Of a stretch of DNA of 64,000 nt, positions 1 through 64,000 are shown one piece after another. Every line of letters begins with the position of its first letter. Position 1 is the first letter of the stretch. The stretch spans positions 19,754,805 through 19,818,804 of the forward strand of contig OZ316894.1 in assembly GCA_973895155.1 (NCBI GenBank), given 5' to 3'. Both the position numbers and the translations under genes were made by a program. The notes under the pieces were generated by a model. The model saw only the letters and a program-made list of their open reading frames with translations. It did not search any database and was not told the DNA's origin. The stretch is from Marsupella aquatica. Its lineage: Eukaryota; Plantae; Marchantiophyta.

Positions 1-313
1 AAAAATGCCTATTAAGAAAAGTAAAGTACCTCAATAGTGTAGAGCCAATTGTGCAAATTGATGCGCATTTCCAATACATTCAATGAATTTACATCATGAA
101 GTTGAATATCTTGTAATTGCATTCATCATCATCCAACTTGTAGTTTTCACTCTTGAATAGTGAAGCATGGTGGGTGCCAGATACTATGAATAGGTAACCG
201 AACACCATAGGTTGCCTATTCAAGGCATCGGTACTCTACCTTGTTTCACAAACTCCTGCATGATGATGTCCACATAGAGACCTTCCTTCACAGACTCATG
301 CATGATGATGTCC

Positions 314-380
314 ACATGACGGAGGGGAATTGAACCCCTGATTGAGCATAAATCTCAATTTGCCAATCCGCCATCCCCTA
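314..380 (-). ncRNA. tRNA-like/Pol III A-box+B-box unit (degenerate) inside the transposon 3' end
   Basis: Minus strand reads TAGGGGA TGGCGGATTGG(A-box) CAAA TTGAG-ATTTATG-CTCAA (5-bp stem, 7-nt loop) TC AGGGG-TTCAATT-CCCCT (T-arm, B-box GGTTCAATTCC). The D-stem 3' strand and acceptor stem are defective. Confidence 0.5.
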
Positions 381-463
381 CTCTACTCCCTCCCACTAAC
401 CCTACACATGCATCACATACACACACAACAAACTACTTTTAATAAACAATAGTCAATTATATA

Positions 464-3400
464 TCACAATTTACTCACACTTTGAATGTATGTAGTCAAA
501 GCTTGCAAGTCACTTGCATCTAGTACATACACTCTATCAACTATCCCAGACTTCATTGTCAAGTTCACATTTGAAATTACCATCTCAATATCAATCCATT
601 GTCCATCTGTTGCATCATAAGTGAACAAAGTTTTGTTGTTACCAGTAGATTTGTACCAATTACACTGCAAGTGGCACACACTTCCACTCTGTCCAACTGC
701 AGGTACAGGTCTGTCCAACAGATCTATTGCTTTCCGACGTCTGACCCAATGGGAGCCATTCTTCTGTATCATAAACTCAATCCTACCCAACCAATATTCC
801 TTCTTTGCAGATGTTGCGTCAACAACAGGCCCTTTATCTATTCCCTTCCTCTTCTTTGACTTGGATGATCTGGTAGAAGGACCAACCTCTGCAGCAGACT
901 CAAACAAAACTGCTATATCAGTACCAATGTCAACCAAACAAGTCACAGAGTCACCATTTTCCTTCTCCTTACCAGTAGTGTAATAGGTCTTCTGGGCTAT
1001 CCTAGTTAGCCTATCCTTTGACATGAAAGGATTGCAGCACAATTGACTCACAAGAGTGGACTTGTAGATAGTCCTTCCCTCATAAGTTACAGTAGACACT
1101 ACTGACCGGGGTGTCTGCACATCAGTTAAGTCTGCTTGAACTCCAGCCAAGACATGCCTTACTTCATGTCCTAGTGTCTCCATCTCACAAAATGGGTTAG
1201 TGTCCACCTCAATCGAACAATCTTCAACTGTTAGTGGCTCAATACAATCCTGACTGTCCAGAGTGTCCCATGAATCAATCCGATTGAGATCTTCTTCAGG
1301 ATCTTCAAACTCTAGAAACTCTCCAATTGGGGGCTCAGGTCTAGGGCCTACAGTAGATCGATGCTCAATTGTGTCTTCAGCATCATCACATAACACAACC
1401 TCTTTCATGACACTTGTATCCGGCCAAGTCTCTGCCTCCACCTCCCAAGGTTGAACCCACCATCGTCTTTTTGCTGCTAGCAAAGAACTCCTTGGTGACA
1501 TGTTCAGCTTGCACAACAAATCCTTTGCTTCCTGCAAACCTTCCTTTAGAGCATCAACAACCAGCTCATTAGTCTGAACTGCAGAGTAATCAAATAAATT
1601 TGGAGCTTGTTCTCCTTCATCTAGAGGATGTAAAGTTGCCCAAACATGATCCTGTTTATCATGTGATCGACGTATCTTCAATCCCTCTGGTCCATACTCT
1701 AATCCAGCTAGTCGATTCAGTCCCACTGCACTGTCCAGTAGAGATCCAAAGTCATAATTTCTCTCATGGCCACTCATGCCACCTACCTTGCTGAAAAATA
1801 TCTCACAATAATCTGATCCCAGCAAGTGAAATGGAACTTGCAGATATGGGAACTTGTCCCGAAAGGCACAGATTAACAATACTACAAAATGACAAGACAT
1901 GTTGATATCATGGAAAGCCTGCACAGAAATCATGTTCTTCTCTGTGATAGATCCAGCATTCCCTGTCACAGAATGATCACCATACCTCAACCATAGCCTC
2001 CACAATCGGAAGAACCAAGATACCTTTGATGCCACGACAACACGGGTTCTTAGGTCATGCTTAACAGAGAAGAAAATATCTATGTAGTCTGCACAAACCT
2101 CCAAGTATATCATGGTCCCAAAGCTTCTATCATGACGAACATCTCGTCGCTCATACATATGCTGCAGGCAGGCCTGCACTCTCCTGGAAGCTATTCGTTG
2201 TGGGCCAGCCCAATTTTGTCTATCTGTCCTATTCACATCATCCCAATGCAAACCATGCTCATGAATTGCATAATGGTTATAAACAGATGTGACATATGAC
2301 AAAGATGCATGCTGATCACCAAGAACTAACATAGCAGACACTCGGTCCAATGGGTTAATTGCCTTCTTGCCATTGTGAGGTGGGTCTTGGTCTCCAAAAC
2401 CATATAGATCTCCATTCGGAAGTATGGACACTGAGTATTGCCACCCAACCCATCCTACACTGTACCTAGGAAAGGAACCATTCACAACAGTATAATCTTC
2501 CATCATCAATTTCCTACGACGAGCATCACCATCACTAGCATGGCCCAACAAAGGACCAACACTGTCTCTGCAATGTGTGTCCCACATGGACTTCAACTGC
2601 ACCCAATGCTCTCTTACCCAGGGAGCTCTAAACTTGTTACATGTTGGTAGAACACACAATGCCTTAGGCATCTTTGCATGCAGAGGATTGACAATGATTA
2701 CTCTAGCATACATGCCTTTGGCATACTGCTCAAAAGTACTTACAATCTTGTCATACCCTTCAGTACCTGCTCCAACCAGTACTTCCAAGCCAAAAGAACA
2801 TGTGTGCTCTTCTAAGGGGCCACAGAAACCAATGAGGGTGTCATATTTAGCTTCCCATCTGTCACACACAATAGAATACAGACATCAGTTCATGACATGC
2901 AAACTCACCCAACACATTCAAACAAACAAGCTAATTTACTACAGAGACAAAAACACAAACCTGGGTCTCTCTTTGATCCTTGTTTCATCCTCAGCAAACA
3001 TTACTGGTACATCTCCTACAATTCCAAGTGACTGCTTTGATGCACACAGTACTCTGCACACCTCCTGGAATATCTCTTTTCGAATGCCAGCTCTAAAGGG
3101 TGGGAGTTTTGCTCTATCACGTTTCAAGGTCTTCAGACCTGGACCACCTAGGTTAGCCTGGAAACAATGAGCCACTTGTCTGCCTCCAAACTGAAACATG
3201 GCTTGGGAGAAGGCCTTGGTTCTCTTACTGTATCGATAACCCTTAGCAACTCTCTGCAAGTTCTTAGCTACATCTGTCAGGAAATCCCATAACCCTTCCT
3301 TGCCACCAAAAGCACCACATCTATGTCCATTCACAATATTTCTCAGAAACAGTCTTAAATCTTTCCTATCATGGGCTACTCCTAATAAATCTTCTAGCTT

Positions 3401-5056
3401 CTTTCGCCTAACACTCAGGGCATAAATTTTCTGAGCCTGTTGTGCCAACAGCCAACGCTGTTTCCTAAAGCGAGTGGTGAGGTTACCAACATGTTCCCTC
3501 AGTTCGGTTTTGGTCAAGTATGCCAACCTCATCCCACCCTGTGTAGTCCTGTCTCCTCTCTACACTAATGCTTCCGCTTCCCTGTGCACACTGCCACGAA
3601 AATCATCTTCACGTTTTATAGAATCACATAGAGTGCAAGTGAGGTTTTGAAAACCACCTCCATTAATGGACACCCTGTGACATTGCTTGTGCCTAAAACA
3701 ACCTTGTATACCAACAACTGACTGACTAGTTACATTGAAAACCTCAGCACAGGTTGTATGGTCACAATCCCACACATTTCCTCCCTCTTGATCATCAAGT
3801 ATGCCTTTCACAGCCATAGAATCCCCTGTCCACTTCACCTCTGACTCCCACAGGCCCCAACAAAGCAAACTTAAACTTGGCTCAATGGAGGAATACAACC
3901 CACCTCTGCCTGAACTGCTCCCTGCAGCAGAGCTGTCCTCTCTAAAGAAATTCAGAATAGAATTTTGAGATGGAAACAGATCACGAGCATCAGGCTTCCT
4001 TGGTCTCCCCTTCTTCCCTGCCCTCAGTGCAGCCTGGGTACTGGTGACAACGTTCTCAAGTGCATCCATATGATCCCGACTGACAAGGTGTTGCCTTAAA
4101 TTGTGTTCCAAATTGGATTTCTTAGGGCACAAGTCAGTATGTAGCTTGCCACGGACTGTACATCTGACCTTAAACAGGAATGACCTCTGTGCAAATGTTG
4201 GATCAGTGGGAGATGGTGTGATAGAGAACACTTCTACCACCCCACCTACCTCTGCATTCAACTTTCCCACTATTTCCACACCAGCCCCTATTTGCATACT
4301 ATGATCAAACAGTGGTTGCTGTATAGTGTCAGCAGCCGTCACCAAAGCTCCAGCTAAACCCCTTCGCTTACACCAGTTCTCCTTGTGTTTAGGGTTGGTC
4401 AGGTGCTTTGTCTTGAAGTTGCTAAAGCAATTTGCGATGGACTTGAGCACCTGTGAAGTGGCTACATTCCCATAAGTCTCCCTACACTCTAAGCATTCTA
4501 GATGACCTCGACACTCCCCTCCCTCATCCCACGTCCGCACTTTCCACTTGTGCTCACCAAAGCCCTTCTGGTTTACCCAGGATCGTAGCTTCAACCACTC
4601 ATCATTCCAGGCCTTTGATGCAGCCTCAGACATGAGGTGAGACTCAAAGGAGCTTGTGACAGGCTGTATAGTAGCCTGTACTGGCACCCCTTGTGTTTGT
4701 CCTTGAGACAATGGAGTTGTGCCTGCCACATTGGACACAGTGGCAGCAGATGAATGAGAGGAACCAATAGTGACCCTCTCCGCAGGCAAGGCAACTAAGG
4801 GTAATTCTGCAATCACATAAATTGTCCCTTGAAGTTCAGTCACCCCAACAGTCTTCTCTGAAAAGCGCCGGACTCGACCAGGCAACCTCTCATCCCAAAA
4901 ATCAAAGTCAAACTCTACTGCACCAACACATTTTAGACGAAAATCTGCCAGAGTCTGCCCTTCTTTGAAGGACATGACACAGATTGGCGTATCAGGCTTT
5001 CCTCCCTCGTCACCCTTTTCTACCAATCTGACAGAGCTCATGCCTAGGTGTGCCAT
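464..5056 (-). pseudogene. P-element/THAP9-like DDE transposase, ~1,500 aa, interrupted by one in-frame TAG
   Basis: ORFs 3560-5056 and 2939-3532 share one frame (…EALV*RGDRTTQGGMRLA…, TAG at 3560-3562). A GT-AG intron at 2859-2960 joins EDETRIKERPR to WEAKYDTLIGFCG (P-type DE…D..IGF). Downstream motifs are ASDGD (2nd Asp), QDPPHNGKK (DxxH), DRQN and GSDYCEIFFSKVGG (catalytic Glu; cf. QDxLENFF). N-terminal CxxC…HxxxxxH zinc-finger-like units are present. Confidence 0.8.
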
Positions 5057-5387
5057 GATGGACAGTTATACAGGCTGTGAAAGTAAGGGAGATGGATTAG
5101 GTAGATGAACCTGTCATACAACAATGGACAGACATGGAAAAAGATCAGGACTCAAGTCAACCATTCACAATGTCATCTGAACACTCAATCTATTGTAGTC
5201 CATTTCAATTCATCAAAATTCCATTTTGTTCAACCAAATACTTAGGTCCCTTTCATTCATAGAAATACTTAAGTCCATAGCATTCAACCAAATACTTAAG
5301 TTCATATAATTTAGGTAGTCTTATGGGTCCACTACAAAAAAGGTTGAAGTTTGTAAGATGGTGGAATTTGTAGCAGTCATGATGTGT

Positions 5388-6083
5388 CTAGTCATGGGTA
5401 CTAGGGATATCAGAACCCTCTGGAATGACATGGCGATTACAGTAAATCATGCGCCACTGTCCAATGTCCCAGGTGTCTCGGCCCCTCACCCCTCTCCTCA
5501 AGTGCCTATCTGCTGTTGGTCCTTCATCACGACACCATGCACGAGGGCATCTACGACATTGGACAAAGTCCCAAATGCCCTCCCGATACTCCTTACAGAC
5601 CTCACAGTAATGTCGTGGGCATATAAAAGCATCGGGATGTGCATCAGGGTTATCTAGATGGTGGGTGAATGGCATTTCCCCCAATCGCAGAAGTGTCCGG
5701 AGGCAACCCACATGGTAAAATGAGTAGCAATCATCATGAGAACACTGGACCACAAGGGGCTCGTCTGTGCTGGGTCTCAAGGTTTTGCCAAGGAGCCCAC
5801 AACCAAAACATCTTCCTCTGTTTTGCTGACAGAGGTCACAGAGCCAAGCTGCAGCCCAATCATGACCTCTGGAAATGACAATGCGCTGACATGTAGGTCC
5901 ATGGCCATCTTCTTCATCAGGGTTGTGGCCATCAACTACATAATGAAAATGGCGACCACAAGGGCCATCACAGAACAAAATAGTTCCTCCCTCGTCACAT
6001 TCAAAACAACAAGGGGGATCCATACAAAGGTGCTCCCTATGCCCAAATCTTGGATCCAGCAACTGACGAGCGATGTGTGCCAT
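5388..6083 (-). CDS. EDM2-like composite (atypical triple) PHD-finger protein, transposon cargo
   Basis: CCFECDEGGTILFCDGPCGRHFH…CDLCQQNRGRCFGCG…QCSHDDCYSFYHVGC…FICPRHYCEVC…QCRRCPRAWC…W…MIYCNRHVI is collinear with the recalled Arabidopsis EDM2 PHD region (CxxCDNGG..LCCEG.C.RSFH…CRRCPKSYH…LIYC..H.I). First ATG is at 6083. Confidence 0.75.
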   Translation of the reverse strand: MAHIARQLLDPRFGHREHLCMDPPCCFECDEGGTILFCDGPCGRHFHYVVDGHNPDEEDGHGPTCQRIVISRGHDWAAAWLCDLCQQNRGRCFGCGLLGKTLRPSTDEPLVVQCSHDDCYSFYHVGCLRTLLRLGEMPFTHHLDNPDAHPDAFICPRHYCEVCKEYREGIWDFVQCRRCPRAWCRDEGPTADRHLRRGVRGRDTWDIGQWRMIYCNRHVIPEGSDIPSTHD

Positions 6084-6116
6084 GCTGAACAAGATCTGCA
6101 AAATTACCTTCAAAAA

Positions 6117-6689
6117 TTAGGGACAGGCATGTGATGTACCAGAAGGAGCAACAGTCCACCAACAATCACAGCCAGTAGCCTCCACTAGGGGCATCACTTC
6201 CCTGTGGGCTCCTTTGATCCATCCTGCAATATGAGGAATGCAGATTAGAAGTCAGCAACTTAAATGTGCATCATCATCACGGGCAGAACCTGGATGTGTC
6301 CCACCACAGACACAATCATTGATGAAATGACAAGTATTCCATGCTAGGCAACCGCCCCATGCCATTCTTGCCATGTACTGTGCAAAAGTCTGCACTATGT
6401 TTGAGTGACCTCCCCTACAACGATCACATGTTTGGGTGTGACAATGGAGACAAGCCTCCAGGAAGACACAGTCCTCGTCCAACACCCCAAGTGTCTGTTT
6501 AACTAGACGAATACTGTTTGGGACTAGTGGGGATGTATTCAGCCTCCTGTAATGGTGGTGAGGCAGACTTGGATAGCCCCAGGTCACAGCACAGTTTGCA
6601 GGCACGACCCCATTGTGAATCATCTTCACACGGAATCGCTCACCCTTCTGTTGATGGTACTCAGACAATGCACTGCGCGTCACAACCAT
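6117..6689 (-). CDS. Orphan Cys/His-rich protein (~170 aa), transposon cargo
   Basis: ATG at 6689 (MVVTRS…CLHCHTQTCDRC…CHFINDCVCGGTHP). A plausible 66-bp GT-AG intron at 6224-6289 with a CTGAC/CTAAT branch site continues in frame as GWIKGAHREVMPLVEATGCDCWW…ACP*. No family recognised. Confidence 0.4.
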
Positions 6690-6975
6690 CTTTAGTGCAC
6701 CTAGACTGAGATTGTGCTCACTCCAACAAAATGACAAGGCCACAACAAACAGGGTACGGGGGCCGACCTTTGCTCGGACCCTAAACTTCCCCACTTTCTG
6801 CCTTGCGCTAGAATGTCCCTGCAAAAAAAAGCAACTAATTTTTAAAAACCTACACACACCAAAGGAACTACACACTGCTCCAAGAACCAAACAACAAATC
6901 TGCAAAGAATTGTAGTAGACAAGCAACGCTTTATTAAATTGCTCCAAAACTGAGCAAGGTTACATTTACAGTAAG

Positions 6976-7443
6976 CTAAACATATTTACGTTTTGGCATG
7001 ATCAAGTTTACACTTCTCCAAACTGCACCTGCCTTATCCTGTTTTATCTTTTCTACTTTTCTCTTAGCGCAGTCTACCTCAGACTCTACCTCAGTCAACA
7101 TTAAGTTGAAAGGGCCTTCTTCCAGTAGGACTCCTGCTTTGAGGGATTCGCACATCCATTCAAATGAGACGACTTTCAATGCCTGCTCTTGAATGAGGGA
7201 ATTAACACCAGACCATGTCCACTTGGACATGACTGCTCTCCAAGAACCAGCAACAATGTGAGTGGTGTTGCTGGAAGCAATAGTGCAAAACTGACCATGA
7301 CGTTCAATTAGCTTTCTATGGAAAACTTCAAAACGGGCTCTTGAAAATTCATTTGGAACTAAGAAGGCATTCACACCCTGAAAAATTGGCTTCGAAACTG
7401 AACAGGGCAAAACCTTTGGTGTAGACTCATATCTACGACCCAT
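6976..7443 (-). CDS. BRCT-domain protein (resembles the N-terminal BRCT of DNA polymerase lambda), transposon cargo
   Basis: IFQGVNAFLV…RARFEVFHRKLIERHG…TTHIVA…KVVSFEWMCESLKAGVLLEEGPF matches the BRCT pattern F.G…G…THIV…V…W..ES..AG. It may splice to downstream exons (acceptor near 6820). Confidence 0.7.
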   Translation of the reverse strand: MGRRYESTPKVLPCSVSKPIFQGVNAFLVPNEFSRARFEVFHRKLIERHGQFCTIASSNTTHIVAGSWRAVMSKWTWSGVNSLIQEQALKVVSFEWMCESLKAGVLLEEGPFNLMLTEVESEVDCAKRKVEKIKQDKAGAVWRSVNLIMPKRKYV

Positions 7444-9060
7444 GGCACAGTCAACCCTAAAGCTAAAGGCCCTGTTGTCCTCTGCAACAATGTGGAGCTT
7501 ACTTGGATCCTAGCCTCCCCACAACTTCTGTAGTCGAATGAGAACCCGAACTCCTGCTCACCACCCAAGATTGAGTGAATCTGCACATTCCACAATGCAC
7601 AATTAAAACATATCACTATTCTGTCTCTGTACATTCAAATCAGTCAGACAATTGAATAATACTGCACAACTTCAACTATAGTACATACACCAGACCATAA
7701 CTGAAAAGAGGGGAGATCCACACCTGGAGTATGTTGTCTTCTGCACAACACTGATATAGAATACAACCCTAAACAACACGATCCGAGACCCACGTACCAC
7801 CAGTAAGTGAAGTCGCCCTACAAAGACAACAATGGAGCAAATAATTCAGAATGTAGCCCTTGCAGACAATAATGTTGACCTGCATTGTGACATCGTTCAC
7901 ACAAGCTTCCTTCAATACTCCGAGAAGATTTAGACTCTGACTGTCTGTCTGTCTACTACCTCCGCAATTCTACCTTGAGGTCCTACATTGAAGGCAACTC
8001 TGTGCATTCTGCTAAGCCAAGCTGCAACAAAACAAAACCAAAGAAGACTTTCATTCACTTTGGAACCCACAAAATGAGTCATTCATAGCAATGTTCATAC
8101 CTTCACAGCACAGCACAGTGCAGGATCAGATTGGATCTGATTTGGATGGCAAGCACTAATCACAATGAAGATCGAGCACCAAGCACCAATCACAACGAAG
8201 ATCGAGCACTGATCACAAAGGAAGCACCAATCACCAAGAAATAACTGATCACCGAGAACCACCAAGCAATGGGACCAAATAGAATGTCCCTTGCTGAGTT
8301 CACCCTAAATGGACAATCCTGCCAATGCGAGTGGGGATCAGATGTGCAACTTTTAAGAAGCTTCTACGCTGGATTTCAGGGTAGCTCTTTTCAAGGCAAT
8401 GCAATCACACAAGCTTGTGACTGTGACAACATAGACTTTGTTTGTCACTCCTGTGAAGTTTGCAAGCGGAGTGATAGATTCTAACCTGGCAGATGAAAGA
8501 CTTCCTTCACTCTTTCGCCCTCACCAAGCATTCCTTTTGGGTCCGTGTCTTTCTGCAAGCAATCACACAGCTCAATCCCGCAGCTAAAGAACCGGACAGC
8601 AGCAGCGAAGCAGCAATCCTCTAGCCGGCATCGCCCTCCTCTTGAATGAAAGGAAAGGAACACGTCGCAGGCAAAGAGGAAATGCTAGCAAACAGATAGC
8701 AACTGACATCGATGTGCGGCAACATTTGCAAGAGGAGCAACCTTCAAGGGCCCACATAAGCTAGGAGTATCACCTTCTTTCCGCCAACCTTCCGTGGAAT
8801 ATGTCCCTGGGCAGAACGCAGGGAAACCGGGAGCAGAACGCAGGGAAACCGGGAGGGAAACAAGCAAAAAGCTATGGTGGAGACCTCATCAGTTTCTATC
8901 AAGCTCGATCCAAACCAAGTAATAGTTGGCCTCACAATGTACCTCCTCTCCGAACTCGCCCCAGAACTTGTGGCAGCAGTAGCACTCAGTCTACCTCGAT
9001 CCTCTCCAATGTCGCGGCAGCGCAAAGTAGTCATAGTCACCCTCCAAAGTTGCGGCAGCG

Positions 9061-9335
9061 CAACGCAGCCCCGATTGTCACAAAGAAAGTTGAAGATCCT
9101 CCATGGCAGCACAGCGCAGCCCTTCCGATTGTCACAATGAAAGCGCATCGCAGCGCAGCCCCAGTCTCCCAATTGTCACAAAGAAAGTGCAGCGTAGCCC
9201 CTCCTGATTGTCACGATGAAAGCGCAACACAGCCCCTCCCGATTGTCACAAAGAAAGCAAAGCGCAGCCCCTCTCAATTCTCACGAAGAAAGTCACGGTA
9301 GTGCATGCAGCCCTCCCAATTGTCACGAAGAAAGT
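9061..9335. repeat. Subterminal tandem array, ~7 degenerate copies of a ~33-bp unit CAGCGCAGCCCCTCCCGATTGTCACRAWGAAAG
   Basis: The core ATTGTCAC(A/G)A(A/T)GAAAG recurs seven times, once as ATTCTCAC. Confidence 0.85.
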
Positions 9336-9362
9336 GAACATTGAGTTTGAAACTCAATGTTC
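9336..9362. repeat. Perfect 13-bp-arm palindrome GAACATTGAGTTT-G-AAACTCAATGTTC
   Basis: Read directly; abuts the tandem array. Confidence 0.9.
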
Positions 9363-10180
9363 GCGCGTCCTCCCTCAACCTCGGGCCCACAATCCTCGTC
9401 CCCTACAACCACCACCCGAGCCATTGTGCACCGTCAGATCTTAAACCCTAAACATCGACAGCCCTTGCAAACCCTGAGTGGCATCATCGGTCCCTCGGGG
9501 TCCCTTAACCCACTTTAGACCCCATCCCAATAAACCCCAAATAGAAATAGTTGACAATTATAAAGTTTGGTTACAATAGGGCAAAAATTGAAACATTCAT
9601 GTTGCGGCAAAAAATCATATTTACCACCTAAAAACACGTGTCATAATTACAAGGAGACATGTGGTCCAATATAAACATGACGCGTGTCGCATGAACATAT
9701 GACAATAAATTCCCTAACTTTTTTGGACACCTTCCGTGGAATATGTCCCAATTAAAAAATGCCTATTGTTCTTTAAAGCGGCCCAATAATTAAAACGGAC
9801 CCTTTTGTTCTTCCACCAATCTTCGGAAGTCTTTCGCCAAACTCAATTAAATGGCCCTATACTTCGTCGCACGTGATGTGGCACTTCTGCGGAAGTGACC
9901 CCCCAAGCTCGGGATGTTACTGCCCTTGATGTAATTTAGAGGTGAAAAGATGATGTCGTCCTTAGAATTGACTGTTGAGTTGACATGTTACTATCATAGG
10001 TAGGTGGGTCTAATGAGAGGAGAACATCTTTTCTTATTTTTTCTATTACCTCTATAAAGTATTTCTTCCACGAGAGTTAAGATAGCTCACAATGGCGTGG
10101 ACTCTTTTGGATTAAAAATCACAAGTAATAACCTCTAGGCCAAACTCCCTTGGGTGTGAAGGGAGGTTTCCAATTCAAAC

Positions 10181-10477
10181 CTTGGGGGTCTCACTTCCAC
10201 AAAAATGGCATATCACGTACGACAAAGGATAGGGTCATTTTATTGGTTCTAAGGGAAGACTTAAGAATTTTTGTAGAAGAACAATAGGGTCTTTTAAATT
10301 CAATTTTGAGACTTATAAGAACATTAGGGTCTTTTTAATCCAATTTTTAGAATATTCCAAGAATATTCCAACTTTATAGGGGTTAAAAAATAAATTTGTT
10401 TTCTTACATTTTAGGGGGTCCGAGGCCTAAAAACGTCGCAGGCGATGGGGAGGTCCCCATATAGTGAGACCCCCGAG
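10181..10477 (+). mobile_element. MITE copy 1 (15-bp TIR CTYGGGGGTCTCACT, 8-bp TSD ATTCAAAC)
   Basis: TIRs at 10181-10195 and 10463-10477; ATTCAAAC at 10173-10180 and 10478-10485; no coding capacity. Confidence 0.92.
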
Positions 10478-13294
10478 ATTCAAACCTTACCAGTCTTTTG
10501 CTATGAACAGGCCCAGATTGAAACAAGAAAATAAACAGAGTCATGGGCTCAGATGATATCTCCATCAATATCATTACAGTCATATGGAATCCCAAATTGT
10601 TCTTTTTATGAAATGCTAACTCTAACTTTTTACTCTAAGTCCATGCTATCCTACTAAAATGCACAATTACATAAGATCATTTAAGATTAGTAAGCCTGAT
10701 GGTAGCAAAAGATTTGGGATTGGGACAGTTGCACCAAGAGAAAGCATATATTGTAATGCATGTTATCAACGTGTATGTAAGGTATTAGAAATGCATTACA
10801 ATATGCATACGGAGCTACTCCTGTACTATCTACATGCACAATTTCAAACAATTTCCATTCTAAGTTATTTCCATAACATACAAATCCACAATTTTCAGAG
10901 ACTTTCATGTTCCGAATGGTTTTCTGACATAGGCCCTTCCATTCCCTACATAAGATATCAACATTTGGCCAATGCCTTGCAGATGGTCTAGTTAATTCCT
11001 TTGCAGATTAAATGTTCGTTGTTGCACAATTTCCCGACGCAGGTTTAGTGAACGTAAAGACATAGCTCGTAGAGAATATTTACCTCTCATCAATCTGTCG
11101 CAAAAATGCCGAGCTCAAGAATGTTGATTGTAGCGTGCCAACAGCTCAAGATCTCACACTAAACACGATAGATAAATATCTGCATTGTGACATGTAAAGT
11201 AACACATATCAATGACAGACAAAAATGATCAAGTGGCCCACAAAGCAAAGTAGTCCAAAACTTAACATAGAATCAAACATCGTCAATTGTGCGTAAAAGT
11301 TGCACACTTACTTTGTCAAATGCATCAAACATAGACTGAAGTAGCCAACTTATACTCAGTCAGTCCACTTGAACTGTGCGAGCATGCCTTGGATACCCAT
11401 TTGAACACCGCACACATCTGACTTATGAACACCTTGGATACCCGTTTGAACACCTAACATGTCTTATCTACCTACATAATAGTAAATCTACCTAGACAAC
11501 AATCCAACTAATCCATCCATATATGGTGCCGCTTTATAATTGTCTTTGTTGGGTATAATTGTCTATGGTGGGTTGTTTAAAGACCCGACAAAAAACATTA
11601 GTTAAACATTACGCTTGGCTCTTATTTAATGTTTTCACGCACCTTCACAATAAGGCTACTTGAAGGTGTTATGCATGTCTCATAAATACAAAGATAAAGG
11701 TACAATAACAAACTCATCAATAGACAAAGAATCTATCGAAACATGGCGGCATAACATAGCCGCGTTCATTGACACATATTGGACACAACCTAATTTTAAC
11801 TTCACAAGCAATAATTATCACTTTGCGCATGGCAAGTGGCATCAACCCCACATGCGTTACAATTCTCGCACGCCTTATCGGTCAAACACACATTACGTTT
11901 TTTGTACAAGTAAAACCTGTCCATTGATTACGGACTAAACCATGTTACATTGACCATTGATCAATGAAACAAGTCTATCAATGGTTCTAAATAAATTCTT
12001 GTCACATTTTTGCCTTATGTACTATCCAAGTTTATATTAGAATTTGGCACCATAAAACATGTATCATTTGTGCATAGAAATGATCGATATTCTTCACGCT
12101 AGCCACACGTGTGTTCTCAACCATCACACGAGTGACAACCCATGTTGCACGATCTACACCATCGATAAATAAAATCCAACGAACATGAATTGGTGACGTT
12201 AATTTTCTTGTTATTTATAAATTTACAAGAGTCTCTAACTGGACACGTAACAATTGTGAAGAAACAGTGGACAGCTTGCATGAAAGTAAAATCTACTAAA
12301 AACTAGGGTATGTTAGAAGTTAAAACAGAAAGACATTAACCATATTGTCTTCACTTAGGTCACATTGCAGATCAGGCGGCGTCGGCCAATAATTTCATGG
12401 TTGTCCCAACGTGTATCAACCATCCAAGGTTGGGCCTTGTCTCAACCGTGCAGTTCATGGTTGAGGCACGCTTGACCATAAATTTCATAGTAGCTATCGT
12501 TGGTCACGATATATCAAGAAAAATTCATTATAGAAACTATTAGGAGAACTTCTGTCTGACACAAAAGTGTGAGAGGGGTCCTAGTTGGTAACAATACTTT
12601 GAAAGGGTTTTATCAATCATGTAAAATGTTTTTGCTTGGTCACTCCCATAAAGAATATATCTCCCTAGAAATGGTTCATTCCCCAAAGCCATAAACAAGA
12701 GAATGTGTCTTATGATATTGTGTATGGTCATGACTCTCCTATGGGTTTACTCACAACCTCTACTAGTCTTTTTTAGTTTGGTACTAGGTAGAGCTTTAGT
12801 TCCTTGGCCAATAATATGGACTCATAGGCATTTTGGCTCTTTAGTTTTCCTTGTTTGTTCTTTGTTTTCTCCCTTTGATACAGGTTTCTGCCTTTGGGTC
12901 TCCCTACCTTTGGGATCTCATCTCCTGGTTAGACACTCTTGTTTCTTTTGCAATCTGATATATATATCCCTATCACTCTAATCATAATTTATTGGAGCCT
13001 AGATGGACTTTTATGTTTGCCAAAAGGTGGTATACATTTTGAAACCCCAATGGACTTGATTGTGGACATTGAGTGATCGAGTGCTCTTTAGAACTTCATA
13101 GCTCTCTCAATTCTTTATGAAAATTAGAAATATTGGAGTGATCGGAGAGATGCATGCCTCATCTAAAGATCCCAAGAAGAGCCTATTGAGCTTGATAGGA
13201 GAGAGATCCTAAAGATCAAAGATATTTATGATCAAACTTTCTGGAAACAAACCAAAAAGGTGTCAATGAATGAAGTTGTAACATTTGTCACTGC

Positions 13295-13587
13295 CTCGGG
13301 GGTTTCACTTCCACAAAAATGGCATATCACGTGCGACGAAGGATAGGGTCATTTTATTGGTTGTAAGGGAAGACTTAAGAATTTTTGTAGAAGAACAATA
13401 GGGTCTTTTAAATTCAATTTTGAGACTTATAAGAACATTAGGGCCTTTTTAATCCAATTTTTGGAATATTCCAAGAATATTCTAACTTATAGGGGTTAAA
13501 AAATATTTTTTTCTTACATTTTAGGGGGTCCAAGGCCTAAAAATGTCGCAGGTGATGGGGAGGTCCCCATGTAGTGAGACCCCCGAG
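13295..13587 (+). mobile_element. MITE copy 2, same family (8-bp TSD GTCACTGC)
   Basis: Nearly identical to 10181-10477 over its full length. GTCACTGC at 13287-13294 and 13588-13595 differs from the copy-1 TSD, so this is an independent insertion. Confidence 0.92.
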
Positions 13588-14049
13588 GTCACTGCCATGG
13601 GATTGCATGGTTCACTGCACCTTGTGCATGGGAGCATCAATTTCCCACATCATATAGAAGGTTAAATTAATTAATTAGTTAATTGTTATATTTATAACTT
13701 TCTGGGTATTATTTACAGACCCCCATGAGAAGTCCCTTGCAAATTCCCCGGTTCCAGGATGCGCCATGTCAGCAACATCTGCACGAAACAAGATGAGTCG
13801 TGTTTGTGCATCGAATAACCTCCTCCTCATCTTGTTTACATATATTTCTGCATAATTTTAGGGATGTCGTGCCATCAAAACATAATGTAATAATACTTAA
13901 AAGTAATTCATCCAAAGCTATTGAACGAGATTAAAAACATTCACCTATAATCACTTTATTTATATTTGTAAATTTCTTAAAAAAAAACACCAGTGCTCAA
14001 CATTAAAAGTAAGTAACCATGTTCTTGTAATCGCCCAAACAAAACCGCC

Positions 14050-15400
14050 GGAACAAAAGAAGCTAAGGACCCGAGTCCCTCCTCCCTTAGCATCACATGG
14101 TTTGATAATGGCCTTCAGGTTGGGATCAGTGAGTAGTCATCTCAGTGACACTCCGAATGCAATGAGGAGCCTTTGAGATCAGGACCATTGTCTCTAAACT
14201 TTGAACCAATGATCAGCCATCCAAGAGATATGGAGAATTAAACCAGCTTTGCAAAATTGCTTCCATGCATGTCTTATAAATTTTGTTTGGTTGTATAGTA
14301 GGATATGTTGAAGCCAACAATTTTTGGCATCCATACCAAGCAAAGAGATGGATTTGTGATGGATACGGGGTTTTGATCTTGTAAGTCCACATGAAGATTG
14401 TCATGACGAATGAAGGAGGGCCTCCTTTGTAAGGGCACAGGGCAATATAGTCACACACCCAAGAGACTTGTCCTGCTAGAAACAGACGGAGGGTTAGAAG
14501 CATCAACGAGGGCTTGTCATGAAGGATTTACCGAAGACAAGATGTGCATTCGAAACATTGGCAACCTCATCGTTCAGCTCGTTGTGTCTTCATTTTGTGA
14601 AACAGTTGGAGCGGGTAAGAAATTGGGGTTGTGTGTCATGGAGCTACCTGATCAGGTGCCTGATTCTTTCCCATGCTCATCACTTCTCTCCAACACAGTT
14701 CTAAGCTATGTAATTTGCTTATCCTGTTCAGATCGAAGAGTCAAAGATGGAAGCTTTTCTGAGATGAAGACATGAGATGTTTTTCAATTTGGATGGTGGT
14801 ACTCACATAAGCTAGGCCTGCACGAGTTATAGTGTGCAGGCTTGGTCTTAGTCTGCATTTATAGTGCTCCTTCATTGTGGACCAATGGATAACAAGCGCT
14901 ATTGAGCATATGATTCTTGGTTGCGGAAGTTTTACAAAATTAGTTTGGAGACTTCGATAGATTTCTCTGGCCACCAACTGAAGGTAATTACAAGAGTCCA
15001 AAAGAGCATTAACTTTCTGAGTCGGACAGATACCATTGCACCAGGCCGGGTGCAATTGTCTAGAGAATCACTTGTTGTTTCCTACTGGGCCGTTTCTAAC
15101 TTGCCTCTGATTGCAGTGCATCTTCTATGTACTGCAATTTGAAACTTATTTCCCCTTTTCAAAAAGCTCTGCGCAAAACTACAATGTTCAGTTATCAAAT
15201 CGAAGCAGAGCAACACTAAATTTAAAAAGCTCTGCACAGACAGCTTTGCTTGTGTATGAGGTGTGTGTGTCCAGTGGACGTGATGGTCCGCTTTGGAAAG
15301 GCTTTCAAAGTTTTTGGACTTTATAGGATTCATAGAATTCGGCTCAATATGAGGATGTAGAATAGAGGCAGCTAGAGAGGCAGCTTTGTTTGACATGTAC
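14050..15400 (-). mobile_element. Possible highly decayed LINE 3' fragment
   Basis: Stop-riddled minus-strand frames with remnants resembling the zf-RVT region (…ILH…GV.D…C…E.L.H); weak. Confidence 0.25.
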
Positions 15401-15916
15401 TAGAGGATCCGACCCAAATAAATTGATGTATTCAAACTTTCCTATATATAAAGTAACACAAATTCAACCTTGACTAACTCGACCAAACTTGAGCATGTTT
15501 GATTTCGCCACCATGGACTGATTTAGAACCACCACCACCACCCCCGCCCCCCCTCTCGAGCAAAAATGCCTTAACTCCATTCGCTACCTAGAGGAAAGGA
15601 AAGAGTATAACTTTCTGGATATACTAATTTTTTGAGCTAACCCAGTCGTCCCTAATTACCATTAAATTAATTAACATTGCAAACATTGCAGATTTGCATC
15701 CATGTGCACAACGTGGGCCTGGCGATGGTGAACTGTCATTTGCTCACTACAACCTTCGAGATTTTCCCATGTTCCAAGAATTGTGAACCGAATGGATTTC
15801 GTTCACGAACGCAAGTGAAAGAACACCCGAAGCGAAGAATTGAACAACACACTCAGCGAGCAGACGACCCTCCTCCACTGATTACGGCTGTAATTAGTTA
15901 GAAACGGCATTTCGAC

Positions 15917-16270
15917 TCTAGATTTGTAGTCGAGTCCCCAACAAGCCTTTTCGGCTGCATTGGAGGTAATTTGATGAGTTCTGTGGCTGACTAATTATTT
16001 CGATCTTCATTTCTTTCAATTCATTTGGTTCTAGTTCAGCAGTGGTGCAAATTTCATCGGTCAAATTTCCCGCAATTCGCAGGAGGAGCGCGACGTCTCC
16101 ACTCAAGATTTGTAGTCGTCAACAAGTCTGTTCGGCTGCATTGGAGGTAATTTGATGAGTTCCGTGGCTGAATAATTATGTCGATCTTCATTTATTTCAA
16201 ATCATTTGGTTCTAGTTCAGCAGTGGTGCAAATTTCATCGGTCAATTTCCCGCACTTCGCAGGCGGAGCC
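15917..16270 (+). repeat. ~180-bp tandem duplication of a 5'-UTR/intron-like segment
   Basis: GATTTGTAGTCG…GGAGGTAATTTGATGAG…GGTGCAAATTTCATCGGTCAA…CGCAGG.GGAGC occurs twice (near 15920 and 16107). Confidence 0.85.
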
Positions 16271-16279
16271 TTAGCAGCG

Positions 16280-17340
16280 ATGTCTGGGACGAGCACAAAG
16301 GTGACGTGCCCCAGTCCTCCAGAGCCCCAGCGAGAGATGGTGGACGCCAAGAGTCGGAAGCAGGAGGAGAAACCGGGGACAGAGAAGAAGGTAGAGCCAC
16401 AGGCGGGAGTGCCTGATGAGGAATCACAGTCCGGACGAGCTAAGCCAGATAGCAGCAAGCATATTGTAGATGGCAAACGTCCGCTTACGTTGCAGGACCT
16501 GATTGATTTTACCAACGAGTCGCCGTGATGAACATTGTGATGTACACTTTCCTGGACGAGAACATTACAGAAGGTCAGCAGCAACACCGGCAAAGACGGG
16601 ATGACAAATGTAAGGTTTGTCCCGGATTTGAACGTAATTCGCAGGAGTCGTAAGTTAGAGCTGGTGGTGGAGGATGGCCAAGATTTCGAATTCAATGGCG
16701 GGAGAATGATTGTAAATGGTATGGAGAGGTTTTATGGGGAGAATTATACACTTGGAACTAGGAATTATACACTTTGCATCGGAACTTTGTCTGAATTGGT
16801 ACATAATTGGAGTTCTACTAAAAAACATCTTTCGGATTTCAACGCGATTATGGCATACGAGAAAGAGGATTGATGACTTCGAAGCGACTAGATTCTGAAT
16901 ATTTGGACATAATCTATTGAGTGGCCACGGTTGTTTTCATCCCATTGCCGATATTTGGAGATCCTCCGTACTTGGTAAGTTGGTATGGTATGCCATCGAG
17001 GTTTGAAACTACCAACATTGAGCTGTGTTTGGTGAGATAATACTTTAGTGATGACAGTAGGTTTAGGGCGGTCAAAGCTGACGGAGATGATTACCTCACG
17101 GTCACGGTTGCAATAATTTGGACCAACTGCAACCGTAAAAGCAGAAGTGTTAAACGGCTTTGCATTAATTCCCTCGATGCATGAGCTCCGTGTATTGTGT
17201 CGTCAGGGAAGTCACTAGTATGAACTGAAGACATGGTTCTAAATGAGATCTGGAGTGTACTCGTCGTTCAAGAATTCGGTGCCAGGTTTGTATCGAAGAA
17301 AAGAGAATACACAAATCTGATTACCAATGACGTGCACTAA
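16280..17340 (+). pseudogene. Decayed gene of unknown family
   Basis: ATG at 16280 (MSGTSTK…) is followed by coding-like segments (16601-16873 and beyond) broken by stops and frameshifts. Confidence 0.3.
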
Positions 17341-17399
17341 CAAAATCCCATATCTTCATTGTTCACTGGAATATCTACAGCAGTGTGTATGATCCTAGT

Positions 17400-18200
17400 C
17401 ATGTATCCGAGAAGCTGTTTGCTGATTTGTGGCCTCTCATCCCGCAGCACCAAAGTAAATTACTGTACCTTACTCCTGATCAAACTTTCAAGTTAGGGTT
17501 ACCACCTACTGTATTGGATAATTCCCAACCACGATCACTATTACCGATTCCAAATTCGTAACAGCGAAAAAGCCATCTAAGTGCCACTCGCAGAATGATT
17601 CCGCCATCACACGTTTGCACGGAATCCGGCAAGATCTCTAACTTTAGTGTCATTTTCTTCGCCCTTACGACACGATGCTTAGGAATCAGGGTCCACGAGG
17701 CATCTGCGCGGCTCTGGCTGTTTTGAGTCATTAATCGTGTGAGGTTCACCTCGGGGACTGCTCCAAATGTTTTGTGCACATACGAGTGCGTCGAATCTCA
17801 AACGAAAGACTCTGGCACACGATTTTGAAGCAGGGCGCCGATAGATGCAGGTTCTTCTCAATTTGGGAGAGATCGAGGTGGCACCGAATAACTCGCCCGA
17901 AATCTCAAGAATTTGAGCTGAAATTCCAGTCAGGATATGCTTCCCACCAGTAAGTTATCAGAGAGCTGGGCAGAATTATGGAAGGGCTGCCAGATTCAAC
18001 GAACAAAGCGATATACCAAAGTTGTTCTTGATCGATTGCGGGCATACTGATTTTCTTCATTGAACAAGGTGATGTCATAGTTCGAGTACACTTGTGGACC
18101 AGACCAAATAGGTCTGACGAGGCGATTGCTGTTGCTCCAATCCGACGCTCGTGGATTCAAATGATATCCACGAATATTTGAATTACAAATTCAAAATCCG
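17400..18200 (-). pseudogene. Decayed gene, possibly an LRR-receptor ectodomain fragment
   Basis: One long frame broken by repeated TGA stops. It contains QLSDNLLVGSI, FGAVP and GNPNL, which resemble plant LRR (LSxNxLxGxIP) and cap (GNPxLC) motifs. Confidence 0.25.
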
Positions 18201-20270
18201 TTGGGACTTATCGATTGTTTCTGGGCAGTAGATGATCTTTCAGGATTTGCAGGATTGGGCCTAAATTTTTGCCTATTAACCAGCTCAGTCACATTTGCAA
18301 GTCTCAACCTGTGACGGGACGTTGCAGACACGTGATCTGGTTGGTGGGTGTGATCTCTTATACACATTTGGGGTCTTTCATGAAACTATGAAAACTCCGA
18401 CGATTGCCTTTGTCGCTAACTATGTTTGTAAATAGTTTAGTGGTTACTTTTGGGCGGGCACCATAAATATCGATCGTACGAGACAAACCGAAACCTGACT
18501 GTATCGAAATTCCCAGCTGTTCCATGGTTCATCTGTCCAGCAGAGATCTGAGGCTGCAGGGAGGTTCTAGACAACTCGTGGCTAGTTATCGAGCAATGCT
18601 ACCTACTAAAAGTCTCCTGTGCGATGATCAGAATCATGTAGAGCACCTCATCAGTCCTAGCTTTGTCATGCAGATGGCTGTGAAGCTCGAATAAATTCGG
18701 CAACATGCTCATTTGCATCGGAAGGAACTAACCTGAAAATCAGTCAACATCGACTTTTCAGAAATTTGTGCATACTATACTTTCAACATTTCTTCTACGC
18801 GTTAATGGCGTTGGCGAGATGGACACAAACTCATTGTGACCTTTGCTAAAGAATCTGAAGACACGGTCAAAAATTGACAAGACTGGGTGTCGACAATGAT
18901 CCGCATTGCTTATTCATAGCGCTCCTGCTGATCCCCTCCGTCATGATAAATTTCCTGCGTTCGCTAGTTGAAAGTTGTTCAAACCAGCCTAGAAAACCAA
19001 GGTGCGTAATGCATTCATTCAGTGTGAAATCTATCATTCCCACCGTGGACTAGCATTTTCATGAGTCTGTAGGATTTAGATCTCTGCAAAGATGTTCAGG
19101 TTGCTTACAAAAAGCTAGTGTGAAATTTCTTTTGGTTCCCGGTCATAATTGTCAGACAACTGAGAAAAAGAGTTGTCTGCTTATGGAAGAGAACCGCAAT
19201 TCTGAACTGCTCATTTTTTGGGAGTAAAGTGGACAGGTATTTCCACTATCACGTAGCAGTCTGAAATTTCAGAAAGTGGTTAACACAAGTCTCCCTGCTA
19301 TCGCAAGGGAAACCGGGAAACTCGTAACAGTAAATCTTAATCCCTAATTCTTAAGTGCAAGTTGAAATTGTTGATTCTGTCAAAGCACCTCGATTCTACC
19401 TATTCAATGAAAATTATCTCCAGCTCGTAATCAGATATTGCCAATCTCTTAGACAATCCTATCAGCTGAATCATTCAGTGGCACACACAGCAATGCAGTG
19501 AAGAGAAGATTTTTTTCGGCGAGATTTCAACGAATATATCCTCTTCCTTTACTGTTCTTCAGCTTTCGACAGTACGAAATGGAAAGAGGATTGGAAGGCA
19601 ATGCTAAGGCCACTACGAGTGCTGCTACTCAGTTAAAACCGTAGTGTTGATGAGGTTTCTCTTACCGACAGGAAGCATAGTGACGTTTTTCTGTATTACG
19701 ACTCATCCGAAAAGAACAGTGTCTAGTATATAACGTTCTTTTCCACTGTAGTAGTCATTACTACCAACATTCTCTGTTCTTTAAAAGAAGAAGGAAAACT
19801 TGGAAGACAGCAAAGTTGTGGTACAGTGCGAAACGTCCCTCCGCAGTATAGGAGACTCATATCTGGGTAGAAGTAAGAGCGAGCATACGAAATATCGGAC
19901 CGAGAAATGATGAAATTTCGAATTTCAAATTTTCATAAAAGATGACGCTGTGCGCAAAAAATCGGGTGGAAGATGTGAAGTGACAGATATGCTAGGATCT
20001 TTCCATCGTATCTTACCAAATAAAACGATGATAAAATTGGACAGAAGATGTGAAGTGACAGATATGGTAGGAGCTAAAACATGTATTTAAGCTAGCAAAA
20101 TTCGATCGAGCTGAATCTTGGGCCATGAAGAATAGAAGATGTAAGGAGTTTCTATCTCTGTTGGGAACACCGAAGATGTTGTCAAAGTCGAAGTCGTATA
20201 TTTCACACAGGAGGATTTTTTGCTTGGGACGCTGAAGATGTTAACATCAAGTTTAAATACCCACATCAAC

Positions 20271-20670
20271 AGTACTCGGTCTGAAATGTGAGTACGGAAA
20301 TGGAGAGTGCATTTCATCTGTTAAAAGCCCCTCGAAGTTACGCAGTTTACTGGGGAATGTATTCCACATTGAAGGAGACTGAAGCTGGAACTGTAGACAT
20401 TTCAAGTTAGGACGCAACATGTGACAGAAAATGTGTAGTCAGTACTCGTTCTGAAATGTGAGTATGGAAATGGAGAATGCATTTCATCTGTTACAGCCCC
20501 TCGAAGTTACGTAGTTTACTGGGGAGTGTATTCTACATTGAAGGAGACTGTGAAGCTGGAACTGAAGTTACGTAGTTTACTGGGGAATGTATTCTACATC
20601 GAAGGAGACTGGGAAGCTGGAACTGGAGACATTTCAAGTTAGGACACAACATGTGACAGAACATGTGTAG
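20271..20670. repeat. ~170-bp tandem duplication with a nested internal duplication
   Basis: AGTACTCG.TCTGAAATGTGAG starts at 20271 and 20441; GAAGTTACG.AGTTTACTGGGGA occurs three times. Confidence 0.85.
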
Positions 20671-21100
20671 TGGACGCAGGAAATTTCACGGATGCTCAGT
20701 ATACAAGGTACAGAAATCCAGGTAGCAGAATCATGAGCACACATGATCCAGGATGCATTGCGGCACAAGATATAGGTAGCACAAGGGTACGCATACAGAT
20801 CATTTCACACTGAAGGAAAATGGGACACACAGCACAGTCCGTGCAGACAAGTCGGTCTTTATAACTGGTGAAACACAGTTCACGGTTTATTCTTTCGTCC
20901 AAGTGTCATATACACATTTCAAAATTGTATTGACATGTCAACTCAAGATGCAACCGGCGAGTTTGACAACTCGCATACTAAGTAGAAGTTGTCAGGACAT
21001 GTTGCTTTGCCTGAGTTGGCGTCACTATCTTTAGAACCTCTGTACAGGTCACTCTTCTTTCGTTCCATCCTCTAAAGACGAGCTGATAACATCCAACTTC

Positions 21101-21798
21101 TCATTTCTTGGCGCCAGTCAGGTTGTTCCAGGTCTCTGCTACCTTATCGCCCGTCTGCACAAACGTCCACAAGCGGTGAGATTCAATTCTTGTACACCCA
21201 CCCCGGGATTTGCCTCAATTGTAACCAGTGTCACAACAGGTTTAGAAAAAAATTGAAGACCATACCGAAACCCAAAAATTTGCTGGAAGTACAAACAGCG
21301 TCGTTAACAGGTTTGAGTAATGGTTCGGAGAGGGAGCCGACTAACAGACGAACTTAAAAGATGGCACTGAGCTTCACTGAGAGCACTAGGGAAACATTCA
21401 CTATATAAGGCGATGGGTATCAATTTCTACGCAGCATAATAGGAGACACAATCGCTCACGAGCACTGCACGAATGAAACGAGGAGGAAGCTGCTGAGAAC
21501 GAAAACAGGCCCCATATACACGACTCATCGAATAATAAGCTGAATGGAAATTGGCAAAGCTTGTCACCTGTTGCAACAGGTTTCCGGCACCGTCCTTCGT
21601 CTCAACAGCCTTGTTCTGGGCAGTCTTGGCGGCATCAGCAGTGCCTTGCTTCGCCTGGTCGGCCTTCTGCTGCGCGGTCTGCCCAGCTCCTTGAGCGTGT
21701 TGCTGAGCCTGCCCGGTCTTATCCTGGCCCCACTGCTTGGTGTCCTCTGCGGCCTGCCCTGCAGAGTTCTTGGCGTTCTGAGCCTGATCGGAAGACAT
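21101..21798 (-). CDS. Group 3 (LEA_4-like) late embryogenesis abundant protein, 94 aa, 2 exons
   Basis: Exon 1 21798-21568 (MSSDQAQNAK…AKQGTADAAKTAQNKAVETKDGAGNLLQQ), phase-0 GT-AG intron, exon 2 21154-21101 (TGDKVAETWNNLTGAKK*). A/Q/K/T-rich 11-mer-like periodicity; TATA at 21955-21960. Confidence 0.85.
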
Positions 21799-22516
21799 GA
21801 TTGCTGAAAGACGTAGAGTACTCAAACTAGTGCAGAAGTGGAGGTATCACTTGATCTCTCAGTCTCACACAATTAATTATCAAGAAGTCTAGAAAGCGTA
21901 AAAGCTCGAATGTACTGATGCTCAAGTTGGTCCCTACCACCTCCTTGAAAAGACTATATAGTCGAAGTGGAACGAACAGGTGGCATGAGCCAGAACAACT
22001 CCGCCACATGTCAATGCATGAGGTTGGGCCATACACAGTGACACCAGACGACTCGGCGGTCAATCAAATCGAAGGATAACAACCCAGTTTAGTGAATCGA
22101 ACATCACTTCCGAAGGAGACAGAAAAATCCTTGGTACTTCGATGTGAATGCTACTTCCCGGTCAAGGAATCAGAGTACGACACAGACTGTGTCATGCTTC
22201 TGCGTCCTTTGCAACTTCTCTGCAGTCACAAATCAATTCTGCTGCGTCCTTTGCGACTTCTCTACAGTCACAAATTTCTGTCGAGCAGCTGTTCATCTTG
22301 TCGTGCACCGAGAGTGGATAAAGTGGGCAGCTCGCAATCGACGCGTGGGAAGTCTGCTTGATCAATGATGGGCTCCTCGTTAGGCGTTATCCATACAACA
22401 GTCATCAGTGCCAGGAACGGACACGGAGCTTTGAGGGTATATTACGCAGCAGATGGACGAACCCCCAACTCCAAATCTCTGATCAAAGCTTGTAGTGGAA
22501 GAAACTTTTACTGTAG

Positions 22517-23182
22517 AATGACTGCGGCTGCTGTTTTCCAGCTCAGTAGAGGATAAGGGAGCCTCGAAAGAAAGACCAAGAATAACGTTTCCTCGTGAAT
22601 GGAAAAGAATGTGGCTGCTGTTTTCCAGCACAGTAGAGGATACGAGGGCCTTGAAAGAAAGACCGAAAATATCAATTCCTTTTCAATAGGGCGTCTCAAA
22701 TATGGAAAAAAAAATGACCTCACGGGCAGCCTGCGAAACCCTCGGGTGCACCAAAAGTGGGTACACCCGGTCTGTTTTTTTTGGGGTAGTCAACATTGAG
22801 CGGGTTGTGACACTTGCATCGAACACTTGTAAGCGTGACTCTCGACCTTCAACAGTCTTGGGCATGGTCCCGCTTGCAAAATTCACATATTTGAGAAGCC
22901 CTAATGAAATGAAAGAATGTGGCTTTTTTCCAGCTCAATAGAGGATAAGAGGGTCTTGAAAGAAAGACCCAAAATATAGTTTCCTCTTCAATGGAATGAA
23001 AGAATGTGGATGCTGTTTTCCACTTCAGTAGAGGATAAGAGGGCCTTGAAAGAAAGACCTAAAATATAGTTTCCTTTTCAATAATGAAAGAATGTGGATG
23101 CGTTTTCCACTTCAGTAGAGGATACGAGGGCCTTGAAAGAAAGACCTAAAATATAGTTCATCTTCAATAATGAAAGAATGTG
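22517..23182. repeat. Minisatellite, ~87-88-bp unit, 5-6 copies, interrupted by a MITE
   Basis: GAATGTGG…TTTTCCA..TCA.TAGAGGATA.GAGGG..TTGAAAGAAAGACC recurs; GAAAGAATGT starts near 22911, 22998, 23086 and 23172. Confidence 0.85.
22688..22902. mobile_element. 215-bp MITE, PIF/Harbinger-like (17-bp TIR AGGGC(G/T)TCTCAAATATG, 3-bp TSD AAT)
   Basis: TIRs have one mismatch; AAT at 22685-22687 and 22903-22905. Removing the element restores the minisatellite unit (TCAATG.AATGAAAGAATG). A TA-TSD reading is also possible. Confidence 0.8.
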
Positions 23183-26100
23183 TATCCTGTTAATAGAGGT
23201 TTTGAGAAAAAGACTTGTTGGGCCCCCTCCAGCTAAAGAAACTCCTTACTAGGCCCATCTTACTAGTAAATGGGGAACAGAACCTAGAATTGGGGTCTAG
23301 TCTTGTAGAGCCCTGCAGGTAATCACACATCAAAATGTAATAAGATACGGCCTGCTCTCATTGATTAAAAGAAAATAACGAGGTATTTTGTAGGGTATTT
23401 TTTAATCTTCTCTCATCTCTATTTTTGTTCAAAGAAAGGATAATCAGGCTAGTCTTATTATGGACTTCCTCCTTATTATGGACTTACTTTTCTACAGTCT
23501 ACTAGAATGAAGCGTTTAGACTGTGACGGGAAGAACTCAAAGTGTATATAGAAAACAAGGATGAGATCGAGACAAACAGAAAATAACAATTTTGCAAGAT
23601 TTTGTCTCATCTTTATTTGCGTTCAACTATTGGGTAACTAGGCATCAGGATAGTAATAATAATCTTCAGAATAGGCGGCAGAGGAGGGGGGTTGAACTTC
23701 ATGGAACCTTACTTGGATACCGAAACTTTTTGTTGATCTACCCGACTACAGTATCTACTTGCATGGCACTTATGTACAAGAATGGGGTGCCTCGATTTGA
23801 CCTCCCCAAGTAAAATCATGAACAAGACTGGCCGACAGTCTTGGACCTATGACAGGAGTTCGTGGAGCTTATGGACAAGATGATTACAAAAAAGTTACAA
23901 AAGTTCATCAAAAAACTGTCCTGGGATACTGTACGATTTGAGTATATCATGCTATAGAAACGAACTACTTGTTCCATGCTATTAAAATGTAGCCAACTAT
24001 TGTAGAGGCAATGACAATGACGAGTAATAAACTCTCATGCTTTGAAAGCTACTGTATATAGTTGATGGACCATTAAAAGTGTTAGTCATGGACCCCATAA
24101 GGATTTGGGTGGGTTTGATTTTGGGTCATCAGTGTTGAGAATCACTCATGGGGTCCATCAAGTAACATTTTGTTTTGAGGGTCCATGCAATACATCTCTC
24201 TTTGAAAGCTGGAATCTGATTCGTGACAAAGGTTGTACAGAACACTAGACACTGGTGCCCAACTGTCCACAGAGGCATCATGGTGGGCTCTGTTGGGACC
24301 TTTTGTCCAGATGTGAGCAAAGAGAATTCTGGACATCTAAACACTTTAACATATAAATTTTCATGGTCTGAAGACTATAATATGTTGTCCTCAGGACATG
24401 TCGTTCTTGGAGGAAGCTTGTCTGGTAATTTGATGATTTGTTTACCCATGAGATGCACCTTAAGGTTTGCAGTGCACATTTCCATACCCAATCCACCATT
24501 TCCCCTTCAGCTAACACACGCTTTGATATCCAGTTGTCAGGCAGGTTTGTGGACCTCCCTAGAGTGCGTGAGTGCCTGGTTCTCTCATTTAAACCCTAAA
24601 CCCTAAGAAGTTCAACTTAGTTAATGTACTTGTTTCACCCATAGAGTACCATACATGTCTTAATGATATGCATTTTTTATAATTATTATTTTAATAATCC
24701 TGGATTATAAATAAATTAAAATAGGTGTGTCTTAGAATGGGCCAACTATATCTATATGTAGAGCCATATTTATTGGCTGAACTTTAGTTGAGTAGATGTG
24801 ATGGGGGCCCAAAAATGGTCCCAAAATATTTTGGTTTGGTTCTAATATTTTGTTCCAATACTTTGGTTCCAATATTTTCCTTCCAATATATTGGTATGCT
24901 ATACTTTGTCTTTTATAACTAGGCCTCATTTTTTGGCATGATGACTTTATCATTGAGGAGAATAAAATATTTTCCCCATAGTCTTGTACATGTGTACATA
25001 TATTACAGTATGAGACAAAAGGAGATAAGAGAGAGCATTTAATATTTTGTTTCTTTCTAGAGAACGTTTATTGCTATTGAATCCTTTTTGTTTCTTCATT
25101 GAGAAAAGTGTTAGTGTTATCTACTTATGTACAGCATCTTTGAAAAAGGGTGAGTTTTTGAGAATTTATATATTTTTTTAATCTTTGGAAACACTTAAAG
25201 GTAAATGAAGGGCAAGGGTGAGTATTTCTTTCGAAAGAATCATACTGAGAATTTATATAATTTTTTAATCTTTGGAAACACTTAAGGTAAATGAAGGGGA
25301 TGGATATAAAAGGGAAGTGTATAATACTCACTAGTTGGTGACTATGAACATGTGATCATAACATATATAGAAAGTTAAGCTTTTGTGACCAAACCCACTT
25401 TGGTCACGGGCCTGCTATGTAGAGCGACTGGGTCAAGGAGGGGAAAGAGTTTTCATGCTTTTCAAAAACCATCTGCTTCCTTTCCTTAAGCTTGTTCCTT
25501 GAAAAGATGAGTTCCGTTTCTTGCAATTTCTTGGTGCATTCGACAAAGGTCAGATGCGGATCTTTTATTTTGGTGAATGTACGCAAAGACAGTACAATCC
25601 ACGAAATTAACTCATTACCGATTTGAGCGGTCTCGTTTTTGTCTCGACAACCCCTGGCTTACACAACCCTTCAAACAACTTTTACACAGGATGAAGGTCA
25701 CGTGTTGAATGTTCGTGTAAAATCTTTTCCCTATCGATATGAATGTAAATCAAATTATTTTCTCCGAATCGAGTTGAATGTCAATTTATCGTCTTTCCAC
25801 CATCAACTGGAATGTTCTGACTCCATTTTCTCACCATTTTTTTCTCGCCGAGCCGAATGTTCTGATCATGATGATGCATTTTTCAGATTCGGTTTTGGCC
25901 AAGGTAACAAGGGACGTATAATTTTAATTGTTAAAATTGCTGAAGTGTAACATTTCAAATCAGATTTCACCGTTTCAATTTCTTTCAGACTAAAATGTTG
26001 TACCATCCATTCCACCTTTCTGAATTTGTTTTCATTCTTGTATCTACTTTATTTATTTGATCATGGGTCGCATTCGCAGCTTATCTAGAGTATTTAACAA

Positions 26101-26828
26101 GTGGAATCAACAACTACTCCCTGGCCTACCCGTGGCATCGTTGCAAGCAAACGACATAGAGGGATAGGGGTTACTTACAGAAACAGAAAACATGAATGTA
26201 GGCAGAGATGAATGGGAAGTACTGCAACTGAAATTGTTTTTTGCAGTCTGTTTTGAAGTCAACTCTTTCAAGAAATTGCTACTCACACAAGTTCACAATC
26301 GGATAGACGAATGAAAAACTGTTGCCGGAGCAGAAGTACTTAGCAGTAGCTGTTCACAAAGGAGCTGTACATATCATTCACAGCAAATTTCTTACTCATG
26401 CGATGATGTTGTAAACGAGTGTTCATATGCATGCGGTATAAGGGTGGAGTTTTTAACCACTGCAGCCAGCTATATGACGATCATCCATATGCACAAGCGA
26501 ATATGTAATAGAAGGGACCGCAACGTTACGATGTTGAAGGGTGTAAAACCTTTTACATTGAAGTGTTCTGAGAGCTTTGTAAAGAGCTTTCCCTCCTCTC
26601 AAGCTAATTCAGTTCCAGAATTCCTCGTCTAACAAACAAATCCCGAAAAAGCGTTCTGGATACTTTGTACAGAGCTTCACTACGCCTCAGGCGCATTTCC
26701 GTTTCAGAATACCTCGTGTATCGAACAAATTGGAGATACAGTGTATAAGTTGAACTTCACTAAGCAATCAATTCAATAGCTGTACATGCGCTCCATAGTC
26801 GCTTCGTGGCGATGAAAGATTTTCCACT

Positions 26829-27374
26829 TCACTTCTTGTCGGGATACTGGTTCAAATTGCTCAGCGTTTCCTTCGTTTTCGACCAGCCATCAGCCACGCT
26901 ACTGGTCACCTGATTCACAAGCGCACGATGAAGAGTTATTGAGCCGGTCAATGATTAAAGTTTTCCCGACATTGAAACTAAAATTCGACAGCCGGCCTTT
27001 CTCTGAGCGTTCCGCAAACAATTTCTACTCCTGCTGCTAGATGTCCACTCCGAACACTGCGCCTCCTCGTCAATATACGTGCAAATTGCTCGACTGCGGA
27101 CATTCTAAAACTGTCAGTAAGTCATAGAAACAGAATTTACCGTTTGATGAGCATTGCCAGCGGCTTCCTTGGCAGTAGCAGCCTTCTCCTTGGCTTGGTC
27201 AGCAAACGATGGGTCATTGCTCTTGTTGGACGCATTCAACTGCGCCTCGGCCTCTTTGTTGGCAGAGTCGAACTCCTCCTGAGCGTGTCCCACTTTCTCA
27301 TCTCCGAACGCCTTCGTCTTGTCGGCGGTTTCCACCACAGTGTGCTTGGTCTCGGCAATCTTATCAGACGACAT
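26829..27374 (-). CDS. Group 3-like LEA protein, 104 aa, 2 exons (paralog of 21101-21798)
   Basis: Exon 1 27374-27141 (MSSDKIAETK…DQAKEKAATAKEAAGNAHQT), phase-0 intron, exon 2 26909-26829 (VTSSVADGWSKTKETLSNLNQYPDKK*). Confidence 0.8.
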
Positions 27375-27596
27375 CTTTCCTTTCCTCCTTCCTCGGAGTA
27401 ATCAACAATTTTGCAATGCGAAGCTGACTAGCACTAGACTCAAAAGCTCCGCTAGAATTCGATTCGACAGGATCAAAAAGCTATGGCAAATGTCTCAGCA
27501 AGCAATTATCTCTCACTAGACTCTGAAGATTGGCAGAATTCGATTCGGCAGAGCAAAAAGTTGTGAATGGCAATGCTTTCGAAAACAGAGGGAGTC

Positions 27597-28009
27597 TATA
27601 TATACTCTACACGAAGAGAGACTCGAAATCGAGCGTAGCCAAAATCTGGCGTTCGAGATCGACAGAAATGGACCGTCCATCTCGACGATAGACGGCCTAG
27701 ATTGAACGAATCATCTACGACGTCGAGTTTTGTGACGAGACATTCGTTCGATTCGCACGAAGAAGAAGATGACTGTTGTTTTCCATCTGAGTACGTTTGT
27801 CAAGTCAGCAAGTGACACGTCCCGAGGTGGCGGTGGCAGGTGTTGGGGCCTGATTGGGAGAGCTGAGTCATCCGGTCTGGTGCACTAGAATAGGGACACG
27901 TATGGAGGGTGAGTTGGAAATCGGAGTGACATTTCGCGGCATTATTCTCTTCTCGCTCTTCCGAGAACATCGCAAGGGCTCCGAAGAAGTGGGGATGTCG
28001 ACACGTGGC
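27597..28009 (-). promoter_or_regulatory. TATA box plus three ABRE elements upstream of the LEA gene
   Basis: TATATATA at 27597-27604; ACGTGTC on the minus strand near 27814 and 27895; GACACGTGGC at 28000-28009. Confidence 0.65.
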
Positions 28010-31000
28010 AGAGTAACTTGTGGGCTGTTGGTTTTGTGGAGCTGAACTAGGGTACTGGAACGTGATGATGGCGGCAAATGTCGTGTGTGTCAAGCGTGGG
28101 CTCGTTGGGCGCTGAGTTCCCAGTGCGGAGGTGTCCTTTCCTTCATCGTGATGAACGTGTAGGGTATTAATTAAAACCCATCGTCCCAAGGGATGTAATT
28201 ATGCTGGTAATACTAATATACAATGTGCACTACTGTAGTATTTAAAAAAAATAACTATATTTATCATGGTATAGAATGAATGTGGTACACACTCTATATG
28301 GCATATTGTTTTATGTGCAGTTTTGAGACCCATGTAATAACGGGTCTCAAATATTTAAGCCTTCTGGATGTTTTATTTTTATTTTTATGGCAATTGACCT
28401 TGTTAGTGTTCACGCAGACTGTGCACAGCGACCGACAATCTGGGGCAGGGGTTTGCAATACTGAGACACCCCAGGGCAGTCTGCATTTGGACTTTCAAGA
28501 CTGTTGGGTGATCCCAAAACGGCCAGGGATACAAGTGCCGAGAGTGCCGACCATATCTATTTTGAAATTTGGTATACACAGTCGCGAAAAACAGCTAAAC
28601 ACCGAAGCCTGGTCTTGTCAACCACCCTCCTGGTTGCCCGTCACTTTTTGGACCATGGCCATTCCAACCACAACGCGGATGCCAGTATTTCACCGCAGCC
28701 TGAATATTTACTCCCTAATCTCTGAGGGAGGTTAGGCGGAGGAGATTACACCTATGGCCTTGTGCAATTTTACTCTGTTTTTGACCTCACAATCCTCTAA
28801 GCAGGTTAATTAGGGGACCTACTGTAAGTTTCATAACCCAACTGAAGGGCTGGCTGCAGTAGGGGATTATGTTTCATAATTATCCCTAGAATAATAAGAG
28901 AAAATTACATGAGGGGTTTATGTATACAGTAAAGTCCTGTTTGCAGGGCATATTATGAGATATAATACCCGCAAAAAAATAGCGCCACTTGAGTTTTTAG
29001 GGGATATTATTGCACACAATGCTCCAAAAACAGGACCTTAGTACACTTCAGGCCTGAGAGATTTTTATTTATTCTAACTTTAGGTCTGATTCAGGTCTTG
29101 CCCCAAGCATTGTGGTCCAGAATTCCATGAAAAATACAGAAGGAAAATTCATGAGGGGCATCCCCAAGGGGGCTATGGGAGCCCTTATATAGAGGGTTAT
29201 TATGGGATATAATAATAATATAGGGGGTTATCGTGGGAATATAGTCATTGAGGGCGGTAAGCTTGAGAGGGGTTACGGATTCACAAGCATAAGCCAGGGT
29301 GTAGTTTTATTCTATTCTTGACCGAGTACTGGTGCCTGAAATTTGATAACCTCCGGACCAGGCTGGCAGGCGGTAATGGCTGATAACCATCCATAGAAAT
29401 AAAGAGAGAAAAGTACACTATGGGTTACTTTACATTTAGAGTTGTTGTCCATTGGGTGCTGAAATTCAATGTTGTTTGTCATAGTGAGCTGCCCAGCTTG
29501 CCCAAAAGATGAAGAACATTTTTTTCAGGTTTGTTTCACAGGGTGACAAATAGGACCTTGTGTGTGTGTGTGTGTGAGAGTGACAAGATGCTAAGAATAT
29601 TTCTTACTAAACTTTATGAAGTCAAATTTTGACTGGTACATTTCCCTAGATTTAAGTATAACCATGAGATCCTAGCTAATTATGGCAAAGTACTGGCAGA
29701 CAAAAAGACCAAAGATTTTTTGCTAAATTGGCAAAAACTTTTCAGAGAGGTGAAATCCAGCGGATTTTTGCAGGGGATTTTGCTGCCAAAATAAACTTTT
29801 CTTGTGAATTAGAACCCAAGAGTAAGTGTGCTCCCTGGCTGTTAGCCGCAAGGGACACCAGAGTCCCTGAGCGTTGGACCCAGAACCCAATGGTTCCAAA
29901 CATTCCATGGATTCCCTATTAAGCTCCCTTATGCGCTAGCCTGATAGTCACAAATTCATTCTCCATCAGTGTTTGCTCCCAAAGATACACGCTATTTTAA
30001 TATGTTTTCAAGATTTGAGAAGTCCTATCCATGCTCAATCCATGGTGTTCATTAGGTCTACATGAAAAGTGGCAATGAGGTATATCCAATGCTACTTAGT
30101 AAAAATCCTGTGGCAGGGGCTGTTATCAAGAGATATCATTGCTCATAGTGCTCAAATCAAATGAGTTACACAAATTAAACTACAGTACACACTCTAATCG
30201 TGTGAAACAGTATACAAATGAACCACACAGATTATCCATGAGATGTAGAAGGAATCACATGTGACTTTTTACATTCACTTTTTACATTCACTTGATAATG
30301 TGACTTTTTACATTCACTTGCATCAAGTGTGCATGTGACAATAAGAATAATAATCATCTTCACACTAGGGTGGAAATTATAGAAATCAAACCCGGCCTAG
30401 TAAATTGCTTTGGGAGAAAAATTGTTCCCAAATTTCTGTAACTGATTTTCATGTCTCGATCAGAACACCTTGCCCACCTTAACATTGGTGTGATGCCATC
30501 AAATGCGAATGGACACACCAATGAATTTTGTACAATAGAAATTATTTTTGTAAAGTTTATGAAGCAGGGAAGGAATCACTACTGGATAATGGATTCATAG
30601 TTAGTAAGATGTTTCTCCCTGTGTTTCCTTTGTATTTTTTTCTGGGTTTTGGAGGGCACAATTCCCTCCACCTTCTCATATAAGGCCCCGACTTCTCCTC
30701 ACATCCAAGACTCTCAGTCCATTGTTCCTCACTAAATCTTGATTCAATCTACTTCCTATAAAGTTCTTTAACCGGGCTTTGATAGGATAGCATTCCCCAC
30801 TACCCTAGCTCTCAGGGCTAGAGCCCACAAGGCTGGGTGATTGATATCCCACATAGCCCTTGGTAAAGAGAATTTTCACTCTAGCTTGGTCCATTGATAT
30901 ATGGAGGGTAAAGTCCTACCATGGTGTCCCTTGCATTATCATATGTACAGAAACCTATAGTGGACACCAGCCACCGCCAATTCAACACAGCTGTACAATA

Positions 31001-31011
31001 GAGCAATGCAA

Positions 31012-34000
31012 CTAGTGCTTTTGTAATCGTAATTGTTCCTGCAAAATTAATGGAATTTGTCTTGGTAAACTTATTTTCTCCCAATGAACTTGAAATCAAA
31101 TCATGGGAAATCTTCATCACATGGAAGTTTATGAAATTGCAAATATGCACTAGAAATCCTCATCAGCATATATTACTCCGCTATATCATGACTAACAGTT
31201 TTCAAGTGTCATAGCGTTAATTTTCATACCCACATAAAGAGCCTGACTCACAATACATGGAAGTGCATTCATCAGGCCAACAACTTCACATACCTCGGTT
31301 ACAAATACTGAGTGAAAGCCATATGGCACTCTTGAGGGCATTTCAATAACTGCAACAGGATCGGATGACATTGTTTTTGCATCAATCACAAGCACCTCAG
31401 ATTTGCTGCAAAAGGTCATGCAATCAAACAGTTCGTCATCAGAAATAAATAACTTTTTGTTGTCAGCAGCCAGTGGCGATCAATATATCTTGGCATGACA
31501 ACTAAAATTGATATTTGGGAAATTAAATCTACTGAGAGACAACTTCCTGACCTATGCAAATGAAGGGACTGTTTGATTGATTTAGAGCAAGGTTGCCTGG
31601 AGGCAGATGAGGGGGGGGGGGGGGGGGTGGTGGTGCGCGGTGACGGGTATGAGAAGCTCTGAACCCAAATTCCAAACATGTAAGGGAAAATGGAAGTGTG
31701 CAAGGTGGCAGGAAGTACAGGGGGTGAGGGAGTGTATGGACGCCGGGTGCAGGGGTACCAAATCCCATGCACTTCCTGGAGCCTCTCTCCTATACTCTCT
31801 GTATTGTATTGGGCCTGACATCTTACATTAATTGCACCATACTCTTTGGAGAGCACTAAATGGCATCTGTGCAAGGGTGAGAAACACGGTTACAGTATCC
31901 CCTTCCCCTTCTGCAACCCATGGAACCTTGTTCTCAAATCTCCACTGTCCCCTGAGCTGTGGGAGGACAAAAGAGTTTTGACTATTTATGGTAACCTGGA
32001 TCCACCAGGTTTTGCTTCAGGGACAATGGCTATTGTGGCTCTCACCCCATGTATGATAGCAATCAGCATAATTTTCCCTCATTTCTTGTTTAGCTAGTTT
32101 GGTAAATGTCAGTCTCTGTAAAGGAGAAGACGCTAGGAATATAACTCCTGTGTTTCCTGAATTACTGATCTCTCTAGATTTAAGGATGTCTACTAGATTC
32201 TGGCGAATGGGGTCTAATGACTAGGTGAGAAACTTGCTAATGGGATACAAACCATTTAGCAAAGTTTTGCCAAAAGTGACAAAAACTTTGTGGGGAGGTG
32301 GAATCTTGCAAACATTTGCATCTAAAAATACACTGATAGATCTAAATCATTGCTGAACCAGTTTGAATGCTATGCACATGCCAGAAATTTAAGGGCTCTC
32401 ATTATCTAGACTCCCCATCCCGTCCTTACTCTAAAGCAGTCTAAATATCAGATTTTGCTCTTACTAGAAGAATTCCAGCCTATAGCTTCATTCTACTGAA
32501 AATATCATGAACAGTAGACTTTGATCACAAATTGCAGCATACTTAGATGTGACTAGCCCAAGTGCCCCATTTTTCGAACATAAATTGAGGTGAGGACATT
32601 CATGCCCATTGAGCTAATAAAGTGACTATCTAGAGGCTTCACTCTAAACTGTAGGTTCTGAAGAGGGGTTTTCGATTGCAATTATGTAGTTAGCGTACTT
32701 GTGTGCTCCTCTGCCCCCAGCTATGGAACCTTGTTCTTAAACTCTCGTTTTGAAGACCCAAGGGATTTCGAAGGATGAAAAACTCACGATGTGTTTTCGT
32801 CAAATACGTGACAGAGAATGTATCCGTCGTCTTCGTCGAAATCCCTTCCAGGATTCCGGGGAACAAACACAGGCTCCGATCCCCAACGCCGATGCCCATT
32901 CCAAAATACACCCGCCACATTCCCTCCTACCTCCAGTTTTTCTTTGCCGAACTCGGGCTCTTTCGTCAAATCGTACTTTGCTATTCCCAATGAGTGAGCT
33001 TGGTTTTGTGACACAGCTGTGTAGACATATCTGTTCTTTCTGCAGAACAGTGGCGAGCTCGGGAGTGTTAATACCTTCCAGTTCTTTGGTCTGTGCGATT
33101 AGTCGGTCTAAATCCAAGTATGAGATTGAGTATCTGTTATTCGGAAGTGCATTCAATTCCAGAGCGACAATGCAGATATCTTTCTGACGCTCGTAGGATT
33201 TCCACATCTCATCATAATGCTGAAACTCAAATTGAAACAGTTGGCAATGAATAGTCTCCTCTCCAAAACTAAACCTTCCATGCAATCGACCCCATATAAT
33301 TTCCATTGGCATGATCTGGCTATAGCTTACCGGCCGAGATAATTCTCGTTAATTCTGGGAAATTCAGCATTAATCTCTCCCAGGCTTCTCTCCGTAGTCT
33401 CTCCTGTCTTCAAGTTGATCCGATACTCATGCCTGTGCATGTTACATAATTAAAGGTCGATTAACAGAAGATTCCGATTTTCAAACCCATAGTGTAGCAC
33501 CTTCGCATCAGATCAACAAGAGAATTGCTTGTGAAAACCGATTGCTATTTGAAGAATGTCGTAATTGGATTAAGCAACAACAGAGATGCCCATATAGAGA
33601 GCTCATGATATTGGCAGCGCTTAGTTTGATTGCAATTCAATCTAAACGAAGTTTTATCAGAGGATCAGCTTCGATACTAATCAATTGTAGACGACCTGTC
33701 ATTGTACTCGAGAATCTGACTCCCACTTTCACCGTAAAAATAAATGATTCACAGTTTCGTCTCTACTTGAGTCAGTGTCATTTGGCAAACTGTTTACAAT
33801 AATTAATGAGGTCTGCGTTTTTATTAAAAAGGACAATCAAGACGTTAAAAGGAATAAGGGAACTCAGTAAAGGAGGGATAGGTTGCTTTACAATCTTGGG
33901 CACGCATCATTGATCCAGAGCATATTCAATTTTTGCATTCGGCATGTCGTTAAAACGATTTCATCTCCTTCTTGCCATCCATTTGCTGCAAGACATGCAC

Positions 34001-37000
34001 AGCGCAGATATTAAAATCTTCAGGAAGAAATTCACTCCCAAGCCTAATATTCCGAGTGATTGAAGAATTGGATGATGCAAATTTTATCTTCAGGAGCAGC
34101 CTATTATCTGGAAGACATTAGCTTCATCACCAAGACTTGAATCTTTGCAAACAAAATAGAGTCATAAGCTTACAGGCAATATGGAAAGAGAGACAGAAAT
34201 TGGGATCAGTGATAGGAATCCTAGCTCACCGATATGGAAATTAACAGCCGAAGTAAACTCAAACCATCGCATCTGAGATTCATCCTTGGCATACTTCGGT
34301 AAGATGCCAAAACGAAAAGGCGTATTTTCATTGTGTATGAATGCAAATTGATCCTTTCTGATCATACCCTGAAAAGATAATGATAAAGAAACCCAAAAGT
34401 TAATAAGCCAATTACAAGATAATGTATAATTATCAAGTTAAGTTCCACGATTGTAAGACTTCGCTTTCCAAGTTCCTAGAAAATTCACATTTCAATTCTG
34501 TTGCAGAAGTTCGGTTAAAGATACGGAAGAGAAGACTCTGTCCAACGAGTGTTTCGGCTGAAGTTAGATACCTCGGGATCGAAGTTTAGAGGGCAATCCA
34601 TGAAGACGACGTAGTCATCAGTAATGGCAAAGTCGTGCACCATTCTTGGTCCTGACAGCGTGATAGGAACGGGATCTCCCATCTTTCCATCTTTTGATAT
34701 AACATTGTATGTTAAATATGGGGGTTTCAGGACGTAGCCGTATGAAAACACCTCCCCTGGTCAAGAAAAAGTTTCATTGAGTTGAGGACCAGTGAGAATG
34801 ACAATCATACAGAATGGACCTGTCGGCTATAATTATTCTAGACTATGAGGAGCCAATTAAACATATCATTACAATGGAAGTCAATCTACAATTCAACCCC
34901 TGTATTAATGTGTTCAAGCGCCAAAACAAACCTGTGTCCGGATCAATTTTCGGGTGTGCTGTGAAGGGATGATCCAGTTTTTTGTCAAAGTCATGGCGTG
35001 AAATAGTCTCGAAGTCACCGTCCTCAAGTATCCGTATAGCATCTGTGAGGAAACAATCAGTTGAGGACCAAACACAAAAGTTAGACAATATCACCGGGAA
35101 TATCACTTATTCTGTGCATAATTCTTGAGGGAATGACTGGAAGGTTTCAGAAATCAGACAAGCTAAGTACCCAAGAAAATAGAAATATCTCAAATGTTAC
35201 AGATCAGGCAATTAACAGTGGGCAGGTTTGTATTTTGATTGATGGTACGTGCAACAGGGCCAATTGGGATGAAATTTCAAGTTTGGCTGTGTAAAAGCGT
35301 AGAGAAGACAGGTACTTGAACTCATACATGGCATATCTGTCTCGCTTAGAGCTAGCAGTGTCCCGTTGTGATACGACAACGAAGTATTTGCTGCACAGAA
35401 TAGAGTCATTCCACAACAACGTTGAGTCCACAAAAACTTCCTGATAGACGTATAGACGAAGTGATGCTTGCAAACAAAATTATACTGACATAACTATAGA
35501 TATTAAAGATCTATATATATATGCCAGCTGATGATTTTCGATTTGCAATCTATTATATTCTCGGAACAGATCGATAGTATGACATTAAGGGTCGAACACT
35601 CACAATCACTTACCAGTGCCTTCTCCCTGAGATGTATCCAACGCACCCAGTTTCTCTCGGAGCGCATATATACCGACAGTAATAAGTGCTTTAAAGCCAA
35701 CCAGATCTCCACTCTGCAAGATTGAAGCAATCAACCGGATTTGAGCAAGTTGATTTTTCAATTATCGATGAATTGAACAGGTTCAAGGGATTTTGGTGGG
35801 CGAAATCGAAGATCCGAGTGTCAAGATTGAGAAGGAGATAGGAACAAACCCTCCTGAACTTCGGAGCACCCCAATACTCCTCCTGCATCAATCGCGATGT
35901 CCTCACATAGCGACAAGCGTATGTCACCTCTCCGTCCTTGATTTTGACGCCATGCAACATTCTGGAATCAAAATATGATCCAAACTAAATACTGAGACAC
36001 AAACATCTTTAAGCATAGACCAAATTGGAATAAGATTGCTGGACGTTTTAGCAGTAGCAGAGACCGTTTAGAAGTAACACAGATGCAACAGAGAAGTGTT
36101 GACTCTCGGACTACATTCCGTCAAGGACTACTGCTTTTGTGATCATGGCTTGAGCTACAAAACTATGGTTGTTCAAATGATAAACATACCCGTCTCCATC
36201 AAACCTGCAGAACACAAAGAAAGAAAAACAGAGTAAATAATCAGGGATTACAAGTTCAACATGTCGGAAAGTATGTGATTGGCACGCAGAACTTATTTTC
36301 CTGTCACCATGAACAAAACAGACTTCCTATCTCGTTAACAAATTAATCTGACAACGTGACGAGCGAAGAAGAGGACACAAACGCATAGAACGAATTGTCG
36401 AACCAGGCCACTATTCAATTATTCCAGTTTTTCGCGAGAATATCATCATCAACGTGTCTACAGAGATCAGTAATTCAAGCGTTCACCCTCTTGAAATTCT
36501 CGCAGTATCTGTTTTGAACGGTAGAATGAATAGTGAGTTAGAGGCCGCGCGTCAATTACCAGTGATATTTCGCCACGGGCATGAGCTTCGGATTTGGTCC
36601 CACTCGAATGAACTCGCCATTCAAACATTCCTGTACGTGAGACACCCTTAGATGGCGCTTCTGGATCTCTCTAATCTTTAATTGGAAGGTAAAATGCGAA
36701 CAATAAACTCCCGAAGAACGGAACGTTTTGGTGGCAGAAAGTTGAATTATTACTCACAGGGAGGTGGCCCTTCACTGTCAGAACACGCTGAGGTGCAGAC
36801 TCCTCCACCGGTGCGTAATTGCCAAGCATATAGAAATTGGTTGGCTTTTCGTAACCATAGCAAGCCCGTAGCATGGCATATTCGAGTGCGTCACAAAATA
36901 GATTCGATACAGAAGCGTAGAAAGGAAACGTGACCTTCTGGCGGTCAACATGCTCCTTGGGTTCAGGCTTAGTAGTGGGCAACTTCAAGGGCTGGAGAAG

Positions 37001-37384
37001 GTCCAGGGTGTGAGTTTTTCTAGAAGCTTCACGCAATTGTCGACCTGCATATATACAATTCTGTTAAATAGTGATTCTACATCCGGACGATCCCCAAAAT
37101 GCATCAAAGACAGCAGGAAAACCATCACATGTAGTTAGAGATCGGAGCAAAGTCTCACCGATAGTTTTCACTACACTAACGGGACCAATTTTCGTAGATT
37201 TCTGTGCACATCTTACGGAGAGTTTTGGCACTTTGGGCGATGGTGTTAATCCATTCGACTGGGTTGTCCCACGGCGATAGAGGAGGAGTTTTCCTTCATC
37301 ACATCGTAGACTTCCAGTGGGGAAATCACCACAAAACGAAGTTGAGGGCAAGCCTGCGACACGGGCAGCTATTGCTCCTGCCAT
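31012..37384 (-). CDS. CCD1: Carotenoid cleavage dioxygenase, CCD1-like, ~15 exons, with plastid-transit-like N-terminus
   Basis: Spliced exons give GNYAPV…[18 protein letters not shown]…HWFDGDGMLHG…ANTSL…[13 protein letters not shown]…MVHDFAIT…[11 protein letters not shown]…NFHIANGW…EFPRINE…GSEPVFVPR…EDDGY…[21 protein letters not shown]. All four Fe-binding His are present. ATG at 37384; last exon 31038-31012. Confidence 0.9.
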
Positions 37385-38496
37385 AATTTCTGTCCGAACA
37401 GTACCCGCCCCAAAGTAATTTGCGCTCGAAAATCTGGGGCTGATCTCCTTCCTACTTTGCCATGATGGCCAATGAAGTGAGCCCAAATTATCGTTTTTTT
37501 ATCCTTTTGCATGTACTGTCAGCTCATGCTGCAACGTAACATGAACCCAGTGGAGTACCTCTGATCGCATCGCATTGCATACGAGCGGACTATGTATGTA
37601 GCGGGAGCAGTAGAGTGTTTAGCACACGAACGAAGGGTCCTGTGATGAGATTTCCACGGTCGCTAGAACGTCAGGTGCCGTGGCCTTCGGGCTCCTAGAT
37701 GTCTCACTTGGTATCGTGTTGGTCTGTATATATATATAGTGCGGCATGTTGGTGACTTGTACGCTACTTGCGTGATGCTGTTTCTCATTGGCTTTCAATT
37801 CACGTGATTGATTCTCCTGTTGCAAACAAAAAACAGGAGACTCGACTAGCTTGTGGAGAGTGAATCCTAGCTACAAAATCTCTAGGATTACGAAGCAAAA
37901 ACGATTTGATTTCGGAATGACGGTACCAAAACGCACTTCATGAAGTAAAGATTCTACACAAGTTGCTAGAGATCTGACTCTTCTGTGGGCCTCCCTCGAT
38001 GTAAGAATGATTTTAGGATAATATTGCTATAATACTACGGTAGCCCTGACCGCTTCGAATCCTTCGATGTAAGCCTGAGTTTTACTATTGTTAGTGGAGC
38101 TCTGACTCTGCTGTTTCGAGTACGTTACACACAACACAGCCCAATTGTCAATTATCCTTCAATCCCTCTTTCTATCCGTCAGTACTTTTCTCCAAGCTTA
38201 GTCAGATCCTGTTGAGTCCACACTTTACAGACTTAGCTTATTGGCTTGTGGTTTCGTAACGGAGTGACTTACCTAACAGCACATGTGACCAGCTTTCCCA
38301 AACGAAATCAATGCTTGTCTCGGCAGGGTAGAGTTGTTGGAGCAAGGCAAGGAGATCGAGTAAAGGCGGCATTCGGGCAGGCAAGGTGATAGAAATGAGT
38401 TGGACGGCCAGATTTGGACATGGAACGAAGATTCCTGGCTTGCTCTTTGCTCTGATTCGATATTTCAAATTGGGGTATTGGGGATAACCATGGTCA

Positions 38497-39106
38497 AGTG
38501 TTAATCCTAGCTGGCTTTGGTTGTCATATTGGCAAACTGGGCATAATCATGCTGAAGTGTTACTCCTAGCTGGCTTTGGTTGTCATATTGGCAAACTGGG
38601 CATAATCATGCTGAAGTGTTACTCCTAGCTGGCTTTGGTCAGTTGGCCTGGGGATGAGCCTAGAGTGGACAAGGTCCCAGGTTCAAGGACAGGAGGGTAT
38701 GTATGTGTGGTGGGGTGTAGTGGTGGGAGTCCTGGTTTCTTCTTAGTGGTCCGTTTTGGGGTCCTGGTTCAACCCGTGTTACTCCTAGCTGGCTTTGGTC
38801 AGTTGGCCTGGGGATGAGCCTAGAGTGGACAAGGTCCCAGGTTCAAGGACAGGAGGGTATGTATGTGTGGTGGGGTGTAGTGGTGGGAGTCCTGGTTTCT
38901 TCTTAGTGGTCCGTTTTGGGGTCCTGGTTCAACCCTCTCCTGCTGGTTTAGGTCCCTATCAGATTCCTGGGTACTGTCTCCTTGTAGCTGCCTTACATAG
39001 AATCACATGCTCAGGAGCAATACATTGCTGGTCTAGGTCCCTATCAAATTCTAAGGTATTGTCCCCTTGTGGCTGCCTTACATAGAATTGCATGCTCAGG
39101 AGCAAT
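38497..39106. repeat. Stacked tandem duplications (~60-bp x2, 160-bp x2, ~85-bp x2)
   Basis: GTGTTA.TCCTAGCTGGCTTTGGT marks the unit junctions. ORFs 38635 and 38795 have identical N-termini 160 bp apart. Confidence 0.85.
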
Positions 39107-39871
39107 TTGTCTATCATATATTAATCCTCTGTTGGATGGGTCTGCTTGGCTCTCAAGGCGAAAAGTGTAGTTTTAACTACAGAGAGCTACTGTAGGAGGT
39201 CCACTTGAAAGCCATTGGTGTACAGTTCTAACTGTTGGCCAATGTTGAATCACGTCTGAAATTAGGACTCTTGTGCATAAGAATGCAAAATTTGCATGAT
39301 TTTGGTTGCTCTTCTTTTGTTCTTCACTGTAGGGTCATTGTAGCATGTGAGGAAACAGTAAAAGTTTTACAGGCATGTGCAAATTTTTTCCTCACATGAC
39401 CCCTAATTTTTCTATATCCAACTGACTCGCTAGTTACAACAACCTGGTTGATAACATACATTTTTGGGACTCCACTTTTTGCTAGGGAACTTGCTAGCCA
39501 TCTGGAATCATAAAAAACACAAAAAATATAAAAGACAGCAAAAAGCAGAAAAAAATTAAAATTACTAGTGTCTGGCTAACAACACTCTCTTCCCTAACAA
39601 ACTTCCTGTTTGCCCACATTATACAATACCTCTTCAGTGCATAACTTTTCTTGGTCATGTACTGTGTGGACTCACTACCTGACTACTGTAGCTTCTGAAG
39701 CCGTATTGATCTCCATTGTAAGGTCAGCCCCATATAGTGCTTGCAAATTCTGAGATTCAACTTGTCTGTTGAAAGAACTGATGGACAAGTTGTTGTGTTG
39801 TCAGACACGACAACTTATTATTTGTTTCGTTGGCTCCAAGAGGGGTCATCTGTCGCATATTTGCCAATATT

Positions 39872-39960
39872 CCCCAGCCGGCCCCAAACTTTCCCGACCC
39901 TCTCCCGGCCCAGTCCCGAACTTTCCCGACCCCCTCCCGGCCCGGTCCCGGACTCCCCCA
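39872..39960. repeat. C-rich short tandem repeats (AACTTTCCCGACCC.CTCCCGGCCC.GTCCCG), probably TE-subterminal
   Basis: Two near-identical ~33-bp units read directly. Confidence 0.6.
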
Positions 39961-40282
39961 GTTGGTGGGGCTGGGACAACTGGGTGTGACAAATTTCATT
40001 TGTCAGGGTCCAGACCCATTGTTTGTCGGACAAGTCCAAACCGGGGGAAAGCCTGTAGGCTCAACATTCAACCCCAACTCAACCAATAACCTTAACCATG
40101 TGTTACGTTGAGGCTCAAACTACCCACAATTGAAGGCAGGTGGGGTATACACTTTGAAACTAGGGTGAGGCAGGTCAAGGCTTTCCCTTCAGCCCCTTAT
40201 TTTTTAGATGGATAACTTGGTCCCTTAACTAAGCTGGGTTACCTACTAACTTACCCTAAACCCACAACTGAGGTCCCCTCCC

Positions 40283-40522
40283 TTCTGAGTCTTTCAAACT
40301 TGTCTGCATGTCTTTCACCCCTCTTCAGTCTTTCAAATTTGAGAATATCTTTCACCAATCTTGACTCTTTCCAAGAGTCTTTCCAAGTAATGTAGGAATC
40401 AATGTGTTTCACCACTATTGATTCTTTAATTTGTGAATATCTTTCACCACTCTCGAGTCCTTCCAAGAGTCTTTCCAAGTAACGTGTGAATCAATGTGTT
40501 TCACCACTATTGATTCTTTCAA
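40283..40522. repeat. Degenerate tandem repeats (GAGTCTTTC(A/C)AA / TCTTTCACC), related copy near 43350
   Basis: ~99-bp duplication ending AATCAATGTGTTTCACCACTATTGATTCTTT. Confidence 0.7.
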
Positions 40523-40524
40523 AC

Positions 40525-41277
40525 GTAGGAGAAAGGACGACTGCAGGACAACGGGAACCTGCGAATTTGAAGTCTCAAAGCTCGAAACCAATTTGATCAG
40601 TCGGGAGTGAAGCGAATTCAGCAGCGATCAGAAGTGGCGAGGTTGAAGGAATCAAATAATGAAGCTAAAGCAGAGTCACAAATCAAAGAAGATTGTGAGA
40701 AGGGACATCAGTGTTTCGATGGCAGCTGGATACTCGCAGCAGCTAAACGCTGCAGCAATTGAACAAAGATCGGTGGGATAGACTGCAGCGCTAGCTCTGA
40801 GTAATTTGAGTCTATCCCACCGATTTAAAGCTGAAGCATGCGTCTACAAAAGGCATCTACAAAAGTTGGTTGCAGCCTGAAATTGACGGAGAAATAATTC
40901 TGAAAGAGAATCAAGAGCTGCTGAGGGATTTGATTTGACACGTAGCTGGAGACAGGAGGATTACGGATGCAATAGAGGCGAGTTGGGAGTGCTGCAGCGA
41001 ATCAAATCAAAGGTCACTAAACAGAAATTTAGGAAGGGCAGAGTGAAATGGAGATCTGCTGAAGGAAGAATTGCAACCAAAATTGGCAGAAAACTTGAAT
41101 TTCAGGGCCGCAGGGCGCTGCAGATCGCAATCAGTGATGGTGCAGTTGGACAGATCAATCTCATGTCCTCTGATGGAGCACTTGGAATCATCGGTCACGA
41201 TGTGCATGAACTGTCGGTTTTCATATGAGTTAATTCACCTTGTCGATGATTGTGCATCATCCTATTCTTCCCTATGA
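40525..41277 (+). pseudogene. Decayed coiled-coil + possible U-box gene
   Basis: E/K/A-rich broken frames end in SISCPLMEHLESSVTMCMNCRFSYE, which resembles the U-box pattern CP(L/I)..E....V…GF(S/T)YE. Confidence 0.3.
40769..40824. repeat. Perfect 16-bp inverted repeat with 24-nt spacer
   Basis: ATCGGTGGGATAGACT (40769-40784) / AGTCTATCCCACCGAT (40809-40824). Confidence 0.9.
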
Positions 41278-43659
41278 ATCTTTACAATCACATTTGAGAC
41301 CATCAGCGGTTCCGGCCTGTTCAAGTTAAGAATCTATGCAACAGAATCTAGTCGAAAATTCACGAATGAAGGCTAATGGTGACACTCATGTGTCCATCCG
41401 TCCGATCATTGTGTTGGGTCACGAGCAGTGCTGCATTAAACACCACTGGTGTGGGCCCCATGGCCTAGCTCAGGCTCAAGCCCATTGGACATGGGGGCTG
41501 AAAGGTCTCATTTGTCCCATGCTAAGGCGTGTTCCTGCCAGTTGCCTACCAACTGTTTTTTTGAGTGTACGCAACCAACTTTTGTAGGTGGCTTTTTAGA
41601 CTGCGCCTGAGGCTGGTCTAAACTGGGTTCCCATCCCGAAAAACAGGGCAACGCAAACAACGGTGGGCAATCACACAACCTATTTTGACATAGTGGAGGC
41701 AGCCCTAGACTAGGCTTTGATATAAAATGCACGGCACACACTGGCGTGCATCCAAAGGTAAGCATTCACACTCAACCTTTTTACACCGCTGAGCTTAATT
41801 TTGCTCGGCTTAGCTCTACCGTAGCCTTGCACAAAATTGGTTCCCTATCGTCATTGTCTCTCTGTGTTCTTAGGACGTGAAGAGTTCCATTCCAATTGCC
41901 AATGCTCCTGAAAGATGCGACGCAGTGTTCACAGGATGCACTCTTCCCGAAAGTCGGCTACAGGAGATTTCACGTCATTTTCCTGCTGGATTTGTTTGAG
42001 GATCTTCCTGCGTGGCTAAAACAAATTAAAAGAGTCAGCACAACTGGATCGGCGTCTTAATGGAATTTTGTTGGAAATTCGAGGGAAAACAAGCAGATTG
42101 AATGATGATAAAGTAAGGTTCAGTTATAGTTAGTAGCTAGATGAATCACTTACAGTAAAACCTCAGAAAGGTTATCTGCCTCGATCACTTGGGCCTAGCT
42201 CCCGAGATCATCCGATTCGGAAAAATTACACTAGTGGAAACTTATATGTGTCTACTTCAATTGTCGGAGAGGAGCTTAATCCCGCACAATCGAGGAGCAC
42301 CTTGTCAGATTCTCCTGCTGGGGAAATGTCGAGGTTAAACTCAACTTGTTCGATAAAAAATGTAGGTCAACTCTGTCCTCGTCTAATCCCGACTCTTGAG
42401 TTTTGATCTGTCGTCAAGCTTGAGCAGAATAAATCGAAGATTGCATGCCACCTCTTCGATCTGCTTGCAAGTGTGCCCGCAAGTGTGTTGAAACGGATTC
42501 TGGATTCTTTATTATCCTGATTAGTTTGATAATCATTTTAGATTCGCCGGGGCGGCACTTTCGACTCACTTTGGACCCCCCGACTTTGGACACACTTCAA
42601 AGCGAGGAGAGTACGTTGCAGTGACCTCTGATTTTAGAGCAGTCCAGACTCGAGATATACTGTACCTTGTTCGATACTCGATTCCTCCGCATTTGATTCC
42701 TCCGTTTTTTATTCCTCCGGCTGACGAACTTTGAGGTCAAGCTTATTCACTGTTTATCCTAATCTATAGCTATGCCAAATTTGATCGCACTGTTGCTAGA
42801 TTTCCGAGACGCACAGAAGGTATGCACACATATCGGCAGACAGATATTCCGGAGACAATATACAGCATTGAACATCTGTCGGTTAATAAGTCCTGCCTAA
42901 AAGTAGATCCAACCGTAACTAATATAACCTCATTCAAGGGAAAATAATTCATCCTGGCCATTCAATTGAAACACTGAAAGAGCAATATGGCTGAATCAAG
43001 TAAAAAGTCGCATCATACTTTAAGAATAATCTTGTCGGAGTGCAAAAGCTGACTCATACCTAGACTCAAAAGCATATATACTCATACCCTTCAATTGTGA
43101 AGGGTCTCAATTGACTGCGGTAGTTGTCTGAATCTGAGAGTGCAAAAGTTGGCTCAGATTCAGACCACTCTTTCCTGTCTAGATTAATTGCGGGACTGCA
43201 GAGCTGAGTCGATAGCTGAGTCTGAATCAGAGTGCATGAGCTGGCTCAGATCCAACCACTTCTTCGGGTTTACGGTGTATTGAGTGCTAGCTCGACTCCG
43301 TCCAATCACCTATGTAATAACGAGGGCTTGGAGGTGAAATAATTACTCTTGAATGTCTTTCACCTCTCGAGTCTTTCAAACTTGTGTCTCGATTAACAAC
43401 AATGACGTTACTGCGATCCATACGTGGATGGAAGATGCAAAGTTTCGCACTTTGCGGAGACGGATGCATCATCGATCTCCAAGTGAAGCAGCCAAGTTCG
43501 TTTGATTCGAGCTGACGGCCGGAATGAACGACATTTGGAATTGTCTGCTCGCGTCGACCGAGGCTAGAAGCACTGGATTGAATTTCTCATTAGCCAAGTT
43601 CAAAACAATTAGGCATTCTGTGTCCTCTGTTTTGTGATGTTGTACTGCTGTCTCATGCA

Positions 43660-44100
43660 TGCTCAGCCTTCAATATATCCGGATCCGGAATCTTGGGTTT
43701 CAATTTCAGCTCTGCTATACAGGAGAGCGTTCGATTTACTCTAATTGTCTGCTTAGACTGGCCCACCTGATTGGCATGATGATCGATCCTTGCTCGATTC
43801 TGTGGCCCAGGTTCTCATGCTTGCTCAGCCTAGCTTCCGGATCCGGAATCTTGGGCTTCAGTTTCAGCTCTGCTTTGTTGGAGAGCCTTCGACTTACTCT
43901 AACTCCATGCAAGAAGGCTCAGCGTAGACTGTGGCCCATCTGAAGCGCATGAGCTCCATTGATCGATCCTTGCTCGATTCTGTGGCCCACTATCCAATCG
44001 CACCCCCTCCGTGCGGCCCATCTGAAGGGCATGATCGAGCTCCATTGATCGATCCTTGCTCGATTCTGTGGCCCACTATCGAATCGCACCCCCTCCGTAC
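43660..44100. repeat. Nested tandem duplications
   Basis: GATCGATCCTTGCTCGATTCTGTGGCCCA three times; CCGGATCCGGAATCTTGGG twice. Confidence 0.8.
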
Positions 44101-45649
44101 GATCCTGTCGAATGTTTCAGATGGCTTTCTGCCTTACTTTACGGGTGATCGATTCCGATCGAGCCTTTTTCTGGTCTCCTCTGGGCCCTCCGTTTTCATG
44201 GGGACCTTTTCACCATGGACCAATACGAGGACGAACACTGAGAATTATGGACCGTGAATTGTCGGTGAAGTGTCGCGCTTGGCCCCACCAAAAAACGCAT
44301 TTTTTTTTCTTTTCACATTGGTAGCTGTAGCTTTGATCACGGGCAGTCTAAAACAGCGATTATGATCATCGGATGACAATGCTGCGGCACGCATATATTC
44401 GACGACATGTCGAGGATCATGTCAACTTTTGGCTCCGGGACGTAGCCTACAGATTCGTTTCTCAGGTGATCTATCCAAGAGTGAACACGCAGTGACGTCA
44501 ACTGGAGATTGCAAACCGGCCATTTCAGCAGGACACCGAGAACAATTGATGCACGACGTACCCATCACGTGCATCGCCGGTTAGCAATAACTCAGCGATG
44601 CGAATTAAGTGTGCCCGCTACGGCAGTCGTCAAATTCACCACAATCAACGTTTGAATTACCCGTCAGAAAATTAAATAAATTAGAATTTAGAGATCCGAA
44701 GGCGAGCTACTGAGGTCGGAACGGCTTGATCGATGTACGTAGCTGGCCCGGTTGAAGTCTCTGATCAAACTAAGAATCAAAGGTTGGCTGGCCATCGACA
44801 TTATTATCTAAAAGACTTCAACAGTTGATCAGGGTAATTAACTCCAAAAAGTTTTAGCTCGGTGATCGAATAGGAGCAACAGTTCTCGTCCATATGCACT
44901 GGACTATTGTAGGCATTGGGCTACGGTAGGCAAAGAGTAAATCATCCCTCAAATTAAATGGTGCTTCGGCGCCCTGGCTCATCTGCAACGTCAATACTAG
45001 AATGAATTTGAATTGGCGGGACTGGGCATTCGATCGAGTTACAGTAAATCACTGAAGTGGTCATGTTGTACTCAGGTTTCTGAATTTCTAACTTGGACAC
45101 TGACTTTGATTCGAGTCGTTGAAGAACCAGGTAAGTACAGTGGTCCAAAGATTGTCCGTAGATCTTGGCTTTATCAATGAATATTTCCTACAACAATTGA
45201 AGTAATAATTATGTGGCTAGTCCGCGTCAACGTGAAATTGTACGTTCAAGCGTTTCGTCCTGCAAATTGCAAATTGTGTCTGCCTCGTCCGCTGAAAAGT
45301 CACATTGATCGCGATATCGTGTACTCCATGCTTTGGCCTTGTCAGGACTAAAGTATCAAGTGGCTTGGTATACCTCAGTCCCCCAACAACCGAGAATCAA
45401 CCTATTTGAGACAAGGTTAAATTGTAAATCACATTGAAATAGAAGATATGTATTGATTCGAAAGAATTTTGACATATTGAGTTAAAAGAGTCAGTTGTTT
45501 CTTTTCTTCTGTCAATCATCATGGTGGCCTGGCTATTTTAAAGAAAAAGAGTATTTTCTGCATCACAATGTTACTTTCAAGAAAAGGCATCTAAAGTAAC
45601 GAGAAGTCTTACTATGACGCCAACGCGTTCACTTGGCATCCATAACAAA

Positions 45650-47921
45650 TCAGCATGAACGTCCAAGTGGCATAAAATTAAGGCCGGCATCTTCGGGTCG
45701 TCTCAGCCCGCAATTGATCAGAAATGCGAGATGCATTTCTGCATGGGGCCTGGGTAAAGCTGCCTCTAATTTCTCCAATAAAGCAGCTTCCCTGGCGTGA
45801 CCCTCTTCCTTCTCTCTCCTCAATCTGTCGGCCTCTGCGGCTCTCTGTGCCTCTCTGGTTACCGCATTAGCTTGGACTTCAAACACCCTTTGCAACTGTG
45901 CCGACTTTGCGTTTATCTCTGATTGCAATTTCGCCTTCTCCATACCTGCCAGCACGAACGCCACTAGTTACGTGGGTGTCACTCAACACGGCCCCGATAC
46001 TTAATCCCAGTCACAAGCTCCCACCGATAAATATGAGTAATGTCAGTCCAGTACGGACTTCAGCTGCAGTCGAGGCTATTGAACGAACTGCTGTTTTACA
46101 TAAAGAAATTAAATAAATTCTCGAAAAATGGAAGACTATTGGGTCACTGGACGTCTTTGCCTCCCGAACGTCCTAAACTAAATTGACGATTTAAGTGTCT
46201 GCATTTTCCCTAGCTGTATCGGCTCAGTGTGGACATACGATGCGATTCCTATTTGAACGGTCCATTTAACCACTGGCTGCATCGGTTTACAGGATAAACA
46301 TTTGAAAAGCAAAAAACGAGACTGACAATTATAAATGTAGAGAACGGCAAAGAAATGACAGGATCAGACCGCCCGGCCAGAAATAACCTGATGTGTGTTG
46401 AACAGTTTCAAGTCTTTGGACAGCATTTTCTAATCTTGATCTCAGCCTCTCGAACTCATGGTTTGCTGTGACACAAGTTCTTTCCCGTTCCGCGACTAGT
46501 GCAGCTTTCTCGGACTGCAATTGAGTGATTTCCATTTTTGTGCGTGACTCTGTTTCCTCTTTCTCTGTGGCCATTTCTTCCTTCTCTAAAATGATGTTCT
46601 TCAAACTGCGTGCCGTACTCTCTAGGCTCGATTTCAACCGTCGGATCTCTGCACCTGCTATTTCTTTAGCAGTGTGCATCTCGCTACGCAGCTTTTCGTT
46701 AAGACACTCTATCTTCTCGAGCTCCAGCCCAGCGGCTTTATCAGCCTTTGCTACTACTTCTTCTTTCTCTCGAAGTAGCTCTTCAGTACTCAAACGAATT
46801 TGCTTTACCTCTTCATTCGCGGCTTCCAGACGACAAAGCATATCTTGGGTGGCCAAACTTGTCTTTGACTCCGCCTCCTCTTTTCCTTTCATCAATGCAT
46901 CTTTCTCAGAACTCAGTTGGGTGAACTTTCTCTCCGTCGCAGCCAAGGAGGACTGCAAATTCAGGATCTGCAATTCTTTCTTTTCCTTGCTATACCGGGT
47001 TTCCTGGATTACTTGTGCCGCCGCAGCCAGGGACGACTGCAAATTCAGGATCTGCATTTCTTTCTTTTCCTCGCTATCTCGGGTTTCCTGGAGCGCCTGT
47101 GCGTTCTCAAAGCGTAACTTGTCGATTTCTGAGTATTTTCCAGCCGTGTCTAATTCTACCTGTTCTTTAAACACTAGAGCTTTTGACATGACGAAAGCGG
47201 CAAGGATGTTAACAGCATCTCTGATCACGCGTTGTCTTCGAAATTCGTCGAGCTTTAAAGATGCCGCTGCTTCCTTCTTCACTAGATTGGCGTTCTCCAA
47301 CTGCAAATTCGCAATGTCTCCAGCGGCAGCTTCATTGGAGATTCGCAGGTGCGATAACTCCAATGTTGCAGCTTCGTGAAAGGTCCGCAGCCGAGCTAAT
47401 TCCGAGGCTACGGCTTCATTTAAAGTCCGCTGCTGAGCTAGCTCAGTTGTAATTGCTGAAACTCCGCAATTTTCCTGGTTCCTCTCTTTCTCGTAGGCTA
47501 CTAAAATCGAGCGCGTAAGACTTGCTAAGTGCAGGATCATCGATCTGACCGATCCATCAGTGGGATATTCGCTTGCTAGCCGTTTTCCCTTCTCCAATGG
47601 TCCGCGTTTGAGAAAATCATCGTCCTTCTGAGTCAGAGGAAAGTTGCCTTGCTGTCGGGCTTGCTGTGGCCGTTTGGAAGGCAGGTATGCATCGTTATCT
47701 GGATTGGACCTTTTCTTTTGTGACTCCTGCGTCAATTGTCCAATCAGATCCAGATTGTCTGAACGCCGTGGTGACGTTTCACTGAGGGAAGTAGAGCCCC
47801 TTGATTTTTTGCGGAGGTCGTCCGTAAGCACCTTCGAGTAGCGTGAGTTCCGCTTTCTCGGTGTAGATCGCGTCAAGCAAGCACTCGGTGTACATGTACT
47901 AGAGTCGACCGATGGTGGCAT
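45650..47921 (-). CDS. Orphan long coiled-coil protein (>=2 exons; 5' end uncertain)
   Basis: 530-codon open frame with a disordered N-terminus and an E/K/A/L-rich heptad region. It contains an internal 28-aa duplication (Q..QETR.S.EKKE.QILNLQSSLAA). A phase-1 intron at 45946-46387 joins HTS-G-MEKAKLQ. Confidence 0.55.
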
Positions 47922-50900
47922 CTTGATGTACTGAAGACCTCTCGCAGACTTCTCGCAGCTTCGATTAATGTATATCGACCCGGCAGTGACGAAGAATCAA
48001 TCTCTGCATGAAGACAATGAACCTTCTTAACATCATGCACAAATTTCGTACTTCGTTGCATCTGTTGCATTGAGCTCCCTAGCACTCGGACTACCGTTTT
48101 TAACTGAAGAATAAAGAAATTTTATCCGTATACTGTGGTAATTACATCGCTCACGAAAACTTTGCACATCCCTGAAAGACTCGTCTGTGATAGTTTTGGA
48201 TTATGCGGACTTCATACACTGATAGACCTGCTGGATATACGCCATAATTAGCTACGTAGACTGTCATACGAAAATCAAATGACCACTAATTCCTATGTTG
48301 TGATACTTTCATGAGTTACACTCGATTGATTACCCTTGCAATTTTCGTAGCGGTCGACAGCGGCTATTAATCATCGACCTGGTCATCGACAAGTCCAGAT
48401 TCGAAACACAAATATTTTGGCTAGTACGTAAATGCAGGTCAATTCTGGAAATTGTTAGTAAATTAAAACCTCCAAAGAGATACATAAAATTCAAGAAGGA
48501 CGTAGTAGCTACATTGATGTGTAAACAACATTAATTTGATCAGTTGAAGTAGTAGAAGGAAGAATTAAAATACCTACGCTTGGAATTTCCAGCATTCAAC
48601 AGCAATGCAGATCTCCGCAGTCGGTGATATCCCTGGCATGGACTTACTCGTACGTACTCGTCTCGAACCCTGACTCGCCGATCTGGAGTAAGCCTACATC
48701 ACCGCATTGCAGCTCGAACTACTGCAGGTAGGTCGGCTCGCAGGCATCCACAGAGACAATGCCGAAGAATGCACTGCTTCTGGCGACGAGCGACATTCAT
48801 CCCGTGCATTTAGATCTTAGGTGCACGCACTCTCCGGACGCAACTGAGACAGATCTGAGCGCCAATTTTGTTGCAGCTCTACTTGTCGAGACGGATTGAT
48901 TTCTCTGCCTTTCAATTTCAGCAGCTCACTATCGATCGGCGACGTTCGATACCAGTTTCTAAACCCCGCTCGCGCCATAATGTGGCGATCGATGCACATC
49001 TCCAATCTGAAACGCAATCGCGACCGTGGACGTATGTTCGAATGGCGGAGGCGATGATGGAGCCAGCCTTGGATCGATCCACAAAAGAGGCGCCAGCACG
49101 TACATATGTATGCCTTACATATATAGGTATAAATGTACGTACAATGTATGCATCACATTATACGTATTAATGTACGTATATATATCCATGTATATATGTA
49201 TTATTGTACGTACATATATGCATGTACGCACATACCTGCAAGTGTGCAAAGTTGCAACTCGCCGGTGTCGCAGTCATAGCTGTGTCATGTTTTAGTGTTT
49301 TAGTTGTTAATTTGGTCTTTCCGGAGTCTTTCTCCCCTTTATTTGACCCTTAGGTGTTTCATGTTTTGGTTTTTTAAATTGTTGGTTTGGCCTTTTGGGG
49401 GTCTCTACTTGTTCGTCTTCTTCCCCTTAGGGCATAACTGAAGGTGGGATACAAACAAAAAGCAGGGATGAGGCATAGATGAATCAGAAATAAAGGGAAA
49501 CCCTTTTTTCTGGAAGGTTTTTTTCCTCTCTCCTCAACTCATCTTATTTATGTTCGATGGACAGGTAATCAGGCTAGTATCTCCAAAAGAACTCTAAATC
49601 TGAAACCTGAACACTAGGCAACTTTTTTAACTTCTTAGTTTGTACAGGTAAAGGTCAGTTGAAAAGCAAAAGATTGGTAGAGCTCCAGGTAAAGCACACA
49701 TTTGAAACCTACAACATTAAATTAGAGAAAATATGTGTGATTGCTCAAAAATGTAAACTGATTGTAAGCTAAAGGCAAGGACATTTCTTCCCTTCCCACT
49801 ATTTCCACCATCCATTTCATGTTAGCACATAGTTGCTTCAAACATGGCAAGAACATGACAAAACAAATTCAGTCAGACACAAAAACAATGGGAGGTTAGT
49901 ATACAGTTTGGCTAGTATAATTTGGTGAGATCTGTACCCAAACAAAAGAGTGGTTTTCTCACCATGAGCTTGAGACCATGTGCTAACTTGTATCTTTCTG
50001 AGCACTATAATGTGCATTTGATGGTTGATGGTTTGCATCAAACAGGTTGTGCCCCAAAACCTAAAATTGCAACTAAAGTTTTATGCCCCAATAAGTAGAC
50101 CCCTGCTACAATATTGGTTGTAGTGTTTTAAATATGGGTATTGGTGTTTTATAATATGGAATAGTTGTCTAGCATAAATGAGGTGACAGGCGTGCATTGC
50201 ACATTGTTGTCAATAGGAAGAGATATTGAGGATGCACATTGTTGTGAATAGTGAGAGATATTAAGGGGAAGTGTTGGCAAGCATGAGCCATATGACCAGG
50301 CAGTTAGACATAGGAGGGAGTTGGCAAGTCAACCTGGCAACTACATTTCAAGGAGTGTGCAGTTGGGCATAGGAAAATGCACAATGACATCTTGAGATCC
50401 TTAGGAATTAATGTCACTATAATCAAATGATCAAAACAAATATCCGCCAAAAATGACATTTTCTAAGCAAACCATGAGAAAGAAAGACCAAATGAGATTG
50501 CCTGCCAAATGACATGTGCTAAACAAACCATGAGAAAAAAAGACCAAATGAGATTGCCCGTTATAGTATCTACACTAGAAGGTTAAATAGATGGGGGTGC
50601 CCTGAATATTGATACAGTACTCTCCTTAACTCATCAAATTGCATAGTATAGTGTTCAGATAAATACTTAGCACAATCGAATTGCATATTCATTTGTTGTG
50701 CTGAGATTTAGATAGATAACACAATCCTTGCCCAGAAAACTGACACATCTTGGACTCTGTTTTACTCATCAAATGGGACCGCTGGCCCCTGTAGCTACCT
50801 CAACTTGGCCAAAGGAGGCGAGGGGTATGGTGACAGTGGACAAGACACAAACTGTCACGCGAAGTTCCACGTGGGAAGTGGGATGTTTGCATCGTCAATT

Positions 50901-51103
50901 GCAGGAATTGGTAAAGAAAAAATTTCCACATTGAATTTCCTTGGGTATGGAGTTGTGCTATTCCCCACTTATTGGACCCATTATGCTGTGGTTGGTGGAT
51001 AGAACAGGTGCAATGTACTCTCCTTTAATTTAGTGCCACTTTCTCGATCACTCAAGTCAGAGCTCGCCTTTTCAGATTGAGGTTTTCCAAATTCCAACCA
51101 CAA

Positions 51104-51173
51104 GGATTGGCTAGAAATGAACCTAGGACCCCCACTTATACATTTTAGTGCTCTGCCACTGAGCTACAGACCC
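51104..51173 (-). pseudogene. tRNA-derived pseudogene/SINE-head-like sequence
   Basis: GGGTCTG TA GCTC-AGTGGCA-GAGC (intact D-arm/A-box) … CTAGG-TTCATT-TCTAG (shortened T-loop). The anticodon and acceptor stems do not pair well. Confidence 0.6.
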
Positions 51174-51214
51174 TTTAGAGTGTGGTCATTTCTAACATGA
51201 TTTCAGTAACGGTA

Positions 51215-52280
51215 TATTACCAGAATTCCCCTCGAATTTCAGAAATTTGACAAAGTCCAAATCAATTTTGTGTAGTGCTAAATCGCCAATGTTCGTACGC
51301 CTCCGTTGTCTCTGCCGGGATCAACATGCCTCTAGCTCCCAGAGTTCGACCCTGCGCCATTGTAGCAGGGCAAGTTCTCTCAATTTCCCTTTCATGTATT
51401 CTTTTATCGAAAGTGCAGCACAGTACGGTACTTCTCTGTGATGAAAACCGTGGTAATTTTTGAGTGTCTTGATTATGGTGAATTGGTCGTTGAATGTCAC
51501 GAGTAAGGAAAATCAAAAATTGGAAACATGTTTGGTCTCTGCCAGTAAGTCCCACATTGAAATTTTGTCGCCCCATCGTGGAAAATGGACTCTAGTGTCC
51601 AAGCCAAACGCTGTGAGACAACAGTGAGGGGGATTGGTGGCTACGAGATTCGTCGCCAGCTTCTCGAGACAGGTCTGAGAGTTTTCTTGAGCTCGATTGC
51701 GTCTACCCTGATTCCACTCCACACGATTAATCCAATTCGAATGTCTGTATCGTGGAAATTTAATTCCAATCCTTCTAAGTTTCCAACTCATCAACAGCGC
51801 TGCATGACAGACTTTGAGAAGCAGATACTCCTGTTCGTCGAGAGTAATAATATGACAATCAATGTACCCCTTTGACTTGACCAATCCACAGAACCGGGGC
51901 TGTGGATCCAACGTTGGCGTTACTTACTACCGACAGAAGACATCGTGTGAAACTATGGCAATTCTTTGCGGACAGAGGACAGTTTTCTTGTTTGAAGTGG
52001 GCCCGGAAGTGGGTTGACCACAAGAGTTCAACCGAGAGTTTAATTACTGTCGACAATGGTAGCCTTTGGCTTATATATTCAATCCGTGTACATGACAGTA
52101 CACACTTCGCGAGCTTCTCTATGGTGTGAAGATGGGAGTGCTTTGAGTCTGTCTAGTAATTAACTATCTCCTAATTTAGTTGGAGAAGAAGACTGGAATT
52201 CAACGGCTCTTGAAAGACGGAATTTGATGGAGTTGCGTCGTACCTTGGATGCCTCAGGTTTTTCTCTTCTCGGTCGTTAA
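51215..52280 (+). pseudogene. Decayed F-box protein gene
   Basis: LPEF…ILCSAKSPMFVRLRCLCRDQHASSSQSSTLRHCS resembles the F-box motif (IL..LP….R.R.VCK.W….S…F). The downstream INP…SWK resembles CNP.T..W. Multiple stops and frameshifts. Confidence 0.4.
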
Positions 52281-53216
52281 TGAACCTCAAACGACGATTG
52301 TCAGTCAGCGAGTAGCAGATAAGTTCAATTTCACCTCTAAGATTTTCCTGAAAGTAAAATGACAGGCACGGGAGCCTTCAGAGTCGTGCTGAACTGATCG
52401 AATTCTGTCGACGACTAATGAAACAGCCTGTCTTCACTAACTCTAATAAAATTAGAGCTCGTTACTTTGGCAAGCTGATAAGCGTGCCCGTTGCTTTTTA
52501 AATTTTAGGCGTTCGAAGTTAGGCGCTGGTAAGCGAGGCATGTAAGATCTGCTCTTTTTCCAACGCCTAAGCTCGCAACTGCAATTCTCAGGCATATCTG
52601 TTGCCAGTAGGCCGTGTTTCGAATTTCACCAGGCTGGAGCGTTGTTGAGCCGGCCAGTAGCACTTTCTGTGCTGGAAATTTTGGCGGTAAAATTAGGGAA
52701 ACCGATTCTCGAAGTCGTTGTTATAATCGTTTTTGTGATAGCCAGGCGATCACCAATTATTAATTGCACGAGTCCGTTCGTGGTCTGGCCCGGTGAGCCC
52801 TCAGAACGGGACCTTGATGTCAAACAGTGAGGGCTAGTTCTAGTAACGTAAACTATACCACTAGGTCGATTCGCAGCGAGGCCGGACTGGACGCGCCTTG
52901 GTGCTCCGGGGCTTTAAGTGTAGATCTCTCACTTGCTGAAGCCCATTTTACATACCTCCTCTTAGTTTTCTCCTCTCCCTCTCGGATACTTAGAGCCGGA
53001 GTTCTCTAATTTCTCAGTCTCTGCTTCATTTGCTTACTCACACAATTTCATATCCGGCAGCTAGAACGCACTAGAGCAGCTCAATAGTTAGATTGATGAT
53101 CGCTGATTAAGTGATCGAAAGGCACACTTGGCGCGAAGTGTGATTCATAGAACAGTTCAAATTGTTCTTTGACTACTGGAGTTAGTATTAGAAACCACGC
53201 GGACACAATCGGCAAG

Positions 53217-56127
53217 ATGGGAACTACGTCATGTGTGCTCTTTGCACTCAGTTGCTTGCTGGTTTTGACTCATTCCGAGTTGTTGCAAACCGAAGCGTTT
53301 TGCAGCAAATACGTTGAACCCGAAGGCTACTCCTGCCACGAACATAAGGTACGAACTTCATAGTTTTCTGGAGATCAACTACGTATCCAGATTTCGCTTA
53401 CAGCATTTCGAGATCAAATCTTGAAGATTACTTGCTCGATCCATAATTTCTCCGGTTCATTTGTGCCAGGAGAATAGTGAAGTATATCTTAAAGTTCTAA
53501 ACGATTTATTTACGATGCCGGAACTATTACCCAGCCCGTTGCTTTAAATGCTTTCATTTGCATTGTGCTTTTCTGCAGTTATACACGGAAGATGGCTACG
53601 GGCTTCTCTTGCACAGAGTGGGAATCAAAGGCGAGGGCAGAGGTGGGAAAGGACCACTCCCCGGTTCCATCTCAGCCTCCACGAACGAGAGATACAGAGG
53701 TTTTCCAGAATCCCCGGGGCTTCAACGATCTCAGTCCCGGATGCAACCAGCTGATGAATCAGTTAGTACAGGCTTTGGTGCAGCACTCAGCGAGTATCCG
53801 AACCAAGCCATTGCATCTCGAAGGGGCAGTCCCGTGCTTCTTCTACATCCTGAGATGTTGAACGGAGATAGTTGGTTCAAGCACGCGGATCTAGAGAACC
53901 AAACCGCACGGCTGCCCTTCCTCCTAGCAGATGAGGGCTTCGATGTCTGGGTTGGACATCTTCGAGCAACTCAGTGGAGCCATGACCATGTGTCCATTTC
54001 GCATCACGAGCCGGTAATGAATTAAGCATAGCATGTCGTCTTGCATGTCCGTTTGTTTTGGTTACTCCGAGATCATTTCTCAATTGTCAGTTTCGTGAAC
54101 CTAGAAAAGCAATTATCTAGAACAGCAAAGAAAGTGAACACCGCAGCGAAGACACCTACTGACCAAGCGATTCTTTACGCAGGCGTATTGGAACTGGACA
54201 TGGGATCAACTAGCACAGCATGACTTGCCTACTATGTTGCAATTTTTGGCAAATGAGACGGGTGGAAAAGTACATGTTGTAGGCTTCTCGCAGGTAAGCT
54301 GAGTTGATAGAGTCCATGACTCGCGGGTCTTTGTCGGGCTCGAATTCTTTGAGTGGTGTGATTAAACATATGTGTGGTGTATCTTGCGAATGGTAGATCT
54401 TGAGCAGCTTCCGTGATGAAATGCAGGGTGCCACGGTTGGAGCGGCAGCCGCTACAAGGGCAAAGGTCGCAGGGCAGATGAAATCTCTCACTTTAATCGG
54501 ACCTACGATGTACCGTGGAGTAAGAAACCCTCTTCTTACGGGACCATGGGCAGGATTCCTACGTGACTTGCTGCGAGAGGTAATGTGATACCTACGTAGT
54601 AATCGATAACAAACGGGATCTCAAGCTGCCGTAGTATTCTGCTGCATATAATCTATTTTGACTAAAACACGTCACATTGTCAATGTGAGACTCCATTTGG
54701 ATATAAAGGTCGATCGAGCTAGTGACAATCGTACCGTGGGATAAATGCGCAGATCACACACCAAATCGCAGCATCGCCAGGGTGGGTCAACTTTACTAGG
54801 TCAGTTTATTTTCAAAACTATGACATCTGTTGTTCGTTTGAAGAGGCTGAAGACGAGTAGGGAGAAGGAGCAATTAATTACTCCTCACTTGTGCTTACTA
54901 GGTCAGTTTATTTTCAAAACTATGACATCTGTTGTTCGTTTGAAGAGGCTGAAGACGAGTAGGGAGAAGGAGCAATTAATTACTCCTCACTTGTGCTACA
55001 AAAATGAACCTTATCTCTCATGCTCTCGTATAGTACTAACATTGGACCTGTAACGGCGCTTGCTCCTGCTCGAGAAATTGTTTTCCTGCATAGATTTAGA
55101 ACTATACGCTGACTTGACTTCTGGAACTTGATCGTTAGGGATATGGGGGAGTTAGCCAATTTCCAGCCGATTCTTCCGCTGACAGGACCTCGAGCAGAAC
55201 TGCGATTCCCAATCTCAGGTGAGTTAGACTCCAGTTGTTCGCAATGATTTCGTCTTCGATCGTGTTCTCTCCCTTATGAACTGCATTGTGCTACGGCATG
55301 TGCACCGGTTTTGACGCAACAACCCTCGTCCGTGCTGCTCGGAGTGAATTTCCATGAACGTGCGTCCATTTCTTTCAAATAATGATCGATCTGATCGCCA
55401 GATGGATTCCGGCTTTTACAGTGAGCAGCCCCTGTCGAATTATCATCACGGTACTGTGTGATAATCATGGCGAGGGAAATCCCTGCTAAATGTATGAGTC
55501 TGGAACTAATAATAAAATCAATGTGGTGCGAGACGTCGTTAATAATGTAAGTTTTGCACGTATATATATATTGCCTGATTGTACATGTGGCTCGCGTATC
55601 AACTCCGACAGGTCCTGATTGCTGCTTAAGTCCATCACTCTCTTTGATTGACAACGGATGGGATGGAACCACATCGTCCAGCAACATCGAGCATTTCCAT
55701 CAAGGTAAGTTCCAGTGGTACCTTGTTCATGTTGAGTAAATTGTATGTCGATCTGGCCGGCTGTCCCAGTTGCTGCAAGTGGTAACAAATTTTTCTTTTC
55801 GTGGTCACAGCTTTGATGACACCTAACTGGAGGAAGTTCGACCACGGTACGGGACAGCTCAATATTGAGGCGTATGGAAGCCCTACGCCCCCGGATTACG
55901 AGCCTAAAGATATCCCGGCCGATCTTCCAGTGCTAATTATCTACGGACAAAAAGATTTATATTCCCCAGCGGAGGGAGTCGAGGAATTCATCACTTCAAT
56001 GCAGAGCCTACCTTCAATTGTGTCTCTATCGGATTACGCCCACTTAGATCTCTTCTTCAGTACAAATCGCATGCAAGATGTTTATGACCGCGTTAGCACG
56101 TTCCTTGGATCCAATGCGACGGCCTAG
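53217..56127 (+). CDS. Triacylglycerol/acid lipase (gastric/lysosomal lipase-like alpha/beta hydrolase, LIP1/MPL1-like)
   Basis: Signal peptide, then C…GYSC.EH/TEDGY.L.LHRV, LADEGFDVWVG, YWNWTWDQLAQHDLP, nucleophile GFSQG across an intron, GPDCC, GQKD (Asp) and DYAHLD (His). Exons at 53217-53348, 53579-54013, 54183-54293, 54427-54579 and last 55811-56127; middle exons uncertain. Confidence 0.85.
54793..54997. repeat. Perfect 102-bp tandem duplication in a lipase intron
   Basis: TTACTAGGTCAG…CTCACTTGTGC starts at 54793 and 54895. Confidence 0.9.
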
Positions 56128-59100
56128 ACCCTGACTTAGATTTGATATGGAGATTAAGCCTCAAGCTAGTTACTGGGCGACAAATACAAGTGTACAGTCT
56201 AGTCTGTATGTCCAAGTAGCATCAGCATCAATTCTGTCAAGCTTTCTAAAGCAGCTTCTTGACTGAAATGAATCACACTAGAGAGCTCAATCTTACATTA
56301 TAATTATGATTACGGCGCTGGGTCGGTGACCATTGTTCGAAGGCTTGGGTCAATGCATTCAAGCAACCTAAGCCAGTACTGTAAGTGTTTGCAGCAATAG
56401 AGGTTGTAGACGCTAGAGAATGAAATTTTGTTAAGCAGCTACTCTTTCAAATCTTAGGATAGTTTCAAACTCTATATGTAAAAGTTTTTTGTCATCTGTA
56501 AGCTGTGAGAATTGAAGATCATGCTACGATAGTGAGTATTCATCGCTACTTTGACATCAAACTACTGACTTGCGACCAAATGATTTATGGTCTCTGTAAG
56601 CTCAGTTGAAGTCAGTGGCTAAATTCAAAGCCATCATATTAAGCTATTTCAGAAGTAAAAAGACAGGAAATCTTCTTTGCAGCCCTGAAGTGTGGTCTTC
56701 ATGATATTTCTGATTGAATTTATCTGCACTGTTCTCAACATGCTTAAAACTATTTGTCCGTCGAGTACCCAGTCTTTTGAATTGATAGGGACGCTCAATT
56801 GGCTGCATGGAGTTTTGGTTGTTTGCTCAATTGAGTAGCCCGTTTAACATCAGTAGCGAGATCAGTAGGTCATGGATTGAAGGATTTCATCTCATACGCG
56901 TAAAGTCAGATCAGAAACCTTGGGATGGGTTCTTGTGAAGTACGGTGCTGGCATGGAAAATCTCGCGATTGGGAAGTAGCATGTCCAGATCGAACAGAGG
57001 AAGTTCACAGTGGATGTTAAAAGCGCAATGTGGTGGATGGAACGTACGAAAGGTCGGACAACAAATGTCATGATAACGAGAAGAGTTTCCATGAGGATCC
57101 TTTCGAAAAACTTAGCATGAAACGAAATAGCCCCAAATTGGGACTCAGCACAGTTCTTTTCGTACTTTTCAAGATTGAAGAAAAGCTCAGTGCCCACACT
57201 GCATATAAAGTTCTCAATAGGAGACCCTGACAAGGCAGAACAGGACCATCGATTTCCTCGTACGTAGATGTTGGAAAGTTTAATTGCATTAAAAGTCTAG
57301 AAGCAAGTTTCATGTGAACCATTTGAAGCAAGCAATGATCATTGAATGGACGAAATGAGATCAGTGGTGGAGAAGCACAATGACTGGATCATGCTATATA
57401 TCTTAGACAGAAAGCATTCACTAACTTGCTGGTCAGGGTATGGTGGGGTAGCTTTGGCAAGCCGGTACTGATGGTGGTGGAGATGGGGGACACAGGAATA
57501 TGTGTAGGGTAGATGTTATTCTATGTGAACTGCCCCCACCTAAAATATTCCAAGATTGCTGGAAAGTATTCAAACTTCAAAAATATTGGAGTGTATCCCA
57601 AAAGGCATGACTTTGTGATAGCTCCCTTGAGTACTTCGCTGTAGCTCACTTGAGTAGACTAGGGTTCAATTATTGTGGACTGGCTCTTCCCAACTATTGT
57701 GACCAACTCTTCCCTTCCTGTGAGGTTTCACAGATTTCCTTTCCAAAAATTTTAAAATTAAAAATAAATAAAGTATTGGAGTGTTACCCCCTCCAAGTCA
57801 TTCTCTCTGAGGTATATATATACTGTGTCAAACAACAAAAAGTGGAAACCGCAGAGGCATATTCCCAAAGGCAGGAGACCCAACAAAGGGGTGACAATTG
57901 GGGCCTTGGAGGACACTTCACTCAAGGGAGTTAGAGCTCATGATACCCAAGAGGTTATTAGTTACCTGTTGTAAGCCTCAAGGGTATTAATTTCTGCTGG
58001 AAATTAATTGTACATTATAATCTTGTTACCTCTTGGCAGAGGAATACATAGTGTCAAACATGGGTTCCATGTTATATAACTTGTGACCACTTTACAAAGG
58101 AAAGATGCTAGAGGGGATTTTTGAAGAGAAAATCAGGTTCCTCCACATCCTATGAGAATGAAGAAAGTAGGAAGTGAGGAAACCAGCATGCCTGGTTTTC
58201 TTTGCCAAAAACTATATGAAAACAACTTGAGAAGAGTAGAGAGTCTTCAATAGGTCACCGGCCACCCGGTGACCCTAAACCCTTTTTAGGATGCCCTGTT
58301 GTAGCATCTCCAGCGGGAGGGTCAAATGCACCTGTAAGCTCTAAACAGGACATATAGGGGTTGAATATATTTAGAAGGATGGCTTCCCACTGGTGGCCCC
58401 TATCCCTAGATAAATGGCAGTCAGCCTCCACTTTCACAACCCCTTACCTCCATTTTTGGTATAAAAAAAAGGCAGCCAAGTTAGACACCTCTATCCTGAA
58501 CTTTATTCTCATCATGTCAAATATTTAATCACATGATACAAAATACTGGATATGATTAAGATCTTGAACCTATGTATGACAACACATCATTTTGGAGGGA
58601 TAGAGGTTTAAGAAAGCAGCGAACCGCTGGTGATTGAATTCAATGTGAAGGCTATTCTAATTCTAGGCCTCCAAATGATGGGCTATATTGACGTCATTGA
58701 CCCCTAAACCACTGGAGATGCTCTTAGAATTGTATCTTAGGGGGGAGGACTCGACTCTCTTTTAGGCACATACGAGGGTGAGTTATTTAGACAGGAACCC
58801 AAGGGAGTTGAGGGGTGTCTCTCAGTTGATCTAGCTACTCAGGATGAAATTCAGTTATCCCAGGTCAACTAAGTGAGAAGGTTAACTAAGCCTCGAACCT
58901 GGTAACCACTGTCTTAATTATGCTCAGTCATCTCAGGTAAGTTGGTGGGAAGGTTGTTCATGGTTTGCTGTTGTGGCTCTATAGCTATGGTGGCTCGATG
59001 TATATTAATATATATAGGTATATGGTGGCTGCATAGCTATGGTGGCTTGCAACAGTGTTTTGTGCGGCCAAGCTCCAATTCCATCACGAGAATTATGTGA

Positions 59101-60489
59101 ATGCCATATCGAAGTACACTGATTCTATCAATTTTCTGTGTGCCCACCTTGGGCCCTCACTCTTACTATATTAAGTGAACCCCCCTGAGAACAAACACCC
59201 CCTGTGTACCCCTTCTTAATATTTTTGTTCACAAAAATAATCCCATTGTTAATGTAAAAATATTAACTTTTCCTATTAAATTTTATCCTTTTGTAAATTA
59301 TAATAGAGTTTTTCAAGGAATTGAAAACACCCTTGAATTTTTAGAATTACAAATATCATATTGAAATAGATCAAACTTTATCTTTCATAGGGGACTTGTA
59401 TGTTATGCTCGATCTTCAATGTACATATTTTATATATAGATAAACAAAATTAGTACGAGAGAAAATTATAGTTCTTCCTATAGTTTACACACAGCCATGC
59501 ACTCTTGTCTTAGTGTTCGCAAAAGTGCCTCTAAACTTCTAGTTTCATAAGTACTATATATGTATAATCCAGGAATAATACTCCAAAGTCTGAACCAACT
59601 ATAACAAACATTGTTGAGCGCCTAAGACCCCTCCCTCAACACACAAACACATCTGGCCTCATACCTGGTTGTTTGATTCAAGGGAATTCAAAAGTAATCT
59701 TGTCCTTCCATGTGGGATTGATCCATGGATCCCCATCAATCCTAGTTTCCCAACCAAGTTGGGCCCAAAGATTCTGGCCCAACATTTACTCAACTCCCCA
59801 GTTAACTCCTAAACATGCGGGTAAACATGTCTACCCAAACCCATTTGTTCCACCATAAGGGGACCAACGAAACCAAACTTGCCTTAAGACGATAAATAAT
59901 TAAATGTTTGATTTACTATATGGACACGTGTGCAAATGAAGTGATGACATGTGTGCCAACCATATAGTGACACGTGTACTTGGCATTTTGGGTACCCTTG
60001 CATAAGATTTATGTCACATGTATTGATAAGAGTCTTATTACTAATATTGTGGCGAATGTATATAGAGGGATGTTGCCTACTTTAAAAACTATTATAAAAA
60101 TTAGTTTGCATTACATTAAAAATACCCTTGCATTGTTCGCACGTCCTCCCTGTATTAGTAACACTAAGGGCCCAGGGTGTGCCCATGGGTCCAATTGAAG
60201 AGCATTAAGATTGCACGGGCCTTAATTTGAGGGCAGGCCGCCAAATGTTTCCCCTTTTTGAAGTGTAGAACACAGAACAGATGTGCAGGTCTCGAACTCT
60301 CTGAGGTGGAATGAAAGCTGGTAGCAAGTGCTTTGCTCCGTGGCAGTACCTCATAAGGGGCTAACGGTGCTGGCTAGTTCAAACGAGAAGAGGGTATACA
60401 AGTTCAAATTGTTTGAGTCATGGCTTGGATTGAGAGTCCCGAGTCCCGTGCACAGCTTCGGACAGGTACAAGTTGAGAGGGCTCAAGAT

Positions 60490-61250
60490 TCACGTGGAGT
60501 TTCCCAAGGGACAAGTGGGGCAAGTGTTATTTTGTCTACCAAGCTAGAGCTCAAAGTGTTTGCATGAGTCACAGGCAAATCCCAGTCAGGATCCCAGTGT
60601 TCACGTGGAGTTTCCAAGAGGCGAGTAGGGCAAGTGCTATTTTGTCTATCAAGATCTCGAAGTGTTTGCATGAGTCCCCACATGAGTCACAACCAGGAGC
60701 TGCAGGTTCATCTGGAGTTTCCCAATGGGCGAGTACGCGAGTGTGATTTTATGTATCAAGAGCTCAAAGTGTTTGCATGAGTCACGGCCTGGATCAAGAG
60801 TCCCAAATCCCGGTGTTCACATGGAGTTTCCCAAGGGGAGAGCTCAAAGTGTTTGCATGAGTCACGGTCGGGATCGAGAGACAGGCCCAAATCCAGGTGT
60901 TCATGTGCCCGTTCATGTGGAGTTTCCCAAGGGGCGAGTACGGCAAGTGTTATTTTGTCTATCATGAGAGATCTCGGTGCACAGCGAAGACAGGTACACA
61001 TGGAGTTTCCCAAGGGGCGAGTGTTATTTTGTGTGTCGTTGTTTTTTGCAATTGTTCATCTATGAACGGGTCTATGATTTGGATGCAAGTACGTGCTCGA
61101 TTGGTGGTAGTAACTGATAACGGTTGAATCAAGGGTTGAGTCACTGTAGGGGTCAACGGGGTTCGAGAGTCCCACACCGGAAAGTCTGAGACATGGGGTC
61201 TTTGCGGCTGGAGATGGAGTCTCCACGAGAGGTGCTAGTATTATTTTGTC
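60490..61250. repeat. Degenerate ~100-110-bp tandem array (TGGAGTTTCCCAAGGGGCGAGT…GTG.TATTTTGT…TGCATGAGTCAC), likely TE-associated
   Basis: The TGGAGTTTCC core recurs near 60495, 60606, 60713, 60822, 60918 and 61001. Confidence 0.75.
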
Positions 61251-61514
61251 TCATTGTTTGTACTATTATGTCACCTGCTTATCAAACGACTAACACAACA
61301 ACCACCACATGATTCCACTAAAAATCATTTGTATCGTATGACGGGGGACGTGGAGGGACGCTATATGGATCAATTTCATACTAAGGATGAGTAGATTCGT
61401 TTCCGCTCCTGGAAATGTATTTTTTGATCAAGTCTACCGACTATACGTACTCTGCTTTTGATCAAGTCCCGTGGACTACCTTGTTTCTACTCCTCCTGGC
61501 CTTTGGCAAAGTGT

Positions 61515-64000
61515 TGTCATCACTCTCCCACTCACAGGGTCGACCAATCCATGTAAGTTTCTCTAAATACTCATACTAGGGGAAGAACACAATCGTGCAA
61601 CCAAGAGAGGGGACAACACATAAGAAGTCATGAAAATCCAACCGAATCCATATCTATTAGTGGCCAAGGTAACACATTGCATGGGCAACCCGGTCTCCTA
61701 TCGTCTACCCAACTCCTGCCTCACAGGACAATGAGCCCTCTCCACCTCAATACTCTGGATCGCTTCCCTACTCTTGTTGAAGGCTAATCCTCACAAAAAA
61801 AACACTAGACTGAGTTCCCCCCACCTCACTACTCCGGGGCTCCCCCCCTAAATACCAAAAAACACACCAAAGCACCCCTCACGGGGCCACAACAATGGCG
61901 GCTTACCCTAGCGGCGCCGCTAAACCCTTCACTAAGAAACCCCTAAACTAAAAGCATGCGGCACACACATGCTTCTAAAACCCTAAACCCTAAACTAACA
62001 ATGGGGCCGACGGTGCCTTCGACGTCGCCCCAACATTACTCCGTGAACTGTGAAATTGCAAGGACCCCACAATGGCCGAAACTAGGCGGCCTTCCACTTG
62101 CACTTCTGAGTTCACCCCTGGATAGCCCTCCTCCTCCTGATCATGAATCACTCAACCGCTCTTGAAACGAACATCGGACGACCAAGTTATGGTCGTTTTA
62201 GTATCCCGTAAACTCAACTTCGTTGGGCCATAATTTGCTCATCCTGGCTCCGTTTGAGGAGCGCTGCCTCTTGTTGGAATCAGCTCCGCGAGCTCTTTCC
62301 AACAAGCCCGTGAGTGACCCCTCACGAAAAAGTGGGAAAGTCAAGGGGCCGTACAACCACGTCCGTACGACCACTCTAATCCTCCTCTTCTTCACTCACG
62401 GTGCCCTGGCTTGAGCCCCGTGAGTGGGCCTCCTTATCACTCTCCACTGGAGTGAGTGCCACTTCACTCCTCTTCTTCTTCACCGGGGTATTCCTTGTGC
62501 TAGTGCTCCCCTGCTTCCTCAAATTGGCCAAGGCCTGCCACGCCTTAATGTACCCCTCACCAATGGTGTCCTTCCATAAGGCCGCCTCTTCACCGGACCG
62601 CAACTCAAACGGTAAAACCTGCCCGGTGGCCATGGGAGTCCCAGGGGTGACAGATTGGGGTGGCATCCCCGGGGTCCCCGTGTTGACCTGAGCTTCTCGT
62701 AACGATTTACGTACCTCCCTGAGCTTCTTCTCTAAGCTCTTGCTCTTCTTTTGACTCTTCTTGGCTGCATCCAACAGGGGTCCATACTTCCCACTGACTT
62801 CCTTCACCACCATCTCAATGGCCCTGGAGACCAAATCCGGGGAAAGTGTGGAGCTAGGTGTGCAGGGGCTCTTCCGTTTCCCCAGACTCAAGGCCTCACT
62901 CCTCTTAGCCCTTGTCTCAAAGATCACCATTTGACTCCGTAGTGCTCCCACCTAGGCTCTTAACTCCACCACTTCTCCAGAATTCTGCTGCTCTTTGGCC
63001 AATGCCTGTTTCAATACTCCAACCTCTTCCGCTTCCTTGGCCTTGGTGGACAAGGCTCCCTTCAAGTTGGAGATCTCTACGTGAGCTACTTGGAGAAGTT
63101 TAACCTTCTCATGAATGGCCTCCTCCTTGGCCTTGATCACCTCCTTCATAGACAGGGCACTCTGCTCCAAAGTCTCTACTCTGGCGGTGGCTTGCTTGAG
63201 AGAATCTCTCAATGCGTGGACTAGCTTGAGTCCCTCATGGACTCCCTCCCGGAATTCCCATAACTCTTCCAGGTAGACATCAGGAATATTGTAGACCAGG
63301 GGCTCCTCCAGATTTCCCACAAGTGATTCAAGCCACTCCATTGTGGAGTCCTCATCCTGGTTTTCTTCCTCTCTATTATCATCCCCAACCGCCGACGATG
63401 ATCCCTCCGTTAGTTTCCCCAAGATGGTAGTGGCAATACTCCTGATTTCCGTGGTAAGGGATGATCCAGTGTCTTCCTATCCCGGGGAAACAATCCACCC
63501 TTCTGCTCTGGCTAGCAAAAAAGACCCCATCAAATGTACAGCCCCACCTGGTTTCACACTCCCGGAATCGGCGTCCAATAGCTTCTTCAACCCGTAGTAC
63601 CACCATCCGTACACATGGGCTGGATAGTTATTGATGTCCATAGCTACCACGAAATGCTCTCCATTCACCACCCCAGATTGCACGTTACCAAGGACCCGTT
63701 GATGAACCTTGGCCATAAATCCTTTGTGCTCAGCATCCTTGACGGCGGAAAGAGGAATGGAAGTAGTGGAGGTGGGATTAATCACCCAACCGGCCACCAT
63801 TGTCAATGTGAGCTCTCCCCTTATGTTCCGAGGTGTGAATGAGAATTGCTGGTTCTCCAGGAACAGAAGCTTAGCTAACTCCACATGGGGCACTACCCGT
63901 TGGAGACATTCAAAGTAGATTCCTTCCGTACGTAACTCCATCCCGACCTCAATGTTCCAACTCTTCCCTGAAGGGATTGTAATCTCCACCTTCATGAACT
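61515..64000 (-). mobile_element. Probable LTR-retrotransposon remnant (LTR-like 61515-62355 plus accessory ORF)
   Basis: A TGT…ACA-bounded segment has telo-boxes and GGCCATAA…TTGGAA…CTTTCCAA motifs reminiscent of gypsy LTR/UTR sequence. A long minus-strand frame lies adjacent. No TSD, PBS or pol is visible. Confidence 0.4.
62376..63995 (-). pseudogene. Single ancestral >=540-codon ORF (globular N-part, acidic linker, coiled coil) broken by two TAG stops
   Basis: ORFs 63477-63995, 62952-63422 and 62376-62951 are in one frame, separated only by TAG at 63477-63479 and 62952-62954. Confidence 0.65.

Follow-up and report, generated by a model that had tools for sequence, protein, structure and literature searches.

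The first 9,907 positions of the window, by which we mean the whole 64,000-nucleotide stretch of DNA analysed, belong to a P-like DNA transposon of the cut-and-paste kind, likely from a non-seed land plant, which occurs in many copies and of which the present one is broken, and we are highly confident that a P-like element with cargo inside it is present here. The explanation that we favour, and consider somewhat probable when taken as a whole, is that of a P-like transposon bearing a BAH-like barrel on its transposase, a sub-lineage of which is equipped with a PHD array and a BRCT adaptor and likely reads host chromatin.

The frames of the element lie on the minus strand in the order BRCT-like (7443-6976), Cys/His-rich (6689-6252), PHD (6083-5388) and transposase (5056-464), the PHD and BRCT-like frames being situated between the 5' terminal inverted repeat (TIR) and the transposase. 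In the remaining 2.4 kb (7444-9907) none of the frames scanned matched a Pfam family, so that only the 3' two-thirds of the unit is tightly packed. The original prediction had described four packed, co-oriented genes: their order and strand are as claimed, but the packing holds for the 3' two-thirds only, and the standing of the Cys/His-rich frame as a gene is not upheld.

Termini and related elements

Position 9907 is a real terminus of the element, as had been claimed: the 5' TIR (9891..9907, minus strand), which is of the type C-T-Y-G-run-TCACTTCC, aligns with the termini of two neighbouring MITEs and hardly differs from the TIR of L002, a complete relative. The similarity to the local MITEs covers a 5' subterminal region (9751..9907, minus strand; blastn, 74% over 156-160 nt for each MITE). 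One of them, of 297 bp and from a sister family, was delimited at 10181..10477 (plus strand) by blastn and repeat comparison; the other, of 293 bp (13295..13587, plus strand), is 94% identical to it. Both are flanked by a perfect 8-bp duplication, and their 5' ends match the minus-strand end of the element. The MITE family is very abundant in the source DNA. L002 is intact and spans 6,096 bp, with a perfect TIR and an 8-bp target-site duplication (TSD). TIRs are found at both ends of L001, L002 and the MITEs, and for the present copy one end lies in the window; the flanks of L001 do not match in the TSD check. Among 23 related loci, only two have a TIR at each end.

Given the 8-bp TSDs that accompany the two MITEs and L002, the TSD of the present copy is predicted at 9908..9915, its partner copy (CTCGGGAT) and the left terminus lying beyond the edge of the window. 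A 13-nt word at 1..13 (minus strand), found by 13-mer comparison, is held in common with the 5' subterminal repeat; when 2000 random 100-nt pieces were taken from the window, none had a 13-mer in common with the 5' 250 nt of the element, and the word suggests that the left end may be close beyond the edge. Within the 2.4 kb next to the 5' TIR there is also a tandem array (9046..9336; repeat family D7) with a unit of about 35 bp and at least seven copies of a 24-nt core.

The transposase

The transposase comprises about 1,496 codons and combines DDE and D(2)H motifs with a fold like that of the Drosophila P transposase, which bears out the claim of a giant P-type enzyme. Exon 1 (2961..5056, minus strand), recognised by homolog alignment, encodes an N-terminal Cys/His zinc-finger-like region and, in AEDETR (2995-2978), the first catalytic Asp. 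A premature TAG interrupts it at 3560-3562, a site occupied in homologs by exactly one codon, and the frame blocks on both sides of this TAG align end to end with single homologs; removal of the TAG by an intron was ruled out because only that one codon stands at the site. The site does not appear among the 40 variants listed of 1,244. A GT-AG intron of 102 nt (2960-2859, minus strand) is predicted from the sequence and from continuity with homologs, and leads into exon 2 (464..2858, minus strand), which encodes the RNase H-like core with the second Asp in HASDGD, the D(2)H motif in DQDPPH (2392-2375; DQDxxH is kept in homologs) and the Glu in GSDYCE. The triad (AEDET, ASDGD and the Glu in SDxCE) is conserved across the transposase alignment A3.

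The best fold match of the transposase is provided by the P-element structures 6p5a/6pe2 (Z 19), the predicted model giving Z 19.1 and rmsd 4.3 over 296 aligned positions with 6p5a; Foldseek E-values are all above 0.001, and the P-element rows have probability 1.00. Membership of hAT was rejected on the same comparison, in which Hermes gave Z 5.9 and rmsd 7.7 as against Z 19.1 for P; the 8-bp TSD, which falls within the 7-8 bp of the P superfamily, does not discriminate between the two superfamilies, since it is common to both. No THAP match was obtained with the N-terminal 498 aa or with the full-length homologs P0253 and P0280, which leads us to call the element P-like and to place it outside the canonical P family. 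Transposases of the P superfamily use GTP as cofactor.

Pfam P-type profiles miss the present copy, and the Pfam TNP-like RNase H profile matches only one of 31 members. The named relatives of the transposase come from Riccia, Adiantum and a coral, and the nearest transposase, P0001, is 62% identical. The FastTree tree comprises 107 rows, left after dropping rows 85% alike from 127 that cover at least 330 core residues. Neither the viral contigs, scanned with the alignments of transposase and PHD, nor the genome contigs, scanned with that of the transposase, yielded a relative; a PDB sequence search with the transposase returned nothing useful.

A predicted BAH-like barrel

The C-terminus of the transposase (about 160 residues; 467..950, minus strand) is predicted, by structure comparison, to form a BAH-like barrel, the fold match to BAH being moderate. 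In a search against 48,161 chains, ranks 1-7 were all BAH domains (Z 6.5-7.3, rmsd 2.5-4.2, 78-93 aligned), and BAH-bearing entries made up 15 of the 18 best-ranked rows. The barrel profile matches 97 fetched proteins, among them the Riccia, Adiantum and coral members, and the domain is kept across the family. No Pfam BAH match above cut-off was found (E 0.15 in one of 20 members), and a PDB profile search with the C-terminal domain gave no match. The original prediction had missed this feature. Its position on the transposase itself strengthens the idea of chromatin reading.

Even with the element and its cargo accepted as real, the barrel could be an SH3-like domain of a generic kind, serving in DNA binding or assembly, while the PHD and BRCT modules act as decoys or transposition cofactors instead of reading chromatin, an account that we regard as rather unlikely. 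SH3-like C-terminal domains are found on retroviral integrases; the BAH-like matches all stay below Z 8, with chromo, Tudor and PWWP barrels at 5-6.5 and other SH3-like barrels no more than about 1 Z away from BAH, and there is a basic loop between the first strands. The cage of aromatic residues that in AIPP3 consists of Y149, W170 and Y172 (passages of PMC7718874) appears incomplete, for an aromatic occurs at position 107 in 18 of 19 rows and at 152 in 20 of 20, but at 154 in none of 20, as mapped by motif rather than by superposition. Against a generic barrel, BAH domains took the top seven ranks in an unbiased search, with longer alignments than most Tudor/chromo rows (56-83 aligned), and the pattern GxD, W-x-G-R, W-Y/F and D..VI is conserved.

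The cargo frames

The PHD frame (5388..6083, minus strand; 231 aa) encodes a stand-alone finger array of EDM2/NSD type, supported by Pfam and by homologs, in which a C4HC3 and a C4HC2H unit are followed by a third, partial unit. The match to Pfam PHD_NSD is clear (E 3e-9; 37.4 bits against a cut-off of 23.9), and the Atlas clusters closest to it consist of PHD_NSD proteins of streptophytes. Five homologs, P0240-P0244, are intact at 55-67% identity, and 28 of 34 Cys/His are kept in both P0240 and P0241. The original claim of an EDM2-like PHD gene therefore stands as far as the finger array is concerned: the frame has the roughly 2.5 atypical units of EDM2, C4HC2H included, as judged by ligand pattern, PHD_NSD match and clusters rather than by alignment with EDM2. 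It does not extend to the rest of EDM2, as the frame and its homologs (211-247 aa) consist of fingers only, and the ELP methyltransferase-like, PGR, acidic and proline-rich regions are absent from them. A PDB sequence search with the PHD frame gave nothing useful, with a weak match to a KDM5B PHD. The possibility that the Cys/His-rich frame is spliced into the PHD frame was set aside, given that three of three homologs have a Met opposite the start Met of the PHD frame.

The BRCT-like frame (6976..7443, minus strand; 155 aa) also stands alone. Pfam BRCT falls just below cut-off (E 0.0013; 19.4 bits against 21.3), profile matching gave REV1 BRCT at E 3e-5 with Pol lambda weak, and an intact homolog, P0275, is 63% identical. 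What had been called a DNA-repair cargo amounts to this one BRCT-like adaptor, with no enzyme. The BRCT profile also matched L011/L012 weakly, on the opposite strand (E 0.07), which we attribute to chance. The Cys/His-rich frame (6252..6689, minus strand; 145 aa from the first ATG) is a candidate gene recognised as a frame only. Splicing of the BRCT-like frame into it was considered from splice signals.

Copy number and origin of the cassette

Summed contig depth in X1, X2 and X4 was 224, 2294 and 3419 over the PHD frame (place 5785) and 263, 1557 and 2006 over the transposase (place 2035), as against 18, 28-34 and 35-85 for contigs of the unique flank. Contigs over the BRCT-like frame likewise reach a high depth, similar to that of the transposase. 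The PHD, Cys/His-rich and BRCT-like frames are covered in runs from three organisms (coded). Depth is several-fold lower over 7.5-9.3 kb, which indicates that many copies differ there.

This fall in depth would be consistent with the cassette being a second mobile element, for instance a KDZ/Zisupton-type remnant, that inserted in the space separating the 5' TIR from the transposase and was later co-amplified, and the nearest Atlas clusters of the Cys/His-rich frame are indeed KDZ fragments (score 0.90, 125 of 256 features). That lead, however, falls short both of the recognition threshold and of the number of shared features usual for genuine members of a family, and the frame has no Pfam family match, KDZ included. 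No internal TIR pair around the cassette was seen among the 25 listed of 60 inverted repeats, none of the 15 joints listed of 245 skips the cassette, and every frame runs in the same direction as the transposase; we consider a nested element distinctly improbable.

The cassette is not family-wide, being present in none of 23 related loci, complete L002 among them. The earlier claim of cargo in a P-superfamily element thus holds in that the cargo is multi-copy and has intact homologs, but not as a general property of the family. Absence from those loci is what passive Pack-type capture would predict, the BRCT-Cys/His-PHD block being a host locus carried as a passenger and the homologous frames elsewhere being host genes. 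It would fit this account also that L001 has a different extra frame, the family evidently picking up sequence, and that the excess of synonymous variants is not significant (7 of 15 listed in the Cys/His-rich frame, P 0.09; 5 of 14 listed in the BRCT-like frame, P 0.33; 12 of 29 listed when pooled, P 0.08). Pack-type cargo, however, is expected as fragmentary, decaying, copy-specific pieces of host genes, whereas these are whole modules, multi-copy and intact at 55-66% identity elsewhere, which argues against a one-off capture. Unlike multi-domain EDM2, each of the frames is one compact module, apparently free of introns, and the start Met is shared. In copies up to 18% diverged, the BRCT core and most of the Cys/His-rich frame are gap-free while the spacer between them is indel-rich, and no indel in the Cys/His-rich frame occurs among 12 listed of 15. 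The cargo and the nearest transposase are, moreover, about equally diverged (62-66% identity). Passive capture is on this evidence improbable. Of the outcomes against which the original prediction had set its reading, a one-off origin is opposed by the whole, multi-copy modules and their intact homologs, while on neutral evolution the synonymous excess gives no significant answer. The PHD and BRCT-like frames look old and selected, and it is likely that selection has kept them.

No contig spanning cargo and transposase is among those listed, and elsewhere the homologous cassette is not tied to any transposase. The Logan contigs that carry P0244 (PHD) and P0275 (BRCT), both intact homologs at 63-66% identity, measure 3,209 bp apiece and, from this equal length only, are probably one and the same.

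Proposed mode of action and relation to known systems

In the P-like transposon as we envisage it, intact copies would produce a transposase of about 1,500 aa. Bound to the termini, this enzyme would cut out the element or its MITEs and insert them with an 8-bp duplication, and its BAH-like barrel would anchor it on nucleosomes. In the manner of EDM2, a reader of H3K9me2 chromatin, the enzyme-less PHD protein would attach to H3 tails where chromatin is silenced, and it might either protect transcription of the element or steer its insertion; together with the barrel it would copy the BAH and PHD pairing of the host. At the breaks made by excision and insertion, the BRCT module may attract repair factors or compete for them. 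We infer every function in this scheme, as well as the physical linkage of cargo and transposase in other species. That chromatin reading serves the element is to our mind an evenly balanced proposition, and a specifically anti-silencing role, argued by analogy, is doubtful. It is tempting, if speculative, to go further and propose an overlooked P-like lineage of liverworts, ferns, corals and other eukaryotes with BAH in the transposase, one land-plant branch of which added selected PHD and BRCT frames, so that an element-encoded BAH-PHD reader would both shield it from silencing and pick the chromatin for insertion.

The P superfamily is characterised by a DDE triad, D(2)H, TIRs, 8-bp TSDs and associated MITEs (passages of PMC3698922). 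The present element resembles its members (Drosophila P element, 1360, Galileo, THAP9) in the triad, D(2)H, the associated MITEs and fold (Z 19), and probably also, to judge from its one end in the window, L002 and the MITEs, in its TIRs and 8-bp TSD, but differs in the length of its transposase (about 1,500 aa against about 750-820), in having Cys/His fingers instead of THAP, a predicted BAH-like C-terminus and accessory frames, and in its G-run TIR and land-plant host. With VANDAL elements, which are MULEs, it has in common that both are DNA transposons of plants, carry accessory genes and have tandem repeats in their non-coding DNA (PMC5735166). VANDAL belongs to another superfamily, and its anti-silencing protein VANC acts on specific DNA motifs, demethylating cognate copies through tandem motifs, whereas the present cargo, a putative reader, has a histone-reader-type fold.

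In the host, EDM2 has a PHD array including a C4HC2H unit (part of PMC3776765) and acts with ASI1/IBM2 as a multi-domain protein with ELP, PGR, acidic and proline-rich parts (part of PMC7529245), while BAH and PHD co-reading is known from the AIPP3-AIPP2 BAH-PHD-CPL2 complex (part of PMC7718874). The element recalls ASI1-AIPP1-EDM2 and AIPP3-AIPP2-CPL2 in its EDM2/NSD-type PHD array and its pairing of a BAH-like domain with PHD. It departs from EDM2 in encoding the finger array alone, without those further parts (PMC7529245, in part), and from the AIPP complexes in that its BAH-like domain is fused to a transposase, has an apparently incomplete cage and no RRM, and is encoded by a mobile element.

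Chromatin readers fused to transposable elements are common: 823 candidate fusion gene models, mostly with PHD and Chromo, are described in passages of 10.1101/2021.11.30.470311. Here, unlike in chromoviruses and in the PHD/Chromo fusions of many eukaryotes, the PHD is a separate frame. Those passages contain no BAH-transposase fusion or P-type plant case, and the table of TE fusions in that source could list BAH; as they describe it, the survey relied on Pfam TE domains and would therefore miss the present type of transposase. The main texts of three recent papers on transposable elements mention neither BAH nor PHD, and the GingerRoot paper neither PHD nor a P element. In a literature search with Repbase and most subscription literature outside its scope, no account of the present architecture was found.

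Joined to a cut-and-paste transposase, a BAH-like domain would constitute a new type of built-in chromatin tether, open to the same sort of test as the chromodomain of chromoviruses. An enzyme-less reader of EDM2 type retained by a transposon would represent a counter-silencing route separate from VANC, and would offer a handle on the reading of bryophyte-type heterochromatin. According to passages of PMC12973397, 1,007 plant genomes were searched by profile for 17 superfamilies, P among them, and recently active autonomous elements were seen in seven of these superfamilies, P not being one of them. The present lineage escapes Pfam profiles and yet has an intact member in L002, members in Riccia and Adiantum, and abundant MITEs, so that it is likely to be missed in the annotation of seed-free plants.

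Termini and complete relatives

The minus-strand end that the original prediction placed at 9907 is real, because over ~160 nt it aligns, at 74%, with the 5' ends of two adjacent short elements, both MITEs with TIRs and perfect 8-bp flanking duplications (10181-10477 and 13295-13587); a near-identical TIR also occurs in a complete relative, L002. The MITEs are 94% alike, lie just outside the element and have termini of the same type. Their summed contig depth, about a thousand-fold over the unique flanks, marks a very abundant family. Between them, at 10900-12200, contig depth several-fold above the unique flanks points to another repeat family. As for the opposite end, bases 1-13 of the window repeat a word of the element's 5' subterminal region, which none of 2000 random window pieces does, so the left end probably lies near, beyond the window edge.

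Related loci were sought by a metagenome scan with the transposase alignment, in which 52 pattern matches gave 23 loci. L002 (192-6287) is a complete element of 6,096 bp with a perfect TIR almost the same as that of the window element, an 8-bp TSD and one long uninterrupted transposase frame; it is apparently intact, and a natural candidate for functional work. In a second locus, L001, two related TIRs enclose 8,758 bp, and the flanking sequences differ.

The window element has two identical copies of a 21-nt word in its 5' non-coding region (8787-8807 and 9729-9749), which may be a binding site. A spliced leader 5' of the BRCT frame is suggested by several minus-strand splice-like signals at 7560-8100; the frames there had no match to Pfam.

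The transposase

The transposase spans 5056-464, in three open blocks that align end to end with single homologs, and has a predicted 102-nt intron (2960-2859); its ~1,496 codons compare with 1,492-1,523 aa in the comparable members P0280 and P0253. Since a TAG stands at 3560-3562 where homologs have one codon, the window copy is broken. Its assignment as P-type holds: the core has the DDE and D(2)H motifs by which P transposases are characterised in PMC3698922, and the predicted model scores Z 19.1 against the transposase of the Drosophila P element (rmsd 4.3, 296 aligned) and Z 5.9 against Hermes. Pfam returned no transposase match for the window, a TNP-like RNase H match in one of 31 aligned members, and no THAP domain. 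Because of this last result the modelled enzyme, which would work like that of the P element, is not a canonical P-family member.

Scoring of 7,992 candidates gave 99 transposase homologs, those named coming from Riccia sorocarpa, R. fluitans, Adiantum nelumboides and the coral Desmophyllum pertusum; at E 0.001 there were 1,331 in the representative library. FastTree analysis (107 rows) grouped the window transposase with P0001 and P0002 (SH 100), with four R. sorocarpa proteins as the sister group (SH 99). This placement points to a host among the non-seed land plants, perhaps a liverwort. P0001 is the nearest, at 62% identity, a divergence matching that of the cargo homologs. Distant relatives (P0153, P0176, P0185, P0148) bear additions of other kinds, namely C1_2, a UCH-like region, SAP and a weakly matching PHD.

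Beyond the original prediction, the C-terminal ~160 residues are modelled as a separate barrel. BAH domains turned up in the Foldseek and VIA results for the complete model. When a model of the barrel by itself (mean pLDDT 69) was compared with all 48,161 representative chains, ranks 1-7 were all BAH (DNMT1, EBS, ORC1, MTA1, ZMET2, DIM2 and ORC1b; Z 6.5-7.3) and 15 of the 18 top rows were BAH-bearing; chromo, Tudor and PWWP barrels ranked after BAH (Z 5-6.5). We call the predicted barrel BAH-like rather than BAH because Z is below 8 and sequence support faint. Mapped by a motif that we take to represent the AIPP3-type cage, two cage positions are aromatic and the third is not; because of the latter, methyl-lysine reading is not favoured over nucleosome-surface binding, which would be as plausible. 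The cage of the BAH domain in AIPP3, a host protein, is Tyr-Trp-Tyr (PMC7718874). The barrel profile matched 97 of the proteins fetched, among them those members from Riccia, Adiantum and the coral that were checked, and had no match in 13 of the 27 proteins listed by name.

The cargo frames

The PHD frame (6083-5388, minus strand) passes Pfam PHD_NSD and contains units of the C4HC3 and C4HC2H kinds, which EDM2 and NSD1 are also described as having (PMC3776765), and its closest Atlas clusters are streptophyte PHD_NSD proteins (0.92, 190/256 features). The proposed likeness to EDM2 extends to the PHD units but not to EDM2's other domains as given in PMC7529245, which the frame lacks. Stand-alone PHD homologs at 55-67% identity (three matches among 75 candidates, and two more cluster members) have an aligned start Met and keep 28 of 34 Cys/His.

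The BRCT frame (7443-6976, minus strand) falls just below the Pfam cut-off and is nearest to the REV1 and Pol lambda BRCT domains; among 22 candidates there was one stand-alone homolog, P0275 (63% identity). The Logan contigs that carry P0275 and the PHD homolog P0244 are both 3,209 bp long. Equal length alone suggests that they share one contig, the simple reading since the BRCT and PHD frames cover ~2.1 kb in the window. At 7268-7275, inside the BRCT frame, some contigs of the sequencing runs X2, X4 and X5 depart from the window sequence and continue with different sequence, as variant subfamilies or insertions. The Cys/His frame had no Pfam family match, and its Atlas lead to KDZ fragments was below threshold.

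Copies, variation and spread of the cassette

The stretch is present in six of eight listed runs (three organism codes, four studies), one possibly the source sample. The frames for the transposase, PHD and Cys/His are covered by contigs ten- to forty-fold deeper than unique flank contigs; depth is somewhat lower over BRCT, lower still at 7.5-9.3 kb and far higher over the MITEs. The element and its cargo are multi-copy, depth being read as that alone and not as copy number. Among the 12 indels shown of 15 at 6240-7460, none lies in the Cys/His frame and those in the BRCT frame are confined to its ends (a 6-bp in-frame loss and small losses in the tail), the spacer between the two being indel-rich. 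Synonymous shares (Cys/His 7/15, BRCT 5/14) are above expectation, not significantly, among shown variants biased to copy-private changes. The CpG observed/expected ratio lies at 0.22-0.25 for the transposase and 0.38-0.39 for the cargo, against 0.70 elsewhere in the window, and the transposase shows no CHG depletion; this pattern would fit prolonged CG methylation.

By tblastn and profile the cassette is absent from all 23 related loci, and no contig among those listed bridges cargo and transposase. Complete L002, a family member without it, proves that the family can exist without the cassette. The cassette is thus specific to one branch. L001 has, within its TIRs and downstream of the transposase, an unrelated frame of 169 aa (7018-7524) that belongs to no Pfam family, a different cargo in another branch.

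Comparison with known elements

Support is good for the element itself, for its termini and for two conserved cargo modules; a chromatin-reading role for its proteins would be the best inference. TE capture of PHD and Chromo readers (10.1101/2021.11.30.470311), accessory anti-silencing genes in VANDAL (PMC5735166; PMC13317346) and accessory TE proteins generally (PMC13547354) are already known. A survey of 1,007 plant genomes that screened for P reports recently active elements in seven other superfamilies (PMC12973397). Neither a BAH-bearing P-like transposase nor EDM2-type cargo was described in the research papers that the searches covered.

Other features of the window

An exon at 32787-33098 (minus strand) matches RPE65/carotenoid oxygenase (E 3e-14), a 555-aa coiled-coil-like open frame without clear family match lies at 46329-47996 (minus strand), and a lipase-like fragment at 53501-54022 (plus strand) has a weak Abhydro_lipase match. 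Three consecutive in-frame open blocks with single stops between them, at 62376-63998 (minus strand) and running off the window end, are possibly another decayed mobile element. Imperfect repeat arrays with units of 85-110 bp occupy 22517-23170 and 60483-61251.
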